This document shows positions 1-64,000 of a stretch of 64,000 bases of DNA, one piece after another (positions within the stretch are counted from its first letter, which is position 1; the number at the start of each line of letters is the position of its first letter). The notes beneath the pieces are model-generated. The model did not search any database and was not told the origin of the DNA. It saw nothing but the letters and a program-made list of their open reading frames with translations. The translations under genes and the position numbers were made by a program. Source of the stretch: Mobula hypostoma (Eukaryota); contig NC_086097.1 in assembly GCF_963921235.1 (NCBI RefSeq), positions 153,142,001 through 153,206,000 on the forward strand, given 5' to 3'.

Positions 1-270
1 GCTTTTTCCCAGGGCTGAAATGGATAGCACGAGAGGGCATAGTTTTAAGGTGCTTGGAAGTAGGTACAGAGGAGCTGTCAGGGTAAGTTTTTTATGCAGA
101 GAGTGGTGAGTGTGCGGAATAGGCTGCTAGCGACAGTGGTGGAGGCGGATATGATAGAGTCTTTTAAGAGACTCCTAGATAGGTACATAGAGCTTAGAAA
201 AATAGAGCTCTATGGGTAACCCTAGGTAATTTGTAAGGTAAAGACATGTTTGGCACAGCTTTGTGGGCCC
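1..270 (+). mobile_element. CR1 LINE 3' fragment (cut by window edge)
   Basis: Degenerate 'LFPRAEM..TRGHSFKV..RVV..' CR1 ORF2 C-terminus and 3' UTR; same subfamily as 63693-64000. Confidence 0.8.
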
Positions 271-1075
271 AGACTTATTTCTAAGTGAAATAAAGTCCAT
301 CTTCAACAAAGGAAGTAACTGGATCATAGATTTGCCAAAACCTGAATAAATACCTGGAATATTTATCACAGATTTCTCATATTTGTTTTGCCTCAAAAAG
401 GCTTGAGCTTTAACCTGGAATTTTGCTTCACACAGCAGGCACAATACAATATGAAAGCAAGTCCATGCCTGCCATCACATACTTACCCATTATAATCCCA
501 CTTTCTCATACTAAGCCTATAGCCTGTATATATTCTGATGTTCATCTAAATCCATCTCAAATATTTCCCACATCACACAGACTGTGCCTTCTAGATAACA
601 GTCACTATGCCAGTAAAAATAAATCTTCCTTGGTTCTTCCCTAAACATCCTACTTCTTACCTTCAATCTCAGGCCTCTGGTTATTGAACACAAGTTTATC
701 ACTCTCAAACCTATCAATGACCCTCATTATCTGGATGCCTCTATCAGACCTTCCCTCAGCCTCCACTGCTCGAAAGAAAGAAAATCCAACCAATTCAGTC
801 TATCTTCACAACTGAAGTGCTCCATCCCAGGGAACATCTTTTGTCTCCTCTGCTCCTCATCCCATGACATCATATCCTTTCTGTAGTGTGTAGATCACAG
901 ACAGTAATCAGCAATGTGTTAACTAATATAGTACTTAACAGTACCATAACCTTCCCACTCTTATAGTTTGTGCCCCAACTAATGCAGACCCATATGACTT
1001 CTTAACCACATTTCAATATATTGTTGCTTTAGGAGATCCTTTGACTTTAAACCAAAGTTCCTTTTTTTTTCCGAG

Positions 1076-1174
1076 TAACACACACATAATGCTGGGGGAA
1101 CTCAGCAAGTCAGTCAGCATCTGTAGAAGCAAATAAATAGTCGACACTTTGAGCCAAGACCCTGCATCAGTCCT
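1076..1174 (-). repeat. Degenerate Penelope terminal-repeat (pLTR) derivative
   Basis: Similar to 57721-57821 and to the 3' end of the Penelope element at 62199-62300. Confidence 0.65.
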
Positions 1175-1480
1175 AATAGTTTTTTAGGATTAAATTTCCA
1201 CTTAATTCTTTCTGACCATCTTACTGACTCATCAGTATCATCCTGTACCTGAAGGTCATTCTCCTCATTCTCAACAAAACTAGCAATCTTCATGACATCT
1301 GTGACCCCGAGGTCCAGTCACTTCTGGATTATTCATGTACATAACAAACAGCAGAGGACCCTGATGTACACCACAGGCTTCTAATCATAAAAGCAACACT
1401 TCACTGTTACCTTCTGCCACCTATCACCAAATCAATAATATATTAACGTTACCAAATTAACCTGTATCCCATCACTCTTA

Positions 1481-1617
1481 AACAAAAGAGGTTCTACAAA
1501 TACTGGAAATCCAAAGTAACACACACCAAATGTTGAAAGAATCAGCAGGTCAGGCAGCATCCATTGAGGGGAATAAATAATCAACATTTTGTGCTGACAC
1601 CCTTCATCAGGACTGAA
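1481..1617 (-). repeat. Degenerate pLTR derivative with tail
   Basis: 'tactggaaatccaaagtaacacacacc...cccttcatcaggactg' matches the pLTR family. Confidence 0.65.
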
Positions 1618-3854
1618 TGTAATACCATCATTCTTATCTTTTTAGTAAGAGAACCATTCAGGAACTTTTCAAAGGACTTACTCAGGATTAAGCAGACTAT
1701 ATTAATCACAGTAGGCTCATCAACATACTGAAATATCTCCTTGAAGAATGAAATTAAATCTGACAGGATCTCTCCCTTAACAAAGCCATGCTGATTATCA
1801 GTAAGCAATCCTTATCTCACCATGTGCAGATTAATCAAGTTCATCAGAATTTTGTTGCAATAATTTCTTTACCACTGGACCTAGATTCACCAACTTGTAA
1901 TTAACTAACATATCTCTGCTGTCTTTTTTTTGTATAAAGATATCAGATTTGTTGCCCTCCATCCATCTAGCACCATTTCAGTGGCTAGTGAAGATCTGGA
2001 AATTTCTGTCAGTAATCTTCTTCATTGCTTCCCAGAACAATGTTGGTTAGATTTCATTAGGCCCTAAGATTTTATCTACCTTCAAGCTGATTTAGCCATC
2101 TAATACCCTCTCTTTTTTTAGCAATTTGTTTTAGAAGAACTCAGCAGATCAAACAGCATTTGCAAGGAAAAATGTTGACATTTCAGGTTGAAAATTTCAA
2201 TGAAATTTTGAAGTAACATTTAAGTCAGGAAGTTGTAACTTTTTCTCCCCTCTCTGTGGAATGTACCCCAGAAGAATCCCTATCCAATATTTACCCATGA
2301 TTAATAATATCAGAGGAAAATTGAGTGTTTACTTCTTTGGTTGTTATGAGATTTTGCTCTGTACAAATTAATACCCATATTTCCTTACACTGTAAAAGGG
2401 GCACCAACTATGGTGTATGTTATTGGCTGTAAAATGCACAGAAGCTTTTAAGGATAGGAATGAGCTTGGTAACTCAGCTTTTTGTATCTGTGGAATAATA
2501 AAGGGTGAGCAGGAGCAACATCATGATGGCTATGTCACTCTGTACTTTGCATGATAAGCGACAAGTGATACTTGTTCCATATATTTCTGTATTTCCATTT
2601 AGAGAGAATCAAAAGAATATAATAGCACAAGAAGACAGGAGCAGAAGTAAACTGTCAGGCCTCTCAAGCCTTCCCTAGCATACTATATGATGATGGCTAA
2701 GATTTGTTATAATTAACTCTTCTGTACCATTTCCCCAGAAATCTAAATTCCTCAATCTCCATCTTAAACATATTGAATAATTTGGCACTTACCACCTTGG
2801 TTTTGGGGGCGGGGGGGGGGGGTGTCAGAGAATTCCAGAGATTTATTATACCCTGAGAATGAAAACCTCTATGGATTCAGTTGTAAACGCCTGGACCCTT
2901 GCTTTGTAGCAATGTACCCCTGTCTAATGAACTTCCAATGACAATAAATATTACCATATTAAGAGCTAAACCACCCATCAGGACTTTTGGTTAGAAATTT
3001 AGCTGGTATTTAATCCATACATCAGTCTCCTCCTACCTAGTTTATCTCTGCCTTGCAAATGAATAATTCATGGTAATAAATTCAATCTCACTTCTATCTT
3101 CTTCCTATTTAATTAAAATAAATACTGATCATGATCAAGAATACACCACCCACTTTCTCTCTCTCCCCAAATCTCCTTTACTGATATCTTCATCAGCTGT
3201 ATCATTTGACAGCTTCTTACCTACTGTGGCATTGCTGAAAGAGACGTGGACCATTCCTGCATATCAATGCTGAAAGTATAGACAGTAAGCACAGAAGGAG
3301 AAATAAAAATCTGCATTCAGTTTCAGCTGAGTTTCTGGACTAAAGTTCCGAGCAGATGTTCCTGAAAATCTATGGAAGAGGGTGAGCAACTGGATTCCTG
3401 ACCACAGCTTGGGCTAAAAAAAACGAACTATTTTAGGGCAAGTGGAGGCTGTAGGTGAAATAAGCTTAACTTGCTTTTCTTGAGTAATGGGATCAAGCTC
3501 CTTTCCGCCATGGCTGCAGTTCACATGCGTCAGTTTTAATTCAGGACTTATTCCATTTTCTCTTTACTATACAGTAGACGTTCAAAAGCAAATATTTCTT
3601 GCAATCTATATGGCAAGCAATGAACATCCCTGGTGCTCACCCATTCTGTGTGAATCAGATAGAGGTCAGATTAAGTCATGTCAGATGCTTGCGGACATTG
3701 AGCTATTGATACATACTGAGCCATTGAGGTGAGACCAGTGCACCTTCTCTCAATTGCTGTAATACAATTGCTGAATGATTTTGCACACACACACATACAC
3801 CAATCTGTCCCGACACCATCCTCTCAGAACTAGCTCTTTAATTTTTATTTTTTT

Positions 3855-4092
3855 AAAGTTTAGAGATAGAGCAACGTAACAGGCCCTTTAGGCCCAGTGA
3901 GATTGTGCCTTACAATTACACCCATGTGACCAATTAACCTACTAACCCTTATGTCTTATGAATGTGGAAAGAAACCTGAACTCCTGGAGGAAACCCATGT
4001 GGTCAAGGGGAGAATGAACAAACTCATTCCAGACAGTGGTGGGAATTGAACCTGGATTGCTGGTGCAGCCACGGTGTTATGCTAACTGCTGC
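3855..4092 (-). mobile_element. tRNA-derived V-SINE-like element
   Basis: Minus strand has a box-B-like 'ggttcaattcc', a V-domain-like core (ttctcccc..catgggtttcctccaggag) and a CR1-like 3' tail; homologous to 24150-24375. Confidence 0.65.
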
Positions 4093-4126
4093 AGACTACT
4101 TTGGTTCATGCCAATTCTTATGAGTA

Positions 4127-4359
4127 CAAGCAACACACATCAAAGTTGCTGGTGAACGCAGCAGGCCAGGCAGCATCTCTAGGAAGAGGTACAGTCGACG
4201 TTTCAGGCTGAGACCCTTCGTTAGTCCTGACGGAGGGTCTCGGCCTGAAACGTCGACTGTACTGCTTCCTAGAGATGCTGCCTGGCCTGCTGCGTTCACC
4301 AGCAACTTTGATGTGTGTTGCTTGAATTTCCAGCATCTGCAGAATTCCTGTTGTTTGCG
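4127..4359. mobile_element. Palindromic (inverted) Penelope pLTR insertion
   Basis: About 98-bp inverted arms (4127-4224 / 4227-4324), a 35-nt extension on the right arm only, and a 13-bp direct repeat CTTATGAGTACAA at 4117-4129 and 4360-4372. Confidence 0.9.
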
Positions 4360-4499
4360 CTTATGAGTACAATCCTATCAATCCATTCTTCTTATTTCTT
4401 CAAGACCCTGCTGTGTATTCCTTCCCATTAATTCCTGACTTGATTCTTCCATCACATTCCTGCAGTGTGGGTAATTAAGTAAGCCACTTCTCTTAAAAG

Positions 4500-4980
4500 T
4501 AAGAACCAAATTGCTGGAGGAAATCAGCAAGTCAGGCAGCATCTATGGAAGTAAAGAATTGGTTAACATTTCTGGTCAAAGTCCTGAATCAAGACTGAAA
4601 GCGTGGAAGGGGCACCAGAGAGGTGAAAGGGAGGGATGAGTCTGGAGGCTGGCAAGTGGTAAGTGAAACCTGACAAGGATTGGGATGATGGGCAGATAGA
4701 TCCTTTTGGGGTGGGGAAATGGAGTAGTGGAATTGGGATCATAGCTGGTGGATGATTAGCAGAAACAGACAAGGAGAGAGAAAGAGAAAGAGGGACAGAG
4801 AGAGAAGCAAAGGAGTAAATGGGCAGATGAGGACAAAGGAAAAGGTTTAGATAATGATAGAGGTTGGGAGGTGACTGTGGAACCAGACAAGGGAGAAATA
4901 ATTGTCAGATGGAACCAGTAGTAAATTGGTGATAAGCAGATGGAAGCAGATCAGGAAGTAGATAGGTGAAAACTGAACTA
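4500..4980 (-). mobile_element. Old Penelope 3' region (pLTR plus purine/pyrimidine-skewed UTR)
   Basis: Degenerate pLTR followed by a GA-rich tract on the + strand, same layout as 62199-62590. Confidence 0.55.
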
Positions 4981-7149
4981 TACCTGCTGGGGAATTTATA
5001 GCACAAGGCACTTGCTGTTTGCAAGAATGATTTCTCACGTTGTATTATATTTTCCATCTACCTGATTCTGCAACATTCTCAAAGTGCCAGTTATTCTGCA
5101 AAATAGAGATGTAAAGAAATGCTCAATAGAACAAATCTAACCTCATTTTTGACCAGCAATTGGCAGTCTGCTTCCATCATTTCTGGAGTATAATTACACT
5201 GGCAAATGTTGACTTTGCCACAGTTCTTCGTTGTGATAACATGGTCATCTTAATTCGAAATAAACTTGAAGTGACTAAAGTATATTTAAATCTGATTTCA
5301 TGAAATCATAAAATTACATAGCATTAAAGGAAAACATTTTCAAATCTTCACCATTAGCTTCTGATACCTTGTTATGCTTGTGTCAATTCTTTGATAAAGC
5401 AATTCAGTTCAAGATGCCTTGGATAGCAAAAAAGAATAATACTAGTCTGATATTGCAGGGGATAGCCTCTTGAGATTGGGACATTAGCACATTGACAAAG
5501 AGGTGTTGCAGGCATGTTACTGTGCATGCAAACTGACTGGTTTCAATACTGGTGCAAGCTCAGTGAAACACCAAGGTTGTAGGTGAAAGCCATCACTAAT
5601 GTTAAAAACAAGTTATGACAAGTTAAATCAGGAATTAATGGATGAATTCTTTAAACTTATCCTCTAGCACTTCTGAATACCTTCCACTGACATAACTTCA
5701 GACAACATAACAGAACATATGAGAAAAAAGTAGAACTAAAACACAGATTTTCTTGAACCAGCTCCATCATTCAATCAGAATATTGATGAAATACTACCAG
5801 AATGATCCCTCTAAACTTCATCCCAAGGCCTTTTGATTTCCTTACTGTCAAAATGCCCATGGTCTTTAGATTGGCCGGGCATTAATCTTGAATATATTTA
5901 TCAGGTTTATCCTCAATCTTCAGTTGTAAAAAATGTCAAAGATTTACAATTCACTGAGGAAGAATAATCTCCTCCATTCAATTTTAATTTTCAAATTCCC
6001 TCTATAGCAACTGCTTTCTTGACAAAAGTTAGCACTAATTATTAGTAAATTGTAAGAATTGCCACGCAATGAAACAAAGCACTATCTCAAAGCATTCTGC
6101 CTCTCTGGCCATTCACTGGTGAAAATGAGGGGATGCTGACCACTCAGTTCTGGCTTCAAACCCGGTTTAAACCTTTGGCTGGAGGTCTGCATTATGTATA
6201 GGGCTGTAGAACTGATTTACAGTAAAAGAGTTAGGACTGTCTTCGTGCAGTTCACAAGAGTTCAGCTCCACACCACTAAACTGACATGGAAAATAAATTA
6301 CACCTAAACATATTGAGCCTATAATTAACCCAAATGCAAAGAATGATCACACCACTCAGTATGCAGGTTAACATATGTACTATCTTGCATGGTGCAAGGC
6401 CCCAAACAAAGAAAGTGGAGATGAACAATGAGATTAAGATGAGACGAATAACCTGTTTTAAGTGTTAAGGACATCATCTGTTACGTTCAAATTTGTCATC
6501 TTTACCATCCACTTCAGTGTATAGATAGGTCATCAGTTTATCATCTAATTAAGACGATCCTATCTCTAACAATATAACATTTTGCTGGAGTGTGGATTAT
6601 GTACTGAAATACCTAGAGTGAGGCTTGAAGTGTTAGCCTAAATAATGAAACAAAACTGCATTAGCTGGTTCTGGAGCTTACACCACAGTATAACTTTATG
6701 CTTCCTATGCAATTGTTCAGTTCAATTTATAGAACTGCTCTGAAATAGGAATTAGGAATATCTCTGCTGCTAATATCATCATGAAATCTTATTAACAATG
6801 AACAAGTGATTGCTTTCGTGCTGATAAATCAGGGTTGCCTGTATATTTACAGGGAACAAATTAATCTTTGCTTGCTAATGTTTTATAACTCCAGACAGAT
6901 CATTAGCAAATTATAGAATTAAAAAAGAATTTGGGACTGATATAAATCATTGCATTTTAGATTCACATCAAATTTAGCATCTAATCTATCTGCTTAAGGA
7001 GACTTTCGAGATATACCTTGTTTGTCTATAAAGTTAAATGAAAATTCTTTTACAAACTCTTCTTGTTAATATCTATACATGATAAATGAACATGCAATAG
7101 AAATCAATCCATTATTGAGAAATGTAGATTGAGCTTCCATTGACATGGG

Positions 7150-7285
7150 TTCTGATGGATGTTTCTCAGCCTGAAACATTGACTGTTTACTCTTCTGTAT
7201 AGATACTGCTTGACTTGCTGAGTTCCTGAAGCATTTCATGTATGTTGTTCAAGACTACCAGCACCCACCAAATTTCTTGTGTTTA
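7150..7285 (+). repeat. Degenerate pLTR derivative
   Basis: 'tctgatgga..ctcagcctgaaacattgactgtttactc..gctgagttcc' is the sense orientation of the pLTR family. Confidence 0.6.
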
Positions 7286-7984
7286 GTGATATATCTTGTC
7301 AGGAGTTTGTTCACTATCTACTTACACATACCTCTGTCTATTTATCAAAAATCTGTTCAATCTCATGAGCTAAGGGGTCATACCTGTAGTATTATTAATT
7401 TCAGTTGTGAAAAAATAGTTATTGATTTAAGGTTGTCACTTCTTTACAAGTGCCTAGCTGCTTTTTACACTGCAGCAATATCAATGGCAAGCTTGAGGAG
7501 TCCTTGAATAAATAGGATGCACCTTGCATCTCATATTTACTTGTCTGCAAATGACCTTAGTTGAATGTTAGAAAAACAGAGGGAACACATATCTTGCATT
7601 GGTGATGAGGATGGATGGCAAAGAATCACAGCCATCAAAACTGAAGAGTCATTCTGCGTCAGTAGAGTGACTCCAACAGACTAAGATCAATTGCAGCAAT
7701 TGAGACATGAATCTGAGAATAAAGAGGAAAGCTGGTGCATACAAAGTTGACTATAAAATGAAAGACCTGTTTCATAACTATTGACGTGGTAAATACAAAA
7801 AAACTGACAGGCTAGTTCAAGACCAGGAATATTTTAAATTACTGTGTGTCCTCATAATCTAATCTAATAATCTAATCGAATGATATAGTATATGCCAATT
7901 GAATCCTTCAATTGATACATTAAAGGTATGAAGGTGTTTTCTTAGATAAATAGCTTTGCTGAAATCATAGAAAGACGCTTGTTA

Positions 7985-8640
7985 CAAAGTTCAAAACTCA
8001 AAGTTTAAAGTAGACTTATTATAAAGTACATAAATACTACTTAACAAACTTGAGATTTATTTTCTTGCCGATATTTACAGGAAAATAGAAACATAATGGA
8101 ATTTTACAAAATCTAATACAGACTTTTAAGAAAGTAAAGGTATTATTGTACCTACTTTGTGATGACACTTAAGTGTTAGTATCAGGACAGATTCTCTGAT
8201 AATGAATGCCTAAGAATTTAAAGCTACTGATTCTCTTCACCTCCATTCCCGTAACAAGGACTGGCTCACGGACTTCCAGCTTCTTCCTCTTGTATTCGAT
8301 AATTGGGTGTCCAGTTTTGCTGATGTTGAGTGAGAGATTGTTGTGGAATCACTCAGCCAGATTTTCAATCTCCTGCTATATATCGATTTGTCACCACCTT
8401 GGTTTGTTCAACAACTGTGGTGTCATCAGCAAATGTAAATATGTCATTGGAGCTGTACTTAGCTACACAATGATAAGTATAAAGCGAGTAAAGCAAGGGC
8501 TTTCAGTAGCACAGACCTGTGATGACTGTGAGTGTGAAGGACAATTTATTGCCAATCTGTACTAACTGGGGTCTGCCAGTAAGGAAATTTAAGATCCCAT
8601 TGCACAGGAAGCATAGGGAGGTACCAAGGTTCATGTTCGA
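7985..8640 (-). mobile_element. Rex1/Babar LINE 3' fragment
   Basis: Minus strand encodes '[14 protein letters not shown]' and 'FADDTTVV'-like motifs; the 3' UTR matches other Rex1 copies in the window. Confidence 0.7.
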
Positions 8641-8689
8641 GTGACCTAGAACCACTCTATTTTGTTTACTGTCACAACATGTCAACAGC

Positions 8690-9065
8690 AAAGGTCATTT
8701 CATTGGTTTTTCACTCAGCTCTGAAATATCTGGACAATGAAGATGTATGGCAACACACACAAAATGCTGGAGGAACTCGGCAGGCCAGGCAACATCTATC
8801 GAAAAGAGTAAATAGTCGACTGTTTACTCTTTTCCATAGGAGCTTCCTGGCCTGCTGAGTTCCTCCAGCATTTTATGTGTGTGCTTGGATCTCCAGCATC
8901 TGCAGATTTTGTCAGCTTAATGAAGATGCATATGCCAGGATGCTCATTATTGACTACAGCCTAACTTTCAACACTAATTACTAATTCCCAATACATGGGC
9001 TTCAGTACCACCCCATGTAACTGTATCCTCGATTTCCTCACTGACAGACCCAAGTCAGTACAAGG
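8690..9065 (+). mobile_element. Rex1/Babar RT fragment interrupted by a pLTR palindrome
   Basis: Reads 'LDNEDAYARMLIIDYS...ILDFLTDRP' once 8748-8918 is removed. Confidence 0.65.
8748..8918. mobile_element. Fold-back pLTR insertion
   Basis: Inverted arms centred on GTC|GAC (8815-8820); direct repeat AATGAAGATG at 8736-8745 and 8919-8928. Confidence 0.85.
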
Positions 9066-9404
9066 TCATACCCTGACATAACAGACAATTTTGTTAATAG
9101 ATACTTACACAATGCTGGCAAAACAAGTTGACAATTGAATTTCTATATTTCAAAGTAACAGAGAAATCATAAAGCCACTTCCACTCAGCAGATTTACAAG
9201 AGAAGGACTTGATGTTCTAAATAACCAAATGTAAAAGGATATTTTAATGGGCAGATGAGATAGCTCCATGAATGGAAATGATGTCTAAAATTTCAAAGAG
9301 GTTTAGGTATGCTCAGTTTGACCATTAGTGTAAAAGCAATACATGGATTATGACAGGAAATTTACAGGAACACCAACAATCGCATAGTCATGGTGTCCAC
9401 AAAA

Positions 9405-10400
9405 GCATAAGACCATCAGACAAAGGAGCAGAATTAGGCCAATCAGCCCATCGAATCTTCTCCATTCCATCATGGCTGATCACAGATCCCACTAAACCCC
9501 ATACACCTGCCCTTTCACTATATCCTTTGACGTCCTGAACAATTAGGAAATTATCAACTTCTGCTGGAAGTGTACTCACGGACTTGGCCTCCACTGCAGT
9601 CTGTAGCAGAGCATTCCACAGACTCACTACTCTCTGGCTAAAGTATTCCTCCTTACATGTGTTCTAAAAGATCGTCTCTCAATTTTGAGGCTGTGCCCTC
9701 TGATTCTGGATACCTCCACCATAGAATACATTCTCTCCACATCCAGCTTATCAAGTCCTTTCAACATTTGGTAGGTTTCAATTAGGTTCCCCCACATTCT
9801 TCTAAGTTCCAGTGAGTACAGGCCCAAAGCTGCCAAATGCTCCTCATATGTTAACCCCTTCATTCATCGAATCATCCTTGTGAATGTCATCATCCTACAC
9901 CAAGGAAATGGGCCCTTTAGTCCAACTAGCCCATGGTAACCAAGATGCCCATCAAGGCTAGTCCCATTTGACAACATTTAGTGCTTAACATTCAAAATCT
10001 TTTCTATCCATGTATCTGTCTAGCTGTCTTTTAAAAGTTGGTATCATACCTGCCTCAACCACTTTCTCTGGTGGCTCATTCCACATGCTTACTCCTCTTT
10101 GTGTAAAAACATTGCCCCTCAAGTTCTCAGTAAATCTTTCCCCCTCACCTTAAACTTATCTTCTCTAGGACTTGATTCCCAATTCTGGGAAATAGACTGA
10201 GTGTATTGGCCCTAATGATTTTATACACTTGTATATAATTATTTCTTAGTATCCTATGATTCAAGGTGATATCCTTGCCTGTCTGACCTCTCCATATAAT
10301 TCAGTTGTTTCAGTTCTGACAACGTTCTTGTAAAATATTTTTGCACTCTTCCAAGTTTAATAATTTCTTTCCTATATCAAGAAGACCAAAACTGGTTACC
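9405..10400 (-). mobile_element. Two CR1 3' fragments (about 9405-9890 and an older one at 9890-10400)
   Basis: ORFs 9627-9863 ('GLTYEEHLAALGLYSLE') and 9388-9627 are the CR1 C-terminus; cataaga-type tail. Confidence 0.75.
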
Positions 10401-10452
10401 CAAGTAAAAGTGGCAAAATAAATGGCTTTAGAAGTAGACTCTGTTATCATTA

Positions 10453-11343
10453 GGAGGAGGATGCTAAGAGGATGGGGAGTGACTTGGATAGGTTAGGTGA
10501 GTAAGCCAATTCATGGCAGATGCAATTTAATGTGGATAAATGTGAAGTTATCCACTTTGGTGGCAAAAACAGGAAAACAGATTATTATCTGAATGGTGGC
10601 CGATTAGGAAAAGGGGAGGTGCAACGAGACCTGGGTGTCATTATACACCAGTCATTGAAAGTGGGCATGCAGGTACAGCAGGCGGTGAAAAATGCGAATG
10701 GTATGCTGGCATTCATAGCAAGATGATTCGAGTACAAGAGCAGGGAGGTACTACTGCAGTTGTACAAGGCCTTGGTGAGACCACACCTGGAGTATTGTGT
10801 GCAGCTTTGGTCCCCTAATCCACGGAAAGACATTCTTGCCATAGAGGGAGTACAAAGATGGTTCACCAGATTGATTCCTGGGATGGCAGGACTTTCATGT
10901 GATGAAAGACTGGATCGACTAGGCTGATACTCACTGGAATTTAGAAGATTGAGGGGGGGTCTTATTGAAACACATAAAATTCTAAAGGGATTGGACAGGC
11001 TAGATGCAGGAAGATTGTTCCTGATGTTGGGGAAGTCCAGAACGAGGGGTCACCGTTTAAGGATAGAGGGGAAGCCTTTTAGAACCGAGATGAGGAAAAA
11101 CTTCTTCACACAGAGAGTGGTGAATCTGTGGAATTCTCTGCCACAGGAAACAGTTGAGGCCAGTTCATTGGCTATATTTAAAAGGGAGTTAGATATGGCC
11201 CTTGTGGCTAAAGGGATCAGGGGGTATGGAGAGAAGGCAGGTACAGGGTTCTGAGTTGGATGATCAGTCATGATCATACTGAATGGTGCTGCAGGTTTGA
11301 AGGGCCGAATGGCCTACTCCTGCACCTATTTTCTATGTTTCTA
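10453..11343 (+). mobile_element. CR1 subfamily A, 5'-truncated, with premature stops
   Basis: Near-identical to 26102-26990; 'MQFNVDKCEVIHFG...RVVNLWNSLP'; ctatgtttcta tail. Confidence 0.92.
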
Positions 11344-11952
11344 TTACTGCTCGTGGCATAGTGGAACCGCAGGTAATAAGTTAAGTCATGCTGCAAGTGA
11401 CCCGGATGTAATTGGCAATTCTGATGCTGTTTATGTGGAGTTTACGTGTTCTCTCCCATATCTCAAAGACATTCTCATTACTGTAAGTTATCCCTAATGT
11501 AGATAAGTGTGTAATTGTTTGAATGGGGCTTGGGGGAAGGGATGTTAATGGACCTGAGAATGTATTTTCTAGGGAAATAAGTGGCAAAATAATGGGCAAA
11601 GCAAAAATCTCAAAGGAAGGGGAACAAGTACAGTAGAAAACCACAGAAATTTACGTACATTGAAATGGATGAGAAATGCGAGAAGCACAGTTTAAATGGA
11701 TTTATGTCATTGGATTAACTCAAGAAAACTATAATTTTAAAATGAGCATTAAGATGAATAACAAAAGGTTTAACAGGAATATTGACTCAGACAAATGGGA
11801 AGGAATGCTTATAACCAAAAGTTAAATCAGTTGCTTTATGAGACATACTTTACAACTAAGTACACACCCTGATAAAAGCCTGATGTAATTGCAATGAGCA
11901 GAATCCCTGGTCCTTTATGAAGGAAAAGGTGTTATTTATGACTGGGTACATT

Positions 11953-12650
11953 AAGTCAAGTCAAGTCAAGTCAAATTTATTTATAAAGCACATTTAAAAA
12001 CAACGCATGTTGACCAAAGTGCTGTACAAACCATAATAGGTAGCTAAAATCACAAATACAAGAAACACAGATATAAACAACAAGGCACACAGCTTATCTG
12101 CACAAAATAAACAACACATGAGCCTAGGCGCAAGCCAAAAATCAGCCACATCAGGAAGATTCAAACGCTGGTGAATAAAGGTAAGTTTTGAGCCTGGACT
12201 TAAAAGAGTCAATGGAGGGGGTAGATCTGATAGGGAGGGGAATGCTGTTCCACAGTCTAGAGGCTACAACAGCAAAGGCACGGTCACCCCTAAGCTTAAC
12301 TTGAGATCGCGGGACAGCCAGGAGCCCCAAGTCAGTCGACCTGAGGGACCTGGAAGTAGAATAAAGGGTTAAGGTCTGTGATATAGGAGGGGGTCAGCCC
12401 ATTTAGGGCTTTATAAACGAACAGGAGAACTTTAAAATCAATTCTAAACCATACTGGTAGCCAGTGAAGAGAGGCCAGGATAGAAGTAATATGGTCCCTC
12501 TTCTGGGCACACGTCAGGAGCCTGGCTGTGGCGTTCTGGACCAGTTGCAGGCGGGACAGGGGCGACTGTCTAATCCCAGTATACAGGGAGTAGGATTAGT
12601 CCAAGCGGGAGGATATAAGGGCGTGGATGACCTTCTCGAGATCTTTAGCA
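11953..12650 (-). mobile_element. L2 LINE 3' end with (GACTT)n tail
   Basis: Minus strand encodes 'DHITSILASLHWLPVWFRIDFKVLLFVYKALNGLTPSYITDL', a typical L2 C-terminus; AATAAA precedes the tail at 11953-11974. Confidence 0.85.
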
Positions 12651-14094
12651 TTAGCAGAATGATCCTGTGGGAGCTGACGGTGATATGAAGAAACCATTTT
12701 CCATATATATATTACAACTCGTTTTGTGTAAGCTCCTGTAATAATAGCAAGACATGCAATAATAGCATTCAAGCATGCACTTTGAGGGGTACGAATGTCA
12801 TATACTTATAAAAGTGGATACAAGACCAGCATATTGGCAGAGCAGAGCTGTATCCAATGCTTTGAAAGTGCAGGTAGAAGAAGACCTTAACCAGACTTGA
12901 GTGGCATGGAGAAGTGGTGAAGGTGAAACACATTGCATTGGTCCTTAAACCGAATAAACACTTGACTCTGGAGATTACAGGATGATCCTTAACAGGGTAG
13001 TACATGACATACCATTGTCCCCTGCCTGCATTCTAGGATTTGGCAAAATCAAAAGATTTTACAAAGCTATTATTTTCTCAAGCAATACCCAGCTTAACCT
13101 TGATGAAGAAATCCAGGGCCTCTTGATAAACAACACCCAGAAAGGGTTATACTTATGGTGTTACTTATGAGATAAAATTTGCATCATATATACTCCTAGC
13201 AACTGTTGGAAACAATATTGCAGGGGATCCGTGAATATTTTGTAATCAAGCTTATAATGACAATAGACTTTTAGGCAAGGAACCTCAGCTACTCCAGGAA
13301 GCGTTTAGGAGAGTGTATCAAAGTAATATCAAACTTAAACTAAAAAACTATTTTATTTCATTAAAAAAGAGTTGATTGCATCAAAATTGGCCACAGCTGG
13401 TGAAAGAAAGTTGAGGCCATCGTTAAATTCGGGAAAACTGACAATGTTTCTGGGTTCAAGTTGTTTTTGAATATTATGCCAAATTTCTGTCTGGTATTTC
13501 CAGAGTGTAACACCACATTCTTAATTATTCAAGAAAGCCAAAGCAAAGCACTGAAGTAAGGATCAACAAAACTTGTTCAGTATAAGTTTTAAAAAAAGAG
13601 TTATTTTCAGTACAAGACATCACTGAAACTGATTTGCTATGCTTCTGTCAGTGAGACTAAAGCTCTACTTATGGGTCATCACGGATATGGGTCATGACAG
13701 CCTATATCATGCACACTGACCAATTTTTTTTTAATGCACAAAGATGCATTGGTGATTATGTTCAGAGTAACAAGATTTTGACAGCTCCAGCTTGGAAGAT
13801 TGTTTACCTTCAATACCGATCACAATTCCCTACTGACTACACAGAGTTTGAAATCTGCCATTCATGCAAGGCCTGTATCACAATTGCAAAGATAGACTGT
13901 TTTTCCTGACTTAATAAGGTTATGGCATTGAATACACAATGTTTCTAGTGATTACACTGCTGAGACTACAGCAAATAGAGAGAAAAAAATGTTAATTTTA
14001 CAGACAGTAGATTGCTGTTTATTTGCCGCACAGAGAAATTAGCTAGAGATGAAATAATCCAACTTTGAAGCAGATTTGTGATTATACACACATG

Positions 14095-15945
14095 ATAGAG
14101 TTGTAGACCATTACAGCACAGAAAAGGACTCTTTGGCCCAACCAGGCCAAACGGTTATTCTGCGTAGTTCTATTGACTCACACCTGGACTAAAGCCCTCT
14201 AATACCCTTCCCTTCCCTGTACCTATCCAAACTTCTTTTAAATTTTGCAATCAAGCCTGCATTCACCATGTCTGCTGACAGTTCACCTACACTCGCACCA
14301 TCTTCTGAGTGAAGAATTTACCCCTAAAGTTTCCCAAAAATATTTCACTTTTCATCATTAACCCATGCCATTATTTCTAGTCTCATCCAAATTCCTGCTT
14401 ATGTTTCCCCTATCTATACCCCTCATAATAATCATAACACCTCTATCAAACCTTCCTTCATTTTCTAGTGCTTCAGGTAAAAAAATCCTAACTTTTTTTT
14501 CCTATTACTCAGGTCCTCAAGCCCTGGCAGCATCTTTGTAACTTTTCTGTACTCATTCAATTTTATCGCTATCTTTCCAGTAGGTATGTGACCAGAAATG
14601 GACACAGTACTCCAAATGTGGCCTCAGTATTGTCTTATGTTACTTCAGTATGACAGGCCAACTTCTGTACTCAAATTTTGATTTATGAAAGCCAATGTGC
14701 AAAAAGCTCTCATTACTCTATCTACTTGTGGCAACACTTTCAAGGAATTATGGATCTGTATTCCCGGATTCCTCTGTTCTACCATTATGTCCTAACATTC
14801 ACTGTTTAAATCCTACTCTGGTTTGTCCTTCCAAATAGCAACACCTCACACTTGTCTCCATTAAATTACATCTGCCATTTTTCAACCAATTTTGTCCATC
14901 TGGTCCAAATCCTACATCAAGCTTAGATAGTACTCCTCATTGTCCACTCTGTCCCCGATCTTGTTGGCATAGGCAAACTTGCTGATTCAGTTTACCACAT
15001 TATCACCCAATTCATTAGTATAGATCACAAACAGCAATGGACCCAGCAATAATCCCTGCAGCATGTCACTATTCACAGGCCTCCAGTCAGAGAGGCAATC
15101 ATCTACTACCACTCTGGCTTCTTGCACTAAGCCAATTTACTATTTCATCCTGAAAGCCAAGCAACCGAACTATTTGGTCCAGCCTCCCTTATAGAATTTT
15201 GTCAGAGACCTTACAAAGCTCCACGTGGGAAAAGTCCACTGCCTTTCCTTCATTGATCTTTGGTATCCTCCTCAAAATACTCTTTAAGGTAGTTAGACAC
15301 AGCCTACCATGCACAAAGCCCTGTTGGCTCTCTCTAATCAGACTCTGTCCATCTAAGTACTTATATATCATATTCCTTAGAATACCTCTCAATAATTTAT
15401 CCACTATTGATGTCAGGCTCACTGGTCTATCATTTCCAGGTTTATTCTTAGAACCTTTCTTAAACAATGGAGCAACATTAGCTATACCCAAGTCCTTTGG
15501 CACCTCACACGTGGCTAAGAATATTTCAAATATCTCTGCCAGGGCCTCTGCAATTTCTATGGCAGTCCCAGTTAAGAAAAAAGAAGTTCAAATAATCCAC
15601 TTTTATAGCCCTGTTCTCCGTACACATTTGCTCCTCTAATTCCTGCTGACTACTGCAGGGCTCATAATACAGTCCCATCAAAATGATCATTCCCTTCTTA
15701 GTTGTCTCTAAAGTATGCACATAATGTTCTCTCTAATCAAAGACACAACTCCTACAGCTTTCTTATTTTCAGCTCTATCGCACTTGTTGTCTATGTATGG
15801 TGGACCACTGAGCTGCCAGTCTTGCCTATCCTTCATTCGTGTTCCTGTAATGGCTGCAGTATCCTATTCCCATGCACCTATCCATATCCTGAGTTCATCT
15901 GCTTTACCTTTCAGGCTTCTTACATTAACATAAAGGTAGCTTAAG
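14095..15945 (-). mobile_element. Older CR1 ORF2 remnant with a large internal deletion
   Basis: 'IANVAPLFKKGSKNKPGNDRPVSLTS' (RT) joins near 15560 directly to an APE-endonuclease segment ('YVNVRSLKGKADELRIWIGAWE'). Confidence 0.8.
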
Positions 15946-16046
15946 CCTTCAAAACTTCCACACTCCCTGTTCTTGCCTACTGAACTTACTTGCTTTATCT
16001 TCCATATTTGCCTCAAAATTTCATTTGCAATGCTACTGCTTTGAAA

Positions 16047-16319
16047 CAGACCCGGCTGGTGGCGTAGTGGCATCAGCGTCAGACTTCAGGACAAAAGGTC
16101 CCAGGTTCAAATCCAGCCAGCCAGCTCCCCTGCACGCTTTCCATCCGTGCCGGGTTACGAACTGGTGATCTCTTTGGAAATTCACCCGGCAGAAGGCAAC
16201 GGCAAACCACTGCTGTAACTTGCCTTGCCTCGTACGCGATTCCTCACTACGTCAGAGAGGAGTGGAGGGAAAACATCTGCTAACGAGAGAAACTTCGGAT
16301 GCGACGTACATTTCCTTTT
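16047..16319 (+). mobile_element. tRNA-derived SINE with RTE-like body
   Basis: Box A TGGCGTAGTGG, box B GGTTCAAATCC, RTE-like 'ggcaacggcaaaccact'; 13-bp TSD TACTGCTTTGAAA (16034-16046, 16320-16332). Confidence 0.85.
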
Positions 16320-17329
16320 TACTGCTTTGAAAGCTAATTCCCTGCTGGACTTGCTTAAAAGCTATTGAGTAGCTCCACAAATCTTCGTGTCAGAATGTGA
16401 TGAATCCTGAGAGAACCCATATCCCATATAATTGAGATATCATAGTCCCACATCCAGATTAAGACTCGAACTAACTTATGTCCTAGAACTTCATAGATTT
16501 TTGTATTAAATTCATTGATTAAGCTTGATTGAATCATCAAATTAAACAGCACAGAATAAAACCAATTATCTGTGTGTTTATGCTCGCTCTTTAAAACAAA
16601 TGATCTAATTAGTGTGTTTTTTTTTACCTGCAATTTCCCCATGACCCTGGATGTGCCTCCATTATGATCAACTTTCTTTGATTTTAGACATTGAAACCAT
16701 TACAGTTTGGCACTTCTGCCTGCTATTCTTTTTTTCGGTTACCCTAATGGTCCGCCTGGAATGGAAATATTTTCACTTTCTTTGTTTTATCAGAATGATC
16801 CATATTTCAGTGTTGTTAAACAATACATAAAAACCAAGTATTTGTACTTTTGATTGCGCAATCTAATAATTTTAGAACACCACTATTACTGAATGATCCC
16901 AAGGGAAAACATATGGATTTTGTAACTTCTAACAAAATAATTTAAAATCCCTTTTCTTTTGCTTAAACTACTCCATGAACTTGCCACTCCTATCTTCCTG
17001 TCATCCTCAGATCTTTGCCTTCATTGACCCATTCACTGAAATCGCCTAACTCATTGTGTAGCTTTAAAATATCATTTTCCAGCTCAGAATAGATAACTTA
17101 TAAGATTGCTTCATTAACTTCTGAAGTTTCAAAGTACAAAGTAAATTTATTTTCAAAGACCATATATAACTTGGAGATTCATTTTCTTCTGGGCATATAT
17201 AGTAAATACAAGAACTGCGATAGAATAAATGAAAGACTCCACCCAACAGGATGGAAAAACAGCCAATGAGCTAAGGACAACAACTGTGCAAATACAAAGT
17301 AAAATAATTACAATAATAATTATTAATAT

Positions 17330-18240
17330 TATTGAGCTGAGAAAATATAAAAATATATAAGTCATAATACAAGAAGACACTGTCGCTATTAAAGAAAAAG
17401 TAACCCAATGGAAGTGCATGACCCTCCATGGAAGACTTCCCATGATCTGAGCAGATTAAGTATCAGCAAGAAATTATCACACACCTGACTCAGAGTTGGA
17501 GAACTCTTCCCAAAAAGAGAAGGGCTCCTTGTGGTAATACAGGACCAGGTGGTTAATACAAAAAAATTATCAAAAATACATAATGAAAGATCAACAAATT
17601 CAAAATGATAGATGTAGAAAATGCTGAGAAAAAAACAGAAACAATCAAACATATTAAAGGATCCTGTACCAGTTTAACACAATCTGAATAGTTACACAGG
17701 CACAATCAATTGGCAAACATCATTCATCAAAGCTTTACTTAAAAATACAAACTCATAAATGAAATCACACCTTCCTATAAATTCAAGCATGATGCAGTTT
17801 TAGAGTCATAATACCACAAATTATATTATTACTGATCAGTTATTACAGATAGGGCACTACATAATAACAATCTGGATATAATAATACAGGATAAACAAGC
17901 AAGAACAACTTTTTATAATAGATACAGCTATTCCAAACATAGATAACTCAAATAAATAAATAATACCAGAAATATGCTAAATTAAAAAAAGGAAATTGGA
18001 AAACTTTGGAACATGAACAAGATATACATTGTCCTGAAGGTAATATCTACAACTGGTGTCATCCCAAAGGCACTACACAATAGCAGTAAAAATTAGGGCT
18101 ACGCAGCAATATCTATGTAAATCTTCAGAAAGCCATAATACTGAACAGCACTAGAATACTCTGCAAGGCCCTAGCAATTGAAGAATGAATGTGTTTGGCT
18201 GTACTAATCCTCAGCTTGTACCAGCTTGAGCTGAAAAAAA
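17330..18240 (+). mobile_element. R4/Dong-like non-LTR retrotransposon 3' portion (CCHC knuckle plus restriction-like endonuclease), decayed
   Basis: Manual translation across stops and frameshifts: 'WKCMTLHGR..GELFPKREGLLVVIQDQVVNT..DRCRKC..ETIKHIKGSC..HRHNQLANIIHQ..TDRALHNNNLDIIIQDKQARTTFIIDTAIPN'. Not shown in the ORF track. Confidence 0.75.
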
Positions 18241-19619
18241 AAGCTATAAATATCAAGAACATGAGATGAAGAGTTATTGAAAGTGAATCCATATGTTGTG
18301 GGAAAAGTTTAGTGATGGGACGAGTGAAGTTATCTCCTCTGCTTCAAGAGATTGATGGTTGAGGGGTAATAACTGTTCCTCAGCCTAGTGGTGTGTATCC
18401 TGAAACCCCTGTACCTTCTTCTTGACAGCAGTAGCAAGAAGAGAACATGCTTTGGGTGTTGGAAGTCCTTGATGATGGATGCTGTTTCCTGCAACAGTGC
18501 TTCATGTAGATGTGCTCTATGGTGGGAAAATCTTTACCCATGATGCACTGGGTGATAGTCACTACTTTTTCGTAGGATTTTCTGTCAAAGGGCATTGTTG
18601 TTTCTCTACTAGGCCATGTTGCAACCAGTCAATATACTTTCCAAATTACATCTATAGAAGTTTGTCAAAATCTTAGCTATCATGCCAAATCTTAGCAAAA
18701 TTCTATGCAAGTTGAAGTATTGTTGTGCTCTCTTAGTAATTACACTTACATGCTGGCCCTAAGTTATCCTTTGAAATTATAATAATGTAAGACCATAAGA
18801 CAATAAGACAAAGGAGCAGAAGTCGGCCATTCAGCCCATCGAGTCTGCTCCGCCATTTTATCATGAGCTGATCCATTCTCCCATTTAGTCCCACTCCCCC
18901 GCCTTCTCACCATAACCTTTCATGCCCTGGCTACTCAGATACCTATCAATCTCTGCCTTAAAGACACCCAATGACTTGGCCTCCACTGCTGCCCGTGGCA
19001 ACAAATTCCATAGATTCACCACCCTCTGACTAAAAAATTTCTTCACATTTCTGTTCTGAATGGGCGCCTTTCAATCCTTAAGTCATGCCCTCTCATACTA
19101 GACTCCCCCATCATGGGAAACAACTTTGCCACATCCACTCTGTCCATGCCTTTCAACATTCAAAATGTTTCTATGAGGCCTCCCCTCATTCTTCTAACCT
19201 CCGAGGAATACAGTCCAAGAGCGGACAAACGTTCCTCATATGTTAACCCTCTCATTCCTGGAATCATTCTCGTGAATCTTCTCTGTACCCTCTCCAACGT
19301 CAGCACATCCTTTCTTAAATAAGGAGACCAAAACTACCCACAGTACTCCAAGTGAGGTCTCACCAGCGCCTTATAGAGCCTCAACATCACATCCTTGCTC
19401 CTATACTCTATTCCTCTAGAAACGAATGCCAACATTGCATTCGCCTTCTTCACCACCGACTCAACCTAAAGGTTAACCTTCAGGGTATCCTGTAGAAGGA
19501 CCTCCAAGTCCCATTGCATCTCAGAACTTTGAATTATTTCCCCATTTAAATAATAGTCTGCCCATTTATTTCTTCTGCCAAAGTGCATAAACGTACACTT
19601 TCCAACATTGTATTTCATT

Positions 19620-19751
19620 AACAACAGGAATTCTGCAGATGCTGGAAATTCAAGCAACACACATAAAAGTTGCTGGTGAACGCAGCAGGCCAGGCAGCAT
19701 CTCTAGGAAGAGGTGTAGTCGACGTTTCAGGCCGAGACCCTTCGTCAGGAC
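19620..19751 (-). mobile_element. Solo Penelope pLTR insertion (132 bp)
   Basis: 11-bp TSD TGTATTTCATT (19609-19619, 19752-19762); absent from the sister CR1 copy near 33585. Confidence 0.92.
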
Positions 19752-19752
19752 T
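19717..19752 (-). ncRNA. Minimal hammerhead ribozyme motif
   Basis: Minus strand: agtc-CTGACGA-a-gggt(ctcg)gcct-GAAAC-GTC-gact. Stem I, catalytic core and stem II are present; stem III is reduced, as in PLE hammerheads. Confidence 0.75.
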
Positions 19753-19905
19753 GTATTTCATTTGCCACTTCTTTGCCCATTCTTCCAATCTATCCAAGTC
19801 TCTCCGCAGACTCTCCGTTTCCTCAGCACTACCGCCCCTCCACTTATCTTCGTATCATCAGCAAAATTAGCCACAAAGCCATCTATTCCATAATCTAAAT
19901 CATTG

Positions 19906-21644
19906 AAACATAGAAACATAGAAACATAGAAAATAGATGCAGGAGTAGGCCATTCAGCCCTTCGAGCCTGCACTGCCATTCAGTATGATCATGGCTGATC
20001 ATCCAACTCAGAACCCTGTACCTGCCTTCTCTCCATACCCCCTGATTCCTTTAGCCACAAGGGCCATATCTAACTCCTTCTTAAATATAGCCAAAGAACT
20101 GGCCTCAACTGTTTCCTGTGGCAGAGAATTCCACAGATTCACCACTCTCTGTGTGAAGAGTTTTTCCTAATCTCGGTCCTAAAAGGCTTCCCCTTTATCC
20201 TCAAACTGTGACCCCTCGTTCTGGACTTCCCCAACATCGGGAACAATCTCCCTGCATCTAGCCTGTCCAATCCCTTTAAGATTTTATACATTTCAATAAG
20301 ATCCCCCCTCAATCTTCTAAATTCCACTGAGTATAAGCCTAGTCGATCCAGTCTTTCATCATATGAAAGTCCTGTCATCCCAGAAATCAATCTAGTGAAC
20401 CTTCTTTGCACTCCCTCTATGGCAAGAATGTCTTTCCTCAGATTAGGGACCAAAACTGCACACAATACTCCAGGTGTGGTCTTACCAAGGCCTTGTACAA
20501 CTGCAGTAGTACCTCCCTGCTCCTGTACTCGAATCCTCTTGCTATGAATGCCAGCATACCATTCGCCTTTTTCACCGCCTGCTGTACCTGCATGCCCACT
20601 TTCAATGACTGGTGTATAATGACACCCAGGTCTCGTTGCACCTCCCCTTTTCCTAATCGGCCACCATTCAGATAATAATCTGTTTTCCTATTTTTGCCAC
20701 CAAAGTGGATAACTTCACATTTATCCACACTAAATTGCATCTGCCATGAATTTGCCCACTCACCCAACCTATCCAAGTCACCCTGCATCCTCTTAGCATC
20801 CTCCTCACAGCTAACACTGCCGCCCAGCTTCGTGTCATCCGCAAACTTGGAGATGCTGCATTTAATTCCCTCATCCAAGTCATTAATATATATTGTAAAC
20901 AACTGGGGTCCCAGCACTGAGCCTTGCGGTACCCCACTAGTCACTGCCTGCCATTCTGAAAAGGTCCCGTTAATTCCCACTCTTTGCTTCCTGTCTGCTA
21001 ACCAATTCTCTATCCACATCAATACCTTACCCCCAATACCGTGTGCTTTAAGTTTGCACACTAATCTTCTGTGTGGGACCTTGTCAAAAGCCTTTTGAAA
21101 ATCCAAATATACCACACCCACTGGTTCTCCCCTATCCACTCTACTGGTAACATCCTCAAAAAATTCTATGAGATTCGTCAGACATGATTTTCCTTTCACA
21201 AATCCATGCTGACCTTGTCCGATGATTTCACCGCTTTCCAAATGTGCTGTTATCACATCTTTGATAACTGACTCTCGCATTTTCCCCACCACTAATGTTA
21301 GGCTTACCGGTCTATAATTTCCCGGTTTCTCTCTCTCTCCTTTTTTAAAAAGTGGGGTTACATTAGCCACCCTCCAATCCTCAGGAACTAGTCCAGAATC
21401 TAAAGAGTTTTGAAAAATTATTACTAATGTATCCACTATTTCTTGGGCTACTTCCTTAAGCACTCTGGGATGCAGACCATCTGGTCCTGGGGATTTATCT
21501 GCCTTTAATCCCTTCAATTTACCTAACACCACTTCCCTACTAGCAAGTATTTCCCTCAATTCCTCCATCTCACTAGACCCTCTGTCCCCTTCTATTTCCG
21601 AAAGATTATTTATGTCCTCCTTAATGAAGACAGAACCAAAGTAG
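19906..21644 (-). mobile_element. CR1 subfamily A, 5'-truncated, nested in CR1-B
   Basis: (TATGTTTC)n tail at 19906-19930; RT motifs 'GVPQGSVLGP' and 'FADDTKL'; frameshifts near the 3' end. Confidence 0.95.
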
Positions 21645-24149
21645 TTGATGTAAAATGTAAAAAGAAACGGGCCCAACACGGACCCCTGTGGAACACCACT
21701 AGTAACCGGCAGCCAACCAGAATAGGATCCCTTTATTCCCACTCTCTGTTTCCTGCCAATCAGCCAATGCTCTATCCACGTATGTAACTTTCCCGTAGTT
21801 CCATAGGCTCTTATCTTGTTAAGTAGCCTCGTGTGTGGCACCTTGTCAAAGGCCTTCTGAAAATCCAGATATACAACATCCACTGCATCTCCCTTGTCTA
21901 GCCTACTTGTAATTTCCTCAAAAAATTGTAATAGGTTTGTCAGGCAGGATTTCCCTTTAAGAAACCCATGCTGAGTTCTGTCAATCTTGTCATATGCCTC
22001 CAGGTACTCTGTAACCTCATCCTTGACAATCGACTCCTTAACAACTTCCCAACCACCGATGTCAAGCTAACAAGTCTATAATTTCATTTTTGCTTCCTTG
22101 CCCTCTTCTTAAATAGCAGAGTGACATTTGCAATCTTCCAGTCCTCCGGAACCATGCCAGAATCTATCGACTTTTGAAGGATCATCGCTAATGCCTCCAC
22201 AATCTCCACAGCTACTTCCTTCAGAACACGAGGGTGCATTCCATCTGGTCCGGGAGATTTATCCACCTTTAGACTATTCAGCTTCCTGAGTACTTTCTCT
22301 ATCGTAATTGTGACTGTGCACACTTCTCTTCCCTGCCACCCTTGACTGTTCGGTATACTGCTGATGTTTTCCTCAGTGAAAACTGATGCAAAATACTCGT
22401 TCATCAAGGAATAATTTCAAGTTGCAGACCATCTCCACCTTTAATCCCACAATGAGGACTGGCTCATGGACTTCTCGTTTCCTTCTCCTCAAGTCAATAA
22501 TCAGCTACTTGGTCTTGCTGACATTGAGTGAAAGATTGTTGTTGTGGCAGATTTTCAGTCTCCCTCCTATATGTTGACTCATTACCACATTGTTTCAGCC
22601 AATGACAGTGGTGTCATCAGCAAACTTAAATATGGCATTGCAGCTTTGCTTAGCCTTACAGTCATAACTGTAAAGTGAGTAAAGCAGAGGGCTAAGCACA
22701 CAGCCTTATGTGCTCATGGAGATGGTGGAGGAGATGTTGGTTCCAATCCAAACTGACTAGGGTCTGCAAGTGAGGAATTGAGGATCCAATTGCACAAGGA
22801 TATATTTAGGCCAAGGTCTTGAAGCTTATTGATTAGTTGTGAGGGGACAATAGTATTAAATACAGAACCGTATCAATGAATAGCATCCTGATGTTTGCAT
22901 TTTCACTGTTCAGGTGTTCCAGGGCAGGGTGAAGAGTCAATGAAATGGCTTCTGCTGTTGACCTGTTGTGACGGTAGGAAAATTGGAGCAGATCCAAATC
23001 ACTTCTCAAGCGGGAGATGATGTGTTTCATCGCCAACCTCTCAAAGCATTTTGTCACAGTGGATGTAAGTACTACTGGATGATAGTCACTGAGGCAGGTT
23101 ACCACGTTCTTCTTAGGTGCCAGTATAATTGAAGCCTGCTTGTTGCAAGTGGATACTTCAGACTGCTGAAACGAGAGGTTAAATTTCTCAGTGAACACCC
23201 CAGCTAATTAATTAGCACAGGTCTTTAGTACTTGTCCAGGTACCCATCTGGACTGGATACTTTCTGTGGGTTCACCCCCCTGAAGGATGCTCTCACATCA
23301 GTCTCAGGTCCAAGATCACAGGGTCACTAGAGGGCTGTGAGAGTTTGTGAAAGTTCCACCATGCTTTGATCGTCAAGGGCCAGCCTAGAAGGCATTGAGC
23401 TCATCAGGGAGTGAAACCTTGTTGTCACCTATGTCGCTTGGTTGCACTTTGTAAACAGTAATAGCATTCAAGCCCTGTCATAGCTGTTGATCGTCCTTCA
23501 TTGATCCAAGTTTGGTCTGGAATTGCCATTTTGGACATGAGATGGCTTTCCAGACATCTCATCTGGACCTCTTGTATCTTTTTCAGTCACCAAATATGAA
23601 CGCCACTGATCTGGCCCTCAGCAGTTTGTAGATCTCATGGTTTATCCAGGACATCTGGTTGGGGGAGACTCTGATTGATTCTGGGGAGACACATTCATCC
23701 ATTACTGTTTTTATAAAGTCCATGATAGCTGTGGTATATTAATTCAGATACTATGATGAGTCGTTGAACACGGCCCAGTCCACCGACTGGAAGCAATCCC
23801 ATAACCACTTCTCTGCCTCCCATGCGCCCCTCTTTGTCGTTCTAATCCCTGGAGCTTTGCTCTTTAGCCTCTGCCTGTACACAGGTAGGAGAAGGACAGC
23901 CAAGTGATCTGATTTCCCAAAATGTGGTCGAGGCATTGAATGGTAGTATTGTTATATATAGCAGTAGTTGAGCATGTTGGGACCCTGATGCTGCAGGTTA
24001 TATGCTGATGATAATTGAGCAGAGATTTTTTCAAACAAGCCTGACTGAAGTCTCCAACTATGATCTGAACTGCATCGGGGTGTGCTGATTCTCGTTTGGG
24101 TATGGCAGCTTTCAATAACTTCAGTGCCTGATTATTTTTAATTATTTGT

Positions 24150-24375
24150 TTGCTTACTTACTTAATGAATACAACACAGAATAGTTCCTATGGCCTTTCG
24201 ATCCTAGCCTAATCACGGGGCAATTTGTATTGACCAATTAACCTCTCAAATGACATGTCTTTTGGACTGTGGGAGGAAACCAGAGCACCCGGAGTAAACC
24301 CACGCTGTCACAGGGAGAACGTACAAACACTCCTTACAGACAGCAGTGGGAATTGAACCTGTGTCACTGTTCAGG
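24150..24375 (-). mobile_element. V-SINE-like element
   Basis: Core 'gtttgtacgttctccctgtgacagcgtgggtttactccgggtgctctggtttcctcccaca' and a box-B-like motif. Confidence 0.7.
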
Positions 24376-24529
24376 ACTAGGCAGTTAATTACTTCAGCTG
24401 CAGAAGAAGCCGGATATTTTTCAGTCACTCCTGACTTTGTGAAACAAAACATCATTGTCATCTTCAAAGCATAAGCTGGAATCACAAAATGACATTCTCT
24501 GAAAACAGTGCAGTTCCAGCAAACAAAAG

Positions 24530-25020
24530 GGTGTTCAAAGTCCAGTTTGTTGTCATCCAAGTACACGCATGCACAGTTAAAATTAAAATCTTAATCTCAA
24601 TAACATCACAAGCACATAGCTTCAGGTAAGCAGCATTCATAAGGAAAACATAAATCATACACAGTTTTATAAGAAAGAATTAGAAAAAAATGGTCCATTT
24701 TAGGACAACATTATCAAAGTGGTCATCGTGTTTTTATACTCTGGTGATTAGGGACATGCTGGTTAGTTCAAGAACCAAGTGATTGAAGGGAAGTAGCTGT
24801 TCTTGAACTTGGGGCTGTGGGACTGCAGTCTTCTGTACCTCCTGCCTGATGATATCTGTGTGAAGCCCGGGTAGCGGAGATCCTCGATAATCATTGCCTG
24901 CTTGAGGCACTGCCTCCGTTTGATATGTCAGTGTTGGGGAGGGTTGTGCCCATGATTTATTGGGCCGAATTCACTACTCTGCAGTTTCCTACGTTCTTGC
25001 ATATTCAAATTCACATATTG
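24530..25020 (-). mobile_element. Rex1/Babar 3' fragment
   Basis: Homologous to 18360-18600 and 60645-60945. Confidence 0.6.
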
Positions 25021-25197
25021 CAGTTTGCACTTGAAATGAATGTTGTACCTCACTAACCTCATTGCCACGTTCAGCCTACACCTTGCATTTTTCTTGGTGC
25101 TCATTCATGGAGTGTGATTTTATAAGTTGCTTGTTTCATCTGCGATGAACTGGGATTGATTGTTGATACACTTGCATTTCTTTGGTGGTATATTCTC

Positions 25198-27663
25198 ACT
25201 GAATTGAATTAAATTGACTTTATTACTTACATCGTTCAAGGACATGGCAGACCAATTGAATAATTACTTTGGTTCTGTCTTCACTAAGGAGGACATAAAT
25301 AATCTTCCAGAAATAGTAGGGGACAGAGGGTCCAGTGAGATGGAGGAACTGAGCGAAATACATGTTAGTAGGGAAGTGGTGTTAGGTAAATTGAAGGGAT
25401 TGAAGGCAGATAAATCCCCAGGGCCAGATGGTCTGCATCCTAGAGTGCTTAAGGAAGTAGCCCAAGAAATAGTGGATGCATTAGTGATAATTTTTCAAAA
25501 CTCGTTAGATTCTGGACTAGTTCCTGAGGATTGGAGGGTGGCTAATGTAACCCCACTTTTTAAAAAAGGAGGGAGAGAGAAACCGGGGAATTATAGACCG
25601 GTTAGGCTAACGTCGGTGGTGGGGATACTGCTGGAGTCAGTTATCAAAGATATGATAACAGCACATTTGGAAAGCGGTGAAATCATCGGACAAGGTCAGC
25701 ATGGATTTGTGAAAGGAAAATCATGTCTGATGAATCTCATAGAATTTTTTGAGGATGTAACTAGTAGAGTGGATAGGGGAGAGCCAGTGGATGTGGTATA
25801 TTTGGATTTTCAAAAGGCTTTTGACAAGGTCCCACACAGGAGATTAGTGTGCAAACTTAAAGCACACGGTATTGGGGGTAAGGTATTGATGTGGATAGAG
25901 AATTGGTTAGCAGACAGGAAGCAAAGAGTGGGAATAAACGGGACCTTTTCAGAATGGCAGGCGGTGACTAGTGGGGTACCGCAAGGCTCAGTGCTGGGAC
26001 CCCAGTTGTTTACAATATATATTAATGACCTGGATGAGGGAATTAAATGCAGCATCTCCAAGTTTGCGGATGACACGAAGCTGGGTGGCAGTGTTAGCTG
26101 TGAGGAGGATGCTAAGAGGATGCAGAGTGACTTGGATAGGTTGGGTGAGTGGGCAAATTCATGGCAGAAGCAATTTAATTTGGATAAATGTGAAGTTATC
26201 CACTTTGGTGGCAAAAATAGGAAAACAGATTATTATCTGAATGGTGGCCGATTAGGAAAAGGGGAGGTGCAACGAGACCTGGGTGTCATTATACACCAGT
26301 CATTGAAAGTGGGCATGCAGGTACAGCAGGCGGTGAAAAAGGCGAATGGTATGCTGGCATTTATAGCAAGAGGATTCGAGTACAGGTGCAGGGAGGTACT
26401 ACTGCAGTTGTACAAGGCCTTGGTGAGACCACACCTGGAGTATTGTGTGCAGTTTTGGTCCCCTAATCTGAGGAAAGACATCCTTGCCATAGAGGGAGTA
26501 CAAAGAAGGTTCACCAGATTGATTCCTGGGATGGCAGGACTTTCATATGAAGAAAGACTGGATGAACTAGGCTTGTACTCGTTGGAATTTAGAAGATTGA
26601 GCAGGGATCTGATTGAAACGTATAAAATCCTAAAGGGATTGGACAGGCTAGATGCAGGAAGATTGTTCCCGATGTTGGGGAAGTCCAGAACGAGGGGTCA
26701 CAGTTTGAGGATAAAGGGGAAGCCTTTTAGGACCGAGATTAGGAAAAACTTCTTCACACAGAGAGTGGTGAATCTGTGGAATTCTCTGCCACAGGAAACA
26801 GTTGAGGCCAGTTCATTGGCTATATTTAAGAGGGAGTTAGATATGGCCTTTGTGGCTACGGGGATCAGGGGGTATGGAGGGAAGGCTGGGGCAGGGTTCT
26901 GAGTTAGATGATCAGCCATGATCATAATAAATGGCGGTGCAGGCTCGAAGGGCCGAATGGCCTACTCCTGCACCTATTTCCTATTTTCTATATACATGAG
27001 TAAAAATCTTTACGTTACATCTCCGTTTAAATGTGCAACATGCAATTTATAGTAATTTGTAATAAATAGTATGTAAAACAGGACAGTCAATATAACATAG
27101 AAATACAATTGTATCAGCGTGAATTAATCAGTCTGATTGCCTGGTGGAAGAAGCTGTCCCAGAGCCTGTTGGTCCTGGTCTTTATGCTACAGCACCATTT
27201 CCCGGATGGTTACAGCTGCAAAAGTTTGTGGTTGGGGTGACCCAGGTCGCCAGTGACCTTTTGGGTCCTTTTTACACGTGTCTTTGTAAATGTCCTGAAT
27301 AGTGGGAAGTTCACGTCTACAAATGCACTGGGCTGTCTGCACCACTCTCAGCAGAGTCCTGCAATTAAGGGAGGTACAGTTCCCATACCAGGCAGTGATG
27401 CAGCCAGTCGGGATGCTCTCAATTGTGCCCCTGTAGAAAGATCTTAAGATTTGGGGGCCCATACCAAACTTATTCAACTGTCTGAGGTGAAAGAGGCACT
27501 GTTGTGCTTTTTTCACCACACAGCCAGTATGTACAGACCACATGAGATCCTCAGTGATGTGTATGCCAAGGAACTTAAAGCTGTTCACCCTCTCAATCCA
27601 AATCCATTGATGTCGATAGGGGTTAGCCTGTCTCCATTCCTCCAGCAGTCCACAACCAGCTCC
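25198..27663 (-). mobile_element. Rex1/Babar 3' fragment with (CAATT)n-like tail, split by CR1 (25198-25236 and 26991-27663)
   Basis: ORF 27187-27732: 'FKFLGIHITEDLMWSVH..KKAQQCLFHLRQL..FYRGTIESI..CITAWYGNC'. Confidence 0.85.
25237..26990 (+). mobile_element. Young CR1 subfamily A, 5'-truncated, with an uninterrupted RT reading frame
   Basis: ORF 25214-26902 (562 aa) has all RT motifs; its first codons come from flanking DNA. Inserted into the 3' end of a Rex1 element. Confidence 0.96.
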
Positions 27664-27887
27664 TATAACCACTGTAAAAAGCTTGCTGCAAGACCTGGTA
27701 AACCAGGAATGAGATGGGGTGGGCAGCCTCATATTTTCAAGCTACTCTTCATGTATCAGCAGCAGCGACAGAAAAGAGAAGAAAAATTACAAAATCTTTG
27801 AACTCAGCATGTAGATGAAATTTTACTCTTTAAACCTGATTCTGAGAAACACCAATATGCACATTGTTGCATTAATAAATGATTCTG

Positions 27888-29823
27888 AGATACATCCTGC
27901 GGATGCGCTGGGACGCATCATCAGTTGATGTAACCTGGGGTCGTCGGGTGTTTCAGGTCTTTCAACACCATACACCCTCGCCCCGGCGACCCAGCCGGGG
28001 TTGATCAGACCCCAGCTTGTGTCCCAGCAGCAATGGCCCACGGATCTCCTCTCCTGATCCATAGCCATCTGGAGGCTCTCTCAGCGGCCTCTGTGATGGT
28101 CCTGATCATTTTCCTCTTGCCAGTCAACAGTGATGCCAGGTAGGGTGTGGACTCTGCAGAGTGAGTGGCTGGCAGAACCCCTGCACCCCACTTCGATGGG
28201 CTCCCAGCGAGCCCTCCAGCCTTGTCCCCAGCACTGCTCCACCAGCTCCTGGTACTTGGCCCGCTTACGCTCATTTGCCTGCTCAATGTGGTCCTCCCAG
28301 GGAACTGTCAACTCAACGAGGACAACCTGCTTCGAGGACACTGAAGAAAGGACCACATCTGGCCTCAGAAAAGTTGTTGCTATTTGGTCGGGAAACTTCA
28401 GCTGCCTCCCCAGGTCAACTCCCCAGCCAGTCTGCTGAGGTGCTAAGCAGGCCCAGTGATGGTGCTGGTCTGGGCTGACGTAGGAGCTGTGATCCGGCTC
28501 TGACAAAGGAGATGTTCTTCCTCTGACCACTCTGTTTGCTGGTGGTCATGGCCATCGCAATGCTCTCTGCCACTGGCTTCAGCACCTGGTCATGACACCA
28601 CCGGTAGCAACCTTCCCCCAAGGCTTTAGGGCAGCTGCTAAGAATGTGCTCCAGTGATCATCTTCCTGAACAGAAAGGGCATGTTGGTGTATTGCTCTTG
28701 CTCCAGATGTGGAGGTTTGCAGGGCTTGGCAAGACATCATAGACAGCCTGGATCATAAATTTAGTGCGCTGGGGTTCTGCCTGCCAGATGTCAGAAAAGG
28801 AGATTTTCCACACCAGCGCATCTTCCCACCTTGTCCATTTTCCCTACTGCCGCATACACACCATCCTGCTATTCCTTTCCTCGTCAACGCCAGCCCGCAC
28901 TTCTTCCAGGATTAGTTGGTGCCTGTCCTTGCCTTTGCCCTAGTCATAGCGAGGTTGTGAAACAGAGCCCAGGCCCACTCGCACAGTTGACACTGATCCC
29001 ACCAGAGCCCTGTGTCTCAGCCGGGACTCTGCTACCACCAGCCCTCCCTGTGCCTTCCACTTCCTGGCCGTCCGTACCTGGATGCCTGCTGCTGCCACTT
29101 TAGGGTCCTTTGATTCTCTGTACTGCAGCACCTCTCTTGTGTGGGGAACCCTGAACTCCTCGTCCAGTTTGCTGAAGGGAAGTCACAGCTTATTGCACCT
29201 TCCGTACAATGCTGCACTGCTCAGACTACGAGGTAGGCCCAGCCACCTTCGAAAGTAGTTACTGACCTTCCTCTCCAGCAACTCCACAGTTGTCACAGGC
29301 ACCTTGTATATCAGTAGCGGCCACAGGATTCGGGGTAGGATGCCATGCTGGTAAATCCAGGCTTTGTACCTTCCAGGTAAACCTGACTTGTCCACCGTGG
29401 TAAGCCAGCTCTCATGCTCCTTGGAAGTTGATCGGATGGCAGCTGCATCTCTGAGGCTACAGTCAAAGACCTTCCCCAAGCTCTGACTGGCTTCTCGGTG
29501 ATAGATACAATTGTAGTGCCATCCAAGGTAAAATGAAACTTGTCCACTACTTTACCCTTCTTCAACACCATGAACCTGGATTTAGCTGGTTTGAAGCTCA
29601 TCCTTGCCCAAGCGATGAGCTTTTCCAGGCCCTGGAGGATCCACCTGCTGCCAGGAACTGACGTTGTCGTGACAATGAGGTCATCCATAAAGGCTCTGAT
29701 CGGGGGTTGCCAAACACCAGACTCAGTTAGCGGGCTTCTACACTCTGCCTCAGCTGCCTTGACTATCATATTCATGGCAAGGGCAAAGAGAATAATGGAG
29801 ATTGTGCACCCAGTTAAAACCCT
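27888..29823 (-). mobile_element. HERO-like non-LTR retrotransposon (RT, CCHC and restriction-like endonuclease), 5'-truncated and frameshifted
   Basis: 'AFMDDL', 'KSGLPGRYKAWIYQHGILPRILWPL', 'YRWCHDQVL', 'LRPDVVL..LVELTVPWED..ANERKRAKY..PIEVGCRG'. Confidence 0.9.
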
Positions 29824-30579
29824 TTCATAGCCACTCTGCTACTTGAATTTTTAAATAAGTTTGTATCCAGACTGATACAGCTCCTTTAATCCTTTAAGGT
29901 TTATATTTTAATGTCTATTACGTGACACATTATTAAATGCCTTTTGTAAGTCCACATGCAGATAGCAACCACACTAACTTCATCAGCAAACTCAATCAAG
30001 CTTATCAGGCATAATTTGCTTTTAATATATCCATTGTAGCAGTAATTTCTTAACCCATGTTTTTCCAAATAACACTTTCAGCTTGTGGACAAGGGAATTA
30101 ACGAGCCACTTATCACTCTCCCCTTTTTGGAATATTTGCAAGCTTCTAGGTTTGGAACTATCCTTATTTCTGAGAAAAAAAAGAAAAATTGTTGCTAGAA
30201 ATTGTTGTTTTAATGTTTATTACCTTCAGAATTCAAGGATGAATCTCATCCTAATCTCTGTGGCTCAGACTGTCTTAGGTCATTTTTTGGTTTTATTTAC
30301 CCTCTCAAATTACTCCATTTCCTCTTTGTTTTAGTGACCTTGAAGTATCTTCATATATTTTTTGCAGACTGTTGCAAATTACTTGAGTACACTGCCTCCA
30401 CAAGATGACCTCTATTTTTATTCATAATTGATCCTGTTTTTCCTTTAAGCACATTTGGTTCTATAAATTTATAAAGTTCTTCACAGCTGACTGATTTGTT
30501 ACCCACAAATGTTATGTCATGCATTCCACCTGCCACTCTCACTTCCTGACTCATTTATCTTCATCTTGTTCTTCAGGTT

Positions 30580-30610
30580 CTTTTTGTTCTTGTTCTTGTT
30601 CTTGTTCTTC
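30580..30610. repeat. (TTCTTG)n microsatellite
   Basis: Visible tandem hexamer. Confidence 0.7.
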
Positions 30611-31480
30611 TCCATCAACGTCATGGCTCTTTCCATGAGATGACACAATGATTGTTGGTGAATGAAGATCGCAGAATGAACAGTCAGAATCATTTACACT
30701 GCCATGTCTGTGATAAGCACTATGCTACAATTGGGTGGATTGTAAGCCTGCAGTATTAATACTCTCTAGAGAATGGGGGCTCAGGTATTAGTATAGCACT
30801 GTTATTTCAGCTGGTTGCCTGCATCAATCTATCATAAAGACTGTTCACTGGGGAATAGATAACTATCTTGATGGAGGCAATAAATTAGGCCATAAAAACT
30901 ATCCAGTTGAAAGGCACTAATTCAACTATCAAGACAGTAGTATCACAGTAAGGAAAACGCATGCTAATCTACCGTGTCACAGATCAACTTCATGTGTTTT
31001 CCAAATTCAGTTTGTTTCCATCTTTGGAATTACTTTGAAATTTCCTCTTTCCTTATTCAGTGCATTCAGTGGGTAGGAGAAGGCGTTGCTGCAGTTAGGC
31101 AGCCGAGGTGATATTGTAAAATTTTTTGTATGTATAAGTTATCTTCCCAGTTTGGGACAGTTCAGAACTGATCAGTATTTGCATGACAGACAGGAGTTAG
31201 TATGTGCTTCAGGGCAACAAGTGTATCTAAATACTGACAAGCCAGGTTTGTATACGAGCCTGGTTAAAGGTTACATTAATATCACAAATAATATTTGTGG
31301 AAGGAATTTCTATTATCAGAGTTTCTCCTAAGAGTAAGATCTTACCATCTCCTCCATTTACAAGTTTCAATTGTTTCTTAAAAAAGATTCAGAATGTTTT
31401 CATGCATCCCTGAAACTGAAGGTCTTTTCACTACTTTCCTAATAATAGGAATGATTAAGGATCAAGATTGCCTGGGATTG

Positions 31481-32166
31481 AGATTAGATTAGATTATGAG
31501 GACATGCAGTCCTCTTTTATTGTCATGTAGTAATGCATGCATTAAGAAATGATACAATGTTCCTCCAGAATGATATCACAGAAACACAAGACAAACCAAG
31601 ACTAAAATAACTGACAGAAACCACAGAATTATAACATATAGTTACAACAGTGCAAAGCAATACTGTAATTTGATAAAGAACAGACCATGGGCACGGTAGA
31701 AAGAAGTCTCAATGTCTCTCGAAAGTCCCATCATCTCACGCAGATGGTAGAAGGAAGAAAAACACTCCCTGCCATGAGCTTTCAGCACCGCAAACTTGCT
31801 GATGCAGCACCCTGGAAGTACCCGACCACAGCCGTCTCTTCAGTCCGTCCGAAAACTTTGAGCCTCCGACCAGCCCTCCGACACTGAGCACCGAGCACCA
31901 TCTCTGCCGAGCGCTTCGATCCTGGCCCCGGCAACAGGCAACAGGCAAAGCCGAGGATTTGGGGCCTTCCTCTCCAGAGATTCTCGATTGCACAGTAGCA
32001 GCGGCAGCGAAGCGGGCATTTCAGAAGTTTCTCCAGATGTTCCTCTGTGCTTCTCACATCCGGCTCCATCAAATCAGGATTGTGCACGGCATCCTACTTA
32101 CAAATACGATATCATTTCGGAGTGGCTGCGCGCGCTGCGTCACGCCGCTATCTTCTCCTCCCCTCC
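31481..32166 (-). mobile_element. Non-coding, non-autonomous retroposon with CpG-rich head and (AATCT)n tail
   Basis: (AGATT)3 at 31481-31495 on +, LINE-like 3' UTR with AATAAA, CpG-rich 5' end 'ggagaagatagcggcg'. Confidence 0.6.
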
Positions 32167-32764
32167 GATATTATAATATAATCATCATAGTCTAATCAAA
32201 TAATATGTTTGAGGGCAGAATGGCCCACTGCAATTGGCATGCTGAGAAAGCCACAATTCCTGTGAACAATAAAGTATACAAACTTCTAAGATTCATAGCT
32301 TCACCTACCAACATTCATCTTTGCGTGGTATATACCACTCAGTTTCAAGATTTTTACTCCATATTGGACTTATTTTTGTCTTTCTAGCAAATTGCTAGTG
32401 GGAGAGACAGGACAGCCCTGAAGAACTTTACTGCCTTTGTGTTGTCGTCCTTGTGAATGTAACATTGTCATTATCAGACCATGAGATCATTCATCTCTCT
32501 GCTGCTTCTGCTGCTCAGTGTCCTCACCACTTATAACTCAATGGATCGACTGTTTCCTGGAAAGGCAAATCCCACTGTTTATTCCTTATGAATGTCTGCA
32601 GCTAGAATGAGATTCTGGAAACAGAACTGAGGCTGACCTTAAATTTCCCCAGCCCAAAAAGGAAACCCTAAAGAAAATGGCCAACTTTCTCCATCTGTCT
32701 CAAGTGAACTATATCTGGTGAATTCAGATGGTGCTAAACCTCTGTTTTTGAGTATAAATATTTC

Positions 32765-35547
32765 CATAAGACCATAAGACAAAGGAGCAGAAGTAGGCCA
32801 TTTCGGCCCATCGAGTCTGCTCCGCCATTTTATCATGAGCTGATCCATTTTATCCTATTTAGTCCCACTGCCCCGCCTTCTCACCATAACCTTTGATGCC
32901 CTGGCTACTCAGATACCTATCAATCTCTGCCTTAAAGACACCCAATGACTTGGCCTCCACTGCTGCCCGTGGCAACAAATTCCATAGATTCACCACCCTC
33001 TGACTAAAAAAATGTTTTCGCATTTCTGTTCTGAAAGGGCGCCCTTCAATCCTGAAGTCATGCCCTCTCGTACTAGACTCCCCCATCATGGGAAACAACT
33101 TTGCCACATCCACTCTGTCCATGCCTTTTAACATTTGAAATGTTTCTATGAGGTCTCCCCTCATTCTTCTAAACTCCAAGGAATACAGTCCAAGAGCGGA
33201 CAAACGTTCCTCATATGTTAACCCTCTCATTCCTGGAATCATTCTAGTGAATCTTCTCTGTACCCTCTCCAACGTCAGCACATCCTTTCTTAAATAAGGA
33301 GACCAAAACTGCCCACAGTACTCCAAGTGACGTCTCACCAGCGCCTTATAGAGCCTCAACATCACATCCCTGCTCCTATACTCTATTCCTCTAGAAATGA
33401 ATGCCAACATTGCATTCGCCTTCTTCACTACCGACTCAACCTGGAGGTTAACTTTAAGGGAATCCTGTACGAGGACTCCCAAGTCCCGTTGCATCTCAGA
33501 ACTTTGAATTCTTTCCCCATTTAAATAATAGTCTGCCCGTTTATTTTTTCTGCCAAAGTGCATAACCATACACTTTCCAGCATTGTACTTCATTTGCCAC
33601 TTCTCTGCCCATTCTTCCAATCTATCCAAGTCTCTCTGCAGACTCTCCGTTTCCTCAGCACTACCGGCCCCTCCACCTATCTTCGTATCATCAGCAAACT
33701 TAGCCACAAAGCCCTCTATTCCATAATCCAAATCATTGATGTACAATGTAAAAAGAAGCGGCCCCAACACTGATCCCTGTGGAACACCACTGGTAACCGG
33801 CAGCCAACCAGAATAGGATCCCTTTATTCCCACTCTCTGTTTCCTGCCAATCAGCCAACGCTCTATCCACGTATGTAACTTTCCTGTAATTCCATGGGCT
33901 CTTATCTTGTTAAGCAGCCTCATGTTTGGCACCTTGTCAAAGGCCTTCTGAAAATCCAAATATACAACATCCACTGCATCTCCCTTGTCTAGCCTACTGG
34001 TAATTTCCTCAAAAAATTGTAATAGGTTTGTCAGGCAGGATTTTCCTTTAAGGAATCCATGCTGAGTTCTGCCAATCTTGTCATATGCCTCCAGGTACTC
34101 TGTAACCTCATCCTTGACAATCGACTCCAACAAATTCCCAACCACCGACGTCAAGCTAACAGGTCTATAATTTCCTTTTTGCTTCCTTGCCCCCTTCTTA
34201 AATAGCGCAGTGACATTTGCAATCTTCCAGTCTTCCGGAACCATGCCAGAATCTATCGACTTTTGAAGGATCATCGCTAATGCCTCCGCAATCTCCACAG
34301 CTACTTCCTTCAGAACACGCCGGTGCATTCCATCTGGTCCAGGTGATTTATCGACCTTTAGCCTATTCAGCTTCCTGAGTACTTTCTCTGTCGTAATTGT
34401 GACTGCGCACACTTCTCTTCCCTGCCACCCTTGAGTGTCCGGTATCCTGCTGTCTTCCTCAGTGAAGACTGATGCAAAATACTTGTTCAGTTCCTCTGCC
34501 ATCTCCTAATCTCCCATTACAATTTCTCCAGTATCATTTTCTATTGGTCCTATATCTACTCTCACCTGTCTTTTACTCTTTATATACTTGAAAAAGCTTT
34601 TAGTATCCTCTTCGATATTATTTGCTAGTTTCCTTTCATAGTTAATCTTTTCTCTCTTAATGACCTTCTTGGTTTCCTTTTGTAAGGTTTTAAAAATTTC
34701 CCAGTCCTCTGTCTTCCCACTAATTTTTGCTTCCTTGTATGCCCTCTCCTTAGCTTTAACTTTGGCTTTGACTTCTCGTCAACCACGGTTGCATCCTTTT
34801 TCCACTCGAAAATTTCTTCTTTTTTGGAATATACCTGTCTTGCACATTCCTCATTTCTCGCATAAACTCCAGCCACTGCTGCTCTGCCGTCTTTCCCGCC
34901 AGTGTCTCTTTCCAGTCAACTTTGGCCAGTTCCTCTCTCATGCCACTGTAGTTTCCTTTACTCCACTGAAACACCGACACATCAGATTTCGGCTTCTCTT
35001 TTTCTAATTTCACAGTGAACTCATTCAAGTTATGATCACTGCCTCCTAAGGGTTCCTTCACCTCAATCTCTCTAATCACCTCCGGTTCATTACACAATAC
35101 CCAATCCAGTACAGCCGATCCCCTAGTGGGCTCAACAACAAACTGTTCTAAAAAGCCATCTCGCAGACATTCTACAAATTCTCTCTCTTGAGATCCAGTG
35201 CCGACCTGATTTTTCCAATCTACTCGCATGTTAAAATCCCCCACAATTATCATAACACTGCCCTTCTGACAAGCCCTTTCTATTTCCTGTTGTAATTTGT
35301 AGTCCACATCCCTGCAGCTGTTTGGAGGCCTATAAATAACTGCCATCAGGGTCCTTTTACCCCTGCTATTCCTTAGCTCAACCCATAAAGATTCTGTACC
35401 TTCCGATCCTATATCACCTCTTTCTAATGATTTAATATCATTTCTTACCAATAAAACCACGCCTCCCCCTCTGCCTACCTTCCTATCCTTCCGATACACC
35501 GTGTATCCTTGGACGTTCAGCTCCCAGAGACATGCATCCTTTAGCCA
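32765..35547 (-). mobile_element. CR1 subfamily B, most of ORF2 (APE endonuclease plus RT)
   Basis: ORFs 34756-35589 ('IIVGDFN', 'GGSDHN') and 32859-34502 (547 aa RT); one frameshift near 34775 and a TAG near 34507. Confidence 0.96.
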
Positions 35548-36009
35548 GCACATTTCTGAGCACATAATTCCAGAAAAGTTGCATAGCATGCTCTTTGAAT
35601 GGAGAAATGATGAGTCAGTATGAATAATGAATAGTGGATGGATTCAATAAAACAATCCAGCAAGACCACACATGTTTTATATAAAACTGGTATAAATAGG
35701 TCATGAATTAATATAAAGCAATATACTAACATACTTAATATACTATCATGGTATAGTTCTTGGCAGTAGAGTTGCATCAATATTTTCCAGGAATTTTTAT
35801 CTTTGTTTTGTCTTTTCATCTCATTTTCTGACTGACTGCCAGGTATATTGCCTGTGTTTTTTTTTTCTACTTAGATAGAGCATAGTAACTTGACCAGAAG
35901 AACCCATAATATTACCTGAATTATGAACAGGTTAATCTGATCTCTCTTCACTGAAGCAACAACAAAGCACTAGAGGAATTCAGCAGGCCAGACATAAGTG
36001 TTTGCTTTG

Positions 36010-39000
36010 TGACTATCCCACTGTGATGCATAGATATGATAGTTCTGTCTCAGTCCTGATCTGCCAAACTGCAACATCTGGCTGTTAAGTTTCATTCATC
36101 CTATCAGCTGAGGCAGTTTTCCACCATCAACCTGGTAGAGGTGTACATTCCATTCCTGGCCAATATCAAGCTGGCACTGGAGGAGCTGAGCACTGTGATC
36201 AACAGTTACTAGTCAGTGGACTCTGATGCCTTCCTGATCAGAGCAGGGACTTCAACTTGAAGAAGTCTCTGGCCAACTATAACCAGCAGAGCCAAAGAAG
36301 CCAATACACTCAATCACTATTATACCACCATGAAGAAACTTTGCCATGCCATACTGCCCCTGCACTTTGGCAAGTCTGATTGCCTGACTCTACCTCTACT
36401 CTCAATGTACAGGTAGAGATTGAGAACCACTGCACCAGTCTGAGAACCATGACGGTATGGTCAAGGAAAGTACGGAAGTGTTTATAAGATTACTTTGAAT
36501 CAATGGACCGGACCATCATCATAGGATCTGAATAAGTATGCAATAGTTATCATAGACTTAAAGAGTCATGTGCCTTCGAGAATATATTGAGTCTTCCTAA
36601 GACAGATGTCTTGGATGAACCAGAACATCTGGAGTCTGTTGAAGGCTATGTCTTTGACCATCAAGACCAGTAATCCTGAACCCTACAAGAAGTCCAGTGA
36701 TAACCCATGGCAAGTTATCCAGAGAGTGAAAGGGCAATTCTTTGTAAAATTAGAGGCATAATTGGATGCATAGCAGCTGTGGATCACAAGCAGGATCTGC
36801 ATACCACTACTTCCTCTAACGCAAAGGATAACATCATAAATGGCAGTGATGTTTCAGTCCCCGAGGAGCTCAACATTTTTTATGCACACTTTGAAAGGGA
36901 GAATAAAACCTACTCCTGCATGAATCCCCACAGCATCTGATGACCCTGTAACCTGTCTCAGAAGTCAACCTCAGAATATCCTTCAAGAGGGTGAACCCAG
37001 ACAAGGCATCCAGCTCTGACAATGTAGCTGGCCAGATGCCAAAAATCTGTGCCAAACAACTGGCTGCATTGTTCAAGAACATCCACCTCTCAACGCTGTC
37101 AACTGAGGATCCCACATGCTTCAAAATGGCGGCAACCAGGCAACCAAGAGGAGCAGAAAGAGCTGCCTCAGCGGCCGCTGCCTAGTGCCATCACATATAC
37201 TTTGATGAAGTGCTTTGAGAGGTTGGTTATGGCTAGAAGCAAAGCCTACCTAGGCAAGGACCTGGACCCACTGCAATATGCCTATGGCCACAACAAGTCT
37301 ATAGGCATGCAATCTCTCTGGCTCCCTTCTCAGCACTGGAACACCTTGATAACGGAAAAACATATGTCAGACTGCAGTTTATCGATTACAGCTTGCTATT
37401 CAATACCATAATCTCCTCAGTATTAATCAGAAGGCTTCAAAACATAGGCCTCTGCAGCTAGATACTCGACTTCTTTATACAGAAACCACTGTCAGTGCGG
37501 ATCAGTAATAACATCTTGTCATGGTCCGGTCCGTGAAGTCCGCATTCCAGTTCACGGTCCGGTCCGTGGACTCTGGACTCCAGGTCTTCCAGCTGTCCCT
37601 TGTTTGGTTGATCGTAGGTACCTGATTTCCATCTTGAGGCTTGGAATATAAGTGGCCTTGGGGTCAAGTGTGAGCTGCTGGTTTGTCTTGTCAAGATTTC
37701 CAGGGAGCAACCTGCCAGTGGAAGGCTAGTGCGGCCACTTGCCATCTTTAGGCTGTGTAGGAGAACCATTGCTTCATGGAGCCTTGCTGTTGGTAGTTGG
37801 AGCTGTCTTGGTGGTATGGATTCCGCTGTTTCCTGGGCCAGCTGAGTGGCTGCCAGCTTCTCTGAGCTAGGTAGGGATCTGGCTGTTTCCGTAGCCAGCT
37901 GAGGTTGCTGGCTGTAACTGCTACTCGGAGCAACCCGGATACAGAGATGGAACAGTCTGTTGTTCTTTGGTGCTTGTCTCTTCTTGTCCTCGCCTCTATG
38001 GGATAAGTCAGGACATTCTGCCATTGGCCTGTGGGGGGACCTGTCTTGTCTTGTCTTTGCCTCTGTTGGGTAAGTCTGGCCATTCTGCCATTACCCAATG
38101 GATGGTCCTGTCCCACTTAGGTGTGGAGATAAAGTTGAGTCCCAGCTTGTCTAAGTATAAGTCCTGGCTCGATGTCTATGTACTGTCCTGTCTCATATTG
38201 ATGTTGTGTTGAAGGTGAGTCCTGGCTTTTCGAAGGATAAGTCCCAGCTCCATGTTGATGTACAGTTCCCAGTCTGTCTCCTTGCTCCAGCCTCTGAGTT
38301 ATCAGCCTTCGCATTCCAAGACTTAAACCCCGTCTCCAAGCTCAAGCCTCAAGACCCGAGACCCCAGCCTGCAGCCTCAAGACCCAAGACCCCAGCCACA
38401 TCCTGTCCTATAGTCATGTCATGTCCTTGCCTGGTTCTGGGGTCCAAGCCCAAGCCCGAGGCAAGACCCAGATTCTGGGTCCTTGTCCAGTCTCTGGCTC
38501 AGAGCCCAAGCCCAGGCTCCTAGTGCATAGTTCCTTGTCTGGGTTCCCTGTCTTGTCCATGTCCTAGCCCAAGTCTGTGTTTTTGTCCCTTCTCCTTGTC
38601 TGTATCCTGTCATGTCCCTACTCTAGTCAAGTCCTATTCCTTGTACTTCAGTGCCTGTGTCTTGCACTTGGGTCCACTACCAGTGCCCCCTTTGCAACAC
38701 ATCTCCTTATTACTGACAGTCAACAAAGTCCCACCACAAGGATGTGTGCTCAGCCCACTGTTCTACTCTTTTCTGCACCCAACACTATGTGGCTAAGCAC
38801 AGATCAACCACCATAAACTTGCCAGTGACTCCAGTGTTGTTGGTAAATTCTCAGATTGGAATGGGGAGTGAGATAGATCAGCAAGTTGAGTGGTGTATTA
38901 GCATCAACAATATAAAGGAATTGGATGTGATCTCCAGCAAGGGGAGATTAGAGAATATACTCCAAACCTTATTGAGAGGTCAGTGGTGGAAATCAACATA

Positions 39001-39400
39001 TGTGTGGGCACCAGCATCTTGGAGGATTTATCATGAAATCCAATGCATTGATGCAATCATGCAGAAGACACAACAGTGTCTCTATCCCATTAGGAGATTT
39101 GGCATGTCACCAAATACTCTTACAAAGGTACAGTGGAGAGCATTCTGACTGGAAGCATTACAGGCTGATATGGAGGATTTAATGCAGAGGACTGAAAGAT
39201 GCTACAGAGTGCTATGGGCTCAACCAGTTCCATCATGGGACCAGCCCTCCTCACCATTGAGAACATCTTCAACAGGTGGAGCCTCAAGATGTTGGCATCT
39301 ATCACTAAGGACCCTCAGTATCTGAGACATGTCATTTTCTTGCTATTACCATTAGGGAGGAAGTACAGGAGCCTGAAGACCCACGCACAATGATTTTTTC
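36010..39400 (+). mobile_element. Decayed Rex1/Babar LINE split by a solo LTR
   Basis: 'EELNIFYAHFE', 'LMKCFERLVM..LDPLQYAY', 'PQGCVLSPL'; the sequence resumes after 38699. Confidence 0.8.
37517..38699 (+). mobile_element. Solo LTR, Gypsy-like (1183 bp)
   Basis: TG...CA termini; 5-bp TSD CATCT (37512-37516, 38700-38704); TATA-like 'aatataag' near 37645; 'tgcacttgggtcc' near the 3' end. Confidence 0.8.
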
Positions 39401-42400
39401 CCCTCCACTTAATTTCTAACAGAAGCTAACCAAGAAAATAACCAGGATTTTCTTTACTTATTTGGAACACTATGCTGCTTAATTATATCTGGTGACTGTT
39501 GCCAAACAGTTTCTATCTAGCGTCTTTTATGGGCACTTGTGTGGTCATTTGATACTATGTTATGCTTAAAGTGAACAGTTGCAAGTATTTGTATTCAAAA
39601 CAGTATTTTTTGTCATTGATAGTTGGCGAGAAAAAAAACCCCATTCTTACACTGACATGTTTATCCTCAACCTTACCTACAGTCATGAGGAAAGTGGTAC
39701 AGACAGAATTTCATTAGCTTCAATCTTTTGTGTAGAAATTTCTTGCCTCAAAGCACAGCAAATCTCTGGAATTTTCCACCGCAAAAATGGTGGAGGCCAG
39801 ATCATTAGATATATTTAAGGTGGAGATGGATAAATATTTAAAAAACTGAGGAATTGAGAGTTACAGGTATAGAAGGAGTGTGGCCAGCATAGATAAGCCA
39901 TGATCATATTCAATGGAGTGACAGACTTGATAAGTGATTACTACTCCTACTGTAGTGTTCTTGTACTGTTAACCAAACTACAGTCAGATGCTTCTCTCAG
40001 CACTCTCTGCAGGTCATGAACTGCATAGCAGATGTATTCCCATTAACGTTTGCATTATTTTATGCTCGCTCATTGATGAGAATTCATGCCTAACCCACAC
40101 AAAATACAGTGATAGGAAGCTTCAGGCATATAATAGAATATGGGAAAAGTCTGCAGCTAGTCTCTCCATCTCTGAAAATAGAAGTTAAAACTGTGGAGGT
40201 AATCCTTCAAAGAAGGAACTTGTATGAATTAAATCCATGATTAAGGTCTCAGAATGCTTCTTGTCACAATATTTGAAGTGAAGGCTTTGAAGGTTTATGA
40301 GCAAATTGAGCAGGCTTCACAAACACATCAAGATCTTGCAAACGACAACGATCAGAAATACACGGAGAAGATCATTAATAAAGTGCTGCATGAAAACAAT
40401 TGACATTAAAGAAAAATTACAACAAAGAAGAAAATATAAAATCTAGTAAATATTACAAAAAAGGAATTTATCAAGAAGCTTTAATTTATGTGTATCCTTA
40501 TCATCTCTCAAAATTTACAACAAAAGAAAAAGATGAACTATTTTCATTTGGATGGCACCATGCAAAATGTTATTAAGCAGATCACAGCCAAGAGCATACC
40601 TTTGAAGTATGATCATTGATCTAACACCTAATGTAGGAAGTATGGCATCTAATTCCGAATAATAACACAATCAATTTTATATATCTTTTATTTGCAAGTT
40701 GCATCTGTTTGTTAGTTTTACACTAGCCATTTGTTCTGAGTCAATTTGCACAAATAAGGAAATTGGTCCTGGTTAAAATTTTACTTATTGCAGACGGTGT
40801 TGGGCACACATCTAGTTACATTTTCTGATGTCCATCAGCTATTTCTGTATTGACCAGCAGCACTTGGCTGCTGAAGATACAACCTATGACCTGCATTCAT
40901 AAAGGACATGAATAAATAAACAGCAAAGTCTGCAGCAAGTTGGCAGAGCAAAATAAATTAATGGTTCCCCATTGGAACACAGATGTTTTGCCCACAAGAA
41001 TCAGTGACAAAAAGCACAGCATCTCTGTACTGCACGTCAGTGCAAGAAGCTTTGATCCCTGGCCCATTGACAAGCCTGTAACATATAATTGCCATGGGCA
41101 TTATGTAGTACAGGGCTGGATTAGCCTACACCACTGCACAGAAGTGCACAGACATACCGGAGAGCACCTTGACCCTCTCTTCTTCCCCATTGTTTCTCCT
41201 CATCTTGTGCCAACCTTTTATTCTGCTGTATGACCGTTGCCATGGAGAGTTCTCTTTAAAAGCTGACATGACAGTGTGAACTCTGCAACGGCTAATGTTT
41301 TCTTGCTCGATTCAGGGTGAAAAACATCATAATTTTATTCACCTATTTTTCATCAATTTCCTAATGTTTTTGCAAGTAAATTCATTGGGTGTGGAAATCC
41401 TAAACAATGACCGATCAGAAAAAAAGACTTGATGAGACTGCTGGCCTACTCTTGCTCCTGCTCTTTTTTTGTGTGTTGGAGATAGGTTAATGTCTTATGC
41501 CATCACATACATTTCAGAGATAGGTTTCATAAACCCAGTGAGATATATTTTCAGATAAAATGTAAATAAAAACAAAAACAATGCTAGAAAAACTCGAAAC
41601 TTCAGATGGCACACGTGGAAAGAGAAGCAGTCAATGCAATCATTCATCGGAAATGGGAGAAGGAGAGATACAGGTGAGTTTTCAGTGTGACAGAAAATGG
41701 GGGAATGATGAATAGAATAGAGGGAATGTCTGTGATGGAACAAATTGAAATGGCTTAATATTTGTTGGAGGGTAAATACTTGTAAAGGCATTTTCCTTGC
41801 TGTGTTATTACAGTGTCCATGGATTATTGCCTCTACCTGAGAAAGAAAGTTTAATGGCTTGGACTTGTATGTAAGTACAGGTACCTACAGTACATGTCCC
41901 AGGAAAATGTTGGCAACTTGGGATTTTTTAGCACATGTGCTGATGTTGTGATAAGTGATTTGTGCCAATTTCCTCACATACGCTCCAACACTGAATCTCT
42001 CATGGACAAAGAAACAATTGCAGCTATTTCCCAATGCATGGCAAGGATCCACACAAACAATATGTGCCAGATTAGGCTGTATTCTTCTTTTTAATGGGCA
42101 CTGGACATCTGAAAAATATTGTTAATATATATTTTTAAATAGCTGAACATAAAGGTTGTGGTTACTTTGTGAGGGAAGCTAGTCCCATCCCAACTCCATC
42201 ACTGTCCACCATTTTACACTAAGAAGTTCCATTACATTGCTACAGATCAGCTTGGCTCACGGGGTCTTGCTGTCAAGAATCATTGCCAACTGCAAGGTTC
42301 CACTGAGGGAATTGTATTAGATTTCCAAATTTCCTTCAGCTGTGAGCGTGGGTGGTTCATTGCACACCACAAATTCTGGACCATTTCCAGCAGTGCTATA

Positions 42401-43499
42401 GTCACTGAAGTTTCAGATTAGAAATATGGGTTATTGTTTTAAAATGGCCTTCGAACCTAATTTAGAGATTACTATGCTTGTAATTATATAGAAATAAAAA
42501 TATGGAAATATGCAGTTTGGCTAATCATCCATGTAGTTGTTTATTGTCCATATACTCTATGTTGTGTTATTAAATGAAGTTCAGCTCTGTTTCTTTATTC
42601 TACAATTTTCCAATAACCTATGCAGAAATATAGACATGCCCACTGGTAGTTGGCAATTGTCCATATGCACCAAGAGACAGTGAAAAGCTTTGTTTTTCAT
42701 GCCATCCAGGCAGATAATTCCAAACGTAAATATATTGAGGTAGTATAAAATTTGAAAAAAAAGACAACGTATACTACAGTGCTCCAGTTGCCGAAAAAGT
42801 GCATTTGCAGATAAGGTGCAAGGGTCATGACAAGGTGGACTGTAAGATCTTTATTAGACAACAGTTCATTTCAAAAGTCTCAGAACAACAGGGTAGTATT
42901 TGTTCTTGAGCATGGTTCTGAGTTTTCAAACTTTTGTATTGTTTCCCCAATGGAAGGGGGGAGAAGAGAGAATAACCATGGTGGGAGGGGTCCTTTATTT
43001 TGTTGGCTGTTTTCCTGAGGTAGCAGGAAGTGTCAATAGAGTCAATGGAGTTAAGGATTTCATTAGTAACAATGTAAGATATTAGGTATCTCCCTGAATG
43101 TCAGTAGTTTAATCATGCATTCTCATCTCAGAGTATAATAAGTTTAATCTAATAACTGATTAAAATTGACTTATTTCCCTGTTCATTCTAAATTTTAACC
43201 TCTCTATCAAGGACTAGTGTAATTTTCTCTACACCAAAGAAAGTCTCGACATTTTTTCAATGTTTTCTTCATCTTTGAATTTCCCCATGCTTACCAGAAT
43301 CCCAGTGTGTCTGTGCCATATTACCTCCCTTACTTCTATATCTTCCCAGTCTGAATACTGTATAGAGATGTACTGCACAGAAACATCTTTTAGACACTAA
43401 GTCCATGTTGAACGTCATTCACCCATTAACCAGTATCTGCATTCCAGTTTTCATTTAATTAACTTTTCATTCAGATGCTTCATTATATCTTGAGATCTG

Positions 43500-44000
43500 G
43501 GTGAACTTGTTTCCAGAGCATAGTCACCATAGGTGGAAGAGTTTCTCATTAATTCTAGAAATTGACTCTATTCCAAGAGGAAGTTTGTTGGTGGTGTGTT
43601 TCATTGCAGTGAGAAAGGCTGTAAAAAGTGTTCTGTAACATTGATTGACACTGGTCTTCATGATAATTAGTGCTGAAGTAGACCTTAGGATCATGACTTG
43701 CTTAACATTATGAAACAAACTTAAGATGGTGACTTACTTCTGTGAACAGGCCTATTTGTGGAGAGTACTCCATGCTCCCTGCAAGTTGATGGAATGAGAT
43801 TGAGAAAGACCATGTATTGCAATTGCAATGCATCCTGCATTTTGTTTGAAGTAGGTGATGGGTAAAGATCATATCCACTATGTCACAAGTAGAACAGAAT
43901 TCACACAGCAATCCATGCCAGTGGTAAGATCTTTGGGATCCTTCTTGAGCCTTTGTGGAAGAAAGAAGCCATCATCTTCTTCATGCCAGAAAAGTCTTTG
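43500..44000 (-). mobile_element. Ancient RTE-clade RT remnant
   Basis: 'CEFCSTCDIVDMIFTHHLLQTKC' resembles the RTE motif 'QCGFR..RSTVDMIF..RQLQEKC'. Confidence 0.45.
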
Positions 44001-46829
44001 GTTAGTTAAGGAAAATGATACTTGAAGATTAAGATTTTGGACTCAATAAAAACATGTGGTGTACTGGGCAGGAATGAACCCTGCACTCCAAGCATTTCTA
44101 AGATCTGAACTACCCATATCAAGCATGTCAGGCACTGGCAAAATAGCACCAAGATATTTCAAAAATTTTTCAATTTCACTGGAAGGATTACAAGAACCAA
44201 TCTCAATCTTTTCTCCAAGCCCATCATTCACAGCTAGTCTTTCTTGGCTATATTGGAAAAGCCATATTTCTCCAATGCCTGATGCCAGACTCCCAAATAT
44301 AATACTTTAATCTGACCTTTGTTGTAGGAATTGATTACCGGATAGCAAGATTCAAGAGCTCAATAATTGCTATGACTACCCCACTGACCCTTGCCCCTTC
44401 CCCTACTGCCCTTCCTGATGAACAGTCTGTGTATCTCACATTGCCTTCCTTCAGAATCCGTAAAACCGAGTAAAATCAACTCAATTTTGATCTTCAGGGA
44501 CTGCTTATAAAGTAGCAGATTCATATCTTAATTGCTATATTTAAAAACACTTCTCATTAAATCCAGCTATTTAGTAATTTAATCCTTAATTATGAATTCT
44601 AAAATGTTTCTGCAGCTGTTAAGCTATATATTTGTAATTATTTGAAATAGGTCTGTCCTTTTTATTGAAACTAAGCATCATTTTGGTCAGTTGCCAGACC
44701 TGTCACATATTCACTCTCAATAAAATCTTGAATTATCATTTCTATACACATTTCTACTCCTTAGAATTACACTGGGACCTCGTAAAATTGATTTTTTTGA
44801 CTCCCTAGGTCCTGGAAAAACACAGTAGAAATCAACAATATGCAAAGTACATGAATGTCACTTCCTGGATTTCCATTGGTTCATTGTACGCAGCAGGTGG
44901 CACTTGTCACTTGTGAGGACTGTTTCAGCATCACACTAAGAGGAGGTCTCCATGCTACAGAATCAGGTCATGTAATTTACCTTAGATTCATTCCCTTTTC
45001 GTAAGATACATGCACGTGGTGTCAGCTTCTAGTTAGCCTTCTCTGGCCTGCCCGAGTCCCTTGATTAACAGTTTCCCAGCTTCACTATGGACCAGCCTGA
45101 TCAGTTGCCCAACCTGAACTCCAATCCATGTTTCAACCCCCAAGAGCTAAACATCCTCTCATCAAATTCCATCAACTCTCCTAAGTAATCCTCCATTAAT
45201 GACATCCCCTACTGATCCCTGAATTCTTATTCCTTATCCCACCCATAGGCAGGCCTCTTTTTCTTAAGCTAATAGCCTGACCAACATTGGTGCACAGACC
45301 TGTGAGAGGGAGGTCTATGTATGGTCTGGGCCTTGGGCAACTACATTTTGCAACTACAAAACATATGTTGCCCCTTTAATGTCCCATTGAAGTCAATTTG
45401 TTTCTTTACTCCATTTCATTTATATTGTCAGTTCCTATTATGAATATCTGGCAGCATGAAATGAAAAGTAAATTTTATTTTTGTCAAGACTGACTTCTGT
45501 TCAAAGTTATGGAATTTAAAAAAAATATTGTTATGCTTTTACTGTTCATTTTTCTCACCCTCATTACTGTAGCAACTGAATCCCACTGAGCAATAGCATG
45601 AATATTGGCTACCATACGCAGAGGACAAAATCAGGTCTCAGAGTATCATTTTTAGGAACTATGTTGGTATGTTAATATTAAGAATAGAGTCTAAGAGTTA
45701 CCATCCTGGCATTTGGAGCATCACATTTGTGTCTGATGACTGCAGGATGCTGCAAGATGATGTAGATTGGAATATATCATTGATCTGATGTTAACATTGA
45801 CAACTTTGTATCCCACCCTCCAAATGGTGACTGATCTTAACCTTGCACAACAGGAATTGGGATGCAGAATCCCTACTCATGCCACTTTAGAGGATCTGGT
45901 CATTACATGAGGGGATTATACTCCCTAGCAGTGGGTAAGAGCTTTCCTACAATAGGTGGAAGCTTGTTGCATTGTTCTTAAAGTACTTTTGAGAGTCCTT
46001 AAAATGTTATGCTGAAACAGGTTTCCTCCAGAGAAAGTTGGCTTGTTAGCCTTTCCTCGAATAAAGGGATCAAGAATCAGCCCAGGGACATTAAAGGCTA
46101 CAGAAAGTGGTGGATCGGAGGTAGAGAAGCCTTAGGTCAAACACCATCTGGTTCAGGAACAGTTATTATACTACAACCATTAGACTCTCTGGAGTGGTGT
46201 GGATAACTTCATTCCCCATTACTCTGAACTGATTCTACAAACTACAGCCTCACTGTGTACAACACATGTTCTTAGTGTTATTTTTATTTGCAGTTTGTCT
46301 TCTTTTGTACATTGGTTGCTCGTCAGTCTCGTTTATGTATAGTTTTTCAAAAAATTCTTCTGTAATTCATTTTTTGCTGGAAAATACCTGCAAGAAAATG
46401 AATATCATGGTAGCACATGGTAACATATGTGAACTTTGATGATACATTTACTTTATTTTGAACCAGGTAGACCATGAGAATAAGCAAAAGTCACGAAGCA
46501 TGGAGCAGACACTAAGTCTCAAATGGTCCATGCTGACCAAGATTCCCATCTAAGTTAGTCCCATTTGCTCTTATTTGGCACATATTCTTCAAAACATTTC
46601 ATATCCATATGCCTGTCTAAGTATCTCTAATATGTTGTCATGTACTTGCTTTACCCACTTCCTCCGGCAGCAAATTCCATACACTGAAATATTACTCTTC
46701 AGGTTCCTATTAAATCTTTCCCCTTTCACCCTAAACCTGTGCCTTTCAGTTCTTGATGCCACAGCCCTTGGAAAAAGACAGCACATTGGCCCATCTATGC
46801 CTCTCATGAGCATTCTCTATAAATACTGC

Positions 46830-47900
46830 CATCCTAAAAAAAATCCACTACCAGGCTCATTGTCCCCACTCCTTCCCATTCAGCATTTTCCAGGGACCAT
46901 TCTGGACCATGTGACTCCCTCTTCCATTCTCATCAACCTCTTTTTTTTATGGCTTTTACCTTTGCAACCGCAGGTGATGCAACACAGGTCCTATTACTTC
47001 TTCCCTTCCCACCAACCAGGGATCTAAAGGAGGTCTGAGAAGACTGAGAAGGTACTTGTGCAATATTTGCAATGGCATGAATTGTGAAGATGAAGTAAAG
47101 CAGGTGAACAAAGGAATTAATAAATATTCTTGGTGAGGAGTTCACAAATACAAGAATATCTGCAGATACTGGAAATCCAAGCAACACACGCAAATGAAGG
47201 GTCTTGATGAAGGCTTTCAGCCCGAAATGTCAACTGTTTACTCTTTTCCATGGAGGTTCCCTGGCCTACTCAGTTCCTCCAGCATTTTGTGTGTGTTGCT
47301 TGGTGAGGATGTGATAGTTTTCCACTGAATTGAGCTGTTTGTGAAACTTGAAGATAAACTCATTCATCTTTCCAGGTAAAGCAGCTATTCACTGGCACGT
47401 TTTCCAATCTCGAACACTGCATTCCAGATACGCTATGTGGTTTCCTCTACTTTGAAGAATCCAAACACAGGTTAGATGATTACTTTGTGGAATATCTGCA
47501 TTCAGTCCACAGTGATAACCTTGAACTTCCCACTGTCGGCCACTTTAATTCTTTATCCCAATCCCACTCTGACCTATCAGTCTGTCTGCTCATCAGAGAA
47601 AGGCTTGAGACAAGCTCAAGGAACAGTATTATGTCTGCTGCCTGGGCACATTGCAGCCTTTTGGACCCAATATTGAATTCTACAACCTCAAATAACTTGA
47701 TTTTAAAGTCTGTATTGGTCATCCTTCTGTAATATTAGCTCTGCACTTTTTCCTTTCATTTTGTTTCTCTCTGTGAGTGAAAGAGATGCCTGGTAGATCA
47801 CACATTCTACTGTCTACTATCTTTGGTCTATTAGTTGCTTCCCTTCCCACACCGACCAGATCCTCTTGTTTATAGCTTATCACCATGGCAACCACAGTTT
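46830..47900 (+). mobile_element. Old Penelope GIY-YIG remnant
   Basis: Degenerate similarity to the 62593-63318 protein ('PTVGHFNSLSQSHSDLSV' versus 'PVATYFNSTSHSHSDMSI'). Confidence 0.65.
47140..47298. mobile_element. Partially inverted pLTR insertion
   Basis: 11-bp direct repeat CTTGGTGAGGA (47129-47139, 47299-47309); degenerate hammerhead 'ttgatga..cccgaaatgtc'. Confidence 0.75.
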
Positions 47901-50030
47901 TATGGCGGACCCTATCCCTGTTTTGGTGGCAAAAGTATATGGTGATGGCTGGTAAGTGGGAAATCGAACAAATGCGAATGAGGGTAGCATCTATGATAGA
48001 TTGATGATCATCAATCACAGGGAATTATTACTGTACTTTTTAAAAATTGATCTATCTATCTTTGTATCTTTGTTTCTTTCTGCTTCATTGTTTAAGCATG
48101 AAATACACTTCACTAGCTATCTATTTTGCTAAGAGAGCATTCAACAGTGGGATTAGGTAAAATCACATTGCAATAATCAAGAGAGATAACTATTTTTCTT
48201 TTGCGTACTAATATTATTTTTAATTGAAATGTGACATAAATAAATCAGCAGATTCATAAATTTATTGAATTAATTCAAGCAGCATTTCCAAATCAGTGTT
48301 GAATGTTGTAATCAATAATTAACAATTACATTGTTCCAGCTATATCTGTTTCTCTGTTCTTCTTTTTACACTTACTCAATAATCAGCCAAGGTTACTCTC
48401 ATTTCGGCCTGGCCCAACTTGATGTTTACCTCAGCACTTGTTAACATTGTGGAGTGTCAAGCTCACAGAAAATCGAAAGCCATCAAACAAATATCACCCT
48501 GCAGGTAAAGGCATAGAAACCTGCTGTAAGGGGGTGAGGTAAATGTCAGTTTTCTTTTCATTATGCATCTTTTCTGTCTCCTGAATGAAACGATCATCTG
48601 CTGACAACTTGTGGAAAATGTGAGCTGCTGCATACTTTACAGCCAATTAAAATGAAGGGCACAGCAATGTTTTCTCAGCAAACTAAGTATACTGCAGAGT
48701 GTGATGTGTACAGTCTGCACTCCTGACAGCTTACTGTTTTCTTTCCCACTGAGAAATGATATTATGAGCCGGAGACATCCATTTTATTCTCTAGTTTTTC
48801 TTCCTTTTTCTGTTGAAGGCAGTCTCATGCTGACTTATTTCCCAGGCATTTGAAGCTTTCTGGAATTTCATCCAAATAAGGGTTATTTGTGTGCAATCCT
48901 TGGGACCATTGACAGCAATCTTTTCATAGGTTCATAACGTGCAGAATATAGCCATATAACATATTATCCCTTTGCTGACTTTCTTGAGAGGGATACTTAA
49001 TTAATCTAATTTTCTTCAGAATTCCACAAAGACCTTTCTCTTGAACACAGGGGGAAAAAGGGTTCGCTAGGGAAGAGAGGTGCAATACTGTGTGTGTACC
49101 TATTCCAGTTCTTGTTGGCACTTGTTGGGGAACAGCAGGCACCAAAATCTCCCACGGATCAGGAGGAAGCAATATATAGTGTATGGATATCATCCAGTGA
49201 ATGGTGAGTCCATCATTTGAAGCTGATTAATCAACTGAAGTTGTTTGTTCCTCTAGAGCTCAATCATGAAAGCTTTTAACGTGTAAGTTGACTGCCTCTT
49301 ATTCAGCCTTATACAGTTGTTAGATCATGACATAATGTTCTTATCTTATAGTTTATGATTACTCAGAACTTTATAGTATTAATTTTTGATGTACAAGCCA
49401 TCCAGAAGCTATTGAAATCTAATGATGCACCAGAAGAATTTGCCAGGCAACTGTCTCATTCTCATTTCAGAAAAGGGGTACAATTGATTTCTCCACTGAG
49501 GTTAAAAGTATTGCCTCCCTGTGATTTTTTTTAATGAAAGCAAATGAGAGGAAAATGTCATGAGTGAGTGTGAATTTATTTGCAGCAGCTTGCTAGCAAA
49601 TGAAGAAATAATGAGATCATTGAAATGTCTGCATGCGGTGATGTAATGCTGAAATCAAGAACTGGTAAATTAAAGTACATTTCCAAATATTCTAAAATAT
49701 GATGCCCAAACCCTGCAATCCCCCAAAAACTTGTTCATCTTTCTTTCATGTTCAAGGGGGAAAGGACCTCAGTCTATGCCTACAGCAAAATTTTCTAGGT
49801 GCCTACACCTCTGGAGAGCAGAATTTGTCCTAATTTTCTCTTCATTCTTGACATTCTTTTATCACTAACTCTCAAGTAGATGAAATGGTACCCTTTTTCT
49901 ATTCAACCCTTCACCACTAGCTATAATATTGAAAGTCATCTTATAATTATTCATTTTAGAAATTTTGTGAAAATAATCAGAGATATACACCTATAATGTC
50001 TTTGTTATTAGCTTCATGATCATTTATGTA

Positions 50031-50550
50031 CACTAGGTGCCACTTTAGTAGATATATCGGTACACTGGTACACCTGCTCATTAATGCAAGTATCTATTCA
50101 GCCAATCATGTGGCAGCAATTCAATGCATAAGAACATGCAGAAATAGTCAAGCAATACAGTTGTTTATTAGATCAAACATCAAAATGGGGAAAAATGTGG
50201 TTTCAGTGACTTTGACCACAGAATGATAGTTGGTGCCAGATGGAGTGGTTTGAGTATCTCAGAAACTGCTCGGATTTTAATGAACAATTGTCCCTAGAGT
50301 TTACAGAAAATAATGCAATAAGCAAAAAGCATCCAGTGAGCAGCTGCACTGTGGGTGAAAATGTCTTGTTAATGAGGTAGGCAAAGGAGAATGGCCTGAC
50401 TGTTTCAAGCTGACAGGAAGGCAAGTCAAATACTCAAATAACCACACATTACAACAGTGGTGTGCGGAACAGCATGTCTGAACACACAACCCATTGAATG
50501 TTGAATTAAATGGTCTACAGCAGCAGAAAATCGCAAGAAGCCACTGAGTG
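50031..50550 (+). mobile_element. Tc1/mariner deletion derivative
   Basis: TA followed by 'cactaggtgccacttta' with the partner 'gccactgagtg' at the right end; decayed transposase start 'MGK..SDFDHRMIVGARWSGLSISETA'. Confidence 0.75.
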
Positions 50551-51367
50551 AAAATTTTCAGAAGAACATTAAAAAAATTCATTAATGTGTGCGTATTCAT
50601 TTAATAACTGCATTCTGGTGAAGGGTCCATGCATTTCTTTTGTTCCCCTCTCTCTTGAGTTTTCTGCATGCTTCAAATCTCAAGTAACTACATATTTTCT
50701 TCAGTTTATGATCAACATAATCTCTTTGTACTTGTACTCAATTCCTTCATTTGTAAACCCAAACTACCATTGGCATTTTTATGTATTATCCAGATTCACT
50801 CTCACTGAAAAATAAGTAAATTTATAGATTACTTCACTCGTTCACATTCATCAATGTCTTATAAGAAATTATATTTCCATTCCCAGTTAATTCTTCCAAA
50901 ATGCATTCTAACAACTTTCGTTTCTTAAATTGAATCTTGTACTTGTCTTCCATTCCATCAAATATCTGTCATTTAAAAAACAATTCAAACCCTAAAACGT
51001 ACAAACTCTTGGGAGATTATAAAACACAGACTTACTTGTAAATTACAATTATTTATTTAAGGACTCTAAATCATTATAGTTGGAATTAATAAAATATAGA
51101 AAATGGTATCATGAGGAGGCCATTTGGCTCTTTGCTCCTCTGCTGCCATTCAACACAATAATGGCTGATCATCCACGTGAGTGCTGTTTCCACTTTTTCC
51201 CCATTTCCTTTAATTTTATTAGCATAAAGAGATATATCTGTTTCTTTCTTCAACCAATGTAATGACCACTGACTTCTGTGATAAAGAATTCCATTAATTC
51301 ACCATCTTCCAGGTGGAACAATTTCTCCTGATCTTGGATCTAATAACGTTTTTTTCCAATTTGTTTA

Positions 51368-54300
51368 ATAGAAACATAGAAACATAGAAAATAGGTGCAG
51401 GAGTAGGACATTCGGCCCTTCGAGCCTGCACCGCCATTTATTATGATCATGGCTGATCCTCCAACTCAGAACCCCGCCCCAGCCTTCCCTCCATACCCCC
51501 TGACCCCCGTAGCCACAAGGGCCATATCTAACTCCCTCTTAAATATAGCCAATGAACTGGCCTCAACTGTTTCCTGTGGCAGAGAATTCCACAGATTCAC
51601 CACTCTCTGTGTGAAGAAGTTTTTCCTAATCTCGGTCCTAAAAGGCTTCCCCTCTATCCTCAAACTGTGGCCCCTCGTTCTGGACTTCCCCAACATCGGG
51701 AACAATCTTCTTGCATCTAGCCTGTCCAATCCCTTTAGGATCTTATACGTTTCAATCAGATCCCCCCTCAATCTTCTAAATTCCAACGAGTACAAGCCCA
51801 GTTCATCCAGTCTTTCTTCATATGAAAGTCCTGCCATCCCAGGAATCAATCTGGTGAACCTTCTTTGTACTCCCTCTATGGCAAGGATGTCTTTCCTCAG
51901 ATTAGGGGACCAAAACTGCACACAATACTCCAGGTGTGGTCTCATCAAGGCCTTGTACAACTGCAGTAGTACCTCCCTGCTCCTGTACTCGAATCCTCTC
52001 GCTATAAATGCCAGCATACCATTCGCCTTTTTCACCGCCTGCTGTACCTGCATGCCCACTTTCAATGACTGGTGTATAATGACACCCAGGTCTCGTTACA
52101 CTTCCCCTTTTCCTAATCGGCCACCATTCAGATAATAATCTGTTTTCCTATTTTTGCCACCAAAGTGGATAACTTCACATTTATCCACATTAAATTGCAT
52201 CTGCCATGAATTTGCCCACTCACCCAACCTATCCAAGTCACCCTGCATCCTCTTAGCATCCTCCTCACAGCTAACACTGCCACCCAGCTTCGTGTCTTCC
52301 ACAAACTTGGAGATGCTGCATTTAATTCCCTCATCCAAGTCATTAATATATATTGTAAAACAACTGGGGTCCCAGCACTGAGCCTTGCGGTACCCCACTA
52401 GTCACCGCCTGCCATTCTGAAAAGGTCCCGTGTATTCCCACTCTTTGCTTCCTGTCTGCTAACCAATTCTCCACCCACACCAATACCTTACCCCCAATAC
52501 CGTGTGCTTTAAGTTTGCACACTAATCTCCTGTGTGGGACCTTGTCAAAAGCCTTTTGAAAATCCAAATATACCACATCCACTGGTTCTCCCCTATCCAC
52601 TCTACTGGTTACATCCTCAAAAAATTCTATGAGATTCGTCAGACATGATTTTCCTTTCACAAATCCATGCTGACTTTGTCCGATCATTTCACTGCTTTCC
52701 AAATGTGCTGTTATCACATCCTTGATAACTGACTCCAGCAGTTTCTCCACCACCGACGTTAGGCTAACCGGTCTATAATTCCCCGGTTTCTCTCTCCCTC
52801 CTTTTTTAAAAAGTGGAGTTACATTAGCCACCCTCCAATCCTCAGGAACTAGTCCAGAATCTAACGAGTTTTGAAAAATTATCACTAATGCATCCACTAT
52901 TTCTTGGGCTACCTCCTTAAGCACTCTAGGATGCAGACCATCTGGCCCTAGGGATTTATCTGCCTTCAATCCCTTCAATTTACCTAACACCACTTCCCTA
53001 CTAACATGTATTTCGCTCAGTTCCTCCATCCCACTGGACCCTCTGTCCCCTACTATTTCTGGAAGATTATTTATGTCCTCCTTAGTGAAGACAGAACCAA
53101 AGTAATTATTCAATTGGTCTGCCATGTCCTTGCTCCCCATAATCAATTCACCTGTTTCTGTCTGCAGGGGACCTACATTTGTCTTAACCAGTCTTTTCCT
53201 CTTTACATATCTATAAAAGCTTTTACAGTCAGTTTTTATGTTCCCTGCCAGTTTTCTCTCATAATCTTTTTTCCCCTTCCTAATTAAGCCCTTTGTCCTC
53301 CTCTGCTGAACTCTGAATTTCTCCCAGTCCTCAGGTGAGCCACTTTATCTGGCTAATTTGTATGCTTCTTCTTTGGAATTGATACTATCCCTAATTTCTC
53401 TTGTCAGCCACGGGTGCACTACCTTCCTTGATTTATTCTTTTGCCAAACTGGGATGAACAATTGTTGTAGTTCATCCATGCAACCTTTAAATGCTTGCCA
53501 TTGCATATCCACCGTCAATCCTTTAAGTGTCATTTGCCAGTCTATCTTAGCTAATTCACGTCTCATACCTTCAAAGTTACCCCTCTTTAAGTTCAGAACT
53601 TTTGTTTCTGAATTAACTATGTCACTCTCCATCTTAATGAAGAATTCCACCATATTATGGTCACTCTCACCCAAGGGGCCTCTCACAACAAGATCGCTAA
53701 TTAACCCTTCCTCATTGCTCAAAACCCAGTCCAGAATATCCTGCTCTCTCGTTGGTTCCTCGACATGTTGGTTCAAAAAACCATCCCGCATACATTCCAA
53801 GAAATCCTCTTCCTCAGCACCTTTACCAATTTGGTTCACCCAATCTACATGTAGATTGAAGTCACCCTTTATAACTGCTGTTCCTTTATTGCACACATTT
53901 CTAATTTCCTGTTTAATACCATCTCCGACCTCACTGCTACTGTTAGGTGGCCTGTACACAACTCCCACCAGCGTCTTCTGCCCCTTAGTGTTACGCAGCT
54001 CTACCCATATCGATTCCACATCTTCCCGGCTTATGTCCTTCCTTTGTATTGCGTTAATCTCTTCTTTAACCAGCAACGCCACCCCACCTCCCCTTCCTTC
54101 ATGTCTATCCCTCCTGAATATTGAATATCCCTGAACGTTGAGCTCCCATCCCTGGTCACCCTGGAGCCATGTCTCTGTGATCCCAACTATATCATAATCA
54201 TTAATAACAATCTGCACTTTCAATTCATCCACCTTATTACGAATGCTCCTTGCATTGACACACAAAGCCTTCAGGCGCTCTTTTACAACTCTCTTAGCCC

Positions 54301-54757
54301 TTATACAATTATGCTGAAAAGTGGCCCTTTTTAATGCTTGCCCTGGATTTGTCGGCCTGCCACTTTTACTTTTCTCCTTAGTACTTTTTGCTTCTACCCT
54401 CACTTTACACCCCTCTGTCTCTCTGCACTGGTTCCCATCCCCCTGTTGTGAACTAACCTCCTCACGCCTAGCCTCTTTAATTTGATTCCCACCCCCCAAC
54501 CATTCTAGTTTAAAGTCACCTCAGTAGCCCCCGCTAATCTCCCTGCCAGGATATTGGTCCCCCTAGGATTCAAGTGTAACCCGTCCTTTTTGTACAGGTC
54601 ACGCCTGTGCCAAAAGAGGTCCCAATGATCCAAAAACTTGAAACCCTGCCCCCTGCTCCAATCCCTCAGCCACGCATTTATCCTCCACCTCATCGCATTC
54701 CTACTCTCACTGTCGCGTGGCACAGGCAGTAATCCCGAGATTACTACCTTTGCGGTC
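51368..54757 (-). mobile_element. CR1 subfamily A with the ORF1 C-terminus (SGNH esterase-like) and a full-length but disrupted ORF2
   Basis: ORF1 'KKDGLHLNPRG'; APE in 53345-54499; RT downstream; stops at 53345 and 52096 and a frameshift near 52357; possible TSD TTTCCAATTT (51353-51362, 54761-54770). Confidence 0.96.
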
Positions 54758-55224
54758 CAATTTCCAATTTTATAACATTCCATGAAAACCCCTCAGTTAA
54801 GTCATCTTAAAAGGAAATGAATGCCTTCCCAAATGGAAAAATCCCATGCAAAGGCAGTTTTAAAAAAACCTGTATCCAATCAACTTACTTGAGTTGCTGT
54901 ATTTATTTTTCTTATTCTGAAGGCCATGGGTTTTGAGATGGCAACATAATCTAAGATGACCTCCCAGTAGAGGGATTAAAGAATGCTGATGTGTCAAAGA
55001 TACAGTTGTGCCCTTAAGACCTATATTCATACCTCAGTTACCTGTGTGGGTAAAAACCCTGGGGTTCATTATATATATAGCTGTGACTTCTCAATGGGCT
55101 GACTGGTTTTCCTGCTTCAACTTCTGTAACCAATAAATAACTTAGTTAGTGATTCACTTAATTCAGAGGTTTTAAATGATTGGGCTAATGATCTTATTCC
55201 TCCAAGTAATGACTCTGATTACAA

Positions 55225-55979
55225 TTCATTTCAAAGGTTCATTTATTATCAAAGTATGCAACTCTGAAATTCTTCTTCTCTAGATGGCCAAAAAACCAAG
55301 AAAGAAAAGAACAGCAGCATGATTTTTAACCCCAAATTCCCACTCCCTGCACAAAAAAACAAACAAATGGAAGAGGCACATCAACCCCCAAATTATTCTC
55401 CCGGCACACAAAAAAAAGGAGAAAGATTAGGCAAAAAACACACAATACAAAAAAAATATATAAGATTGAAAATTGGTCCATAGTCCAAGTCCACAACCAA
55501 AATGCAGAAAACCTTAACAACATTGTTCCTCTCCGTAGCAGAGCAATCTCACCAGTGATAAAGAGGCAGTCTCCTCTCTAGATAGCAGAGCAATCTCACC
55601 AGTGATGAAAAGACAGTCCCCCCTTTCCAGCCGCAGTGCGAGCCCTCAGGAATGAAAAAAACACCAGCCAGCGTTTCAATATCCCTTATCACTTTAATTG
55701 GTGAACAATGGAAGCTTTAATAGGTGAAATGGATCAAATGTAAGCTCACAGCCTTCTCGCCATTAGGTTCCCACATACAACCTTTGCATCCCGGACTTCC
55801 CTCAGAGACTGCAGAGCACTGGAACACTCAAACAATCTCCAAACTGTGATTCCAGAATTACATTAAAGATGAAATATAAAAATAAAAAACATAAAAGAAG
55901 TGAAATATACGGTTTCATGATCTATCCAGAAGATGTTGACCAATGGAGAGTTGTAGGCAGGTGCCATCTTGACCAGGAC
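55225..55979 (-). mobile_element. Non-coding, non-autonomous retroposon with a Rex1-like tail
   Basis: Minus strand starts 'gtcctggtcaagatggcac' and ends 'tactttgataataaatgaacctttgaa', like Rex1 3' ends in this window; internal 24-bp duplication at about 55536 and 55583. Confidence 0.55.
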
Positions 55980-57720
55980 CACTTTCCAACCATGTTATAA
56001 TACTACGTAAAACATGATTTTTCTTTTGTTTGGAGTCATAGCTACCTAATTAATCCTTTTTCATTGAGGCTTAGGTAAATATTGATGAAATTTATGCACC
56101 TGATCTAAATCCATCTGTGGTGTCCTGATTAGAAGACAATGTCTAATGAGATTACAATGTAACCGTGACAAATAACATAGCAACTCTTCATTCAAGATAG
56201 GTCCTCACCTTCACAAAGCTTTCATAAGTCTAAATTCAAGTTACTCGCTCCTTCATGTCATGTTATATATTCCCGTAAGAATTCTCACTGTCTGAGGGAA
56301 CCGTGGCAACTCTTTCACTTAAATTTATAACTTACTGTACCAATATATTGGAATTCTTATCCTTCACCATGATCATCCTTCACTTTTGACAAATTGTCAG
56401 ATTGATAACCTCCTCAAATCCAAAACAAAACTCCACAATAAATATTTAAGGTATTTTACCTATGATGTGACTATGTGACTTGTAAATCATTTAATTGGAT
56501 AGAAGATGGCTTGGAATGTCCTGGAGTCTCAGAAGGCTGTAAATTTCTTCTTTTATTAAATTTGAACTTCTTTTCTTCTGTAATAAAAATTCCATTTCAC
56601 CTATTTCAATAAAATCAAGATACTGTATATATCAGAATAGCTTTCAACATATTGTTTAGGGAAAACCAGAGAATTATGTGTAACAGGATTTCTCAAAATG
56701 AAGCAACCAAACATACTGGCCTGTGAGTACCCTGACAAGTCATTAGTCAAGAAAACTGTCCTTGCTGTTGATTTGTCAATTTCCCAGCAGCACGTCATAA
56801 TGTAAATGTGTTATTTCACATCCATTTCTTTGCTACATTCTGTGAAATGTTGTTATGAATTTATCTTGTATCACACTATTTAGAGACAAATATGCCAATC
56901 ATTGGCACTACTGTATCATTTCCTGGTACATCAAAGATAAGTTGAAATTCATTGCTGTGTTCAAGTGGAGCTGAATTTGTGTAATTTAGAAGGAATGAGG
57001 AAGGGAAAAGATGAAAGATATCTCCTTATGTTCATTTAAGTAAATTGCCAAGCCACAGCCCTGAGATTAAATTCTGACATGCAAGTAAACTCAGCAAATA
57101 AAATTCATAGAACTGACTTCTCACATCTTGATATTCTATTATTATTCTTCTGCAAGCTATTCTACAGGATGACACGCAAGCTGAATGGATTTTGGCTCAA
57201 TAGTCAGCGCATAACATCATTAGAAGTGGTAACCAAGATGAAGAGGAAGGGTTATTTTTCAAAATATAACAAATATTGAGGCATAATTATAAACCCTTAA
57301 ATAATATAACTACATTTATTTTCCCAACAAAATGATAACAATTGCTTTTGCATTCTTTGTCAGGTCACAATACTTTCAATAATTCAGTGCAGCTTTTACT
57401 GCAGCAATATACCATTAAGGTTAAAAAAAGAGCACGTTTCTGCAAAATACTTGATAGTTATATAACACCATCCACATCCCTTTCAAGATGTTCTAAAGCA
57501 CTTTGAAGAGCTGTAGTAATGAAAATATAGTATTCATTTCTCATTTATCATGATTCCACAAATCACACATTAATCTATTTTACTAGTGTTCAATAAGAGT
57601 TAACATTAGGCTCAATAATGATGGTATCCCCTTGATCACTTCAAAATAGTGTTATGGGATCTTTTACTTCTTACTGATATCTAGTTTTAATATCTCATAC
57701 AAAACAATACATCTCTTATG

Positions 57721-57855
57721 GTAACACAGGCAAAATGCTGGAGGAACTCAACAGGCCAGGCAGCATCTATGTAAAAGAGTAAACAGTCGATGTTTCAGTT
57801 TGAGACCCTTCATCAGGACTGCATATTTCTGCATCTGCAGATTTTCTCATATTTC
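57721..57855 (-). repeat. pLTR derivative with an inverted tail fragment
   Basis: Minus strand cagtc-CTGATGA-agggtctcaaact-GAAAC-ATC-gactg; stem II is damaged. Confidence 0.75.
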
Positions 57856-59627
57856 TTTCACTTCCTCATTAAAGCACTGGAGCGTCGTATTGGATAATTG
57901 TAAGACATTGCAGCAGGATTCAAAGACCGTCTAATTCAGCAGTAAGAATGCTAGCATTCACCTAAATCACATATAGCAATAAGGTAAATTCTCATTATCA
58001 CTTTTCGTTTTAGTGCTTTGAAGGTGTTTTGTACTTGACTAATTATGTGTTTTGTATAAACATATAATTAATCAAGCAGTATTCATTTTCCAAGCAGATG
58101 GGATTAGTTCACATTGACACCATGAATAGCACAAGTATGGGGGGTGGGGGGACTCTGCTGTACTGGAGTCATAGAGTTATAGTCATACACTGTGGCAACT
58201 GGTCATTTGGCCCAACTAATCAATGCTTACCAAGATGCCTATGGAGCAAAAATCTGTTTATCATTTGAAATTAGTAAGTCCAACATGTATGTCAAGCATA
58301 ATTGATGTAGTCCGTACTTGGCAGTATGAGTGTCACCTTGGACAGGTTTGGATTGAGAACAAGCAGCTGACTTCATATTAAACGATCTTCATGGCAAGTT
58401 TGCTTTAAGAATAATCAGACAAATGCTTGCTTCAACACATAAATACCAGGTCCATTTGCACTCTGCTTTCACTTTCTACTTTTCTCCATGACAATTACTG
58501 TACAAAAAGCCTTGTACTTTTTGAAGGAGTCAGTCTACCTCTGTACAGACACGTAGGAAGTCAGTGAAAGGTGTAGCTGAACAGGTAATAGTAGACATGT
58601 TTTCCTGAAGAGCAGAAATGCTCTAATTCATAAAAGGAGGATTTGGAGTATTTGGGTAAACAGAAGGAATTTCAGAAGATACAGTGCATCGAGCTACTAG
58701 ATGGCACTACTTTACAAACCATTCAGCTTTCCTTTCCATTCAACCCAAAATGCATCAGACTAATACAAGTTCAAGTTTAGTTGTCATTCAACTATACATG
58801 AATACAAAAAATACAAAAATAACACAAACCTTCATACAAAAAATAGGGAGCAACATGTTCTGCATTGAGGTTCGATTCATTGAAACATTCCACAAATGAG
58901 GCAAGAGTGAGCAAGAAGAGCTGTGAAAGAGAGTGTTTTTAAATAGGGCACTCCAAATTGGGATAAAGACTTTTTTCTCTTAATTGCAAATTCAATGACG
59001 AGGAACCATTCATTTAACAATGTCACCTTGATGGTAATAAAGGAAATTACGAGCAAACTATATAAAATGAGGATTATTGAAGTGTGAAATGTATTGCCAT
59101 GGGAATTGGTGAAAGTGGGAATTATTGCACAATGCTGATTTTTTTTTAGCTCTGTAGGGTTGCAACTGACATGGTGAACTAAAGGCACTTCAACTAAGTT
59201 CTGGTACAAATCAGTTTTTATTTGTACTTCAGTTACTTAAAATTATCATCATCATTCAATTACTGGTTAACACCTTTGCACTTAACTCACAGTTCTAATT
59301 CATCACCTATTCTACTGAATCATAAAATCTGTAGGTTGGACTTACAGGTTACTCCTGTGAGATGATCTAGCCAGGCTCATTCTGAAGGGATATGCTTTTT
59401 TCTGAGACTTGAATTTGAGGGCCTTCTTCTGTGACTGTTACTCTGAGATTGTTGTTATTCATATCATCAAGAGTCCTTTTATATGTTGTTTCTGGCCTTC
59501 CAGGATGTTTGATGACCTACCCCTGTCCACTGCTCTCATGATTCTGAAATTATTCATTCCTTTGCCTTTATAAAAGTCAGGTAACCCTGAAAATGAGTAA
59601 CTACTGATCCAGTTGTCTACTAACTTA

Positions 59628-59707
59628 CAGGGGTTCCCTAACATTTTTATGCCATAGACCAATACCATTAAGCCAAGGGTCTGGGGACCTCAGGTTGGGA
59701 ACCCCCA
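59628..59707. mobile_element. hAT-like mini-MITE (80 bp)
   Basis: Imperfect TIRs CAGGGGTTCCCTAAC / GGTTGGGAACCCC; no clear TSD. Confidence 0.55.
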
Positions 59708-61287
59708 CTCTCAATCTTCTTATGTTCCTGCACATTCTAATTGCCATGCTAGATCTTGATACAACCAGTCAGGATATTTTCAAGACCACATCTGTTTGTT
59801 AGAATGTTCAGCAACGTGCCCAACCTCCTAAGAAAGAAGCTGGTGTGCTTTCATTATAAATGCACCTATGTGCTGGTCCCAGGACAAGTCATCCAATATG
59901 TTAATGCCCAGAAATATAAAGCTGCTAACTCTCTCCACCAACAAATCTATAATGTAGAGTGATACATGCTCATCCTCCTTCACTTCCTGAAGTCAACAAT
60001 AACCTCTTTAGTTTTAGTTAGGGAGGGTCAATGGAAACGTGCTGAATTTCCTTATTCATGCTGTTGACAATATGGCACACAATTCTGGCAAGCTTCAAAG
60101 ATACTTATTACACTTTATGTGGCAAGTTACATCATAATAAAGGATATAGGCATGTACAACATTGGATACGAAAAGGAGCAGAGACATTTCAGGTTGTGAT
60201 CACGGGTCAAGTAAAAACAATCAAGACTCCACATACAAATAAAGTTAATGACAATGGCAGGTACAAGGAAGCTTTAAGTTATGACAAAATTAAGTGATTT
60301 TAAAACAAAAGAAATGGATATTGCCCATCCCCTCCACACATTACTTAAGTTATCTGTGCATAATGTTGATCAGCATTACTTTCAGAACTTTGGATTCTAT
60401 AGTTAACAATAGAAGCGACAATTGAAGTTAAGGGCTAGCATTAATCAAAATGTGGGCAAAGGATGATCAAGTCCTGGGCTCTAGCATTCAGTATGGTGGG
60501 ACAGTGAGTGTAGAGTTCTGAAGGGGGCTGAGGGCAAGTAACATTCAAAAACAAAAGTAGTGAATGCTTTAGCAAAAAGGCTAAACAGGGAAATAACAAA
60601 ACAAACCCAATTTAGGAATTACAAAAGAAGAAGGAAAGTTAAGGGTCAAAGTTGAGGTTATTGTCATATGCATAAGTACATGGGTGTAATAAAGAAACAA
60701 GCTTGCAGTATTTTCACAGATGCATAGGATCATGTAAGCAGAATCCATAAGAAAAGCATAAATTAAGCATGAATTATACATAAATTTTACAAGAAAGAGA
60801 ACAATTTAAACAAAATTACACCAACCTAATTTTAATGGAAAGTGATCAAAGACGTCATGTTGTTGCTAAATTGTGGTGATCATGGTTATGCTGGCTGGTT
60901 CAAAAACCAAATGGCTGAAACGAAGTAAGTGTTCTTGAACCTGATTTTTGTTGAAGGCAGGTTAACTAGTAATTGGAAAAAGATGCAATACTGGCAATCT
61001 AAAATAAACTAAATGTTAGGTCCATTCAACAGATGAAACAGCATGAGTAGGGAAAAAAACAAGAGGATCCTTAACCTGGAACAACGCCTTGCTTTTCTCT
61101 GTCCACTGAAGCTTCTTGACTGGCTGAGCAGTTCCAGTGTTTACAATTTTTTCATATCCATTACTGGTTTATTGTTCTATCAAATAAATGTATGGGATTC
61201 AATGGACTGATTGTCTTCTTTCCTTTCACCATCTATAGATCTAGATGATTTGAAATACTAACAAAAGTGGGCCTGTTCTGCTTCATG

Positions 61288-61745
61288 TAACCACATAACA
61301 ATTACAGCACGGAAACAGGCCATCTCGGCCCTTCTAGTCTGTGCCGAACTCTTACTCTCACCTAGTCCCACTGACCTGCACTCAGCCCATAACCCTCCAT
61401 TCCTTTCCTGTCCATATAGCTATCCAATTTAACTTTAAATGACAACATCGAACCTGCCTCAACCACTTCTGCTGGAAGCTCGTTCCACACAGCTACCACT
61501 CTCTGAGTAAAAAAGTTCCCCTTCATGTTACCCCTAAGCTTTTGCCCTTTAACTCTCAACTCATGTCCTCTTGTTTGAATCTCCCCCACTCTCAATGGAA
61601 AATGCCTATCCTCGTCAACATCTATCCCCCTCATAATTTTAAATGCCTCTATCAAGTCCCTCCTCAACCTTCTATGCTCCAAAGAATAAAGATCCAACTT
61701 GTTCAACCTTTCTTTGTAACTTAGGAGATGAAACCCAGGTAACAT
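61288..61745 (-). mobile_element. CR1 3' fragment
   Basis: ORF 61362-61745 'LSYKERLNKLDLYSLE..RVVAVWNELP'. Confidence 0.88.
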
Positions 61746-62198
61746 GCCCCATTTTAAGGTTTAGAGCTCAGATTTTGCTAGTGTTTTGGGGGCAGTTTTG
61801 CATAAACCTATAAGCCCTCTCTCACACAAGTAGCAGCAAGTTTCTGGACACCCATACAAATGTGGACGTCAGATGTTTACCGAGATCCAAGATATGATGG
61901 CAGAATATGGTATTAATGGTAAGACTCTTAGCAGTGTGGAAGATCAGAGGAATCTTGGGGTCCGAGTCCATAGGACACTCAAAGCTACTGCACAGATTGA
62001 CTGTGTGGTTAAGAAGACATACAGTGCACTGGCCTTCATCAACCGTGAGAGTGAGTTCAAGAGCTGAGAGGTAATGTTACAGCTGCATAGGACCCTGGTC
62101 AGACCCCACATGGAGTACTGCACTCAGTTCTGGTCACCTCACTACAGGAAGGATGTAGAAACTATAGAAAGGGTGCAGAGGAGATTTACAAGAATATT

Positions 62199-63318
62199 AA
62201 GCAACATACATCAAAGTTGCTGGTGAACGCAGCAGGCCAAGCAGCATCTATAGGAAGAGGCGCAGTCGACGTTTCAGGCCGAGACCCTTCGTCAGGACTA
62301 ACTGAAGGAAGAGTGAGTAAGGGATTTGAAAGCTGGAGGGGGAGGGGGAGATGGAAAATGATAGGAGAAGACAGGAGGGGGAGGGATAGAGCCGAGAGCT
62401 GGACAGGTGATAGGCAAAAGGGGATACGAGAGGATCATGGGACAGGAGGCCTAGGGAGAAAGACGGGGGGGGGGTGACCCAGAGGATGGGCAAGAGGTAT
62501 ATTCAGAGGGACAGAGGGAGAAAAAGGAGAGTGAGAGAAAGAATGTGTGCATAAAAAGGAGTAACAGCTGGGGTACGAGGGGGAGGTGGGGCCTAGCGGA
62601 AGTTAGAGAAGTCAATGTTCATGCCATCAGGTTGGAGGCTACCCAGACGGAATATAAGGTGTTGTTCCTCCAACCTGAGTGTGGCTTCATCTTTACAGTA
62701 GAGGAGGCCGTGGATAGACATGTCAGAATGGGAATGGGATGTGGAATTAAAATATGTGGCCACTGGGAGATCCTGCTTTCTCTGGCGGACAGAGCGTAGA
62801 TGTTCAGCAAAGCGGTCTCCCAGTCTGCGTCGGGTCTCACCAATATATAAAAGGCCACATCGGGAGCACCGGATGCAGTATATCACCCCAGTCGACTCAC
62901 AGGTGAAGTGATGCCTCACCTGGAAGGACTGTTTGGGGCCCTGAATGGTGGTAAGGGAGGAAGTGTAAGGGCATGTGTAGCACTTGTTCCGCTTACACGG
63001 ATAAGTGCCAGGAGGGAGATCAGTGGGGAGGGATGGGGGGGACGAATGGACAAGGGAGTTGTGTAGGGAGCGATCCCTGCGGAATGCAGAGGGGGGGGAG
63101 GGAAAGATGTGCTTAGTGGTGGGATCCCGTTGGAGGTGGTGGAAGTTACGGAGAATAATATGTTGGACCCGGAGGCTGGTGGGGTGGTAGGTGAGGACCA
63201 GGGGAACCCTATTCCTAGTGGGGTGGTGGGAGGATGGAGTGAGAGCAGATGTACGTGAAATGGAGGAGATGCGTTTAAGAGCAGAGTTGATAGTGGAGGA
63301 AGGGAAGCCCCTTTCTTT
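62199..63318 (-). mobile_element. Penelope-like retroelement, 5'-truncated: Cys-rich linker, GIY-YIG endonuclease, 3' UTR and pLTR
   Basis: 'CKRNKCYTC' and 'GVIYCIRCSRCGLLYIGETRRRLGDRFAEH..L.P.GMN'; the frame is open 63318-62593; 14-bp TSD TTTACAAGAATATT (62185-62198, 63326-63339). Confidence 0.93.
62263..62300 (-). ncRNA. Minimal hammerhead ribozyme motif in the Penelope pLTR
   Basis: tagtc-CTGACGA-a-gggt(ctcg)gcct-GAAAC-GTC-gactg on the coding strand. Confidence 0.78.
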
Positions 63319-63470
63319 AATATTCTTTACAAGAATATTGTCTGGATTGGGGAGCATGCCTTGTGAAAATAGTTTGAGTGAACTTGACCTTTTCTCCTTG
63401 GAGCAATGGAGGATGAGAGGTGACCAGATAGAGGTATATAAGATGATGAGAGGCATTGATTGTGCAGATA

Positions 63471-63678
63471 AGAAGAACCCTTAACCCCGAGTGGAGTCAT
63501 CGGGATGCCATCAAGACGGTGTTTCTTTAGCAGGCTTTCTTAATTTTATGAGGCCGAGTTGCTAGATTGATGCTCAAACCAGCACAGATGGAAAACGTGC
63601 AAGGGAGCAGGCTGGATTTGAACTTGGGAGCCTTTGCTCCAAAGTCCAGCGCTAATGCCACTACGCCACCAGCTGGCA
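63471..63678 (-). mobile_element. tRNA-derived SINE
   Basis: Box A TGGCGTAGTGG and box B AGTTCAAATCC; 14-bp TSD with 2 mismatches (63457-63470, 63679-63692). Confidence 0.85.
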
Positions 63679-64000
63679 TGATTGTGTGGATAGTCAGAGG
63701 CTTTTTCCCAGGGTTGAAATGCCTAACATGTGAGGACATAGCTTTAAGGTGTTTGAAAGTAGGTACAGAGGAGATGTCAAGGCGTAAGTTTTCTATGCAG
63801 AGAGTGGTGAGTGCGTGGAATGGACTGCCAGAAACAATGGTGGAGGCGGATACAATAGGGTCTTTTAAGAGACTCCTGGATAAGTACATGGAGCTTAGAA
63901 AAATAGAGGGCTATGGGTAACCCGTGGTAATTTCTAGAGTAAATACATGCTCAGCACAGCATTGTGGGCCGAAGGGCCTATATTCTGCTGTAGATTTTCT

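Follow-up and report, generated by a model that had tools for sequence, protein, structure and literature searches.

The 64,000-nt stretch of Mobula hypostoma DNA analysed here (the window) holds a minus-strand insertion within a LINE. Its parts are given below in window coordinates, sites A and B being the two places downstream of a hammerhead motif at which most copies of the family end.

62152–62184, plus strand: host LINE left of the insertion, in frame with 63340–63400 once the insertion and one target-site duplication are removed
62185–62198, plus strand: left target-site duplication (TSD), 14 bp, direct repeat
62199–63318, minus strand: 5'-truncated, putatively Neptune-type Penelope-like element (PLE) with the 3' third of the ORF, the 3' UTR and the hammerhead; it ends at site A
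62199–62263, minus strand: terminal segment from the hammerhead to site A, 65 bases; site A lies 101 nt from the first base of stem I
62264–62299, minus strand: minimal type I hammerhead, with a stem I of 4–5 bp, CUGACGA, a bulged A, a 4-bp stem II with G-U ends, GAAA, and a palindromic ACGU instead of stem III
62300–62592, minus strand: 3' UTR, 293 nt, pyrimidine-rich (81% over the last 150 nt)
62593–63321, minus strand: open frame of 242 codons plus stop, covering the end of the thumb, the linker and the endonuclease, without the reverse transcriptase (RT) core
62665–62889, minus strand: GIY-YIG endonuclease domain; Tyr at codon 190 (62752–62754) replaces the last His of the CCHH motif
62971–62997, minus strand: zinc-finger-like CX4CxxC linker, residues 109–117 (C109-x4-C114-x2-C117)
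63319–63325, minus strand: 5'-junction filler of 7 bases, target sequence inverted (9-bp inverted repeat, 3-nt loop)
63326–63339, plus strand: right TSD, 14 bp, direct repeat

The LINE hosting the insertion is presumably CR1-like. At the junction with the inverted repeat of the target (63317–63339), the seven filler bases belong neither to the element nor to the TSD and would have been added by snap-back extension of the target end. The original prediction placed an element at 62199–63339: the element is real, lies on the minus strand and occupies 62199–63325, but the proposed end takes in the right TSD.

The identification as a Penelope-like GIY-YIG element, first made from the sequence alone, is borne out by the CX4CxxC linker and by a Pfam match to GIY-YIG (PF01541) over residues 145–219 of 242, with an E-value of 3.6e-5 and 24.4 bits against a curated cut-off of 22.6. 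A CX2-5CxxC linker before GIY-YIG marks the Neptune and Nematis PLEs (Craig et al. 2021, PMC8557442), and the Neptune-type label used here is a provisional one, drawn from this motif, which Nematis has as well. The CCHH residues C152, C155 and H174 are kept and residue 190 is Tyr. The last His is present in 17 of 17 aligned relatives, and its base makes up 94% of the contig depth of one DNA run (X1) at the codon starting at 62754; the family has the full motif and this copy is broken. Run X1 describes the family in the same genome and may be the source of the window DNA, so that it offers no independent confirmation.

The nearest of the 35 protein matches, from a search restricted to proteins of 430–2000 residues, come from Hypanus (75%), Rhincodon (65%), Stegostoma (60%) and Chiloscyllium (55%); marine invertebrate or unnamed sequences come next, at 49% or less. 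This ranking points to a cartilaginous fish, probably a ray, as host. The closest relatives (P0002, P0017 and P0024) have an RT domain in an earlier part of their ORF. The fragment, which lacks the RT by truncation, begins to align at residue ~560 (561) of the 798-residue P0017, whose RT domain spans residues 284–469. The host LINE lies directly upstream of the fragment, where a source copy would have the rest of a full ORF with the RT core and an upstream terminal repeat. At 62240 and 62261 the element carries a minority base, another base making up 69% and 68% of the X1 depth. In view of the missing RT core, the His to Tyr change and the minority bases at these two terminal sites, we reject the earlier proposal that this copy is the likely parent of the short repeats described below. 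PLE sequence was also observed inside database proteins named as a divergent protein kinase domain 1C isoform (P0001), a sodium-dependent transporter (P0022) and a neuromedin-U receptor 1 (P0035), which are probably misannotated or chimeric gene models.

The hammerhead comprises the 5' strand of stem I (62296–62299), CUGACGA (62289–62295), stem II (62276–62287), GAAA-C-GUC (62268–62275) and the 3' strand of stem I (62264–62267), with a predicted cut between 62268 and 62267, inside a 6-bp palindrome. The CUGANGA and GAAA core, the UH cut site and the palindromic positions 15.2–16.2 are all present. The core pattern occurs three times in the window (in the element, at 19620 and at 57721) against 0.06 expected, a number reached in none of 100 shuffles. 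The minimal hammerhead had been called intact, which holds for the core and for the parts as described but not for stem II, closed by G-U where G10.1–C11.1 is usual. The same replacement is found in 4/4 young arms of the family, whereas the closing pair in related metagenome loci is G-C in 16/19, G-U in 2/19 and a mismatch in 1/19.

Minimal hammerheads are known in the pseudo-LTRs (pLTRs) of metazoan PLEs, including fish Xena, Poseidon and Neptune (Cervera and de la Pena 2014, PMC4209133). The type I architecture, the short stem I, the bulged base before stem II, the palindrome at 15.2–16.2 and the lack of stem III agree with the motifs reported there, and so does the occurrence of thousands of single motifs from truncated elements and of close motif pairs on opposite strands. 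The ray motif differs by its 4-bp stem II and its G-U closing pair, G10.1–C11.1 being conserved in that set, and the common start of the short copies at stem I is not described in the accessible parts of that paper.

An Rfam scan of the window at E-values up to 5 gave five matches, all below the gathering score and none of them a hammerhead, and the monomer folding energy was no better than that of shuffles (z 0.26), both of which are expected of a motif without stem III. Comparison with relatives drew on 79 metagenome loci that encode them, 42 of which include the end of the ORF and at least 300 nt behind it. In 20 of these 42 loci, identified with no pairing filter, a core follows the ORF by no more than 650 nt, against 0.14 in shuffles and 1 on the opposite strand. 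With one locus (L047) dropped because its contig breaks off there, the 19 others, chosen by core only, and the element give 14 distinct strand pairs of stem I. Of their 56 stem I cells, 45 are paired, where permutations average 26.5 and none of 20,000 was as high, although this count overstates independence because the loci are related to one another. In an alignment of 12 rows (A2), nine of them from other loci that had been chosen with a pairing filter, both-sided changes occur in 5/5 pairs of stem I and 0/4 pairs of stem II. Covariation, which had been proposed as a check of both stems, thus backs stem I alone. The read-through tail of a Stegostoma protein (P0003), judged from the protein only, is compatible with the same core.

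Conservation of the core, the other check proposed, is evident across the related loci but not among the old local copies. In six old local arms the core is changed in 9/54 cells and the rest in 88/463 non-CpG cells, a comparison of low power with its 54 core cells, and the core is kept at 3 of the 12 loci in the window. The old copies having diverged in the core as in the rest, selection on the hammerhead probably acts in the active lineage only and not on inserted copies, within the same low power. Any cleavage would take place as a dimer or with the help of the element's protein; dimer cleavage of minimal hammerheads is attributed to Lunse et al. in a review (PMC6765202). In the element, the probability of stem I falls from 0.3–0.65 to 0.04 or less when at least 12 UTR bases are added. 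A conserved upstream hairpin that would silence the 3' hammerhead was considered and, as a general feature, dropped: of the 13 motifs scored, just 2 reached the 5% tail given by shuffled upstream sequence or fell below it, five more having been skipped for their short stems.

The family is present at many other places. A profile search of the window gave 12 loci at E-values of 6e-4 or less, against a best E-value of 1.1 in the reversed window, the profile being built partly from the copies themselves and starting at stem I. Besides the element, these loci are:

1070–1176, minus strand: old single-armed copy (1076), from stem I to site A, decayed core
1483–1614, minus strand: old single-armed copy (1481), from stem I to site B, decayed core
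2131–2193, minus strand: very old extra copy, E-value 1.4e-6, ends uncertain
4130–4359, no strand assigned: young two-armed hairpin insertion (4127), 98-nt arms 95% complementary, 13-bp TSD, core mutated
4498–4815, minus strand: old longer copy (4500) that runs upstream into the pyrimidine-rich UTR, an ordinary 5' truncation and no short unit
7148–7283, plus strand: old single-armed copy (7150), from stem I to site B, decayed core
8746–8918, no strand assigned: older hairpin insertion (8748), 10-bp TSD, without core, turning at the 6-bp palindrome that holds the predicted cut site
19620–19752, minus strand: young single-armed copy, 133 nt, from stem I to site B, 11-bp TSD, intact core
35949–35993, minus strand: extra 45-nt fragment, E-value 6e-4, beginning downstream of the hammerhead
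47140–47298, no strand assigned: older two-armed insertion, 11-bp TSD, forward arm from stem I to A, inverted arm with the tail to B
57721–57853, no strand assigned: older copy from stem I to A, core kept, stem II broken, with a second-arm remnant of ~25 nt ending at B (by eye)

The near-identity first noticed between the terminal ~100 nt of the element and the repeats at 19620 and 4127 amounts to 94% for the former and to 92% and 89% for the two arms of the latter. The seven loci listed as older relatives (1076, 1481, 4500, 7150, 8748, 47140 and 57721) are all real, with arms 57–72% identical to the terminal region and E-values of 1e-23 or less by profile, or of 7e-11 to 1e-3 with the element's end alone as query; 2131 and 35949 were found in addition. 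Three loci are young (at least 89%) and the others, where measured, stand at 57–72%. Young arms differ from one another at 4–6 of 91 sites and from the element at 6–8 of 91. The short repeats and the PLE share a lineage, and the family is as abundant as had been supposed: besides its 12 loci within the 64-kb window, one DNA run supplies 270,576 contig records that align to the element. The older copies come from an earlier subfamily and are not, as had been thought, derivatives of the element at 62199–63318. Among viral contigs, the hammerhead DNA motif had no match, and protein alignment gave 19 pattern matches of which none was confirmed. Seven of the 12 loci lie within the first 9 kb of the window (1070–8918). 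A borderline match to the short unit at 61071–61128 (E-value 0.06) is excluded from all counts.

The ends of these copies follow a pattern, which the counts describe for one 64-kb window. Five loci have TSDs, of 14, 13, 11, 11 and 10 bp. Most 3' ends fall at one of two sites, 32–36 nt apart: counted from the start of stem I, site A lies at 101 nt and site B at 133–137 nt. In all four two-armed loci (4127, 8748, 47140 and 57721) the arms end at different sites, one at A and one at B; at 4127 the forward arm runs from stem I to site B and the inverted arm ends at site A, neither arm having an intact core. Among the 11 loci besides the element, seven start within ~5 nt of stem I, while 4500 extends into the UTR, 8748 turns at the cut-site palindrome, 35949 starts in the tail and 2131 has an uncertain start.

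Ordinary random 5' truncation, with the common start as a detection effect, could be invoked here: 5' truncation is the rule for PLEs (PMC8557442), the copies at 4500, 35949 and 62199–63318 end elsewhere, and a profile that starts at stem I cannot give matches reaching upstream of it. We regard this explanation as quite improbable, because the TSDs and arm junctions set the stem I start of 19620, 4127 and 47140 without the profile, and because the flanks upstream of six short copies are not UTR-like, at 33–52% pyrimidine against 81% and 71% in two long copies. The X1 contigs also show a pile of 508 loose ends at 62299, where stem I begins, with a flank agreement of 0.39, the largest among the piles listed, and one of similar size (469) at the ORF stop. 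The flank consensus of the 62299 pile is purine-rich and UTR-like, and this pile is confounded, for long copies of subfamilies with other UTRs would break the alignment at the same base. The hammerhead and tail have only about double the contig depth of the UTR, a level that the last bin of the ORF equals; the depth step was consequently dropped as a gauge of short-copy excess. Sixty-three contigs of another run (X9), which is only guessed to be RNA and consists of contigs only, so that it bears on neither RNA ends nor strand nor expression, pass from site A into the tail.

The element at 62199–63318 is a dead, 5'-truncated member of a putatively Neptune-type PLE family that reaches very high copy number in a cartilaginous fish. 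As the explanation that best fits the whole, and one that we hold to be likely, the short copies would be aborted cDNAs that the enzyme of this autonomous family primes within its RNA, and not an independent SINE. The RT and endonuclease of the family would nick the target and begin cDNA inside their own RNA, at A or B, ~100 and ~135 nt beyond the point where the hammerhead starts. The cDNA would often halt at the 5' edge of the hammerhead, leaving single-armed copies of 100–135 bp; use of both target strands, or fold-back of the cDNA at a short palindrome, would give a two-armed copy with arms ending at A and B; less often, the cDNA would pass through the 3' UTR into the ORF, resulting in long copies such as 62199–63318. 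The short repeats would then be siblings or older cousins of this long copy, produced by full-length copies elsewhere, probably dead on arrival and left to neutral decay.

Such a process has a biochemical counterpart in the Poseidon element of the anole (PMC11167929). In the in vitro work described there, two internal RT start sites bound a tail of 30–40 bp, both target strands were extended, RNA beyond the start sites was needed, templates shortened at the 5' end gave shorter products, and hammerhead cleavage was dispensable. The spacing of 32–36 nt between A and B matches the tail between the anole start sites. If the geometry is alike, the short copies would lack the RNA downstream of the start sites that the anole enzyme needs.

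The short copies had been proposed to form the non-autonomous part of a ribozyme-retroelement system, and in the SINE sense this finds no support, given the lack of Pol III boxes and of tandems, the variable architecture and the neutral decay of the core. Master short copies could nevertheless be transcribed and their RNA copied in trans by the Penelope enzyme, as in a SINE- or retrozyme-like family. The short units do have set 5' and 3' ends and their own TSDs; one base near 62250, common to the two arms of 4127 and to 19620 and absent from the element, could mark a short-only subfamily. Action of pLTRs in trans is described in rotifers (PMC3846280), and an origin of animal retrozymes from pLTRs has been proposed (bioRxiv 10.64898/2026.07.22.740005). 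Against this, each two-armed locus has a separate hairpin junction, short copies occur in both the old and the young subfamily, as is expected of a recurring by-product, and the core is kept in just 2 of the 11 loci other than the element. With the standard Pol III A and B box consensus, no box was found in the 133-nt unit at 0 or 1 mismatch. Nor were there tandem arrays of the short unit among the eight tandem rows or the 12 loci of this one window, active retrozymes being defined by at least two tandem hammerheads (bioRxiv 10.64898/2026.07.22.740005). An independent short family thus appears unlikely to us.

For the by-product origin that we prefer, the halt at stem I has three candidate causes: the 5' end of the RNA, a splice acceptor as in Drosophila virilis, or snap-back at a palindrome. 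Immediately upstream of stem I (62300–62325, minus strand) we recognise what we take to be a branch-point-like word, a pyrimidine tract and CAG, bases that would equally fit an initiator consensus. In Penelope of D. virilis, the intron ends at helix I (PMC4209133).

Were snap-back the cause, the pile of 5' ends would not mark an RNA end: nascent cDNA would fold back at the stem I palindrome, and the hairpin would be either extended, giving two arms, or opened and trimmed, giving one. Young and old copies alike have this short palindrome, whose centre lies in the 5' strand of stem I, and the hairpins turn at varied short palindromes, in stem I at 4127, at the cut site at 8748 and in stem II in the related locus L052. 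The 5' junction of the element itself shows such synthesis and, together with the turns inside the L005 and L052 hammerheads, indicates that snap-back does occur; palindromes at the 5' ends of rotifer pLTRs and self-priming have also been described (PMC3846280). What weighs on the other side is that single-armed copies such as 19620 share this start, with a clean TSD and nothing to show for a second arm, and that a hairpin of 4–5 bp with a 2-nt centre is weak. We consider this a real possibility, if one somewhat short of even chances; it changes the cause of the stop and leaves the by-product origin in place.

The hairpin of L052 lies at 5856–6007 of that locus. In L005, a long PLE ORF is closely preceded by a 158-bp hairpin (50–207), perhaps inserted separately, whose forward arm begins exactly at the 5' strand of a hammerhead's stem I; the motif behind that ORF (2790–2830) is a different, degenerate hammerhead. 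Nearly all hammerheads of the invertebrate relatives retain their own upstream UTR, and L005 alone starts at stem I, so that the sharp start is not general there.

Cleavage of the RNA by the hammerhead in vivo, with the short copies as reverse transcripts of the 3' product, would account for the turn at 8748, which falls exactly on the predicted cut site. The 6-bp palindrome at that site accounts for the same turn equally well, the whole uncut motif is found in 7 of the 11 loci, and the main substrate of the anole enzyme is described as unprocessed RNA, with no RNA-seq ends at the site (PMC11167929). This origin seems to us very improbable.

It is also conceivable, though rather unlikely, that the by-products are strong-stop-like cDNAs: the RNA of the element would start at the first base of the hammerhead, and the RT, starting 100 or 135 nt inside, would run off its end. 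Run-off at the 5' end would imply that a full copy needs a jump from the 5' to the 3' end, as in LTR retroelements. If so, the jump would regenerate the pseudo-LTR, dimer priming at A and B on opposite strands would give the two-armed copies, the motif could fold in its 5' copy alone, and the very numerous copies of this genome would preserve a fossil record of each step of Penelope-like retrotransposition.

The structural hallmarks of PLEs are found here in TSDs of variable length (10–14 bp), a tail of 32–36 nt and four two-armed loci. The C-terminal GIY-YIG with two Cys between GIY and YIG and the CX2-5CxxC linker recall the Neptune clade, as do heavy 5' truncation, inverted 5' copies and a 30–40-bp tail on one end only (PMC8557442), whereas the 62199–63318 copy lacks the RT core and one His of CCHH and the inverted structures measure only 130–230 bp overall. 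The Anolis carolinensis Poseidon PAc (Frangieh et al. 2024, PMC11167929) also has its hammerhead ~110–150 nt upstream of two tail-defining RT start sites. It belongs to another clade and its ORF starts at stem II, whereas the frame spanning the motif here stops within 16 codons. The non-LTR (animal) retrozymes (bioRxiv 10.64898/2026.07.22.740005) are likewise non-coding, with a type I hammerhead and an origin in PLE terminal repeats, and one chondrichthyan is reported among them; they are head-to-tail tandems with at least two hammerheads, unlike the single or head-to-head units of the ray. Inverted repeats with TSDs, of 8–10 bp in the rotifer, an optional one-arm tail, junction palindromes and solo pLTRs are shared with the inverted-pLTR Penelope elements of Adineta vaga (Arkhipova et al. 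2013, PMC3846280), whose copy number is very low and whose hammerheads are not analysed in the text consulted.

Fish Neptune hammerheads, their dispersal as truncated copies, PLE-derived retrozymes, the tail and the inverted arms are already published. For the sharp start at stem I that the short copies show, the accessible texts of the papers searched gave no precedent, and no paper in the same literature joins Penelope, hammerhead and strong-stop. At the level of titles and listings, this literature holds no description of this PLE family for cartilaginous fish, and a whole-word text search of the Squalomix preprint found six repeat terms absent. The rebuilding of the pseudo-LTR and the role of the hammerhead are presented as open questions in the consulted parts of two papers (PMC2377424, PMC8557442). 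A young family with many short, TSD-flanked copies and sharp ends makes models of PLE retrotransposition testable by counting. For genome annotation, such repeats are to be treated as PLE termini, and gene models that absorb PLE ORFs, such as P0001, as suspect.

The window harbours further repeats. Long frames of up to 564 codons at 20438–22066, 25208–26902, 32859–34505 and 51466–54520 are presumably CR1/L2-like LINEs of the RT and AP-endonuclease type. On the minus strand at 28081–29838, fragments that we take, by their motifs, to resemble another non-LTR element would carry a restriction-like endonuclease and an RT. Tandem repeats of two to three copies, unrelated to the Penelope element, lie at 37519–37583, 37975–38112 and 55536–55606, with periods of 33, 67 and 23–24.
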